Origin: Schaalia meyeri | GTDB taxonomy: Bacteria > Actinomycetota > Actinomycetes > Actinomycetales > Actinomycetaceae | NCBI RefSeq assembly: GCF_900105015.1 | Contig: NZ_FNLK01000006.1 | Coordinates: 75,480-107,479 of the forward strand | Length of the DNA stretch: 32,000 nt | Direction of reading: 5' to 3' | Position numbers and translations under genes: made by a program | In this document: piece by piece, positions 1-32,000 of the stretch | Position numbering within the stretch: the stretch's first letter is position 1 | How the letters are laid out: each line of letters opens with the position of its first letter | Notes under the pieces: generated by a model | Databases searched by the model: none | The model's input: only the letters and a program-made list of their open reading frames with translations | What the model was told of the DNA's origin: nothing

Positions 1-158
1 TCCCCCTGACCGTCAAGGGCGGCCTGGCCACTGCGAAGCCCTTCGTGGGAGCCTGCCAGAAGGCCGACTGCGTCCACAACTCCGCCCTCGAGTGCACCGC
101 CGCCTCCATCTCGGTCGGCGCCGGCACGGCGGACTGCCTCTCCTTCGAGGCGCGCTGA
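1..158 (+). CDS. DUF1540 domain-containing protein, 3' fragment (start lies upstream of the window)
   Basis: The frame is open from the window edge (codon phase from nt 3) to TGA at 156-158. The translation PLTVKGGLATAKPFVGACQKADCVHNSALECTAASISVGAGTADCLSFEAR has the C-x2-C-x-H-N...C...C spacing typical of DUF1540 repeats. The ORF track omits it because it is edge-truncated. Confidence 0.55.
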   Translation, partial: PLTVKGGLATAKPFVGACQKADCVHNSALECTAASISVGAGTADCLSFEAR

Positions 159-170
159 CGCTTACGACCA

Positions 171-214
171 ACGAGGCCGCGACGGGCAAACCCGCCGCGG
201 CCTCGTTCGTTTTC
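171..214 (+). terminator. Intrinsic terminator between the convergent DUF1540 gene and the TetR gene
   Basis: Perfect 11-bp stem ACGAGGCCGCG (171-181) / CGCGGCCTCGT (196-206) with a 14-nt loop. It is followed by TCGTTTTCC. It lies 13 nt after the DUF1540 stop and just before the TetR stop at 219. Confidence 0.6.
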
Positions 215-218
215 CCCA

Positions 219-842
219 TCAGCAGGCGCGAACCCGCAGCGTCGGGTGGGGTCGCAGGCCACGCTGGCCATTCCAAATGAGGTTGACGACGTGGGCGGCC
301 ACCTCGTCCTTATCCATGCGTCGGTCATCCAGCCACCACTGGCCGACCTGTGCGATCAATCCGACGAGCATCTGCGCGTACAGGGGAGACCAGGTGGTGT
401 CGAAATTGGAGCGCTTGAACTGCTCGGCGATGATGTGTTCGACGCGTGTCGCGACGTCCCCCATGATCGAAGAAAAAGACCCGGCCCTGCGGTCCGACGG
501 GGCGTCGCGCACCAGGACCCGGAACCCGTCCGTGTTTCTCTCAATGTAATCCAGCAGCCCCAGTGTCGCGTTCTCGAGGATCAGGCGCGGACGCTTAGAG
601 GACTCCAGGGAGGACTGCAGGGACATGATCAGCGCCTGGACCTCACGGTCGACGATCACGGCGTACAGGCCTTCCTTGCCCCCGAAATGCTCGTAAACCA
701 CGGGCTTGGAGACCTTCGCGCGGGCGGCGATCTCTTCGACGCTGGTCGCACCAAAACCCTTTTCGGCGAACAGGGAGCGCCCAACGGCCACCAGCTGCTC
801 GCGACGAGCGAACCCACTCATCCGTGTCCTCTTCTCAGCCAT
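219..842 (-). CDS. TetR/AcrR family transcriptional regulator (207 aa)
   Basis: ATG start at 842. The N-terminal HTH REQLVAVGRSLFAEKGFGATSVEEIAARAKVSKPVVYEHFGGKEGLY is a textbook TetR_N signature. The C-terminal helical ligand domain is variable. Confidence 0.9.
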   Translation of the reverse strand: MAEKRTRMSGFARREQLVAVGRSLFAEKGFGATSVEEIAARAKVSKPVVYEHFGGKEGLYAVIVDREVQALIMSLQSSLESSKRPRLILENATLGLLDYIERNTDGFRVLVRDAPSDRRAGSFSSIMGDVATRVEHIIAEQFKRSNFDTTWSPLYAQMLVGLIAQVGQWWLDDRRMDKDEVAAHVVNLIWNGQRGLRPHPTLRVRAC

Positions 843-912
843 GCCCCCAGTATCACACGGGACCAGGCAGCGACGAGGCCCATGAGGGCTCTTTGCCGCG
901 CGCGTGGCCCGT

Positions 913-942
913 TTGAAAGGCGCAGCGGGGTGCGGGTATCAT
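913..942 (+). promoter_or_regulatory. Candidate sigma-A-type promoter for tRNA-Gln
   Basis: TTGAAA (913-918), an 18-bp spacer, then TATCAT (937-942). The mature tRNA 5' end lies 15 nt downstream of the -10 element. This is a motif match only. Confidence 0.4.
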
Positions 943-956
943 CGCGGTGGACGCAT

Positions 957-1027
957 TCCGCCTTGGTGTAACGGCAGCACAGAGGTTTTTGGTGCCTTTA
1001 GTCTAGGTTCGAATCCTAGGGGCGGAG
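957..1027 (+). tRNA. tRNA-Gln (anticodon TTG)
   Basis: Manual cloverleaf fold. Acceptor 957-963 TCCGCCT pairs with 1020-1026 GGGCGGA (one G-U pair). D stem is GTGT/GCAC. Anticodon stem is GAGGT/GCCTT with loop TTTTGGT, placing the anticodon TTG at 989-991. T arm is CTAGG-TTCGAAT-CCTAG. The discriminator is G1027 and CCA is not encoded. A small hairpin CGGTCCC-GAT-GGGACCG (1032-1048) follows. Confidence 0.9.
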
Positions 1028-1067
1028 CGACCGGTCCCGATGGGACCGTTAACCCCTGAGGAGGAAC

Positions 1068-2117
1068 ATGTCTCGCCCCGCCGCCGTCATCGTCCTGGCC
1101 GCCGGTCAGGGAACGCGTATGAAATCGGCCCTCCCGAAGGTCGTTCACCCCCTGGCGGGCCTGTCCATGATCGGACACGCGCTGCGGGCCGCTCAAGGGC
1201 TTGATCCCCTCAACCTGGTCGCCGTCGTGCGCCACCAGCGCGACGTGGTTGCCGCCGAAATCGAGCGCGTCAGCCCCCGTGCAATCATCGCCGACCAGGA
1301 CGATATTCCCGGCACCGGCCGCGCCGTCCAGTGCGGGCTGGAAGCCCTGGACGCCGCCGTCACCCCCGCCTCGGGCACGATTATCGTCACCTACGGCGAC
1401 GTCCCTCTCCTGTCGTCGGCCACACTGGCCGATCTGGTCGATACCCACGAGCGCGACGGCCACGCGGTCACCGTCCTGACCTCGCGCGTCGAGGACCCCA
1501 CCGGCTACGGCCGCATCATTCGCGACGAATCCGGCACCGTCACCGCCATCGTCGAACAACGCGACGCGACCGAAGCACAGGCGCGCATCAACGAGATCAA
1601 CGCGGGCATCTACGCGTTCGACGCGGAGTTCTTGCGCGCCTCGCTGGCCACCCTTGGAAGCAACAATGACCAGGGCGAGGTGTACCTGACCGATGTCCTG
1701 GCAGCCGCAGCGCCCGCCGGGCGCAGCGCCGGAGCCCTGGATCTCGCTGACCACTGGCAGAGCGCGGGTGCAAACGACCGCGTCCAGTTGGCCGAACTCG
1801 GTGCCGAGCTGAACCGCCGCATCTGCCGGGAGCACATGCGCTCCGGCGTGACCATCGTCGACCCCGCCTCCACGTGGATCGATGTCGACGCCCGGGTCGG
1901 CGCGGACACTACCATTTACCCGGGCACGAGCCTGCGGGGCCAGACCGTCGTTGGGGCCGCCTGTGAAATCGGTCCCAACGCGACGCTGATTGATGCGGAA
2001 GTCGGGGATCGCTGCGTGGTCCCCTCCGCGTGGGTCGGTAAGGGCTGCGTCGCAGCCGATACGATGGTGAAGCCATACACCACCATCGGCACACTGATCA
2101 CGGCGCGTCGCGCCTGA
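1068..2117 (+). CDS. glmU: GlmU-like UDP-N-acetylglucosamine pyrophosphorylase, C-terminally short (349 aa)
   Basis: Purine-rich RBS GAGGAGGA lies just upstream of ATG 1068. It has the N-terminal VIVLAAGQGTRMKS nucleotidyltransferase signature and a GlmU-type uridyltransferase core (YGDVPLL, INAGIYAF). Hexapeptide left-handed beta-helix repeats begin around aa 255. The ORF ends at TGA 2115-2117 after only about 95 aa of beta-helix (see finding). Confidence 0.85.
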   Translation: MSRPAAVIVLAAGQGTRMKSALPKVVHPLAGLSMIGHALRAAQGLDPLNLVAVVRHQRDVVAAEIERVSPRAIIADQDDIPGTGRAVQCGLEALDAAVTPASGTIIVTYGDVPLLSSATLADLVDTHERDGHAVTVLTSRVEDPTGYGRIIRDESGTVTAIVEQRDATEAQARINEINAGIYAFDAEFLRASLATLGSNNDQGEVYLTDVLAAAAPAGRSAGALDLADHWQSAGANDRVQLAELGAELNRRICREHMRSGVTIVDPASTWIDVDARVGADTTIYPGTSLRGQTVVGAACEIGPNATLIDAEVGDRCVVPSAWVGKGCVAADTMVKPYTTIGTLITARRA

Positions 2118-2141
2118 TCCAACGCAAGGAGAGACAACCGC

Positions 2142-3113
2142 ATGAGCGGATTGGTGACCACCGGAGAGAAGAACCTCGTCCTCGTTTCCGGACGAGCTCA
2201 CATGGACCTGGCTCACGCAGTGGGTGAGGAAATCGGATGTGGGGTCTCGCCGGTGACGGCCTACGACTTCGCCTCCGGCGAGATTTACGTGCGCTTCAAC
2301 GAATCCGTTCGCGGCGCCGACGTGTTCGTCCTGCAGTCCATTGCGGGCGACATTAACAAGTGGCTCATGGAGCAGTTCATCATGATTGATGCCGCCAAGC
2401 GCGCCTCTGCGAAGCGCATCACCGTGGTCGCCCCCTTCTATCCCTATTCGCGTCAGGATAAGAAGCATCAGGGCCGCGAACCCATCTCGGCGCGCCTCAT
2501 GGCCGACCTGTACCGCGCGGCCGGCGCCGACCGCATCATGAGCGTCGACCTGCACGCCTCACAGGAACAGGGCTTCTTTGACGGCCCGGTCGACCACCTC
2601 TTTGCCATGCCCGTCCTGGTCGAGTACGTGCGCGGCCGCGTGGACATGTCCAACACGGCCATCGTTTCTCCTGACGCAGGCCGCATCCGCGTCGCCGAAA
2701 AGTGGTCAACGAAGCTGGGCGGCGCCCCCCTGGCGTTCGTCCACAAGACGCGCGACACGACCCGGCCGAATGTTGCCGTCGCGAACCGCGTCGTGGGCGA
2801 TGTCGCGGGCAAGGAATGCGTCCTGGTGGACGACATGATCGACACCGCCGGCACGATCACCGAGGCCATCAAGGTCCTCAACGGCGCCGGGGCGAAGAAG
2901 GTCATCGTCGCGGCCACTCACGGCATCCTCTCCGATCCGGCCACGCGTCGTCTCTCCGAGTCCGGCGCGGCCGAGGTGGTCATCACCGACACGCTGCCGA
3001 TCGCCTCGGAGAAACGCTTCGCGCAGTTGACGGTGCTCTCCATCGCGCCGCTGCTGGCCCGCGCCATTCGCGAGGTTTTCGAAGACGGTTCGGTCACATC
3101 GCTGTTTAACTGA
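2142..3113 (+). CDS. prs: Ribose-phosphate pyrophosphokinase (323 aa)
   Basis: RBS AAGGAGAG is upstream. The protein has FASGEIYVRFNESVRGADVFVLQS, the SPDAGRIRVAEKW stretch and the PRPP-binding loop CVLVDDMIDTAGT. It sits in the classical position after glmU. Confidence 0.95.
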   Translation: MSGLVTTGEKNLVLVSGRAHMDLAHAVGEEIGCGVSPVTAYDFASGEIYVRFNESVRGADVFVLQSIAGDINKWLMEQFIMIDAAKRASAKRITVVAPFYPYSRQDKKHQGREPISARLMADLYRAAGADRIMSVDLHASQEQGFFDGPVDHLFAMPVLVEYVRGRVDMSNTAIVSPDAGRIRVAEKWSTKLGGAPLAFVHKTRDTTRPNVAVANRVVGDVAGKECVLVDDMIDTAGTITEAIKVLNGAGAKKVIVAATHGILSDPATRRLSESGAAEVVITDTLPIASEKRFAQLTVLSIAPLLARAIREVFEDGSVTSLFN

Positions 3114-3278
3114 CCGGCTCCCGCTTCACATCCGCCCTCCCCGTGGGGTACCCTGTTGGGGTTGCTCCGGCGAGGGCGGATCCGTGTCCGCCGTTATCGA
3201 CAGGGCCCGAATTGATGCGCGACGCGTGTCCTTCGCTTTGCCGACACCGCAGCCGGACCTGAGAAACGAAGGAATAAC

Positions 3279-3872
3279 ATGAGCGACAACCCCGTCCTGC
3301 TGGCTGAAGAGCGCACCGAGTTCGGTAAGGGTGCGGCGCGCCGCACCCGCCGCGCCGCCAAGGTCCCCACTGTCCTCTACGGCCACGGCGCCGAGCCCCG
3401 TCACCTGGACGTGCCCGCCCACGACCTCTTCCTCATCGTGCGCGGCACCAAGAACGCGCTCGTTGAGCTGAAGATCGAGGGAAAGTCCCAGCTGGCCCTG
3501 GTCAAGGAGGTTCAGGTTCACCCCGTGCGCCGCAACATCCTGCACGCCGACTTCCTGGCCGTCAAGGCCGACGAGAAGGTCGACGTTGAGGTCGCCGTCA
3601 TCGTCACCGGCGAGCCCGCTCCCGGCACCGTCCACACCGTCGAGGAGTTCACCATCTTGGTCAAGGCTCCCGCCACCGCCATCCCCGAGAGCCTGGAGGT
3701 CTCCATCGAAGGTGTCGAGGCCGGTTCCGCCGTGCGCGTCGCCGACCTGGTCCTGCCCACCGACGTTGAGGTCGAGCTCGACCCCGAGACGGTGATCGTG
3801 TCCGTCCAGGAAGCCGCCGCTGAGCAGAAAGAAGAAGCAGCCGAGGCCGACGCGGAGGCCGACGCCGAGTGA
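3279..3872 (+). CDS. rplY: 50S ribosomal protein L25 / general stress protein Ctc (197 aa)
   Basis: The N-terminus is RTEFGKGAARRTRRAAKVPTVLYGHG, followed by the L25/Ctc beta-barrel (QVHPVRRNILHADFLAV). It has an acidic Ala/Glu-rich tail. It lies downstream of prs, as in other Actinobacteria. Confidence 0.93.
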   Translation: MSDNPVLLAEERTEFGKGAARRTRRAAKVPTVLYGHGAEPRHLDVPAHDLFLIVRGTKNALVELKIEGKSQLALVKEVQVHPVRRNILHADFLAVKADEKVDVEVAVIVTGEPAPGTVHTVEEFTILVKAPATAIPESLEVSIEGVEAGSAVRVADLVLPTDVEVELDPETVIVSVQEAAAEQKEEAAEADAEADAE

Positions 3873-3895
3873 CACGCGCTTACTGACGCTCTGTG

Positions 3896-3923
3896 AAGGG
3901 GCGAGGCTGTGGCCTCGCCCCTT
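3896..3923 (+). terminator. Intrinsic terminator after rplY
   Basis: Perfect 12-bp stem AAGGGGCGAGGC (3896-3907) / GCCTCGCCCCTT (3912-3923) with a 4-nt loop, 24 nt after the stop. There is no strong T tract, which is common in high-GC actinobacteria. Confidence 0.6.
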
Positions 3924-3947
3924 CCGCCTATCTGCGATACTTGAGGC

Positions 3948-5075
3948 ATGAGTGACCTCCACGTGATCATCCCCGCCGGCGGTGCCGGCACCCGCCTGTG
4001 GCCGCTGTCCCGCCGCCGCCGCCCGAAGTTCCTGCTGGATCTGGCGGGGACGGGGCGCTCGCTCCTGCAGGGAACGGTTGACCGGCTGGAGGAGGTAGCC
4101 TCGACGGTGACGATCGTGACGGGGCGAGACCACCGCGACGGCGTGCTCGCCCAGCTGCCCGAATTTGCCGCATCCCGGGAGCGTACCGTCCTCATTGAGC
4201 CCTCCGGGCGCGACTCCATGGCCGCGATCGGCCTGGCCGCCTACGTGGTTCGCGAACGCTTCGGGGACGACGCCATCGTCGGCTCCTTTGCTGCCGACCA
4301 CCTGATCGCCCGGCCCGAGCTGCTCCGCGGCGCCGTCGAGGCGGCCTGCACCGCCGCGGCAGCCGGATACGTCGTGACGATCGGCCTGACGCCCACGGAG
4401 GCTTCGACCGCCTACGGGTACATCGCGCCGGGCCCGGCCTCGGGAGCCGGGGACCGGGCGGCGGATCCCGGCGCCGCCGGGCAAACCCGAACGGTCGCCG
4501 AGTTCGTGGAGAAGCCAGACGCGGCCACGGCAGCGCGCTACGTGAGCGAGGGGTACCTGTGGAACGCCGGCATGTTCATCGTCTCCGCCGGTCAGCTGGC
4601 CCACCACCTGGCCCGCCTCCTGCCCGACATGCATGCGCGCCTGGAAACCATCGCGCGCGCGTGGGACACCCCCGACTTCGAGCACACTCTGGAGGAAAAC
4701 TGGCCGCACCTGACGAAGATCGCGATCGACCACGCCATCGCGGAACCCGTCGCGGCCGACGGGGGAGTGGCCGTCGTCCCCGCCGACGCCGACCTGGGAT
4801 GGACCGACCTGGGCGACTTCGACGCGCTGACCGCCATCGCCACCACCACCGGGCACCTGGGTGAGGCGCTGCGCGTCGAATCCGACGGTGCCGCCGTCTA
4901 CGGCTCTACGGTGGGAGAAGCAGAGGACGGGCCGCTCGTCGCGCTCGTCGGGGTCCCTGACATCGCACTCGCTCTCACCCCCGACGCCATCCTCGTCACC
5001 CGACGGGACCGGGCGCAGGCGGTCAAAGCGATCGTCGAGGAACTGGCGGCAGGCGGGCGAACCGACCTGCTCTGA
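3948..5075 (+). CDS. Mannose-1-phosphate guanylyltransferase (GDP-mannose pyrophosphorylase family, 375 aa)
   Basis: The N-terminus VIIPAGGAGTRLWPLSRRRRPKFLL is the ManC/NTP-transferase signature. It also has EPSGRDSMAAIGLAA, GYIAPG, FVEKPD and YLWNAGMFI blocks typical of ManC-type enzymes without the isomerase domain. Confidence 0.85.
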   Translation: MSDLHVIIPAGGAGTRLWPLSRRRRPKFLLDLAGTGRSLLQGTVDRLEEVASTVTIVTGRDHRDGVLAQLPEFAASRERTVLIEPSGRDSMAAIGLAAYVVRERFGDDAIVGSFAADHLIARPELLRGAVEAACTAAAAGYVVTIGLTPTEASTAYGYIAPGPASGAGDRAADPGAAGQTRTVAEFVEKPDAATAARYVSEGYLWNAGMFIVSAGQLAHHLARLLPDMHARLETIARAWDTPDFEHTLEENWPHLTKIAIDHAIAEPVAADGGVAVVPADADLGWTDLGDFDALTAIATTTGHLGEALRVESDGAAVYGSTVGEAEDGPLVALVGVPDIALALTPDAILVTRRDRAQAVKAIVEELAAGGRTDLL

Positions 5076-5185
5076 ATGGGCCCGAGATGGCCTCCGACAG
5101 GTGTGGTTTCACGGCCGTTTCACGCCGTTAGTGCGGTGAGGTGTGCCGTCCGCCCGGCCTCCAGCCGGGCGCGGCTGCTACCGTG

Positions 5186-6403
5186 ATGGGCAGTAAGGCG
5201 CCCCGACGAAAGGCATTCGACGTGAACAAGCGGACTATCGCCGCCCTCGCAACCACCGTGACAGCGGCCGCACTGGCCCTCGGCTCGTGCTCGACCACGC
5301 CCTCCGCCGTGTCCTCCGCGGACGCGAAGGTGTGCGCCGCCATCTCGGGGGCACACGGGGACGCGTCGACGGATCCCGTGGCGACCGCTCTTAAAGGCGC
5401 AGCCGACGGTGCGGCCATCGCCTACGAGGCGGCATCCGGCCAGGGGGCGCCCGCTTCGCTCGCGGCATCGGGCTGCACCCTCATCGTCGGTGCGGACTCG
5501 ACCATGGCCCAGTCCGTGTCGGAGGCCGCCAGAAACAATCCGCGAGTCAGGTTCGCCCTGGTCGGCGCCTCGTTCGTCAATGGCAAGGGATCCGCGACCT
5601 CGCTGAAGAACGGCTCTGTCGTCAACGTTGCCGCCTCGCAGGCCGCCTACCTCGCCGGGTACGCCTCCGCCGGCATGACGACCACCGGCACCCTCGGCGT
5701 CATCGGCGGCGTGCGCGACAACGTTACGAGCGCGCAGATGTCCGCCTTCTCACAGGGGGTCGACGCCTACAACCGCGCGAACGGCACATCCATCAGCGTG
5801 CTCGGATGGAACACCGCGACCAATGACGGAACCTACGCCGAGAGCACCGATCAGGTTCAAAGCGCTGCCGCAGACTTCATTTCCCGCGGAGCGGACATCA
5901 TCGTGCCGCTGGCGGGCGAAGCGAACATGGGTGCGGCGCGCGCCGTCACCGCGGCCGCAAACCCGCTGGTGCGCCTGGTGTGGTCCGGGCTGACCAAGGC
6001 GGATCTGAAGGGCCTGACCCGCGACGAAGCCCAGTCGCAGGGCGACGTGCCCATGTCCGGGCAGTCCGGGGCAAGCGCGCCCCAACGGGTCGATACCCAG
6101 TCCTTCGCGGACGCATTCAGCTACATCCAGATCTCCGATCAGGTTCGCGCCGCCATCGGCGCGCCCGTCCTGACCGGCATCGTCGTTGACTACGCGAAGG
6201 CCATGGAGACGCTGATTTCCGATGCAACCGCGGGGGCAGACGCGTCAACTGTGTCCGTCTCGCTGGCATCGGGTGGTGTGATCCTCACGGGCTTCGGCGC
6301 CTACACGCCGATGCTGTCTTCCGACCTCAAGCTTGGGCTGTCCGACATGGCGGGCCAGATAGAAACCGGCGGCATGGTGGTGTCCACGCCTTTCGACGCG
6401 TGA
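5186..6403 (+). CDS. BMP-family (PnrA-like) substrate-binding lipoprotein
   Basis: Signal peptide with lipobox LALGSC. BMP/PnrA-like blocks are present (RFALVG, AAYLAGYASAGMTTTGTLGVIGG, DIIVPLAG). The start is uncertain: ATG 5186 or GTG 5222 (the latter preceded by GAAAGG). The track's 5141 start is probably too long. No cognate ABC ATPase or permease genes are adjacent. Confidence 0.8.
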   Translation: MGSKAPRRKAFDVNKRTIAALATTVTAAALALGSCSTTPSAVSSADAKVCAAISGAHGDASTDPVATALKGAADGAAIAYEAASGQGAPASLAASGCTLIVGADSTMAQSVSEAARNNPRVRFALVGASFVNGKGSATSLKNGSVVNVAASQAAYLAGYASAGMTTTGTLGVIGGVRDNVTSAQMSAFSQGVDAYNRANGTSISVLGWNTATNDGTYAESTDQVQSAAADFISRGADIIVPLAGEANMGAARAVTAAANPLVRLVWSGLTKADLKGLTRDEAQSQGDVPMSGQSGASAPQRVDTQSFADAFSYIQISDQVRAAIGAPVLTGIVVDYAKAMETLISDATAGADASTVSVSLASGGVILTGFGAYTPMLSSDLKLGLSDMAGQIETGGMVVSTPFDA

Positions 6404-6626
6404 GTTGAGGCGCCACGCGCCGATCATTTCCCCGCCGAGACTCCCGCCCGCCGCACGAGCGCGGAAACTCGACTCATCGCCGCGCAGCCACGGCCTCGTT
6501 GATGATAGCCAGGACCAAACGGAAGCCGGCGCCCCTGCGCGGACCTGGAGCCTCACCGCAGGCTTCAAGACGGGCACGGATCATCCGGGGCGCCGCTATC
6601 CTGGGGGAAGCGATGCAGGAGGAAAC

Positions 6627-7775
6627 ATGCAGCTGACGAACGTGACGGATGTGCTCGCGCTGACTCGCCAAATGATCGACATCCCCTCGGTGTCGGATCA
6701 GGAAGGCCCACTGGCGGACGCGGTCGAATCCGCGCTGCGCGATGCGGGCTTCGGGTCGGTGCCGCCCCTTCAGATCCTGCGCGACGGGGACGCTGTGTTG
6801 GCGCGAACCCAGCTGGGACTCGGCCAGCGCGTCGTCCTGGCTGGGCACCTGGACACCGTGCCCATCGCGGATAACGTGCCCGGCCGCACCGAGGAGCGTG
6901 ACGGTGTGGAGGTGTTGTGGGGCCGCGGCTCGGTCGACATGCTCGGCGGGTGCGCGGCTGCCCTGGCGCTCGCCTGCGAGGCCGGGAAAGCGGTACGCGG
7001 GGGAGCGTTCAGCGTGCTGACATCGGACGTTACGTGGATCTTTTATGACCACGAGGAGGTTGCCGCCCACCTCAATGGCCTGGGGCGCGTCCAACGCAAT
7101 CACCCCGATTGGCTCGCGGGTGACCTGGCGTTGCTGGGGGAACCCACCGCCGGGCACGTGGAGGGCGGGTGCAACGGGACGCTGCGCGTCATCGCACACT
7201 TCCCGGGCCGGGCCGCGCACTCCGCGCGCGCCTGGATGGGCCACAACGCGATCCACGCGATGGCCCCCGTCATTATGCGAATCGCCGCCTACGGGAACCC
7301 CGTCGTCGACATCGACGGGCTGGACTTCCGCGAGTCCCTGTCGGTCGTGCGCGTGCGGGGCGGGGCCGCCAACAACGTGATCCCCGAGGCCGCCTCGATG
7401 ACGGTCAACTACCGCTTCGCGCCCTCCACCCGCGCGTCGGACGCGCTGGCGTGGGTGCGGGGGCTCTTTGAGGGGACGGGAGCGCGAATCGAGGTCGACG
7501 ACCTGTGCGAGGGCGCGCTCCCCGGCGCTCATTCGCCCATCGCCGAGCGTTTCCTGGCGGTCGCTCGCTCAGTCGCGGCCGAGAGGGGCTGTGAGCTGCG
7601 GATCGGCGCCAAGGTCGGGTGGACGGACGTCGCTCGCTTTTCCCAGGCGGGGGTGCCCGCCATGAACTTTGGCCCCGGGGATCCGCTGCTGGCGCACACG
7701 CGCGACGAACACGTGCCAGCATCGGATATCGTCAGGGTGTACGATACGCTGCGCGCCTTCGTGCTCGCGCTGTAG
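6627..7775 (+). CDS. dapE: Succinyl-diaminopimelate desuccinylase (M20 peptidase, 382 aa)
   Basis: ATG 6627 is preceded by AGGAGGA. The protein has IDIPSVSDQEGPLAD, LAGHLDTVP, an M20 dimerisation-domain region and a C-terminal AHTRDEHV motif. The track ORF from 6405 is an upstream in-frame extension without coding character. Confidence 0.85.
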   Translation: MQLTNVTDVLALTRQMIDIPSVSDQEGPLADAVESALRDAGFGSVPPLQILRDGDAVLARTQLGLGQRVVLAGHLDTVPIADNVPGRTEERDGVEVLWGRGSVDMLGGCAAALALACEAGKAVRGGAFSVLTSDVTWIFYDHEEVAAHLNGLGRVQRNHPDWLAGDLALLGEPTAGHVEGGCNGTLRVIAHFPGRAAHSARAWMGHNAIHAMAPVIMRIAAYGNPVVDIDGLDFRESLSVVRVRGGAANNVIPEAASMTVNYRFAPSTRASDALAWVRGLFEGTGARIEVDDLCEGALPGAHSPIAERFLAVARSVAAERGCELRIGAKVGWTDVARFSQAGVPAMNFGPGDPLLAHTRDEHVPASDIVRVYDTLRAFVLAL

Positions 7776-7816
7776 CGGGCGCTTTGCGGCCCAGAATCAA
7801 CCAGGGAGGCATGACC

Positions 7817-8548
7817 ATGAGCAAGCCAGACAACGCCTATCGTCGGGGATCCGTCGTCCTGCGCGGGGCGCAGATCCCGCGGCTGACGGCGGACGCGTCG
7901 CTGCTCCAACCGGAGCCGAGCATGGATTGGAAGCACACGGACCCGTGGAGGGTCCTGCGCATCCAGTCCGAATTCGTCGAGGGTTTTGAAGCGCTCGCAA
8001 AAGTGGGACCCGCTGTTTCCGTGTTCGGTTCCGCGCGCACCCTCCCGGAGGATCCGCTGTATCGGAGCGCGCAGCGCATCGGCGAGCTGCTGGTGCAGCG
8101 CGGTTACGGGGTCATCACGGGCGGGGGACCGGGCATGATGGAGGCCGCGAACCGCGGTGCGTGGGAGGCCGGCGGCACCTCGGTGGGCCTGGGCATTGAG
8201 CTTCCGCACGAGCAGGGCCTCAACCAGTGGGTGAACCTGGGCGTGAACTTCCGATACTTTTTCGCCCGCAAGACGATGTTCGTGAAGTACTCTCAGGGCT
8301 TCATCGTCATGCCCGGCGGGTTTGGGACCATGGACGAGCTCTTCGAGTCCGCGACCCTCGTGCAGACGGGCAAGATTCGTTCCTTCCCGCTGGTGCTCGT
8401 GGGCGCAAACTATTGGTCAGGATTGGTTGACTGGATTCGTTCCGCCATGGTCGATGCCGACATGATCTCTCCTGACGATGTTGGCCTGCTTCACGTGGTC
8501 GATGATCCGCAGGAAGCTGTTCGTTTGGCGACGGGTACCCAGCACTAA
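7817..8548 (+). CDS. LOG family protein (TIGR00730 Rossmann-fold nucleotide-binding / cytokinin riboside 5'-monophosphate phosphoribohydrolase-like)
   Basis: It has the GGGPGMMEAANRGA and PGGFGTMDELFE signature motifs. GGGAGG (7804-7809) is optimally spaced for ATG 7817, and ATG 7811 is an alternative. The track start at 7619 overlaps dapE and is unlikely. Confidence 0.85.
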   Translation: MSKPDNAYRRGSVVLRGAQIPRLTADASLLQPEPSMDWKHTDPWRVLRIQSEFVEGFEALAKVGPAVSVFGSARTLPEDPLYRSAQRIGELLVQRGYGVITGGGPGMMEAANRGAWEAGGTSVGLGIELPHEQGLNQWVNLGVNFRYFFARKTMFVKYSQGFIVMPGGFGTMDELFESATLVQTGKIRSFPLVLVGANYWSGLVDWIRSAMVDADMISPDDVGLLHVVDDPQEAVRLATGTQH

Positions 8549-8727
8549 GTCTTTTGCGCGCTGGTTTCCCGTGCCCTGAACGCCGCCGCGTTACCCGCTA
8601 CTGACCGTCTCCCGTTTTCTTTGTTTGTTCTTTACGATCTGTCCATGGAAAAGGCGCTTATCCGGTAAGATGGGGGTGGTGCCCCGCCGGAGGAGGCTCG
8701 GGCGTAACTCTCAGAAGGAGTGCACAC

Positions 8728-8892
8728 ATGGCAGCAATGAAACCTCGCACGGGGGATGGGCCCCTGGAAGTCAGCGCGGAAGGCCGCGACGTCGTCGTGC
8801 GGATCCCCACCGAGGGGGGCGGTCGTCTCGTCATCGAGATGAGCACGGAGGAAGCGGCCGAACTCGCCGACGCGCTCGGTGAGGTCATCTGA
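8728..8892 (+). CDS. DUF3117 domain-containing small protein (54 aa)
   Basis: This gene is not in the ORF track (under 60 aa). RBS GAAGGAG lies 7 nt upstream of ATG 8728. The translation is MAAMKPRTGDGPLEVSAEGRDVVVRIPTEGGGRLVIEMSTEEAAELADALGEVI. It matches the highly conserved actinobacterial MAAMKPRTGDGPLE... small-protein family. Third-position G/C bias is strong. Confidence 0.8.
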   Translation: MAAMKPRTGDGPLEVSAEGRDVVVRIPTEGGGRLVIEMSTEEAAELADALGEVI

Positions 8893-8905
8893 ATCCATAA
8901 GCGCG

Positions 8906-8940
8906 AGCGGTGGGATCGGGAATGAACCCGTCCCACCGCT
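8906..8940. terminator. Bidirectional terminator hairpin between DUF3117 (+) and the O-methyltransferase (-)
   Basis: A 10-bp stem AGCGGTGGGA (8906-8915) / TCCCACCGCT (8931-8940) with an inner CGGG...CCCG pairing. It is followed by TT on the + strand. It sits between two convergent stop codons (8892 and 8965). Confidence 0.6.
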
Positions 8941-8964
8941 TTGCCGTATCCGCAAGGTAGCGGT

Positions 8965-9594
8965 TCAGCGCTTGACGGCAACCGCCAGCCCGTCTCCGAC
9001 GGGCAGGAGTGTCGCCGCGAACTCATCGCAGTCGCGCAGGTAGTTCACAACCTCGCGTGCGACGACGGTGCGAGCGTCGCGCCGGGCGGGGTCGGCGACC
9101 TGGTCGTGCCACAGGGCATGCACGAAGGCGATGGTGCCGCCCGGACGCAGGATGCGCACCGCATGGTCGAGGTACTGGGGGGTTTCATCCAAGTCACCGT
9201 CCAAGACAACCATGTCGTAGCCGCGCGCGGCCATGCGTGGCAGCACGTCCAGTGCGCGCCCGGCGATGAGGCGCGTACGGTGAGAGGAGACGTCGGCGGC
9301 GGCGAAGTTGCGACGAGCGTGCCCCAGCAGCTCGGATTCCACGTCGATCGTCGTCAAGACGCCGTCGGAGGCCATTCCGTCCAGGAGCCACAGCCCGGAA
9401 ACGCCGACGCCCGTTCCCACCTCAAGGACGGCGCGCGCGCCGGACACGGCGGCGAGCATGCGCAGTGCGGCGCCGGTTCCAGGAGACACGGGGGCGGCCC
9501 CCAGCTCGGATGCGACGGCCCGCGCGGCGGTCAGCGCGTCGCTCTCCGCCGCGTAATCCTCGGTGTACACCCACGTCTGGGCTTTGTCGGCCAT
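8965..9594 (-). CDS. Class I SAM-dependent O-methyltransferase (caffeoyl-CoA OMT-like, 209 aa)
   Basis: Translation from ATG 9594 begins MADKAQTWVYTEDY. It has SAM-binding motif I VLEVGTGVGVSGLWL, then DMVVLDGD and LRPGGTIAF. The track ORF extends to 9969, but that upstream part is Arg/Pro-rich with no coding character. Confidence 0.85.
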   Translation of the reverse strand: MADKAQTWVYTEDYAAESDALTAARAVASELGAAPVSPGTGAALRMLAAVSGARAVLEVGTGVGVSGLWLLDGMASDGVLTTIDVESELLGHARRNFAAADVSSHRTRLIAGRALDVLPRMAARGYDMVVLDGDLDETPQYLDHAVRILRPGGTIAFVHALWHDQVADPARRDARTVVAREVVNYLRDCDEFAATLLPVGDGLAVAVKR

Positions 9595-9787
9595 CGCCTG
9601 ATCCTCACGTCGTTCCGTATGCTCGGCGAGGCGCATACGCGCCCGCGCCTCCCCACGCACCAGGGTACAGGCGAGGCGCTGGGAGGTCGTGATGGCGCTC
9701 CGGCACGTGAAGAAAAGCAGGGGTCCCGGCCCGCATCGAAAGCGTGTCCTCGCCGATCGGGACGAGGCCACTGAGCGGACGTGAGCG

Positions 9788-10918
9788 TCAACGCTGGATG
9801 GGGGAGACCCCCAGCGGGCGGCCGGCGAGGCCGCGGTTCGTTGAGGCCAGCTTCTTGCCCAGGGCGGCGAGTACCTCGGCGGCGGGGCCGGACTCGACGG
9901 ACACGGGCGTACCCCGGTCGCCGCCTTCGCGCAGCGCGATGTCGAGCGGGACCTGCGCGAGGAGGGCAACCCTGTAGCCCAGCTGGGCGCTCAGTCGCTC
10001 GGAAACGGACTGGCCGCCCCCGGAGCCGAAGAGCTCCAGGCGGGAACCGTCGGGCTGGGGCAGGAAGGACATGTTTTCGACGACGCCGATGACCTTCTGG
10101 TTCGTCTGGGAGGCGATCGATCCGGCGCGCTCGGCGACCTCCGCGGCAGCGACCTGCGGGGTCGTGACGACCAGGATCTCGGAGGTGGGAAGCAGCTGCG
10201 CGATCGAGATCGCGACGTCTCCCGTGCCGGGAGGCATGTCGATGAGCAGGACGTCCAGGTCGCCCCAGAACACGTCCGCCAGGAACTGCTGGAGGGCACG
10301 GTGGAGCATGGGGCCGCGCCAGATGACGGCCTGGCCGTCGGGAACGAACATGCCGATGGAGATGACCTTGACGCCGCCGGCGCCAATCGGTGGGATCATC
10401 ATCCCGTCGATGACCTGCGGGTCGCGGTCCACGCCGAGCATGCGGGGGATCGAAAAACCGTAGATGTCCGCGTCCATGACGCCGACCTTGAGCCCCCGGG
10501 AGGCCAACGCGGCGGCCAGGTTTGCGGTCACGGAAGACTTGCCCACGCCGCCCTTTCCGGAGGTAACGGCGATGACGCGAGTGAGGGAGTCGGGGCGTGA
10601 GAAGGGAATCTCGCGCTCGGGGCGTCCGCCGTTGAGTTTCTCGCGCAGAGCCTTCTTCTGCTCGTCGTTCATGACGCCCATCTCGACGGCGACCTTCTGG
10701 ACTCCCTCAATGGCTCCGACGCGTTCGGTGACGTCCTGTGAGATGGTCGTGCGCAGGGGACAACCGGTGGTCGTGAGCAAAACAGTGACGGTGACGGAAG
10801 AACCGTCAATCGCAACCAGATCGGGGGTCACCATGTTGAGGTCGGTGATAGGACGACGGATCTCGGGGTCAATGACCTGGCCGAGAGCGTCCATGACGGA
10901 ATCAAGCGTGACTGGCAT
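9788..10918 (-). CDS. mrp: Mrp/ApbC family Fe-S cluster carrier ATPase (DUF59 + ParA-like P-loop)
   Basis: The N-terminal DUF59 region is VIDPEIRRPITDLNMV...TTTGCPL. It has the deviant Walker A VTSGKGGVGKSSV and then DMPPGTGD. The start is taken at MPVTLDS (10918). The alternative ATG 10948 would overlap the upstream gene. Confidence 0.9.
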   Translation of the reverse strand: MPVTLDSVMDALGQVIDPEIRRPITDLNMVTPDLVAIDGSSVTVTVLLTTTGCPLRTTISQDVTERVGAIEGVQKVAVEMGVMNDEQKKALREKLNGGRPEREIPFSRPDSLTRVIAVTSGKGGVGKSSVTANLAAALASRGLKVGVMDADIYGFSIPRMLGVDRDPQVIDGMMIPPIGAGGVKVISIGMFVPDGQAVIWRGPMLHRALQQFLADVFWGDLDVLLIDMPPGTGDVAISIAQLLPTSEILVVTTPQVAAAEVAERAGSIASQTNQKVIGVVENMSFLPQPDGSRLELFGSGGGQSVSERLSAQLGYRVALLAQVPLDIALREGGDRGTPVSVESGPAAEVLAALGKKLASTNRGLAGRPLGVSPIQR

Positions 10919-10928
10919 GCCCTCTACT

Positions 10929-11522
10929 CTACTGGCCGGGATACCCATCTTCTAGGGGGCGTTGCCCGGCGGCGCCCGCATCGTCCGCGCCCCCAGGTTC
11001 CACGGTGTCCTTCTCGTCGGGCGAGGCGGCGGCCGCATCCGCCGCCAGCTCGGCGCGCAGCTCGTCGAGCATGTCGCGCAGCTCGGAGCGCACGAAGTCG
11101 CGCGTGGCCGTGTCCTGGAGTGCCAGGCGCAGGCCGGCGATCTCGCGGGTGAGATACTCGGTGTCGGCGAGGTTGCGTTCGGCGCGCAGACGGTCCTGCT
11201 CGGCCTGGACACGATCGCGGGCGTCCTGGCGGTTCTGCGCGAGCATGATGAGGGGGGCCGAATACGAGGCCTGGGTGGAGAACGCGAGGTTCAGGAGGAT
11301 GAAGGGATAGGGGTCCCACGCTGCTGTGGCGCTAATTCCCGCGAGAACCAGGTTCGCACCGATCCATGCGACGACAAAGACGGTCATGTAGAGCACGAAC
11401 TTGGGGGATCCCATGAAGCGCGCGGTGGCCTCCGCGAAGCGACCGAAGCCGTCGCCGCTCCCGCTGGAGCGGCGGAAGAACGAGCGGCGCTTTTCGAGCG
11501 GGTTATCCAAGCGATCAGCCAT
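10929..11522 (-). CDS. DUF1003 domain-containing membrane protein (197 aa)
   Basis: It has two TM helices and the conserved DPYPFILLNLAFSTQASYSAPLIMLAQNRQ block. A C-terminal coiled-coil-like region follows. Its ATG overlaps the stop of the upstream MgtE-like gene (ATGGCTGA). Confidence 0.85.
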   Translation of the reverse strand: MADRLDNPLEKRRSFFRRSSGSGDGFGRFAEATARFMGSPKFVLYMTVFVVAWIGANLVLAGISATAAWDPYPFILLNLAFSTQASYSAPLIMLAQNRQDARDRVQAEQDRLRAERNLADTEYLTREIAGLRLALQDTATRDFVRSELRDMLDELRAELAADAAAASPDEKDTVEPGGADDAGAAGQRPLEDGYPGQ

Positions 11523-12819
11523 CGATGCTCCTTGCCATCATGCGGTCGGTGACGTCGTCGTCGAAGTCGCGCCAGTCGTCGGGCAGCAGCTCGTCCAGGA
11601 CGTCGTCGACCGAAACGGCGCCGTGGAGGTGCCCGTCCTCGTCGACCACCGGCAGGACCGTCAGGTTGTAGGTGGCCAGCAGTCGCGTAACGGTGGCGAT
11701 GTGCGCGTTGGGTTCCACCGACTCGATGCTGCGGTCCAGGATGGTGCCGAGCAGCGTCTGCGGGGGTTCCCTCAGGGCGCGCTGGATGTGCACCATGCCC
11801 AGGTACTGCCCTGTCGGCGTCTCCTGAGGTGGACGGGCGATGAATGCGACGGTGGCGATGGAGGCGGGAATGTCCTCGCGTCGCACCGCCGCAAGCATCT
11901 GCGCGACGGTCGCGTTGGGGCCGAAGACGACGGGCTCCGTGGTCATGAGAGAACCGGCTGTGGACTCGTCGTAGGTCATGAGGCGTCGAACGTCCTCGGC
12001 CTCCTCGGGCTCCATGAGCGCGAGGAGCGATTGTGCTTGGGCGTCGGGCAGCTCGGCCACCAGGTCGGCGGCGTCGTCGGGCTGCATGACGTCAAGGACG
12101 TCGGCGGCGCGTGCCGCTTCGAGGCCGGAGACGATGGCAACGCGGTCGTCATCGCCCAGCTCCTCGAGCACGTCTGCCAGGCGCGCGTCGGTGAGCTGCA
12201 TGGCGACCGCCATCTTTCGGTCCTGAGGGAGATTATGCATGAAGTCCGCCAGGTCGGCGGGTCGCATGTCCTCCGTGTGCTGCAGGAGCGCGGTGGCCGC
12301 CTGGTTCGAGTCCGTTTTAAGCAGCCCCGACACATCGGAGACATCCACCGTCAGGGTTTCGCCGCTGCGCGTGAACCCAAGGGACGATGTGCGTACGCGC
12401 TGGACGTGCAGGGTGGAGATAACCCAGTCCTTCGGGCGGCGCTGGCGCATCGCGACGTCGAGGATGCGCACCTGACCGGAGCCGTCATTCATGGTGACAA
12501 CGCGGTCGAAAAGCTCGGAGAGCACCAGGGTTTCGATGGGGCGCAGCGTGAAGGAACGAATGTTGAGCAAGCCCGTCGTGATGACCGATCCCGACTCGAT
12601 GGCGGTCACGCGGGTGAGCGGCAGGAAGACGCGTTTACGCGGGCCGACCTCGACGACGAAGCCGATCACGTTGGCGGCGGATTTCAGCCGAAAGATGACA
12701 ACGACATCGTGAATCTTGCCGACCTGGTCGCCCAAAGGGTCGAAAACACCGGTGCCAGCGAGCTTTCCGATGTAGACGCGACGACCCTTGGTGCCTAGTT
12801 CAATAGATGCGATGCCCAC
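11515..12819 (-). CDS. Soluble MgtE-N / tandem CBS domain protein with an N-terminal PRC-barrel-like region (434 aa, no transporter TM domain)
   Basis: GTG start at 12819. The middle has the MgtE_N acidic helical repeat (ADVLEELGDDDRVAIVSGL...AADLVAELPDAQAQSLLALMEPEEAEDVRRLM). Two CBS motifs follow (TTEPVVFGPNATV..., LTVLPVVDEDGHLHGAVSVDDVLDELLP). The ORF ends without any membrane domain. Confidence 0.85.
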   Translation of the reverse strand: MGIASIELGTKGRRVYIGKLAGTGVFDPLGDQVGKIHDVVVIFRLKSAANVIGFVVEVGPRKRVFLPLTRVTAIESGSVITTGLLNIRSFTLRPIETLVLSELFDRVVTMNDGSGQVRILDVAMRQRRPKDWVISTLHVQRVRTSSLGFTRSGETLTVDVSDVSGLLKTDSNQAATALLQHTEDMRPADLADFMHNLPQDRKMAVAMQLTDARLADVLEELGDDDRVAIVSGLEAARAADVLDVMQPDDAADLVAELPDAQAQSLLALMEPEEAEDVRRLMTYDESTAGSLMTTEPVVFGPNATVAQMLAAVRREDIPASIATVAFIARPPQETPTGQYLGMVHIQRALREPPQTLLGTILDRSIESVEPNAHIATVTRLLATYNLTVLPVVDEDGHLHGAVSVDDVLDELLPDDWRDFDDDVTDRMMARSIDG

Positions 12820-12920
12820 TTAATCATCTTAGGCTGTGGACTAAGGAAGCGTAACAGCGAGCTGGGTGCGGGGTGGACAATGCGTTCCATGCCACCGAGA
12901 CCGCGACGTAAGGAGACGGA

Positions 12921-13607
12921 ATGCCCACTGCGATGGAACCTCTCATGCCCACCGGCACGGAGGTTGCCTCCTACCAGACCTACGCGCAGGCGCGCGCCGG
13001 GGTCGATTACCTGTCCGACAACGGCTTCGACGTCTCGTCGATCACGATCGTGGGGACGGACCTGCACCTGGTGGAACGAGTCAGGGGGCGCCTCACGATC
13101 GCCCGCGCCTCGATATCCGGGGCGTCCAGCGGCGCGCTGTGGGGGGCGCTGGCCGGCATGCTCATGTCCGCCGGCCAGAACGTGGGCGGCACGGGAACGT
13201 GGGTCGCGGGCGGGATCATCGTCGGCGCGCTTATCGGCATGGCGCTGTCTGCCCTGGCTTTCATCATTCGCGGGCGCGGCCGCGATCTGGTGTCCTCCCA
13301 GCAGGTCGTTGCTCTGCGCTATGCGGTTCTGGCGTCAGCCGACATCGACCGCGCCTACGCCCTCCTGCAACGCACGCCCGGCAACCGGGCGCGCGTCGTG
13401 CGTCCGCGCCAGGAAGAGAAGCGCTCGCAGGCCAACTCCGTTGGCTTCTTCCCGGACGGACGCCCCCGGTTCGGGGCGGCCACGAAAGACGGCGACGTCC
13501 CGGGGGGACAGGGCGCGCCCGACTCTCGCGAGGACGCCCCTTCCTCGCCCCCCGAGGGGGCCAGACCGAGGCATGAGGTGCGACCGGGCGCACCTCAGCG
13601 CGACTGA
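12921..13607 (+). CDS. YflT/general-stress-like membrane protein with a glycine-zipper TM region (228 aa)
   Basis: RBS TAAGGAGA is upstream of ATG 12921. The N-terminal VASYQTYAQARAGVDYLSDNGFDVSSITIVGTDL resembles the YflT-type stress-protein domain. Two Gly-rich TM segments follow (GALWGALAGMLM, GGIIVGALIGMALSALAFII). The C-terminal tail is charged and disordered. The functional call is tentative. Confidence 0.7.
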   Translation: MPTAMEPLMPTGTEVASYQTYAQARAGVDYLSDNGFDVSSITIVGTDLHLVERVRGRLTIARASISGASSGALWGALAGMLMSAGQNVGGTGTWVAGGIIVGALIGMALSALAFIIRGRGRDLVSSQQVVALRYAVLASADIDRAYALLQRTPGNRARVVRPRQEEKRSQANSVGFFPDGRPRFGAATKDGDVPGGQGAPDSREDAPSSPPEGARPRHEVRPGAPQRD

Positions 13608-15103
13608 ATGGTCGCGATCCATTCCTCGACGCCCGCGATCGTGCGCGGGATGTCCTCCGAGATGCGGCGCACCGACCCGTTTGCCTCCACGACCACGTCG
13701 TCCTCGATGCGCACGCCGATGCCCCGGTACTCCTCGGGGATCAGCAGGTCGTCGGCGCGAAAATACAGCCCCGGCTCGATCGTGAACACCATGCCGGGCT
13801 CCAGCAGGGCGCCCTGGTAGAGCTCGGAACGGGCGCGCGCGCAGTCGTGCACGTCCAGGCCCAGGTGGTGGCTGGTGCCGTGCGGCATCCAGCGGCGGTG
13901 CTGCTGGCCGGTGGGACTGAGGGACTCGGCGGCCGACACGGGCAGGATGCCCCACTCTTCCAGGCGAGCCGCGATCACCTCCATGGCGGCGTCGTGCACG
14001 TCCTTGAAGCGCACGCCCGGCTGATTCGCGCGGGCCAGGGCGGCCTCGGCGGCGTCCAGCACACCCTGGTAGACGCGGGCCTGCACCCGCGTGAAACGCC
14101 CATTCACGGGCAGCGTACGCGTGATGTCGGCGGTGTATAAAGAGTCGACCTCGACGCCAGCGTCCACGAGCACCAGGTCACCCTCGCGCACCGCGCCGTC
14201 GTTGTCAATCCAGTGCAGCGTGTTCGCGTGATTGCCGGACGCGGCGATCGTGTCGTAGCCCAGGCCATTTCCCTCTTCGCGGGCGTTCGCGGCGAACGCT
14301 CCCTCGATGACGCGTTCGCCCCTGCGGTGCCCGACGGCGCGCGGCAATACGCGGATGATGTCCTCGAAACCGGCCTTGGTGACCTCGACCGCTCGGGTCA
14401 TCTCCTCGATCTCGAAGCGATCCTTGGTCAGGCGGATTTCGGAGAGGCGCTCCTCGAAACGTTCGTCTTCTTCCCGCGCGTCGTCCCTGGAGGGCAGGCC
14501 CGACTGGATGCGGATCTCGTTAACCATGTTTTCGATCGCGGAATCGACGTTGCGCACGATCCGCAGGTTCACCTGACCCGCATCCTTTGCCAGCGCGTCG
14601 CGCAGCGTGTCGATGTGTCGGGTTTCCAGTCCCGTGGCGGCGGACACCTCCTCCAGCGAGGGGCGTGCGCCCACCCAGAACTCGCCGTAACGGGGGTTCG
14701 CGTAGAACTCCTTGGACGAACGTGAGGCGCGAGGTTTGAAGAACAGCAGGGGAGTATGGGTGCCGTCCTCGTTCGGTTCCAGGACCACCACCGCATCCGG
14801 CTCTTTCTCACCGCCCAGGCCCGACAGGTGTGCGAAAGCGGAGTGGGCGCGGAAACGGTAGTCGCAGTCGTTGGAACGGACCTTGTAGGGGCCGGCGGGC
14901 ACCACCAGGCGTTCGCCCGGGAAGGGGGCGCCAGCCGCGATCGCGCGTGCGGGGAGAAAGTCAGCAACGCGCTCGCGGGGCGGCAGCTCCGTGGGGCGCG
15001 GCCCCCACCCGGTGCCGATGAAATCACGGAAAGCTGAGGACTGGGGCTGACGCGACCGGCTTTCGCCGCGCTCGGCCATGGACGGGGAAGCTTCTTCACT
15101 CAT
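13595..15103 (-). CDS. Aminopeptidase P family (M24B Xaa-Pro aminopeptidase, ~502 aa)
   Basis: AMP_N-like N-terminal domain followed by the M24 pita-bread metal-ligand blocks (LVLVDAGVEVDSLYTADITRT, HGTSHHLGLDVHD, FTIEPGLY, GIGVRIEDDV). The start is chosen at ATG 15103 (MSEEAS). ATG 15112 and ATG 15078 are alternatives. Confidence 0.88.
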   Translation of the reverse strand: MSEEASPSMAERGESRSRQPQSSAFRDFIGTGWGPRPTELPPRERVADFLPARAIAAGAPFPGERLVVPAGPYKVRSNDCDYRFRAHSAFAHLSGLGGEKEPDAVVVLEPNEDGTHTPLLFFKPRASRSSKEFYANPRYGEFWVGARPSLEEVSAATGLETRHIDTLRDALAKDAGQVNLRIVRNVDSAIENMVNEIRIQSGLPSRDDAREEDERFEERLSEIRLTKDRFEIEEMTRAVEVTKAGFEDIIRVLPRAVGHRRGERVIEGAFAANAREEGNGLGYDTIAASGNHANTLHWIDNDGAVREGDLVLVDAGVEVDSLYTADITRTLPVNGRFTRVQARVYQGVLDAAEAALARANQPGVRFKDVHDAAMEVIAARLEEWGILPVSAAESLSPTGQQHRRWMPHGTSHHLGLDVHDCARARSELYQGALLEPGMVFTIEPGLYFRADDLLIPEEYRGIGVRIEDDVVVEANGSVRRISEDIPRTIAGVEEWIATIQSR

Positions 15104-15116
15104 GGCTCCCATTCTA
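15104..15116 (-). promoter_or_regulatory. Possible -10 element giving a leaderless aminopeptidase transcript
   Basis: On the minus strand, TAGAAT (15116-15111) is followed by 7 nt (GGGAGCC) and then ATG 15103. This geometry is typical of actinobacterial leaderless mRNAs. No convincing -35 element is present. Confidence 0.3.
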
Positions 15117-15159
15117 CGGCGGCAGGGCGGACGTGGGGACGCCGATGAGCACACGAAAA

Positions 15160-15205
15160 CCCGGCCTCGTCCCACGGCTCACAATGCGCGCGGGACGAGG
15201 CCGGG
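15160..15205 (-). terminator. Intrinsic terminator downstream of ansA
   Basis: Perfect 14-bp stem CCCGGCCTCGTCCC (15160-15173) / GGGACGAGGCCGGG (15192-15205). On the minus strand it begins 15 nt after the ansA stop. It is followed by GTTTTCGTGTG. Confidence 0.6.
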
Positions 15206-15219
15206 GCGGGCGGAGCGGC

Positions 15220-16218
15220 TCAGCCCTGGAGGGTGAGTTCGCCCGCGATCGACAGGTCCATCCACCGTCTGAAATCCTCGCCCCGCTTGCCCTGGGACAG
15301 CAGGAACACGGTCTTTGCGTACAGGGCCTCAAGCGTCATGTCGTGCGCGCCGATCGCGCCCAGCTTGGCCAGGGCATCGCCGGCCTCGTAATGGCCCAGC
15401 ATGACCTCGGCCTGGTAGCACTGGGAGGCGACGATGATCGGCACCCCCGCCTCCGCCAGCTGGGCCAACACGTCGACGAAGCCCGGTTCGTCGGCGGGAA
15501 TGTTGCCCACGCCGAAGGTGCGCAGGATGAGCGCGTCGGGGGGCGGGGTGATCGACGCGCGCAGCCGGGCGGCGGTCATGCCCGGTACCACGTCGATGAC
15601 GGCCACGTCTTGGCGCGTGTAGGCGCCAGGCGCCTGCCACCCGGTGCCCGGGCTGGGGGCGCCGTACCAGCGCCAGGGGGCACCCGTGCGCGCCATGGGG
15701 GACACGGAGGGTGACTCGAAGCCGCGGAACGCCCACGACGAGGTCTTGGTGGCGCGGTTGCCCGCCAGGAGCTTGTGCCCAAAGAACAGCATGACGCCTC
15801 TGGCGTGGCGAGAGATTGCGGCGCGCAGGGCGCCCGTGACGTTCGCGGAGGCATCCGAACCGACGACCCCCAGGGGATACTGCGACCCGGTGACGACGAC
15901 GGGCTTGCCCAGGTTTGCCAACGCGAAGGACAAGGCGGCGGACGTATAGGCCATCGTGTCCGTGCCGTGAAGGACCAGGAAGGCGTCGGCCTCCTCGGCG
16001 TGCGCGTTGATGTCGTCGATGATGGCCTGCCAGTCCTCGGGTGTGGCCTGAGAGGAGTCGATCAGGGGATCCAGCGTGGACATCGAAATGTTCGATGCTA
16101 GCTCGATGCCCTCCAGCTGGGAACCAAACCACCCCTGCAGGTCGGCGCCGGGGCGCAGGCCCTCGGGGGAGTCGACCATGCCGATCGTTCCGCCGGCGTA
16201 GGTAACGTGAAGACGCAC
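15220..16218 (-). CDS. ansA: L-asparaginase, type I (332 aa)
   Basis: GTG start at 16218 preceded by AAGGA. The catalytic motifs are YAGGTIGM (TGGTIG-type threonine loop) and VLHGTDTMAYTSAALSF. It lies 22 nt downstream of an amino-acid permease gene. Confidence 0.9.
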   Translation of the reverse strand: MRLHVTYAGGTIGMVDSPEGLRPGADLQGWFGSQLEGIELASNISMSTLDPLIDSSQATPEDWQAIIDDINAHAEEADAFLVLHGTDTMAYTSAALSFALANLGKPVVVTGSQYPLGVVGSDASANVTGALRAAISRHARGVMLFFGHKLLAGNRATKTSSWAFRGFESPSVSPMARTGAPWRWYGAPSPGTGWQAPGAYTRQDVAVIDVVPGMTAARLRASITPPPDALILRTFGVGNIPADEPGFVDVLAQLAEAGVPIIVASQCYQAEVMLGHYEAGDALAKLGAIGAHDMTLEALYAKTVFLLSQGKRGEDFRRWMDLSIAGELTLQG

Positions 16219-16240
16219 GGTTTTTCCTTTCCGGGTGCCG

Positions 16241-17701
16241 TCAGTCGCCCGAGACCAGGGTTTCTTCGCCCTGCAGGGAGGCGGCCGCCTCGTCGGTCAG
16301 GCTGCCGACGCGGCCTCGCACGAAGTACCAGCCGACGACCATGAGGATGACGACGACGCCGAAGAGCGCCAGGGTCCAGCGGCCCGACTCGGAGGTGACG
16401 TTCGAGCCGACGACCACGGTGAAGAACAGCAGCGCCAGGTAGTTCGTGTAGGGGGCTCCGGGCATACGGAACTCGGGGCGCTCGTCCTCGCCACGCTTGA
16501 CCTTACGCATGAAGGCCAGGTGCGAGATGAGGATCATAGCCCAGGTGCCGGCGATGCCGATGCCCGCCAGATCCATGACGATGTTGAACGCTTTCTCCGG
16601 CACGAAAGCGTTGATGAGGACGCCCAGCAACCCCAGGGACGCGGTGACGACGATGCCGCCGTAGGGAACGTGGTGCTTGTTGAGGCGGGCGGCGAAGCGC
16701 GGCCCCTCGCCGACGAGCGCCATGGAGCGCAGCGTGCGCCCGGTGGCGTATAGGCCCGCGTTGAGGGAGGACAGGGCGGCGGTCAGGACGACTACCTGCA
16801 TGATGTCGCCCGCGTGGGGCACCCCCAGGCCAGAGAAGAAGGTCGTGAACGGAGACTCGCTGGAGGAGTACGCGTTGTAGGGCAGGGCGAGGGCAAAGAG
16901 GACGACCGAGCCGACGTAGAAGAAGAAAATGCGGATGACCATCGAGTTGACGGCCTTGGGCAGGATCTTCGCGGCGTCCTTTGCTTCGCCGGCGGCGACG
17001 CCGACCATCTCGGTGCCGCCGAAGGCGAAGACGACGCCGAGGGTGAGCGCGAAGACGGGGCTCAGGCCCTCGGGGAACCAGCCGCCGGATTTGGAAATGT
17101 TGTGCACTCCGGCGGTGTATTCGGAGATCGGCGCCTGGGTAATGATCGCCCAGATGGCGACGGCCATGAAGATGAGGATGGTCGCGACCTTGATCATGGC
17201 GAACCAGAACTCGGCCTCGCCGAAGGCCTTGACGGACATCATGTTGAGGACGAACACGAGCGCCAGCGCGATCAGCGCGATGACCCACTGTGGGACGCTC
17301 TGGAACATCTTCCAGTAGTGCATGTAGAGCGCGACGGCGGTGATATCGGCCATGACGGTGACGGCCCAGTCCAGGAAGAAGAACCAGCCGGTGACGAAGG
17401 CGCCCTTCTCACCCAGGAACTCGCGAGCGTAGGACACGAAGGCGCCGGAAGAGGGGCGCCGAACGGCGAGCTCGCCCAGGGCTCGGACCATGAGGAAAGC
17501 GAAAAAGCCGCACACCGCGTAGGCGAAGGCCAGGGCGGGGCCACCCTGCGCCAGGCGGCCGCCGGCTCCCAGGAAGAGGCCGGTGCCGATAGAGCCGCCG
17601 ATGGCGATCATCTGGATGTGTCGGTTTTGCAGGGCCTTGTTATATCCGGCGTCTCCCGCGTCCGTCGCAGCGAGTTTCCGGTCGTGCTCGTTGTGTGACA
17701 C
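16241..17701 (-). CDS. ansP: APC-superfamily amino acid permease (asparagine permease-like, ~486 aa)
   Basis: It has the AA_permease signature NRHIQMIAIGGSIGTGLFLGAG and about 12 hydrophobic segments. GTG 17701 is preceded by GGAG at 7-nt spacing. The track ORF to 17845 is an upstream extension. The symbol is inferred from pairing with ansA. Confidence 0.88.
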   Translation of the reverse strand: MSHNEHDRKLAATDAGDAGYNKALQNRHIQMIAIGGSIGTGLFLGAGGRLAQGGPALAFAYAVCGFFAFLMVRALGELAVRRPSSGAFVSYAREFLGEKGAFVTGWFFFLDWAVTVMADITAVALYMHYWKMFQSVPQWVIALIALALVFVLNMMSVKAFGEAEFWFAMIKVATILIFMAVAIWAIITQAPISEYTAGVHNISKSGGWFPEGLSPVFALTLGVVFAFGGTEMVGVAAGEAKDAAKILPKAVNSMVIRIFFFYVGSVVLFALALPYNAYSSSESPFTTFFSGLGVPHAGDIMQVVVLTAALSSLNAGLYATGRTLRSMALVGEGPRFAARLNKHHVPYGGIVVTASLGLLGVLINAFVPEKAFNIVMDLAGIGIAGTWAMILISHLAFMRKVKRGEDERPEFRMPGAPYTNYLALLFFTVVVGSNVTSESGRWTLALFGVVVILMVVGWYFVRGRVGSLTDEAAASLQGEETLVSGD

Positions 17702-17924
17702 GCATGTACTCCGATCAATGTTAATAGTGGCTAAGAGGCGGATAGGCGTCAGTTGCCTGGGGACCTCCGTTTGTCGCCGTGTGCGGATCGATGTTCGCGC
17801 CCCGCGCAACTTTACGGGGGCGAGACAAGACTCAAGCATAGTCAACGTCTCTCATGCCCGCCTGGTGCTGGCGGGTGCCGACACTGAGAACGGTTGTATG
17901 AGTGGGTTCATGGGGTAATCTCAG

Positions 17925-18773
17925 ATGGTGAAGCGAATCGACCCCCATACCCACAGTGCCTATTCCGACGGGACGGATACCCCCGCGCAGCTGCTCGCGT
18001 TCGCCGCGCGCGCCGGGTTGGATGCGATTGCGCTGACCGATCACGATACGACCGCCGGGTGGGACCAGGCCGCGTCCGCCGTCCCGGGCGTCGGCGTGAA
18101 TCTCATCCGAGGCGCCGAGATCTCTTGCTCCACCTCGGGCATTTCCGTGCACCTGCTGGGGTACCTCTTCGATCCGGAAGACCCCGGCCTCGTCGATGTT
18201 TTCCGGCGCACGCGCGAGGACCGCGAGACCCGCGCGCAGCGCATGGTGGGTAGGCTCGAGGCCGACTATCCGATCTCGTGGGAGGACGTGCGAGCCTTCG
18301 CCCCCGACGGTGGGCCCGTGGGGCGTCCACACATCGCCGACGCCCTGGTTGCGGCCGGCTGTTTCCCCGACCGCAGCGCAGCGTTTATCCAGGCGCTGCA
18401 CCCCTCCGGCCCGTACTACGTGCACCACTGGGCTCCCGATCCAGTCGATGCCGTGCGCCTCGTGCTCGAGGCCGGGGGAGTCCCTGTCCTGGCTCACCCT
18501 CGCGCGCGCGCGCGTTCGCGCCTGCTGCCCGAGACCGTGATCGGGGACATGGCCGATGCCGGGCTCTTTGGTATCGAGCGCGATCACCGCGATCACGAGG
18601 CAGAGGATCGCGCGGACGTCGATCGCATCGCGGGGGAGCTGGGGCTGGCGATTTTCGGGTCCTCTGACTATCACGGGACGGGCAAACCCAACCGCATCGG
18701 AGAGAACATGACGGATCCGCGCACGATCGCCGAGGTGATCGAGCGGGGGCGCATCGGGGTGGTTGAGCCGTGA
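17925..18773 (+). CDS. PHP domain-containing metal-dependent phosphoesterase (TrpH/YciV-like, 282 aa)
   Basis: It has the N-terminal IDPHTHSAYSDGT motif, then IALTDHDT, SVHLLGY, VLAHP and a C-terminal SDYHG. This set of His/Asp metal ligands is typical of PHP. Confidence 0.85.
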   Translation: MVKRIDPHTHSAYSDGTDTPAQLLAFAARAGLDAIALTDHDTTAGWDQAASAVPGVGVNLIRGAEISCSTSGISVHLLGYLFDPEDPGLVDVFRRTREDRETRAQRMVGRLEADYPISWEDVRAFAPDGGPVGRPHIADALVAAGCFPDRSAAFIQALHPSGPYYVHHWAPDPVDAVRLVLEAGGVPVLAHPRARARSRLLPETVIGDMADAGLFGIERDHRDHEAEDRADVDRIAGELGLAIFGSSDYHGTGKPNRIGENMTDPRTIAEVIERGRIGVVEP

Positions 18774-19399
18774 GCGTTTTCGATGTCACTCTCTTTACGG
18801 CGACGTTCGCGACGCTGATGGTCATCATGGATCCCATCGGCACCGTCCCGGTGTTCCTGGGCTTGACCAGCCGGTACTCCCCGCTGAAACAACGCCGCGC
18901 GGCAATCCAGGCGACCTCCGTGTCTTTCGGGGTCATCGTTACCTTCGCGATCCTGGGCGGGCAGATCCTGCAGCTGCTCCACATTTCCGTGGAGGCTCTG
19001 CAGCTCTCCGGAGGCGTCCTGCTGTTCCTGGTCGCCATGGAGCTCCTGATGGGCACGGAATCCTCGTCCCCCGATACGGGCGATGAGAGCGTGAATGTCG
19101 CGCTCGTACCGCTGGGAACGCCGCTCTTGGCGGGTCCCGGTTCGATTGTGGCCGTCATGGTCGCCGTCGGTCAGGCGGGCAGCAACGTCGGGTCGTGGGT
19201 CGCGGTGCTGCTTGCCGTCGTCCTGGCGCACGTTGTCATGTGGCTGACCATGCGTTTCTCGTTGATGCTCTCGCGGCTCCTCGGACCCGGAGGCATCATG
19301 CTGCTGACCAAGATTTCGGGTCTGCTGTTGGCGGCGATTGCGACCCAGCTCATCATGGAGGGGATTTTCCAGTTCATCGCGGCCTCGCACCTCTCCTGA
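18770..19399 (+). CDS. MarC family (UPF0056) integral membrane protein (209 aa)
   Basis: The GTG start overlaps the PHP stop (GTGA). The N-terminal FATLMVIMDPIGTVPVFLGLT is the MarC signature. It has about 6 TM segments. Confidence 0.85.
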   Translation: MSVFDVTLFTATFATLMVIMDPIGTVPVFLGLTSRYSPLKQRRAAIQATSVSFGVIVTFAILGGQILQLLHISVEALQLSGGVLLFLVAMELLMGTESSSPDTGDESVNVALVPLGTPLLAGPGSIVAVMVAVGQAGSNVGSWVAVLLAVVLAHVVMWLTMRFSLMLSRLLGPGGIMLLTKISGLLLAAIATQLIMEGIFQFIAASHLS

Positions 19400-19601
19400 C
19401 CTGGCCTGATGGGCCTGCTTTGTGTTCGTTGGTGTGGCGCTGTCGTGGCGCCGGGCGGCACGCCGATGTGTGATTCTGGGAAATCTGTTCATTTCGGTCA
19501 GGAAGTATTGTAAGGTGGGCGTGAACGCCGTGGCGCGACGCGGTTCGCACCGGTCAGGGTCACGCATTCATCCCTCTCAGCATCCGTATCAGGAGAAACT
19601 A

Positions 19602-20168
19602 ATGAAGAAGACGAGTTCGTCTCTGCTCGCCGCAACCGCGGTGCTCGGTTTGATCGTTGCTTCGGCCGGTGCTGCTTTCGCTGCCGAGACCCCCGCTGAC
19701 AAGCAGCCCTCGTCCCCCGCTACCACCGCCCCCGATGGTAAGCAGGAGCCGGCCCCCGGCGACAAGCAGACTCCGCCTCCCGGTGGTGGCCAGACTCCGC
19801 CTCCCGGTGGCGGTCAGACCCCGCCCCCCGGTGGTGGCCAGACCCCGCCCCCCGGTGGTGGCCAGACTCCGCCTCCCGGTGGCGGTCAGACTCCGCCCCC
19901 CGGCGATAACCAGACGCCCGCCCCCGGCGGCGACCAGGGCGCTGGCGGTTCCTCCGGTGCCGTTGGCGGATCCGGCGTGAGCACCCGCGGCCAGATCTCG
20001 ACCGGCAATGGTCCGGCCCCCGTTTCTGCCCGCGGTGGTATCCGAAACTCCTCCCCTCAGGGTTCGGCGCTGGCTAATACCGGTTCTACCGCGTCGCTCG
20101 CCGCCGGTGCCGGTGTGATCGCCCTGGCTGGTGGCGTGAGCCTGGTGATTGCGCGTAAGCGTCACTGA
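19602..20168 (+). CDS. Proline-rich repeat surface protein with an LAxTG cell-wall sorting signal (188 aa)
   Basis: AGGAGA RBS is upstream of ATG 19602. The signal peptide is MKKTSSSLLAATAVLGLIVASAGAAFA. GGGQTPPP repeats follow. The C-terminus has LANTG, a hydrophobic stretch and ARKRH, which forms a sortase (LAxTG, class E-type) anchor. Confidence 0.85.
   Translation: MKKTSSSLLAATAVLGLIVASAGAAFAAETPADKQPSSPATTAPDGKQEPAPGDKQTPPPGGGQTPPPGGGQTPPPGGGQTPPPGGGQTPPPGGGQTPPPGDNQTPAPGGDQGAGGSSGAVGGSGVSTRGQISTGNGPAPVSARGGIRNSSPQGSALANTGSTASLAAGAGVIALAGGVSLVIARKRH
19767..19934 (+). repeat. In-frame 24-bp tandem repeat (about 5 full and 2 degenerate units) encoding QTPPPGGG
   Basis: Units begin at 19767, 19791, 19815, 19839, 19863, 19887 and 19911. 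The consensus is CAGACYCCGCCYCCCGGTGGYGGY. Units differ only at synonymous positions until the last two degenerate copies. Confidence 0.9.
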
Positions 20169-20190
20169 GGCGTTTCGGCCTGACAAATAT

Positions 20191-20221
20191 CGCGGACCCG
20201 CTCGATGAGGGCGGGTCCGCG
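20191..20221 (+). terminator. Intrinsic terminator after the surface-protein gene
   Basis: Stem CGCGGACCCGC / GCGGGTCCGCG with an 8-9-nt loop, 23 nt after the stop. The downstream sequence ATCTGTCTGGTTTGTG is T-containing. Confidence 0.6.
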
Positions 20222-20737
20222 ATCTGTCTGGTTTGTGCAGATCGTCGGCTATTTGTGCACGAACGTGCACGTTAAAACGGTGAACTTGCACTGAAAAGTG
20301 GCTCGTTCGCCTTGAATCGATGCGCGCGACGTAGGCACAATGGAAGTACCGAATGTCACCATGAACTGAGCCCTCATGATGAATCGGTGATGGGAAGTGG
20401 CATCGCTTAAACGAGGGGTGCCACTTTCCTGTTATGCGTCCCTGCGGACAGTGCCCCCGCAGGGGCGCACCTTTTTGTGGCCGCGTGAGCAGCGGGAGGC
20501 CGGAGAGGGGACGGTGGAGAAAGGTCGATCGGGGGCACCGTGACGTGTGCATTTGGTCGCGTGAGTTCGCGGCAAGGGTGTGTTCCATCACGCGTGTCGG
20601 GGTGGTGAATATCCCACAGGCGCGTCCGAGTGGGGAAAAGAGCGCAGCTATCGCTACCCTCTAGAACATGAGGCCCGACCCCGCCCTCGGGGTGCTCGCC
20701 CCGGCGAGAGTGGCGCAGTTACAAAAAAGGAAGACGA

Positions 20738-23104
20738 ATGACGCTGGATCTGACGCAGTCGCTGCCCTCACACGTGCGCGCGACCTCGGGACGCCCCGTT
20801 GAAGATTCGACCCTGATGGAGGTGTGGCAGGGACTGTCCGCCGCCATCGTCGATCAGATTGCTGACAACTGGGCCGCCACTACTGAGCGCTATGCTAAGG
20901 GTCGTCAGGAACACTACTTCTCAGCGGAGTTCCTCATGGGGCGAGCCCTGCTGAACAACCTGTCGAATCTCGGCCTCGTCGATGAGGCGCGCGAGGCTCT
21001 GGCCCGCTACGGCCTGGACCTGGGGCAGGTCCTCGAGGAAGAACCCGATGCGGCCCTCGGCAACGGCGGCCTCGGCCGCCTGGCCGCCTGCTTCCTGGAC
21101 TCCTGTGTCACCCTCGACCTGCCCGTTCGCGGCTACGGCATTCTTTACCGCTACGGCCTGTTCAAGCAGCTCTTCGACAACGGCTTCCAGACCGAGCATC
21201 CCGACCCGTGGATGGAAGACGGCTACCCCTTCGTGACGCGCCGCGAGGAGCTCGCCCGCATTGTTTCCTACGCGGATCTGACCGTGCGCGCCGTCCCCTG
21301 CGACATCGCGATCACCGGATATGGCACCAAGAACGTGGGTACCCTGCGCCTGTGGAAGGCCGAGCCCATCGAGGAATTCGACTACGACGCTTTCAACTCC
21401 CAGCGTTTCACCGACGCGATCGTTGATCGCGAGCGCACCATGGACATCTCCCGTGTCCTGTACCCCAACGACACTACGTTCGAGGGCAAGGTCCTGCGCG
21501 TCCGCCAGCAGTACTTCTTCTGCTCCGCCTCGCTGCAGGAGATCGTCGAAAACTACGTGCGTCACCACGGCACCGACCTGACCGGCTTCGCGCGCTACAA
21601 CGCCGTCCAGCTCAATGACACCCACCCCGTCCTGGCCATCCCCGAGCTCATGCGCATCCTCATGGACCAGCACGGCTTGGGCTGGGAGGACGCGTGGGCT
21701 GTCGTCTCCAAGACCTTCGCCTACACGAACCACACGGTCCTGGCCGAGGCCCTGGAGACCTGGGACATTCACATCTTCGACCGACTGTTCCCGCGCATCT
21801 CCGAGATCGTGCGCGAGATCGACCGTCGCTTCCGTATCGACATGGCCGGCCGCGGCCTCGACCAGGGAACCATCGACTACATGGCCCCCGTCGCGGGCAA
21901 CTCCGTGCGCATGGCGTGGATCGCCTGCTACGCCTCCTACTCCATCAATGGTGTCGCCGCCCTGCACACGGAGATCATCAAGCGCGACACCCTCAAGGAG
22001 TGGCACGCCATCTGGCCCGAGCGCTTCAACAACAAGACCAACGGCGTCACCCCGCGTCGCTGGCTCAAGCAGTGCAACCCGCGCCTGGCCGCCCTCCTCG
22101 ACGAGGTCACCGGCTCCGATGCGTGGGTTCGCGACCTCACGGAGCTGGCCAAGTTTACCTCCGCCGGATCCGAGGCGGTTCTCGAGCGTCTCGACCGAAT
22201 CAAGTATGAGAACAAGGTGGACTTCGCCGCCTGGGTGAAGGAACGCGAGGGCGTCGACATCGACCCCACCGCGATCTTCGACGTTCAGATCAAGCGCCTG
22301 CACGAGTACAAGCGCCAGCTGCTCAACGCGTTCTACGTCCTGGACCTGTATTTCAGGCTCAAGGACGACCCGACCCTGGACACCCCCAGCCGCGTCTTCA
22401 TTTTTGGAGCGAAGGCGGCCCCCGGTTACATCCGCGCCAAGGCCATCATCAAGCTCATCAACGCTATCGCCGAGCTGGTGAACAATGACGCGGACATCAA
22501 CGGCCGCATCAAGGTCGTTTTCGTTCACAACTACAACGTCTCGCCCGCCGAGCACATCATCCCCGCCGCCGACGTCTCCGAGCAGATCTCGATGGCCGGC
22601 AAGGAGGCATCGGGCACGTCGAACATGAAGTTCATGATGAACGGCGCGCTGACCCTGGGCACCCTGGACGGGGCGAACGTGGAGATTCTCGAGGCCGTGG
22701 GCGAGGAGAACGCCTATATCTTCGGCGCGACGGACGAGCAGCTGCCCGAGCTGCGTCGCTACTACGATCCGCGTTGGCACTATGAGAACGTCCCTGGCCT
22801 CAAGCGTGTCATCGACGCCCTGACTGACGGTACGCTGTGCGACTCGGGTTCCGGCTGGTTCCACGACATCCGCCACTCGCTCCTCGAAGGTGGATTCGAT
22901 CCGGCCGACGTCTACTACGTCCTGGGTGACTTCGCATCCTACCGCGAGACCAAGGATCGCATGGCCGCGGATTACCGCGACCGCTCGGCCTGGAACGCGC
23001 GCGTGTGGGCGAACATCTCCCGCTCCGGTCGTTTCTCCTCCGACCGCACGATCTCCGACTATGCGCGCGAGGTCTGGCGCATCGAGGGTGAGCCGATCGC
23101 CTGA
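20738..23104 (+). CDS. glgP: Glycogen/maltodextrin phosphorylase (GT35, 788 aa)
   Basis: It has the PLP-lysine block EASGTSNMKFMMNGALTLGTLDGANVEI, the N-terminal YFSAEFLMGRAL and GNGGLGRLAACFLDS, and NDTHP. Confidence 0.95.
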   Translation: MTLDLTQSLPSHVRATSGRPVEDSTLMEVWQGLSAAIVDQIADNWAATTERYAKGRQEHYFSAEFLMGRALLNNLSNLGLVDEAREALARYGLDLGQVLEEEPDAALGNGGLGRLAACFLDSCVTLDLPVRGYGILYRYGLFKQLFDNGFQTEHPDPWMEDGYPFVTRREELARIVSYADLTVRAVPCDIAITGYGTKNVGTLRLWKAEPIEEFDYDAFNSQRFTDAIVDRERTMDISRVLYPNDTTFEGKVLRVRQQYFFCSASLQEIVENYVRHHGTDLTGFARYNAVQLNDTHPVLAIPELMRILMDQHGLGWEDAWAVVSKTFAYTNHTVLAEALETWDIHIFDRLFPRISEIVREIDRRFRIDMAGRGLDQGTIDYMAPVAGNSVRMAWIACYASYSINGVAALHTEIIKRDTLKEWHAIWPERFNNKTNGVTPRRWLKQCNPRLAALLDEVTGSDAWVRDLTELAKFTSAGSEAVLERLDRIKYENKVDFAAWVKEREGVDIDPTAIFDVQIKRLHEYKRQLLNAFYVLDLYFRLKDDPTLDTPSRVFIFGAKAAPGYIRAKAIIKLINAIAELVNNDADINGRIKVVFVHNYNVSPAEHIIPAADVSEQISMAGKEASGTSNMKFMMNGALTLGTLDGANVEILEAVGEENAYIFGATDEQLPELRRYYDPRWHYENVPGLKRVIDALTDGTLCDSGSGWFHDIRHSLLEGGFDPADVYYVLGDFASYRETKDRMAADYRDRSAWNARVWANISRSGRFSSDRTISDYAREVWRIEGEPIA

Positions 23105-23115
23105 CGCGTGCGCGT

Positions 23116-23153
23116 GAGTGAGGCCCGGGACCGAGCGGTCCCGGGCCTCACTC
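23116..23153 (+). terminator. Strong intrinsic terminator after glgP
   Basis: Perfect 17-bp stem GAGTGAGGCCCGGGACC (23116-23132) / GGTCCCGGGCCTCACTC (23137-23153) with a GAGC loop. A T-rich tract follows (ATTGATGCTCTTGTGATCTGTGTCTCGTTTTCC). Confidence 0.75.
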
Positions 23154-23193
23154 ATTGATGCTCTTGTGATCTGTGTCTCGTTTTCCGAGATAG

Positions 23194-23253
23194 CTGTATT
23201 ACTGTGTTGACACAGTTGGGAAAGGCTGTCATTGTATTACTGTATTAATACAG
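23194..23253 (+). promoter_or_regulatory. Operator/promoter region of the GntR-ABC cassette
   Basis: This is an AT-rich island in GC-rich DNA. It has an inverted repeat ACTGTGT-TG-ACACAGT (23201-23216) containing TTGACA. It has a perfect 14-bp palindrome CTGTATTAATACAG (23240-23253) of the GT-N6-AC type. An 11-bp direct repeat TGTATTACTGT occurs at 23195-23205 and 23233-23243. Confidence 0.6.
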
Positions 23254-23274
23254 CAAGACAGGAGGGGTACATTG

Positions 23275-23637
23275 ATGCGCATCGATGACACCCGCCCCAT
23301 CTGGATCCAGCTGGCCGACGCCTTTCGCGCCCGCATCATGAACGGCACGTGGAAGCCCGGAGCGAAGATCCCATCCGTCCGAGACCTCGCCATCGAGGCC
23401 GGCACGAACCCCAATACCGTCCAACGAGCCCTCGCCACCCTCGACGACGAAGGACTCACGATCCCGAAGCGAACCGCCGGGCGATTCGTCGCCACTGACG
23501 ACAAGGCCCTGCATGCCCTGCGAAGGGACGACGCGCGGGCAGCGGCAGACACCTACGTCCGCACCTGCCTGGCGCTCGGAATCGACCGGGAAAGCGCCCA
23601 CAGTCTCGTCGATGAGCATTGGAACTCCGACTCATAG
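23275..23637 (+). CDS. GntR family transcriptional regulator, YtrA subfamily (120 aa)
   Basis: GGAGGGG RBS is upstream of ATG 23275. The winged HTH is KIPSVRDLAIEAGTNPNTVQRALATLDDEGL. The very short C-terminal region (about 50 aa, two helices) is characteristic of YtrA-type GntR proteins paired with ABC transporters. Confidence 0.85.
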   Translation: MRIDDTRPIWIQLADAFRARIMNGTWKPGAKIPSVRDLAIEAGTNPNTVQRALATLDDEGLTIPKRTAGRFVATDDKALHALRRDDARAAADTYVRTCLALGIDRESAHSLVDEHWNSDS

Positions 23638-23657
23638 CACACAGGAGGCATCCCCTC

Positions 23658-24386
23658 ATGACCACCCAATCCCCGGGCGCCACAACGGCGTCCCCTGGCC
23701 TCGTTCACATCGACGGCCTGACCAAGCGCTACCGCGCGACGACCGCCCTGCAGGACTTTCACCTGACCCTCGACGCCGGCCACATCGTCGGCCTCATGGG
23801 ACCCAACGGCTGTGGCAAGACCACGCTGTTGAAGATCCTGGCCGGCGTCCTGTCCGACTACGACGGCACCGTCGCCATCAACGGGCACCGCCCCGGACCC
23901 GTCTCCAAGTCCATCGTCTCCTACCTGCCCGACGCCGACTTCCTCAACGTGGAATGGACCGCGCGCAAGGTCATCGCCGAATACTCCCGGTTTTTTGCCG
24001 ACTTCGACGCCGACAAGGCGGCCGCCATGGTCGACTTCTACGGCCTGCCGCAGGGGCGGCCACTGCGCGAAATGAGCAAGGGCATGGGTGAGAAGCTCCA
24101 GATCAGCCTCATCATGTCCCGGCGCGCCCGCGTGTTCCTGCTGGACGAGCCCATCAGCGGCGTCGATCCCGCCACCCGCGACGTCATCCTCGAGGGGATC
24201 CTGCGCGAGTTCGACCCCTCCTCGCTGCTCATCATGTCCACCCACCTCATCTCCGACATCGAACACTTCGTCGACTACGCGCTCTTCATGAAAGGGGGGA
24301 GCATCTTCCTCCAAGGCGACGCCGACGACCTGCGTGCCACGCGGGGGGACTCCCTCGACGCAATCTTCCGAAAGGAGTACCGCTGA
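23658..24386 (+). CDS. ABC transporter ATP-binding protein (242 aa)
   Basis: AGGAGG RBS lies 9 nt upstream of ATG 23658. It has Walker A GPNGCGKTT, the signature-like MSKGMGEKL, Walker B VFLLDEP and an H-loop MSTHL. Confidence 0.9.
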   Translation: MTTQSPGATTASPGLVHIDGLTKRYRATTALQDFHLTLDAGHIVGLMGPNGCGKTTLLKILAGVLSDYDGTVAINGHRPGPVSKSIVSYLPDADFLNVEWTARKVIAEYSRFFADFDADKAAAMVDFYGLPQGRPLREMSKGMGEKLQISLIMSRRARVFLLDEPISGVDPATRDVILEGILREFDPSSLLIMSTHLISDIEHFVDYALFMKGGSIFLQGDADDLRATRGDSLDAIFRKEYR

Positions 24387-25201
24387 TGTACCCGACACTG
24401 CTGTCATATGAAATCCGCTCCCGAGCCTGCGCCGACGCGCGCATCCTCGCGGCGCTCGCCGCGGTCGCCGCGGCCACCCTCGGCGTCATCGCCCTCGGTA
24501 TCCCCGGCCTGAGCGGTTCCGCCACGACACTTGCCTACATCATATGTATCGCGACCCCCGTCGGGTTCGCGGTGATCGGGATGAGCGACTACTGGAAGAC
24601 CCTCTACGGCCAACGCGGCTACTTCACGATGAGCCTGCCGACTTCGGGGGCGTCGATCTTCTGGGCAAAGGTCACCCGGATTTTCCTCGAATCACTCGTC
24701 GCCCTCATTTTCACCATCGGAGGCATCATTGCTACTGCCTCCGTGACGGCCTGGCGTAACGGATTGACCCTGACCGAGTACACCGCCAATTTTCGCGCCG
24801 CCTTCGCAATCTTCCCCACCTCGGTCCTGGTCATGCTGGCGATCGGGCAGATCGTTTCGACGTTCGGCCTCATCGTGCAAGCCTGCGCCGTCATGACGAT
24901 CGGGGCTGAGGGACGCTTCAACCACATGGGCTTCGGTGCGCCGATAATAGGTTTCATCATCCTTTACCTCATCAACCAAGTGCTCAGCGGCGTCGGTACC
25001 CTCTTCTCCCCGCTGTCCGTGAACATCACGACCGGGCGATTGAGTACCGAGATCATGTGGACCTCGTTCATCTCCACGATCAATACTGATGAGTCGCCAA
25101 ACGTCATTGGGGTGGGGGCATACGTACTCTTCCCGCTGTTCGCTCTCGCCCTGGGGATCTGGGCCTCTCGCTCCATCGAGAAGCACACGTCCCTGCGCTA
25201 G
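24386..25201 (+). CDS. Polytopic membrane protein, putative permease partner of the ABC ATPase (271 aa, family not recognised)
   Basis: The ATG overlaps the ATPase stop (TGATG). It has about 6 hydrophobic segments. I recognise no conserved motif. It uses visibly more A/T-ending codons than its neighbours (tat, gaa, att, ttt, aat). Confidence 0.7.
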   Translation: MYPTLLSYEIRSRACADARILAALAAVAAATLGVIALGIPGLSGSATTLAYIICIATPVGFAVIGMSDYWKTLYGQRGYFTMSLPTSGASIFWAKVTRIFLESLVALIFTIGGIIATASVTAWRNGLTLTEYTANFRAAFAIFPTSVLVMLAIGQIVSTFGLIVQACAVMTIGAEGRFNHMGFGAPIIGFIILYLINQVLSGVGTLFSPLSVNITTGRLSTEIMWTSFISTINTDESPNVIGVGAYVLFPLFALALGIWASRSIEKHTSLR

Positions 25202-25206
25202 TCACC

Positions 25207-25258
25207 CGTCCTCGCGCGCGAGCCCAGCGTCCGCCCGCACCGCGAGCGCGCGAGGACG
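25207..25258 (+). other. GC-only 13-bp hairpin between the permease and CPBP genes (possible partial terminator or processing site)
   Basis: CGTCCTCGCGCGC (25207-25219) pairs perfectly with GCGCGCGAGGACG (25246-25258), leaving a 26-nt loop. There is no T tract. It starts 6 nt after the permease stop. Confidence 0.35.
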
Positions 25259-25328
25259 ATGGCAGCGTCGACGAAAGGAGGCGAGGCCCCCAACGCGCGT
25301 TTGCCAGGACCGAGCACAGGAGGTTTCG

Positions 25329-25937
25329 ATGTCCTACTTATCGTCAGCGATCAGCGCCTTCGTCCAACTTGGCCTGGTCCTCGTGCTTCCCCTCGCGTGG
25401 TGGGCGCTGGCCGCGCGCCGGACCGTTGCCTTTCTCACGTGGATCGGTCTGCGCAGACCGACGTGGCGCGCCAGCGCGCCGCAGCTCGCGTGCGCAGCGC
25501 TGTCGTGGGTATTCGTCGGGCTGGTTTCGATTGTGCTGCTGCAATCGCTCTCACGCGGTGAGCCCGCCTCGCGTTTCGCTGGAAGCGGCCTTGCCGGGGT
25601 TGTTCCGGTCCTGCTCTTCGCGATCATCCAGACCTCCCTCGCCGAGGAGATCTTCTTCCGAGGCTTCCTCGGAAAACGGCTCATCGCCAGATGGGGATTC
25701 GGGGTCGGAAACGCGGTGCAAGCCGTGGTCTTCGGTCTGCTCCACGTCGCCCTGTTCGCCTCCATCGCGGGCCCGATACAGGTCGTCCTGATCGGCGCCG
25801 CAACAGCTGCCAGCGGGTGGATGACGGGGTGGATCAACGAAAAGGGGGCGGAGGGATCAATCATTCCGGGCTGGTTGCTGCACGCGACGGCCAACCTGAT
25901 CGTCGGACTTGGAACCGCCTTCAACCTACTGGCCTGA
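25329..25937 (+). CDS. CPBP family intramembrane glutamic endopeptidase (CAAX protease / Abi family, 202 aa)
   Basis: AGGAGG RBS lies 5 nt upstream of ATG 25329. It has motif 1 LAEEIFFRGFLG, motif 2 FGLLHV and motif 3 WLLHATANL, embedded in about 6 TM helices. The track start at 25089 overlaps the permease and is unlikely. Confidence 0.85.
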   Translation: MSYLSSAISAFVQLGLVLVLPLAWWALAARRTVAFLTWIGLRRPTWRASAPQLACAALSWVFVGLVSIVLLQSLSRGEPASRFAGSGLAGVVPVLLFAIIQTSLAEEIFFRGFLGKRLIARWGFGVGNAVQAVVFGLLHVALFASIAGPIQVVLIGAATAASGWMTGWINEKGAEGSIIPGWLLHATANLIVGLGTAFNLLA

Positions 25938-25943
25938 AACCCG

Positions 25944-25977
25944 ACGCCACCAGCGACGCGCGGGTCGCTGGTGGCGT
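25944..25977 (+). terminator. Intrinsic terminator after the CPBP gene
   Basis: Perfect 14-bp stem ACGCCACCAGCGAC (25944-25957) / GTCGCTGGTGGCGT (25964-25977) with a 6-nt loop, 7 nt after the stop. It is followed by TTGCCTCTGCC. Confidence 0.65.
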
Positions 25978-26116
25978 TGCCTCTGCCGGGGTTATGCCGC
26001 TGGTCGGGTTGTGCCTGTGCCGGGTCCTCAGGAAACGCACACCGGGCATTGAGGAATCATGCAGGCTCTTATGATGGTGTAAGAGCATTGCGCGATGAAT
26101 CCTCGAAAGGAAACCT

Positions 26117-27097
26117 GTGGAACCAGCGACCGAGTCATTCGTCCCTGCGAGCCCGGATCTGATCTGGATGGTGTTCATACAACAGGTGCTCGTCCTTATC
26201 GCATGGGTCATCGGCCTCGTTGTGCGCCGCGTGCTCAAGAACCGCATGACGATGTCGACGGCATCGGCGACCCTGGCCGGACTGGCCGGGCTGTGGGGTG
26301 GGCTGGTCATCGCGGGGTGGATTTTCGACTCGGGCGACCTGTGGAAACCGGACATGATCGGTGTCGCCGCGCTGGTTGCCCTCGTCGTCGTGGTGGTGGT
26401 CGCCCTGGTCACCGCTTACCTGCACCCGCGCCCCGGCCTCGAACCAATCGCCGAAGTTGCCCGGCGTGGAGAATCCGACTCCCGCGAGTTCAAGTCCAGC
26501 GCCCGGTGGAACATGCGGACGGGCAAGCGCGACGAAGCGATCGAAACCGTCATCGCCAAGACCGTCGCCGCGTTCATGAACTCCGGCGGCGGCACACTCC
26601 TGATCGGCGTCGACGACGACGGTCGGCTCATCGGCCTCGGCCCCGATTACGCGACCCTCAAGACTCCGGACGCCGACCGCTTCGAGCTGTGGATTCGCGA
26701 CCTGTGGAGGCAGCGCCTGGGGACCAACGCGGCCGCGTTGCCCCGGCTCGATTTCGCGGAGGCCTCGCAGCCACAGGAGGGCTACGAGCGCCAGGAGGTG
26801 TGTCGGGTCACCATCCCGCCCTCGCCTCGTCCCGTCTACCTGAGGGGGGCCAAAGGCAAGGGGGAAGCGGAGCTGTGGGTGCGTGTCGGCAATTCGACGC
26901 GGCGCCTTGAGGTGGTCGACGCGGTGCAATACGTGTCGCTTCGCTGGCCCGAAAGCGTGCGAGTGTCCCCCCTGACGCGCGTGAGGCTGTTCATGACGCT
27001 GCGCCACCGCGAGACGCCCACGCGCCTGCCGGGCGTCGTACAGCGCGTGCTCGCCGAGGGTGGGAGCGGCGAGATTCCCGCATCCGAGGGCGAATGA
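26117..27097 (+). CDS. Membrane-anchored AlbA_2 (Schlafen-type) domain protein (326 aa)
   Basis: GTG 26117 is preceded by AAAGGAAA, and ATG 26168 is an alternative. Three N-terminal TM helices are predicted: LIWMVFIQQVLVLIAWVIGLVV, ATLAGLAGLWGGLVIAGWIF and MIGVAALVALVVVVVVALVTAYL. An AlbA_2 core follows: ESDSREFKSS...IAKTVAAFMNSGGGTLLIGVDDDGRLIGL...LWVRVGNSTRRL. No HTH or ATPase module follows it. Confidence 0.8.
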   Translation: MEPATESFVPASPDLIWMVFIQQVLVLIAWVIGLVVRRVLKNRMTMSTASATLAGLAGLWGGLVIAGWIFDSGDLWKPDMIGVAALVALVVVVVVALVTAYLHPRPGLEPIAEVARRGESDSREFKSSARWNMRTGKRDEAIETVIAKTVAAFMNSGGGTLLIGVDDDGRLIGLGPDYATLKTPDADRFELWIRDLWRQRLGTNAAALPRLDFAEASQPQEGYERQEVCRVTIPPSPRPVYLRGAKGKGEAELWVRVGNSTRRLEVVDAVQYVSLRWPESVRVSPLTRVRLFMTLRHRETPTRLPGVVQRVLAEGGSGEIPASEGE

Positions 27098-27341
27098 CCC
27101 GCGGGGGAAGTCGGATACGAGGTCTATGACAACGGCGGCATCAACTGAGGGCGCAGCTCCTCAGCGTTGCCGAAGCAGTTCCTGGCCGCTGTTACCTCTC
27201 ACGTGAGCCTGTCGCCCGGTGATGTTGCCCGGCGATCTCGCACGTTCACCCGCCGGGGTACACGCCGATCGAGCTGCCCACACGCGCCCCAGCGGGTTTT
27301 CGCCGCCGACCAATGCACACGGCGCGCGGCACGCGAACGCC

Positions 27342-29114
27342 TCACTCGCCGCCCTTGCGGCGACGGATGCGCTTGCGGGCGCGAGGCGCGCGCTCACCAC
27401 CGGCTGAGGGGCCGCCCTCGGTGCCGCCAGAACGCGGCGAGTGTTCACCGCGTCCGCGGCCCCTCGTGCCGCGATCGGAGCGGCCACCCTTGCCGGCGTT
27501 CAGCGTGCGATCACCGTCCTGGGAGCCGCGCGACCGGGACCCGCGGGTTGAGCGCGAGGGATCAGAGGACTTCGCCGACCGCCCACGCCCGCCGCGCGAG
27601 GAACGCGACCCGCCGCGTGAGCCGCGGCCTCGTCGCTCAGAGCGGGGTGAGGAGCCTCCCAGATCCTCGAGGAACTCGGCGTCCAGGCCGGGGCGCGTGC
27701 GCTTGGCGCGCGGCAGGCGGCCCGTCGTGCCCTCGGGGATGTCCAGGTCGGTGAACAGGTGAGGGGAGGTGTGGTAGGTTTCGAGCGGATCCGGTACACC
27801 CAGGCCCAGGGCCTTGGAGATGAGGGACCAGCGCGGCGTGTCATCCCAGTCCACGAAGGTCACGGCCGTCCCCGAGTTGCCGGCGCGGCCCGTGCGCCCG
27901 ATGCGGTGGATGTAGATCTTCTCGTCTTCGGGGCACTGGTAGTTGATGACGTGCGTGACGTGCGTGACGTCGATGCCGCGCGCGGCGACGTCCGTCGCAA
28001 CCAGGACGTCGACCTTGCCGTTACGGAACGCGCGCAGTGCCTGTTCGCGCGCGCCCTGGCCCAGGTCGCCGTGCAGCGCGCCAACGGCGAAGCCGCGGGC
28101 GGTCAGATCCTCGCCGAGGCGCGCGGCGGTGCGCTTGGTGCGGCAGAAGATGACGGTCCGGCCGCGTCCCTGGGACTGCAGGATGCGGGAGAGAACCTCG
28201 ACCTTGTTCATGGAGTGAACGCGGTAGATCACTTGCTTGACGGTGTTGACCGTCTGGTTCTGGTCGTCGGGGTCCTGGGCGCGAATGTGCGTGGGGTGGA
28301 CCATGAAGCGGCGCGCGAGGGCCACGACCGGTCCGGGCATGGTCGCCGAGAACAGCATGGTGTGGCGGTTCTCGGGGACGCGCGCGAGCAGGGTTTCCAC
28401 GTCCGGCAGGAAGCCGAGGTCGAGCATCTCGTCGGCCTCGTCAAGGACGACGGTTTCGACGCCGGACAGGTGCAGGTGACCCTTGCGCAGCAGGTCGATG
28501 AGGCGGCCGGGCGTGCCCACGACGATGTCAGCGCCGCGCGTGAGGGCGTCGATCTGGGGCTCGAAGGCGACACCGCCGTAGATCTCCACGATGCGGGTAG
28601 ACAGGTACTTGGAGGCGCCGCGCAGGTCCTGGGCTACCTGCTTGGTGAGCTCGCGGGTCGGCAGGATGATGAGGGCCTGCGGCTGATTCGGGTTGAGCAG
28701 CTGCTCGTAGCCCTCTTCGTCGGGCGCGATGACGTCTTCGAGGACGGGGATGCCGAAGCCGAGGGTCTTGCCGGTGCCGGTCTTTGCCTGCCCGATGATG
28801 TCGTGGCGTTCCAGCGCCGGGCCCAGCGTCAGCGCCTGGATGGGGAAGGGATGCGTGATGCCCTTGTCCTCGAGAGCATCGACGATCGGGTCGGTGACGC
28901 CGAAGTCCGCGAAGGATTTCTTGTCCAGGTCCTCGTCCCCCCTGTCGGTGATGTCGGGGGTGGCTTCCTGTTCCTTTGAGACGACCGGGTGAATGTTGCC
29001 GAGGCGGACAACGCCCGCGGAGTATTCGACGGGCGAGGCCGGGACCTGCGCGGCCTGTTCGTTATTGTCGTTGTCGGGGGCGGGCACGGCTGCCTCACTG
29101 CTCGTGGTAGTCAC
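27342..29114 (-). CDS. rhlE: DEAD-box ATP-dependent RNA helicase with an Arg/Gly/Ser-rich C-terminal tail
   Basis: It has the Q motif FADFGV...GITHPFPIQ, motif I AKTGTGKT, PTREL, motif II DEAD (VLDEADEM), SAT, and motifs V-VI ARGIDV and HRIGRTGRAG. The start is uncertain. GTG 29114 was chosen because the 29115-29291 part of the ORF has weak third-position G/C bias. The symbol is given by analogy to mycobacterial RhlE, which shares this neighbourhood. Confidence 0.9.
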   Translation of the reverse strand: MTTTSSEAAVPAPDNDNNEQAAQVPASPVEYSAGVVRLGNIHPVVSKEQEATPDITDRGDEDLDKKSFADFGVTDPIVDALEDKGITHPFPIQALTLGPALERHDIIGQAKTGTGKTLGFGIPVLEDVIAPDEEGYEQLLNPNQPQALIILPTRELTKQVAQDLRGASKYLSTRIVEIYGGVAFEPQIDALTRGADIVVGTPGRLIDLLRKGHLHLSGVETVVLDEADEMLDLGFLPDVETLLARVPENRHTMLFSATMPGPVVALARRFMVHPTHIRAQDPDDQNQTVNTVKQVIYRVHSMNKVEVLSRILQSQGRGRTVIFCRTKRTAARLGEDLTARGFAVGALHGDLGQGAREQALRAFRNGKVDVLVATDVAARGIDVTHVTHVINYQCPEDEKIYIHRIGRTGRAGNSGTAVTFVDWDDTPRWSLISKALGLGVPDPLETYHTSPHLFTDLDIPEGTTGRLPRAKRTRPGLDAEFLEDLGGSSPRSERRGRGSRGGSRSSRGGRGRSAKSSDPSRSTRGSRSRGSQDGDRTLNAGKGGRSDRGTRGRGRGEHSPRSGGTEGGPSAGGERAPRARKRIRRRKGGE

Positions 29115-29366
29115 GATCTGCCTTGTCTCCCGGGCATTTCCGGGGTCGGGGTCGGTGCCGATCGCGCATTGTCTGGCGCGGGGATACACGTCCGCGCGTA
29201 CGTGGTATGTGTCAAGAATGCGACCGGTCTCTTTTTGGTCGCTTTTCAGTGTAACGGTGCTGACGTCGATAGCGAGGGAGGGGCTGGTCACAGCGCGTTG
29301 TTTCGTGGAGTGGGAACGGGAATGGAACGGGGCTCATGGGGCGCTGCCAGGCACTATGCTGGAGTC

Positions 29367-29996
29367 ATGGCACACGACTACGTTTCCGTTCCCGCCGAAG
29401 ACGCCGACGTCGTCGGTATTCTCGCCTATTCCTCGCTGGCGTTCATGACTCGCCTGGCGAAGGACGGCGAGCAGGCGCCCACCTTCGAGGCCCACGTCGA
29501 GCACGCCCGCATGTCCGCCCAGTGCTTCGCGCTGTATCAGCAGCTGGAGGTGTGGAGCCGGCATCGCGGGTTCGATCTGATGGCTGCCGCCGAGGTCTTC
29601 TCCGGGACCTACGATGATCTGGATGCGCGCACGCGCCCCACGACCTTCGCCGAGCGCAGCGTCAAGACCTTCATCACGCGCGGCATGCTGGGCGACATGC
29701 TGCTGCGAGTCGCTCAGTCGCACGGTCTGTTCGAGGGCATGGAGGACGTGTGGCCGTTCGAGCAGGGACACTGGGTGCGCGCGCACCTGGGACCCCAGAT
29801 TGAGAAGGACCCGCAGCTGGCGGCGCGCCTGTCGCTGTGGGGCCGCCGCGTCGCCGGCGAGGCGCTGGGCCTGGTGCGAGCAACCCTGTTCACCTACCCG
29901 ACGCTGGCCACATCCCCGGAGAACGTGGACGAGATCACGGAGTACGTGATCGCGCGTCACGGGGAGCGCATGCGCGACATCCACCTGAAGGCGTAG
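29367..29996 (+). CDS. Conserved actinobacterial hypothetical protein, probably a ferritin-like/four-helix-bundle fold (209 aa)
   Basis: Codon bias is strong from ATG 29367 (MAHDYVSVPAEDADVVGILAYSSLAFMTRLA...). The sequence is predicted all-helical. ATG 29322 is an alternative start. The family assignment is tentative and from memory of similar 'ferritin-like fold-containing' proteins next to DEAD-box helicases. Confidence 0.6.
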   Translation: MAHDYVSVPAEDADVVGILAYSSLAFMTRLAKDGEQAPTFEAHVEHARMSAQCFALYQQLEVWSRHRGFDLMAAAEVFSGTYDDLDARTRPTTFAERSVKTFITRGMLGDMLLRVAQSHGLFEGMEDVWPFEQGHWVRAHLGPQIEKDPQLAARLSLWGRRVAGEALGLVRATLFTYPTLATSPENVDEITEYVIARHGERMRDIHLKA

Positions 29997-30013
29997 CGCC
30001 GAGAGCACACAGT

Positions 30014-30059
30014 GGGCCGGGGCTGCCGCGGTCGGCAAACCGCCGAGGCTGCCCGGCCC
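30014..30059. terminator. Imperfect hairpin between the convergent ferritin-like and DUF3107 genes
   Basis: GGGCCGGG (30014-30021) pairs with CCCGGCCC (30052-30059) around a partly paired interior. It lies between the stops at 29996 and 30075. There is no T tract. Confidence 0.3.
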
Positions 30060-30074
30060 GGTTCGTTGCGTGGG

Positions 30075-30299
30075 TTAGCCGATCGCGAAGCCGACGCGGC
30101 GCTCGGCCTTGCTGGCGATCTGCACGTATCCGATCGCGTGGGCGGGGACCAGGACGCGCTGTCCCTTGGTGTCGGTGAGGTGAAGGAGGGCGTTCTGGGA
30201 GACGGCCTCGTCCACTCTCGAGATGAGCTGCTCCTCGGTCAGGTTGACGTCGAGGCTGAGCTGGCGCGCGCCCCCTCGAATGCCGATAAAGATCTCCAT
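30075..30299 (-). CDS. DUF3107 domain-containing protein (TB9.4-like, 74 aa)
   Basis: AAGGAG RBS is upstream of ATG 30299. The translation is MEIFIGIRGGARQLSLDVNLTEEQLISRVDEAVSQNALLHLTDTKGQRVLVPAHAIGYVQIASKAERRVGFAIG. It matches the conserved MEIKIG...L.L.D.KG....VP...IAYVE family. The track ORF extending to 30725 is an artefactual extension. Confidence 0.85.
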   Translation of the reverse strand: MEIFIGIRGGARQLSLDVNLTEEQLISRVDEAVSQNALLHLTDTKGQRVLVPAHAIGYVQIASKAERRVGFAIG

Positions 30300-30377
30300 G
30301 TTTGCTCCTTGCCGGGAAAAATCGTCGTGGCCATCATATGTGCCACAGATGCGGGTGGGGTCTGCCAGTATTGCGTC

Positions 30378-32000
30378 ATGAGCGAAATCGAGGTCAGATT
30401 GCGGAGTCGGCCCGCCGGTTGGTGGCGTCTGCCCGAACTGAACCGGGAGCAGAAGGCGATTTGCGAGGCCGCGCGGGCGGGTGACGTGATCGCCCGGGGC
30501 GCCCCGTCCTCGGGGCGCAGCACCTGTGCGCTCGCGGTGTTTGAGCGCGCGGTGGGCGACGGCCTCTCCGCCCTGATTGTGACGCCCGACCGTACGCGCG
30601 CCGATGCCCTGACGCCTCAAGCCCAGGCCCTCGGGCCGTCCGTGGTGCGCCCGGTGCGCACGCCCGCCTCTTTCGCGTATCAGGTCGTGGCCACGTGGCG
30701 CACCCAGCGCGCCGCGCCGCTCCATGGGGTCGAGCTGGTGACGGGAGCCGCCCAGGATCAGATGCTGGCGGAACTGCTCGACTCCGTACGCGCGCCGTGG
30801 CCGCCAGAAATCGGCCCGCAGATGCGCGCCATGCCGGCTTTCCGTGCGGAGCTGCGTGACCTGGTGGCCCGCGTGGGCGAGGCCGGGATGAACGCTGCTG
30901 ACCTGACGCGAGCGGGGATCAGGTTCGGCAGGCCCGAGTGGGAGGGGGCGGGCGCGATCGTGGCCGCCCTGGAGGAGGGACCCGAGCGTTCCATAGAGTA
31001 TCCACTGGCCCTGCGCGTGGACCTGTCGCGCATCCAGTCCCTCGCCGCCGACCTGATCCGCAGGTGGGAGACGGATGGTCCGGCGCTCGGCGTTGAGGCG
31101 CCCCTCCCGGTGCCCGACGTCGTCATTGTGGATGACCTGCAGGACTGCACTCCCTCGACCCTCACGCTACTGGAATCCTGTAGGCGCGCGGGCGCGCGCA
31201 TCGTCGCCTTCTCGGACTCCGACGTGGCGGTCGCCGGATACCGAGGGGGCGAGCCGCACCTGGACCGCCGCCTCGCCTCCCTCCTCGGCGTCGAGATCTC
31301 GGAACTGGGGCAGGTGTATAGAACCTCGCGCGCGGTGCGCACCGTGGCGCGCGCCGCATGCTCGCGCATCGCCCAGTCGGGTTCGCCCGCCCGACGCGAT
31401 GCCGACGTTGCGGCCGGAGCGCAGGCGGGGCGGCTCGTCACGCACCTGGGGGCCACGCCCTCACAGATGGGGGCGCTGATCGCGCGGGCGATTCGCGCGC
31501 ACCACCTGCACGACGGCATTGACTTCACGGACCAGGTCGTCATCGTGCGCAGCGCGTCGATGGTCGCCGACACGCGCCGCTACCTCGCTCGCGGCGGCGT
31601 TCCCCTGGCCGGGGGCGGGCACGCCTTCGACTTCGCCGCCCAGCCCACGACGCGGCTCCTGCTCGACCTCGTGACCCTGCCCATAGGCCTCACCGACACC
31701 GAGGCCGACGCGCGCCGCGAGCTGGCCGAGCGCCTCCTGCCCTCGCCCCTCGTGGGAGCCGACCCCCTGGCCGTCCGCCGCATCCTGCGCAGGCTCAACG
31801 CCGAGCGCGCCCTGGCCGCCCAGGTATCCGGCGACAAGGACGCGCCGGTCCCGCTGACGATGGTTGACCTCGTGGATGATCCATCCACGTGGCGGCCCGC
31901 CCTGGAACGGGGATCCAGGGCGGGGGCGGCGCTCGCCAGCTCGCGGCGCGCGTCGCCTCGTGTCGGTGAGGGCCTATGGGCAGGGTCACGAGGTCGAGCA
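30378..32000 (+). CDS. UvrD/AddB-like helicase-nuclease subunit (AdnA-like), N-terminal 541 codons; continues past the window
   Basis: By manual translation the frame is open from 30378 to the window end, and the ORF track omits it because it is edge-truncated. UvrD-family motifs are present in order: I GAPSSGRST, Ia IVTPDRTRA, II VVIVDDLQDCT, III FSDSDVAVAGYRGGEP, IV VYRTSRAV, then VIVRSASM...LARGGVPLA. GTG 30327 is an alternative start. Confidence 0.75.
   Translation, partial: MSEIEVRLRSRPAGWWRLPELNREQKAICEAARAGDVIARGAPSSGRSTCALAVFERAVGDGLSALIVTPDRTRADALTPQAQALGPSVVRPVRTPASFAYQVVATWRTQRAAPLHGVELVTGAAQDQMLAELLDSVRAPWPPEIGPQMRAMPAFRAELRDLVARVGEAGMNAADLTRAGIRFGRPEWEGAGAIVAALEEGPERSIEYPLALRVDLSRIQSLAADLIRRWETDGPALGVEAPLPVPDVVIVDDLQDCTPSTLTLLESCRRAGARIVAFSDSDVAVAGYRGGEPHLDRRLASLLGVEISELGQVYRTSRAVRTVARAACSRIAQSGSPARRDADVAAGAQAGRLVTHLGATPSQMGALIARAIRAHHLHDGIDFTDQVVIVRSASMVADTRRYLARGGVPLAGGGHAFDFAAQPTTRLLLDLVTLPIGLTDTEADARRELAERLLPSPLVGADPLAVRRILRRLNAERALAAQVSGDKDAPVPLTMVDLVDDPSTWRPALERGSRAGAALASSRRASPRVGEGLWAGSRGRA

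Follow-up and report, generated by a model that had tools for sequence, protein, structure and literature searches.

The block at positions 23,191–27,097 (3.9 kb) of the window, the 32,000-nucleotide stretch of Schaalia meyeri DNA analyzed here, carries five genes on the plus strand. A first-pass annotation had assigned them as a YtrA-type GntR regulator, an ABC ATPase, a permease, a CPBP (Abi) protease, and an AlbA_2 protein, and Pfam searches (PF00392, PF00005, PF02517, and PF04326) bore out these domains, with the permease falling into no Pfam family. See Table 1 for all features. The block converges on the DEAD-box helicase gene, and the ATPase and permease genes overlap at TGATG, both as first described; the gap between the GntR and ATPase genes is 20 nt rather than 21 nt. 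The preference for A/T-ending codons ascribed to the block is weak, with a GC3 of 0.79–0.84 compared with 0.87 for the glgP and helicase genes, and the permease gene, at 0.82, is not the extreme case it was taken for. All genes of the locus are under purifying selection (dN/dS 0.08–0.33), and the permease and CPBP genes evolve fastest. No Rfam elements were found in the block.

Table 1. Genes, operator-like sites, and hairpins of the block and its upstream boundary
Feature	Position	Strand	Details
glgP terminator hairpin, 19-bp stem	23114..23155	+	-47.5 kcal/mol, z -6.9, 0/200 shuffles fold as well; upstream boundary of triad operon
Operator-like site A, 21 bp	23195..23215	.	TGTATTACTGTGTTGACACAG; contains -35-like TTGACA at 23207-23212
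Operator-like site B, 21 bp	23233..23253	.	TGTATTACTGTATTAATACAG; overlaps putative -10/start region
YtrA-subfamily GntR repressor, 120 aa	23275..23637	+	PF00392; YtrA-type structure matches; alternative TTG start at 23272
ABC ATPase, 242 aa	23658..24386	+	PF00005, 80.8 bits; starts 20 nt after GntR stop codon
6-TM permease	24386..25201	+	TM prediction; translationally coupled to ATPase (TGATG); small family without Pfam model
GC-rich strong hairpin 3' of permease gene	25207..25258	+	-40.3 kcal/mol, z -4.8; likely triad operon end
CPBP/Rce1-like glutamic intramembrane protease, 202 aa	25329..25937	+	PF02517; own AGGAGG ribosome-binding site; lineage-variable
Hairpin 3' of CPBP gene, 16-bp stem	25942..25979	+	-37.7 kcal/mol, z -3.5
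Membrane-anchored Schlafen-like AlbA_2 protein, 326 aa, 3 TM	26117..27097	+	PF04326, 62.6 bits; GTG start; independent conserved gene

The GntR protein matches PF00392 over residues 13–73 (47 bits, cutoff 27) and, at full length, the YtrA-type structures 3neu, 4r1h, 2du9/2ek5, and 6sbs. It aligns to 3neu over residues 6–112 and to 2du9 over residues 6–114, and it has the short (~50 aa) two-helix C-terminal domain of the subfamily. This build, a wHTH protein of ~120 aa with a short two-helix C-terminal domain, is shared with the regulators of other YtrA-subfamily operons, such as B. subtilis ytrABCDEF, C. glutamicum CGL2915, Listeria Lin1836/Lmo0741, and the M. tuberculosis Rv1152 family. However, the protein scores far below the NCBIfam equivalog cutoff for Rv1152 (49.9 against 170 bits), and it also falls short of that for PmtR (35.5 against 200 bits). 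As is typical of YtrA operons, the GntR gene comes first, ahead of ABC transporter genes, and the order is the same in all related loci, including that of a Eubacteriales MAG. Unlike the YtrA-subfamily operons named above, the operon here encodes only one ATPase and one permease, and the permease family is small and has no Pfam model.

The AT-rich operator/promoter region that had been proposed ahead of the GntR gene is present as two conserved 21-bp operator-like sites. Site B includes a perfect 14-bp palindrome, CTGTATTAATACAG, at 23,240–23,253, and the 21-bp motif gave 3 matches against 0 expected. Site A is kept 5' of the GntR gene in all relatives with the glgP locus, while site B hardly varies among the window species, Schaalia cardiffensis, and Schaalia sp. 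19OD2882. In A. slackii and A. ruminicola, a related operator-like site occurs in single copy. Palindrome-containing operators over the regulator's own promoter are also known from YtrA-subfamily operons (PMC6746942).

The best NCBIfam match of the ATPase is PmtA, at 131 bits against an equivalog cutoff of 350 bits, and the solved NBDs nearest to it, those of ABCA3/7/4, NosF, and Rv1218c, all come from type V exporters. The permease family is small: among 1.84 billion representatives, it forms 247 clusters at the 50% identity level. The AF2 model of the permease (pLDDT 92.7) is a multi-helix membrane protein that agrees with the predicted TM segments. A Foldseek search of this model gave ABC-2-type TMDs as the best matches (NosY, CcmB, PmtD, and Wzm, plus the Rv1217c/1218c pump), all of them weak (E ≥ 0.1, TM score 0.40–0.48), and the ABC2_membrane Pfam model was matched by 1 of 53 permease family members (E = 0.008). 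The GntR-ATPase-permease triad is the conserved unit of the block, a YtrA-type operon that is probably autorepressed and encodes a putative ABC-2-like exporter; we infer the export direction and the substrate class of the pump. In the mechanism that we propose for this operon (23,195–25,258), the repressor would bind the two palindrome-containing sites, which span the -35 and -10/start regions of the promoter that drives its gene. Repression would be lifted by a signal, which by analogy is probably envelope stress or a compound that is membrane-active or amphipathic. The derepressed operon would then supply the ATPase and the translationally coupled permease, which may form a 2+2 ABC-2/type V-like exporter and expel the compound from the membrane or the cytoplasm.

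The arrangement proposed here, a GntR-type regulator gating an ABC-2-type exporter, is known from S. aureus PmtR-PmtABCD, the phenol-soluble-modulin exporter, where regulation of PmtR by the exported peptide is documented (PMC5080381). Besides the match of the ATPase to PmtA, the permease has PmtD (in the PmtCD structures) among its best fold matches. However, Pmt uses two ATPases with two permeases rather than a single pair, the PmtA score is below the cutoff, the Foldseek match is weak (E about 1), and no PSM-like peptide genes lie near the triad.

Folding analysis recovered the very strong terminator reported downstream of glgP, and the one placed at 25,944–25,977 corresponds to the hairpin 3' of the CPBP gene. 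The hairpin between the permease and CPBP genes had been missed, and we call it equally strong. A strong hairpin follows the permease gene in nearly all relatives, irrespective of the next gene. The sequence of the window therefore suggests three transcription units in the block, rather than four genes plus one. A terminator search found no canonical terminators. Since the hairpins lack T-tracts, we only infer termination at these sites, and likewise the operon boundaries.

We compared about 100 related loci. The block had been regarded as accessory relative to its flanks, yet in all examined relatives whose glgP and helicase genes lie within ~10 kb of each other, Schaalia included, the triad sits between them. 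The triad occurs alone in Actinomyces sp. B33 (L019), Schaalia sp. 19OD2882 (L096), A. ruminicola (L093), A. slackii (L095), and the Eubacteriales MAG (L097), a distant relative with the same three-gene architecture; in A. ruminicola and A. slackii, it lies at an ETF/MnmA locus. It is joined by AlbA_2 without CPBP in L001, L012, L013, and S. cardiffensis (L094), and by CPBP without AlbA_2 in the A. sp. ph3 type (L015, L158, L162, L164, L167, and L170). In L143, the triad is deleted, and glgP is followed by CPBP and then AlbA_2; L159, truncated by the contig end, has the same glgP|CPBP junction. Relatives also carry a variable gene spot just downstream of the block, and three mosaic loci (L124, L125, and L128) suggest recombination at the locus.

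With the triad, CPBP, and AlbA_2 found in all combinations, the idea of a self-contained accessory cassette does not hold, and the co-occurrence beyond shared ancestry expected of a single multi-gene system is absent among these loci. The triad is inherited vertically in Actinomycetaceae, between glgP and the DEAD-box helicase gene across Actinomyces and Schaalia. Such core synteny, which the first-pass annotation had itself named as evidence against its proposal, is what we see for the triad at this locus. Most probably, the block consists of three independent units that are neighbors by descent: the triad exporter, the CPBP protease, and AlbA_2. The earlier hedge that the block might be two unrelated neighbors, split at the hairpin 3' of the CPBP gene, came close to the truth in their unrelatedness and fell one short in the number of units.

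The CPBP protein matches PF02517 at 50.2 bits, above the gathering score of 22.4, and carries the three catalytic motifs EExxxR, FxxxH, and HxxxN, whose residues E106, E107, R111, F135, H139, H185, and N189 do not vary among 5 orthologues. It has these features in common with the CPBP/Abi (Rce1-like) family, including the bacteriocin-immunity Abi proteins, the Rv0804 family, and NF041647. However, it scores below every NCBIfam equivalog cutoff, and the gene is often lost in relatives. It also differs from the bacteriocin-immunity Abi proteins in lacking a bacteriocin locus. Inspection of the open reading frames found no credible small ORF or enzyme in or around the block that could be a bacteriocin precursor or modification enzyme, in line with the absence already reported for the window, and the CPBP gene is not linked to genes for a bacteriocin precursor, its modification, or its export, as it would be in an Abi-type immunity locus. 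The CPBP protein weakly matches the fusion family NF041647 ([quoted passage not shown]), and a permease-CPBP partnership therefore exists elsewhere in bacteria; the CPBP gene here likewise adjoins an ABC permease gene.

An alternative is that the first four genes form an immunity module directed at membrane-active peptides, for example bacteriocins made by oral competitors. The YtrA-gated pump would clear the peptide, CPBP would be the Abi-type immunity protein, and AlbA_2 would be unrelated. The CPBP gene (≥ 50% identity), when present, almost always lies directly 3' of the permease gene on the same strand, as seen at no fewer than 60 metagenomic loci, and in L003 and L006 the two genes are 48 nt apart with a weak hairpin between them. 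Because of this placement, co-transcription and a functional link could conceivably occur in some lineages. Yet the close relatives L001, L012, and L013 keep the pump without CPBP, as do all more distant triads, CPBP is a pseudogene in L017 and stands without the pump in L143, and the strong hairpin separates the two genes in the window. Distant CPBP homologues (38–46% identity; L172, L176, and L177, with ORFs inspected on short contigs) have no such pump adjoining. The intact motifs, the fusion family, the likeness of the ATPase to PmtA and of the regulator to PmtR, both from the Pmt peptide-export system, the fast evolution of permease and CPBP, and the mosaic loci would fit the module. No bacteriocin genes were found in the window. 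Overall, we consider the module unlikely. We favor a stand-alone CPBP gene, predicted from its motifs to be catalytically intact. It is dispensable, since some relatives lack it and others have a pseudogene. The protein may act on a pump-related membrane or peptide substrate, although nothing requires such a link.

A Foldseek search with the AlbA_2 protein returned DIP2311, SLFN13/14/11, and the SAMD9 tRNase domain (E 3e-5 to 7e-4). The motif G-E119-S-x3-E124-F-K126 is invariant, with E119, E124, and K126 present in 18 homologues. The PF04326 and Foldseek matches thus place the protein in the AlbA_2/Schlafen fold, together with C. diphtheriae DIP2311 (PDB 3lmm) and the prokaryotic Schlafen nucleases (Cash and SLFN-pAgo), and its sequence has their E-x4-[E/D]-x-K triad. 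The invariant E-x4-E-x-K lies at a position matching the catalytic triad E17-D22-K24 of the defense nuclease Cash (CbCash) (PMC13462974). Unlike these nucleases, AlbA_2 has no CARF/Csx15, NACHT, ATPase, or Argonaute (pAgo) partner and carries three N-terminal TM helices as its only fusion; it also has no adjacent defense genes and is strongly conserved and vertically inherited.

The AlbA_2 gene has its own conserved upstream region and is single-copy, widely distributed, and conserved in Actinomycetaceae and beyond them in other Actinomycetota. In other Actinomyces, orthologues (53–59% identity) lie beside luxS/MTA nucleosidase genes or a lanthipeptide cluster, none of them close to a pump, the gene stands alone at other loci in A. 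faecalis and others, and its neighbors are housekeeping genes in four different contexts. The protein is 85–90% identical in most relatives whose permease is 60–68% identical (dN/dS 0.12–0.23). In L001, L012, and L013, the gene starts 86–87 nt after the permease gene, leaving little room for a promoter. We propose that AlbA_2 would be a separately promoted, membrane-tethered Schlafen-like protein whose domain faces the cytoplasm. This TM-anchored protein with an intact catalytic motif, unlinked to the pump, is the mildly new item at the locus, and it falls outside the prokaryotic Schlafen classes and clusters described in PMC13462974. That it represents a new, membrane-gated class of Schlafen nuclease is a long shot. 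Such a nuclease would respond to the membrane, e.g., to envelope damage or an entering phage, in lieu of a nucleotide-sensing partner or an ATPase, and would act independently of the pump and CPBP.

Finally, an anti-phage or abortive-infection system of all five genes, or of CPBP and AlbA_2, in which membrane proteins would sense an envelope signal and activate the tethered Schlafen-like nuclease, is very improbable: the CbCash-like triad and fold, the adjacency of CPBP and AlbA_2 in L143 after triad loss, and the variable downstream spot are set against CPBP and AlbA_2 each occurring without the other, AlbA_2 orthologues standing alone beside housekeeping genes, and a conservation of AlbA_2, among the better conserved genes of the locus, that is unlike typical defense genes. 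PADLOC (PADLOC-DB v2) gave zero matches for GntR, permease, CPBP, and AlbA_2 and only generic P-loop matches for the ATPase (mad3, AriA, and others), confirming that no named defense system is matched, and no plasmid or phage copies of the block were matched. The envelope-triggered immunity or defense module suggested at first is likewise unsupported, given a deletable triad, a CPBP gene lost or pseudogenized in close relatives, AlbA_2 in unrelated contexts, and no five-gene co-occurrence.

The block is ordinary synteny in oral Actinomyces and Schaalia rather than a new defense system. As a "system" it matters little, and the result removes a false lead, in that ordinary synteny produced a combination of domains that looks like defense or immunity. 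The YtrA-paired pump is an easy target for an inducer or substrate search in oral Actinomyces and Schaalia; its permease family comes mostly from Actinomycetaceae, invariably accompanies a YtrA repressor, and has a cleanly conserved operator.

We collected loci from relatives by four routes (permease homologues, AlbA_2 homologues, a glgP scan of GTDB genomes, and a CPBP scan of metagenomes) and placed the window proteins on the fetched loci by tblastn. glgP was the query for the genome scan, and distant permease members were reached through a representative library and cluster look-ups. In the GTDB scan, the window glgP is 93-94% identical to those of "uncultured Actinomyces sp." and "Pauljensenia sp.", and, as judged from sequence, the source of the window is an oral Actinomyces/Pauljensenia-Schaalia species.

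The first-pass annotation had described the five genes between glgP and the DEAD-box helicase gene (the block, 23191-27097) as an accessory cassette. The GntR, ABC ATPase, and permease genes (the triad) lie between glgP and the helicase gene in every examined locus that keeps both within about 10 kb, and the triad at this site is ordinary conserved synteny rather than accessory. Across loci carrying the triad here, CPBP and AlbA_2 vary independently. L143 and L159, which both lack the triad and share a glgP/CPBP junction, are metagenome contigs of about 54% GC and Actinomyces sp. ph3-like. Because triad, CPBP, and AlbA_2 are present or absent independently of one another among loci, the five genes do not pass the co-occurrence test that the annotation itself had put forward as decisive. 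Its fallback of unrelated neighbors is essentially right, with three units instead of two. See the table for gene content and coordinates.

Features of the block and of comparison loci (coordinates without a prefix are window positions; L numbers are loci or contigs from relatives or metagenomes)
Feature	Position or locus	Strand	Remarks
glgP hairpin	23114-23155		-47.5 kcal/mol, z -6.9 (folding)
Operator-like site A	23195-23215		Includes TTGACA, a -35-like hexamer
Operator-like site B	23233-23253		Perfect palindrome CTGTATTAATACAG; spans inferred -10/start region
GntR gene (YtrA-type)	23275-23637	+	Pfam GntR domain
ABC ATPase gene	23658-24386	+	Pfam ABC_tran
Permease gene	24386-25201	+	No Pfam family
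Permease-CPBP intergenic hairpin	25207-25258		-40.3 kcal/mol, z -4.8
CPBP gene	25329-25937	+	Pfam Rce1-like/CPBP
Hairpin 3' of CPBP gene	25942-25979		-37.7 kcal/mol
AlbA_2 gene	26117-27097	+	Pfam SLFN_AlbA_2; three predicted TM helices N-terminal of domain
AlbA_2-helicase interval, window	27098-27341		244 bp, empty
AlbA_2-helicase interval, relatives (variable spot)	L012:15580-17754, L015:15351-19988, L003:7376-9388, L017:14548-15945		Ankyrin-repeat proteins, ORFs without Pfam match, DUF308 protein, ISL3 transposase
Triad only	Actinomyces sp. B33 (L019), Schaalia sp. 19OD2882 (L096)		
Triad only, other locus (ETF/MnmA)	A. ruminicola (L093), A. slackii (L095)		
Triad only	Eubacteriales MAG (L097)		Permease 25% identical
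Triad and AlbA_2, without CPBP	L001, L012, L013, S. cardiffensis (L094)		
Triad and CPBP, without AlbA_2	Actinomyces sp. ph3 (L015), L158, L162, L164, L167, L170		
All five genes	Window, L003-L006, A. marseillensis (L014), many oral metagenome contigs		
glgP, CPBP, and AlbA_2; triad cleanly missing	L143:5768-6634		
glgP/CPBP junction as in L143	L159:4402-4639		Independent contig ending inside CPBP gene
AlbA_2 orthologue	A. faecalis L007		Adjoins luxS and MTA-nucleosidase-like gene
AlbA_2 orthologue	L009:3476-7502		53% identity; adjoins class III lanthipeptide-type cluster
AlbA_2 orthologue	L011		Context other than luxS or lanthipeptide cluster

As an account of the genes themselves, the first-pass annotation was largely correct. 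All five are present as ORFs with the domains it named, each confirmed by Pfam except for the permease, which belongs to no Pfam family. The block is convergent with the helicase gene, and the hairpins taken as terminators after glgP (very strong) and after the CPBP gene are both real. The TGATG overlap of the ATPase and permease genes holds, and the GntR-ATPase gap is 20 nt and not 21. The hairpin after the CPBP gene is not the only internal one, as an equally strong hairpin between the permease and CPBP genes had been overlooked; nearly all loci have a strong hairpin 3' of the permease gene, regardless of the next gene. A canonical promoter/terminator scan returned no sites (the hairpins are without T-tracts and the -10 is weak), and an Rfam scan gave no match inside the block. 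The sole Rfam match in the window is a tRNA gene at 957-1027 (+). The marked use of A/T-ending codons reported earlier proved slight, with a GC3 of 0.79-0.84 in the block versus 0.87 in glgP and the helicase gene, and therefore the codon-usage case for foreign origin is weak.

Two 21-bp sites of the form TGTATTA-S-TGTrTTrAyACAG lie 5' of the GntR gene. The window has three matches to this pattern, each at the GntR promoter, versus zero expected by chance. Both sites are near-invariant 5' of the orthologous GntR gene in all locus-sharing relatives, including Schaalia cardiffensis and Schaalia sp. 19OD2882, and a single related operator-like site is found in A. slackii and A. ruminicola. YtrA-type regulators are described as the first gene of their operon, with long palindromic sites (PMC6746942); the two-site layout agrees with this and is what would be expected of an autorepressor.

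The GntR protein aligns over its full length with the solved YtrA-subfamily structures Lin1836, Lmo0741, CGL2915, and YtrASa. For the ATPase, the closest NCBIfam family is PmtA, at a score below cutoff, and the nearest solved NBDs are those of the type V exporters ABCA3/7/4, NosF, and Rv1218c. No equivalog-level NCBIfam match was obtained for any of the five block proteins. The permease belongs to a small family without a Pfam model (247 clusters at 50% identity among 1.84 billion representatives), whose named members are mostly Actinomycetaceae. A permease-family profile search returned near-identical oral Actinomyces sequences only, and a sequence search against the PDB gave no match. AlphaFold models the permease with confidence (pLDDT 92.7), and the best Foldseek matches are the ABC-2-type membrane domains NosY, CcmB, PmtD, Wzm, and the Rv1217c/1218c pump, with weak scores (E of at least 0.1, TM 0.40-0.48). 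Public records of the Schaalia cardiffensis permease orthologues (P0470-P0472) are named "Brp/Blh family beta-carotene 15,15'-monooxygenase", a name that, from the fold and the ABC-operon setting, looks like a mis-annotation. Taken with the translational coupling, the most likely reading of these data is that the ATPase and permease form a homodimeric, ABC-2-like exporter (2+2) that is autorepressed in the YtrA manner. Cell-envelope antibiotics or amphipathic peptides are the signals for characterized YtrA/PmtR systems (PMC6746942; PMC5080381), so our best guess by analogy is that a membrane-active compound would be both inducer and substrate. The triad is another case of the well-known YtrA-regulated kind of ABC exporter.

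The CPBP protein retains all catalytic motifs, and the gene is clearly dispensable in the Actinomyces/Schaalia clade. At locus L017 (12174-12760), it is a pseudogene, interrupted by an in-frame stop after codon 29 and stripped of the EExxxR and FxxxH motifs by a deletion; L017 also has a duplication of the permease-proximal hairpin segment (CACCCGTCCTCGCGCGTGCGCGAGCCAG). Those distant CPBP homologues with contigs inspected for ORFs (L172, L176, and L177; 38-46% identity, on short contigs) lie in unrelated contexts. Cooperation of the CPBP protein with the pump where both are present is an improbable residual reading; pointing toward it are the constant position of the CPBP gene directly 3' of the permease gene, the short gap between the two in L003 and L006, and a permease-CPBP fusion family in NCBIfam (NF041647). 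Three mosaic loci (L124, L125, and L128) have a permease 27-34% identical to that of the window with a GntR and ATPase at 51-58%, and an adjacent CPBP at 60-66%, above that of loci with a much closer triad, a pattern suggestive of allele exchange or recombination inside the locus, as far as sequence can tell. When the window is paired with L001, L003, and L014, both dN and dS are higher in the permease and CPBP genes (24386-25937) than in their neighbors from the same pairs; dS is 0.75-0.96, versus about 0.44 for the ATPase gene and glgP. These two genes may have a weaker codon bias or represent older alleles.

The AlbA_2 domain has a Schlafen fold, with DIP2311, SLFN13/14/11, and the SAMD9 tRNase domain as top Foldseek matches. 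Its motif G-E119-S-x3-E124-F-K126 is invariant, and E119/E124/K126 correspond to the E-D-K catalytic triad of Cash, a prokaryotic Schlafen nuclease (PMC13462974). The paper lists defence-linked Schlafen clusters, and AlbA_2 falls in none of them. The gene ranks with the better conserved ones of the locus (85-90% identity in most relatives with a permease at 60-68%; dN/dS 0.12-0.23) and, in several lineages, is preceded by a conserved region of its own. Solitary orthologues at 53-59% identity occur in A. faecalis (L007), L009, and L011, with no GntR, ABC, or CPBP genes nearby. The L009 cluster contains a RamC-like kinase/cyclase, five 41-45-aa ORFs (one matching RamS), and an FtsX-type ABC transporter. 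This membrane-tethered Schlafen-like protein, uncharacterized and independent of the other block genes, is the only mildly novel element.

A self-contained defence or immunity cassette is not supported, given the co-occurrence result and a PADLOC search of all five proteins in which the ATPase alone had matches, all of them generic P-loop ones. There is neither a peptide precursor nor a modification enzyme, and a small-ORF search of the CPBP-AlbA_2 intergenic region gave no credible hidden precursor. In tblastn searches, the permease had no copy on plasmids and AlbA_2 none in phages. All block genes are under purifying selection (all dN/dS ≤ 0.33), with no gene-wide sign of positive selection. 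Horizontal transfer was rejected on composition, as GC and GC3 differ little from the flanks.

Elsewhere in the window, 19602-20168 (+) encodes a secreted protein that has a signal peptide and carries six tandem GGGQTPPP-type Pro/Gly repeats. At its C terminus, a LANTG motif precedes a hydrophobic stretch and a basic tail; from these features, it looks like a sortase-anchored surface protein.

Follow-up and report, generated by a model that had tools for sequence, protein, structure and literature searches.

Introduction

It was not until 2026 that prokaryotic Schlafen (pSlfn) proteins were recognised as tRNases acting against phage, with a specificity that comes from fused soluble sensors (PMC13056530). 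The described members RorSlfn5 and EcoSlfn7 (PMC13056530) and CbCash (PMC13462974) carry a PF04326 domain with an Ex4(E/D)xK motif. This motif is needed for tRNA cleavage in SLFN11, RorSlfn5 and CbCash (PMC13056530), and anti-phage activity has been validated for EcoSlfn7, a DUF262-Slfn protein (Perez Taboada et al. 2026, PMC13056530). Published pSlfn genes lie at most 10 kb from a known defence gene in 69.6% of cases, and the role of the ~30% outside defence islands was left open (PMC13056530).

Here we describe a gene of Schaalia meyeri, found in a 32,000-nt stretch of its chromosome (the window), that encodes a Schlafen domain behind three predicted transmembrane (TM) helices (3TM-Slfn). 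The protein is of a known Schlafen kind; what is new is the N-terminal membrane-anchored form. Like the published pSlfn proteins, it has PF04326 and Ex4(E/D)xK and joins a Slfn effector and a non-catalytic module in one polypeptide. The accessory module differs, being an N-terminal three-helix anchor in 3TM-Slfn and a soluble sensor (Ig-like, Csx15, HisKinase or DUF262) in pSlfn. The 3TM-Slfn gene also differs from the published pSlfn genes in its setting: it lies outside defence islands and is passed on vertically, in synteny, within Actinomycetota, and PADLOC has no model for it. The main texts of PMC13056530 and PMC13462974 do not mention a membrane-anchored form. The initial annotation, made from the DNA alone, could not place this architecture in any described system, and the PADLOC models and the main texts of these two 2026 surveys agree.

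Several other systems invite comparison. The N-terminal nuclease domains of mammalian SLFN11/12/13/14 and the tRNase domain of SAMD9 share the 3TM-Slfn fold (Foldseek probability 1.00; TM-score 0.46–0.60 with the domain-only model), and their catalytic Glu/Glu/Lys/Asp align with it. The mammalian Schlafens are soluble and have, in a single chain, two AlbA_2-like lobes, a linker and a helicase, whereas 3TM-Slfn has a single lobe and is membrane-bound. DIP2311 of Corynebacterium diphtheriae (PDB 3lmm), an AlbA_2-HATPase_c_4-HTH protein, is the best structural match to the 3TM-Slfn AlbA_2 domain (TM-score 0.57, rmsd 3.9 A). Such canonical proteins lack a membrane anchor, and 3TM-Slfn lacks their ATPase-like and HTH modules. 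That bacterial AlbA_2 domains usually precede such modules, as stated in the initial annotation, fits the published survey, which gives 34% HisKinase and 19% HisKinase-HTH (PMC13056530). A membrane-anchored housekeeping RNase of the RNase Y type would have KH and HD domains and be near-universal in its lineage; 3TM-Slfn has neither domain, is patchy across Actinomycetota and has deletion alleles.

SNIPE (PD-lambda-1) resembles 3TM-Slfn on paper, with its N-terminus out, a TM anchor, a cytoplasmic nuclease and tethering that guards against self-damage. Removal of its TM segment makes it toxic, so that tethering restrains the nuclease (Saxton et al. 2026, PMC13190303). The two are not homologous. 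In SNIPE a single TM is combined with DUF4041 and a GIY-YIG DNase, which cleaves phage DNA once injected, whereas in 3TM-Slfn three TMs precede a Schlafen RNase-type domain.

Results

The 3TM-Slfn open reading frame begins with GTG, a start backed by a Shine-Dalgarno sequence. The gene and its 5' region comprise the following features.

26117..27097, + strand: complete coding sequence of a membrane-anchored prokaryotic Schlafen (3TM-Slfn), 326 aa plus stop codon (ORF, Pfam, hydropathy, homologues)
26032..26116, + strand: conserved 5' region, probable own promoter (alignment of 8 sister loci)
26049-26054, + strand: -35-like TTGAGG
26070-26075, + strand: -10-like TATGAT
26105-26111, + strand: Shine-Dalgarno GAAAGGA

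Across the aligned sister loci (n=8), TATGAT, GAAAGGA and the GTG start are all invariant. A scan of 23000–27500 for consensus sigma-70 promoters and terminators gave no match. For this reason we infer from conservation only that the gene probably has its own promoter. An operator-like inverted repeat, GCTCTTA-N8-TAAGAGC (26065–26086), overlaps the -10-like hexamer; it was dropped as a candidate because its arms are not kept in the sister loci. The sole Rfam match in the window is a tRNA at 957–1027, distant from the 3TM-Slfn gene. The GC content of the gene is native, and its GC3 of 0.84 is similar to that of the adjoining genes.

The encoded protein divides into an anchor, a linker, a Schlafen domain and a tail.

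26117..26158, + strand: acidic N-terminus, residues 1-14, predicted outside the cytoplasm (family net charge -1.4)
26159..26227, + strand: TM helix 1, residues 15-37 (hydropathy peak 2.54; AlphaFold2 helix 13-39)
26228..26257, + strand: predicted cytoplasmic loop 1, residues 38-47, polybasic, consensus RRLLRxRVxxS (family net charge +2.8; motif conserved between orders)
26258..26326, + strand: TM helix 2, residues 48-70, with a G58xxxG62 small-residue motif (hydropathy peak 1.69; AlphaFold2 helix 48-69)
26351..26422, + strand: TM helix 3, residues 79-102 (hydropathy peak 3.28; AlphaFold2 helix 78-102)
26423..26470, + strand: juxtamembrane linker, residues 103-118, consensus PIAEVAxRG (48% mean pairwise identity)
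26471..26956, + strand: Schlafen/AlbA_2 nuclease-type domain, residues 119-280 (Pfam; domain-only AlphaFold2; Foldseek)
26471..26494, + strand: catalytic motif Ex4ExK, E119-S-D-S-R-E124-F-K126 (invariant)
26615..26617, + strand: D167 in GVDDDG, third acidic active-site residue (invariant; SLFN11 alignment)
26957..27094, + strand: variable basic C-terminal tail, residues 281-326 (identity, charge, pLDDT)

The TM assignment combines hydropathy, AlphaFold2 helices and family-wide conservation. The three hydrophobic Kyte-Doolittle segments (residues ~15-37, 48-70 and 79-102) coincide with the modelled helices, and block-mean pLDDT over the TM stretch is 72–89. Together with a full-model Pfam match and the layout of the homologues, this bears out the fusion of three N-terminal TM helices to AlbA_2 that had been read from the sequence. 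In 20 homologues the N-terminus carries a net charge of -1.4, loop 1 one of +2.8 and loop 2 one of -1.3. By the positive-inside rule this pattern predicts an N-out topology with a cytoplasmic Schlafen domain, and so upholds across the family the orientation first proposed for the single protein. In the homologue alignment, G62 of TM2 never varies, and conservation of G58 is 90% or higher. The TM module has a dN/dS of 0.08–0.37. A profile of this module alone, with which we looked for other effectors joined to it, matched nothing beyond fragments of the 3TM-Slfn family.

Among Actinomycetota, at least 572 species genomes encode the 3TM-Slfn architecture, and the full-length matches to the protein fall into about 35 clusters at 50% identity. 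Essentially all full-length homologues keep the 3-TM plus AlbA_2 layout, down to ~46% identity. 3TM-Slfn is thus a real family and no chance fusion, and the whole protein is under purifying selection. At phylum scale its distribution is patchy, with members in only some genera of several orders. The same Slfn subtype also occurs, in an effector-type layout, as the C-terminal part of proteins whose N-termini are GmrSD_N/DUF262, EVE+Mrr_N, trypsin-like or unannotated, and the closest soluble relatives of the Schlafen domain are defence-type fusions, those with DUF262/GmrSD_N (the EcoSlfn7 type) and EVE-Mrr_N.

Pfam SLFN_AlbA_2 (PF04326) matches residues 119–264 over model positions 1–117 of 118 (E=6.5e-17; score 62.6 bits, cut-off 25.3). 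At E<=0.1 it is the only Pfam match in the protein, with no HATPase_c_4, HTH, KH, HD, DUF4041 or GIY-YIG, and NCBIfam gives no match. Past the end of the Pfam model the conserved core continues, with an invariant ...Y..RWP motif, to about residue 280. The variable tail is therefore 46 residues long, and AlphaFold2 gives it two low-confidence helices (pLDDT 36–60). The initial annotation was thus right about a short tail; its figure of about 35 residues and its description of them as unstructured do not hold in full. Mean pairwise identity falls from 69% in the Schlafen domain (dN/dS 0.07–0.17) to 26% in the tail (dN/dS 0.3–0.46), which has a net charge of +4.3.

A domain-only AlphaFold2 model (pLDDT 83, pTM 0.81) was compared with known structures by Foldseek. 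The best 33 matches are all Schlafen, SAMD9 or AlbA_2, with probability 1.00 and TM-scores up to 0.60. E119, E124 and K126 are invariant in 20 and again in 26 diverse homologues. In pig SLFN11 the segment aligned with Ex4ExK is 'ESQSIEFK', in human SLFN11 the motif falls at chain index 237, and an ungapped alignment of residues 138–172 with SLFN11 chain positions 251–285 pairs D167 with chain index 280. We take this index to be SLFN11 D252, assuming a tag of 28 residues (929-residue chain; native SLFN11, 901 aa). The catalytic constellation as a whole aligns with SLFN11 E209/E214/K216/D252, so the Glu/Asp/Lys set whose retention had been in question is present. By PF04326, Ex4(E/D)xK, the third acidic residue and the fold, 3TM-Slfn belongs with the pSlfn proteins.

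These residues bear on whether the domain cuts at all. It could instead be a non-catalytic binder that keeps DNA or RNA at the membrane without cutting it, for example to position the nucleoid or a plasmid or to sequester a regulator. The SAMD9 AlbA_2 domain was crystallised with DNA bound (7ksp), the C-terminal tail is basic, and the database name of its members is 'AlbA family DNA-binding domain-containing protein'. That name is a generic automatic label, however, and 3TM-Slfn has no HTH or other DNA-reading module. Invariance of four active-site residues over at least 46–90% sequence divergence is hard to explain without catalysis, and we regard a pure binder as very improbable.

The homologues occupy fixed, genus-specific positions among housekeeping genes, in the contexts glgP-GntR-ABC...DEAD helicase, luxS...pfs and NUDIX...BFN. 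The gene is vertically inherited at such fixed chromosomal positions in many Actinomycetota. When neighbours were clustered in 80 loci, context was conserved within genera and no partner gene was common to genera; the DEAD helicase is a convergent neighbour, peculiar to Schaalia and not shared by the family as a whole. The initial annotation had looked to an association with defence loci, and had named uniformly present housekeeping homologues never linked to variable or defence loci as evidence against its proposal. The positions found come close to that second pattern.

Defence genes near the family are close to background. PADLOC models are matched by few of 123 non-redundant neighbours (28 loci), and the A. 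faecalis locus has metabolic genes only within 10 kb on each side. No defence-type domain was found in the window ORFs scanned by Pfam, a set that leaves out several ORFs in 1–8,500. Searched against PADLOC-DB v2, the 3TM-Slfn protein matches no family at E<=1. Phage collections hold no match and IMG/VR one weak, domain-only match; one full-length match lies on a 415-kb A. oris replicon. The source of two HEC-01A and two AbiLi neighbour matches was not among 20 candidate proteins tested, and a housekeeping ABC-F (EttA-like) neighbour is one further candidate. An ABC ATPase, member 1 of the neighbour set, has generic ATPase matches only in PADLOC. The variable gap before the DEAD helicase was considered as a defence hotspot and rejected: sister genomes carry an ankyrin-repeat protein, a malic enzyme and an ISL3 transposase there, and the sole PADLOC match is weak (ankyrin to PDC-M72A, 5.5e-06).

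The gene can also be lost. One fully syntenic locus lacks it (an empty slot), there are several natural deletion alleles, and in a sister lineage the same chromosomal slot holds other cargo; the slot is plastic. Of 35 bait-selected loci, 9 have an apparently disrupted 3TM-Slfn gene. Frameshift calls in the neighbouring glgP, taken as a control, are equally common (4/12), which makes frameshifts in these metagenome assemblies unreliable. We therefore counted as real only large deletions and lesions recurring in several independent samples. The 38 of 69 bait loci seemingly without the gene are misleading, most being from a different lower-GC lineage with a rearranged locus. The deletion alleles and the empty slot indicate that the gene is dispensable.

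This mixture of stability and loss bears on two readings of what the protein does. One is a non-immune membrane RNase, serving routine RNA processing or turnover as RNase Y or membrane-bound RNase E do, or quality control of membrane-translated mRNAs. Fixed synteny per genus beside housekeeping genes, including the DEAD-box RNA helicase in Schaalia, would suit such a role, as would native GC and strong purifying selection. A non-immune role has moreover been raised as a possibility for pSlfn, with 30.4% of published genes not near defence genes (PMC13056530). A strictly housekeeping role sits poorly with a family found in only some genera, with the empty slot and deletion alleles, and with the sister-lineage cargo in the slot. 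The helicase adjacency is convergent and confined to Schaalia, and the nearest domain relatives are defence-type fusions. We judge this reading unlikely.

The other is a positional anti-phage system like SNIPE, in which a nuclease constitutively held at the membrane meets incoming phage nucleic acid, or phage RNA made close to where the phage enters, and leaves host RNA and DNA intact; this would be direct defence, not abortive infection. SNIPE works on this logic and shares the predicted topology (an N-out TM anchor, a cytoplasmic nuclease and tethering that prevents autoimmunity), and pSlfn proteins are validated anti-phage effectors (PMC13056530). A monocistronic gene, probably with its own promoter, as well as loss alleles and a plastic slot, would also be in keeping. 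Characterised Schlafens, however, cut tRNA or RNA, not injected dsDNA, and 3TM-Slfn has no DNA-binding accessory domain such as DUF4041. The gene shows no defence-island association and no clear sign of mobility, and its TM module is conserved and under purifying selection, without sign of an arms race. Positional defence of this kind seems to us quite unlikely.

Discussion

The reading we favour, at a probability of about one half, is that 3TM-Slfn is a single-gene, membrane-tethered prokaryotic Schlafen endoribonuclease that is controlled by the membrane and arrests growth when active. By homology with SLFN11/13, RorSlfn5 and CbCash it would be a divalent-metal-dependent RNase. Like those enzymes it would act only as a pair or oligomer; with a single lobe, against two AlbA_2-like lobes in the mammalian enzymes, it would have to self-associate. 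The likeliest substrates would be tRNA loops, possibly also rRNA. The TM module may sequester the nuclease from bulk substrate and control its self-association, for which G58xxxG62 in TM2 is a candidate contact. Since the TM module with its polybasic loop is kept from order to order and is not found fused to other effectors, the cue that it reads would probably be a conserved state of the host membrane (a damaged envelope, depolarisation, or the disturbance caused by phage entry or lysis) and not a fast-evolving phage protein. Activation would lead to cleavage of translation RNAs and then to growth arrest. Some Schlafens that keep the fold lack the catalytic residues or have non-nuclease roles, which counts against this mechanism.

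More tentatively, and at a strength we would call possible but doubtful, the three-helix module may itself be the sensor. Physical disturbance of the cytoplasmic membrane, through depolarisation, damage to lipids or envelope, entry of a phage genome or the action of holins, would then bring the Schlafen domains together and so switch on cleavage of tRNA or rRNA.

Whether growth arrest would be used mainly against phage or as a general brake under envelope stress appears about equally likely on present evidence. The initial annotation had suggested a single-gene abortive-infection effector. Housekeeping context, stable position and native GC, apparent absence from phage collections and mobile elements, and few PADLOC matches near the gene speak against an immune role; the defence-type soluble relatives, deletion alleles and plastic slot keep part of that suggestion alive.

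The family is a clean, well-populated example of the ~30% of Schlafens outside defence islands. It has an intact active site, a dedicated anchor and no soluble sensor, and is inherited in a core-like manner under strong purifying selection. Members are frequent in Actinomyces and Schaalia from the human mouth and gut, so that strains for experiments can be had. The family offers a tractable test of whether a Schlafen nuclease can be controlled by membrane tethering or membrane state, and of non-immune Schlafen roles in bacteria. If the sensor proposal is true, 3TM-Slfn would be a membrane-gated Schlafen, with a mode of sensing undescribed for the superfamily in any domain of life, and one fixed in the core chromosome of many Actinomycetota, not carried in defence islands.

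A three-helix membrane anchor precedes an intact Schlafen domain

The gene under study and its 5' elements are as follows.

26117-27097, + strand: Schlafen coding sequence, GTG start, 326 aa
5 nt 5' of the GTG start, + strand: Shine-Dalgarno sequence GAAAGGA, identical in eight sister loci
26070-26075, + strand: -10-like hexamer TATGAT, unchanged in eight sister loci

GAAAGGA, the GTG start and TATGAT are all invariant when the eight sister loci are aligned, which supports the start codon and suggests that the Schlafen gene has its own promoter. A perfect 7-bp inverted repeat (GCTCTTA-N8-TAAGAGC, 26065-26086) overlaps the -10-like hexamer. Because the sister loci do not keep its arms, a conserved operator is improbable.

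The initial annotation described three transmembrane (TM) helices followed by a cytoplasmic AlbA_2 domain, and this architecture holds. SLFN_AlbA_2 (PF04326) covers residues 119-264 over the full Pfam model (E=6.5e-17, 62.6 bits; cut-off 25.3). Three Kyte-Doolittle hydrophobic stretches (about 15-37, 48-70 and 79-102) agree with the helices modelled by AlphaFold2 (13-39, 48-69 and 78-102). Across 20 homologues the N-terminus and loop 2 are acidic (net charge -1.4 and -1.3) and loop 1 is polybasic (+2.8). By the positive-inside rule, this pattern predicts an external N-terminus and a cytoplasmic Schlafen domain. Beyond the Pfam boundary, conservation runs on as far as an invariant ...Y..RWP near residue 278. 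The variable C-terminal tail is thus 46 residues long, against the roughly 35 first described, and strongly basic.

Schlafen nucleases share the catalytic signature Ex4(E/D)xK (PMC13056530). In CbCash, E17, D22 and K24 lie with Mg2+ at the scissile phosphate of tRNA loops (PMC13462974). The window protein carries E119-SDSR-E124-F-K126. E119, E124 and K126, together with D167 of GVDDDG, do not vary among the 20 and the 26 diverse members of two alignments. In a sequence/profile search of PDB chains, the motif aligns with "ESQSIEFK" of pig SLFN11, and E119 and D167 fall at chain indices 237 and 280 of a 929-residue human SLFN11 chain. If the extra residues of that chain are a 28-residue N-terminal tag, an offset inferred from a native length that we take to be 901 aa, E119 and D167 would be SLFN11 E209 and D252. 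E209 is the residue mutated in PDB entry 7zep.

Structure models and their Foldseek matches
Full-length model: pLDDT 75.6, pTM 0.59; best 33 matches all Schlafen, SAMD9 tRNase or bacterial AlbA_2
Domain-only model: pLDDT 83.2, pTM 0.81; TM-score 0.55-0.60 to DIP2311 and SAMD9
Domain-only model: TM-score 0.44-0.52 to SLFN5/11/12/13/14

With the Glu/Asp/Lys constellation kept and the modelled folds matching Schlafen, the active site is intact. A non-catalytic binder is a less likely reading of the protein.

The architecture defines a family under selection

The 3-TM AlbA_2 architecture marks a real family rather than an isolated fusion. Of 426 relatives found by word-indexed search, essentially all full-length ones, down to about 46% identity, share it. 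With each GTDB species represented by one genome, at least 572 species encode a relative. The taxa include Actinomyces, Schaalia, Pauljensenia, Microbacterium, Propionibacteriaceae, Micropruina, Tessaracoccus, Nakamurella, Kineosphaera and Gordonia, and the nearest named relative is from Actinomyces mediterranea (89%). Searched exhaustively with HMMER, 1.84 billion representatives yielded 8,536 matches; about 35 clusters at 50% identity combine a full-length match with three helices, and the remainder match by the Schlafen domain alone. Databases give the relatives unspecific labels ("ATP-binding protein", "AlbA family DNA-binding domain-containing protein", "helix-turn-helix domain-containing protein").

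Pairwise dN/dS, window gene against 12 sister genes
Schlafen domain: 0.07-0.17
TM module: 0.08-0.37
C-terminal tail: about 0.3-0.46

The nuclease domain averages 69% pairwise identity, the TM helices 35-47% and the tail 26%. Together these values indicate that the TM module is looser than the nuclease, yet constrained. The loop-1 motif RRLLRGRV.LS and the TM2 motif G58xxxG62 are common to different orders.

The genomic context is housekeeping

Every window ORF scanned against Pfam, a set without several ORFs in 1-8,500, is housekeeping. The families are Mrp/ApbC, MgtE, YflT, aminopeptidase P, asparaginase, amino-acid permease, PHP, MarC and glycogen phosphorylase, then a GntR-ABC ATPase-membrane protein module, a CPBP/Rce1-like protease and the Schlafen gene. 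A convergent DEAD-box helicase, a MiaE_2-like protein and DUF3107 follow on the 3' side.

957-1027, + strand: tRNA gene, the only Rfam match in the window (51 bits)
23272-25201, + strand: conserved module of GntR regulator (121 aa), ABC ATPase and 271-aa multi-TM protein without a Pfam family
25329-25937, + strand: CPBP/Rce1-like intramembrane protease gene (or longer ORF 25089-25937; start codon uncertain)
27342-29291, - strand: DEAD-box helicase with a ~150-residue Arg/Gly/Ser-rich (RGG/RS-like) C-terminal tail

The GntR-ABC module resembles YtrA-type modules, and related lineages have it in other chromosomal settings too. The protease gene separates the ABC membrane gene from the Schlafen gene in some Schaalia lineages (the window and homologous loci L001-L003, L024, L021 and L042) and is missing from others (L005-L020).

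The Schaalia/Pauljensenia clade keeps the order glgP-GntR-ABC-membrane-(CPBP)-Slfn-(ankyrin)-DEAD. Identity among its Schlafen proteins (69-89%) is similar to that of the ABC ATPase and helicase. Actinomyces sensu stricto has the gene between luxS and pfs, with solely metabolic genes for 10 kb on each side. All three genes share a strand (L164 9238-11868, Actinomyces faecalis CP063418.1; L026-L046). LuxS and Pfs (MTA/SAH nucleosidase) are consecutive enzymes of the activated methyl cycle, and an AI-2 exporter homologue lies nearby. In Microbacterium a DUF4916/NUDIX gene flanks it on one side and a bifunctional-nuclease-domain gene on the other; in Nakamurella-like genomes the flanking genes are a PLP decarboxylase and Dps/GT87. 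These genera share no neighbour of the Schlafen gene.

The expected association with defence loci was not borne out. PADLOC defence-system models were scanned against 123 non-redundant neighbours from 28 diverse loci, and no family had more than three matching members. The ABC ATPase matched mad3/AriA/mad8 only in its N-terminal 40-50 residues and so looks generic, and the window helicase gave only weak, generic helicase-model matches. There were also two HEC-01A, two AbiLi and a few PDC matches; a housekeeping ABC-F protein is one candidate source of the HEC-01A signal. The Schlafen protein had zero matches in a phage collection of 50,697 records and one weak, domain-only match in IMG/VR. Its only full-length plasmid match was on a 415-kb Actinomyces oris replicon. 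The GC content of the gene equals that of the window (0.675 and 0.668). Genomic context thus argues against a defence-island gene.

The gene is dispensable and its slot plastic

The upstream ABC membrane gene served as an unbiased bait for metagenome contigs. In one locus with full synteny (L142), an unrelated ORF of 113 aa takes the place of the Schlafen gene, of which no remnant is left. Large deletions removing the nuclease domain occur in several independent samples.

Altered alleles of the Schlafen gene
L083, L092: deletion, residues 57-272 missing
L151: deletion, residues 121-193 missing, including the catalytic motif
P0322, six contigs (including L166-L168): homology stops at residue 124
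P0327, eight contigs up to 181 kb (including L169-L170): frameshift

Single frameshift calls in glgP were equally common in the same assemblies (4/12), so only deletions and recurrent lesions were counted as real. The natural loss-of-function alleles, among which L097 is also listed, include in-frame deletions of the nuclease domain or catalytic motif and the recurrent frameshift. The Schlafen gene is therefore dispensable and its chromosomal slot plastic. A routine housekeeping RNase is a less likely role.

About 35 bait loci (L088-L160) come from a lower-GC sister lineage without a Schlafen gene between the ABC module and the ankyrin gene. In their slot (L088 6814-9900; L119 3057-4600), the opposite strand encodes two 4-TM proteins of ~170 aa that are paralogues of each other. 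The L088 slot further contains a 105-aa ORF and codes for a 389-aa protein whose N-terminus is HTH-like and which has an HExxH motif; judging by sequence, we take these two to be YbjQ-like and ImmA/IrrE-like. GC content is 0.61 in the flanks and only 0.52 in the slot, which makes the cargo look horizontally acquired.

The Schlafen gene is also surrounded by variable insertions (CPBP, ankyrin, malic enzyme and IS). A 363-aa ankyrin-repeat protein (weak PADLOC match, PDC-M72A, 5.5e-06) is encoded 3' of it in most sister genomes (L007-L022, about 9000-10100) and is missing from the window (gap 27097-27342), L009 and L032. In L001, L013 and L018, insertions of malic enzyme and an ISL3 transposase occupy the Schlafen-DEAD gap.

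A possible membrane-controlled RNase

The gene encodes a selected, vertically inherited, membrane-anchored protein whose complete Schlafen active site is predicted to face the cytoplasm. It would act as a metal-dependent RNase, with tRNA or rRNA the most likely targets. Mammalian Schlafens have two lobes and the window protein has one, so activity would require self-association. Tethering and the TM module may control the nuclease, by analogy with SNIPE, a non-homologous membrane-bound GIY-YIG nuclease whose TM anchor prevents self-damage (PMC13190303). Since the TM module is conserved and not diversifying, we favour host-membrane state over a phage protein as the cue. Phage defence, as in the single-gene abortive-infection effector first proposed, and envelope-stress growth arrest are about equally likely uses.

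The domain family and nuclease chemistry are already known. Our literature search found no paper tying Schlafen to a membrane anchor or to Actinomyces. Two 2026 surveys of prokaryotic Schlafens (PMC13056530, PMC13462974) base their classes on Pfam/ECOD domains, so an N-terminus with nothing but TM helices would land in the "unannotated" bin; their main text does not mention membranes. Roughly 30% of prokaryotic Schlafens lie outside defence islands, and the 3-TM family represents them in a tractable form.

Soluble proteins with GmrSD_N/DUF262, EVE+Mrr_N+DUF262, trypsin-like peptidase or unannotated N-termini carry the Schlafen subtype of the 3-TM family at their C-terminus, where they score 160-195 bits to the family profile. 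The DUF262 fusions resemble EcoSlfn7, a validated anti-phage DUF262-Slfn protein (PMC13056530). A profile of the TM module alone recovered fragments of the 3-TM family and no other effectors, which argues that the module is not shuffled. Different membrane modules occur on other Schlafens, such as a 268-aa Halopseudomonas protein (P0162; L162 10001-10807), so anchoring may have arisen more than once. The unrelated modules of P0162, P0260, P0189 and P0227, one of them gammaproteobacterial, have 2-5 TM helices.
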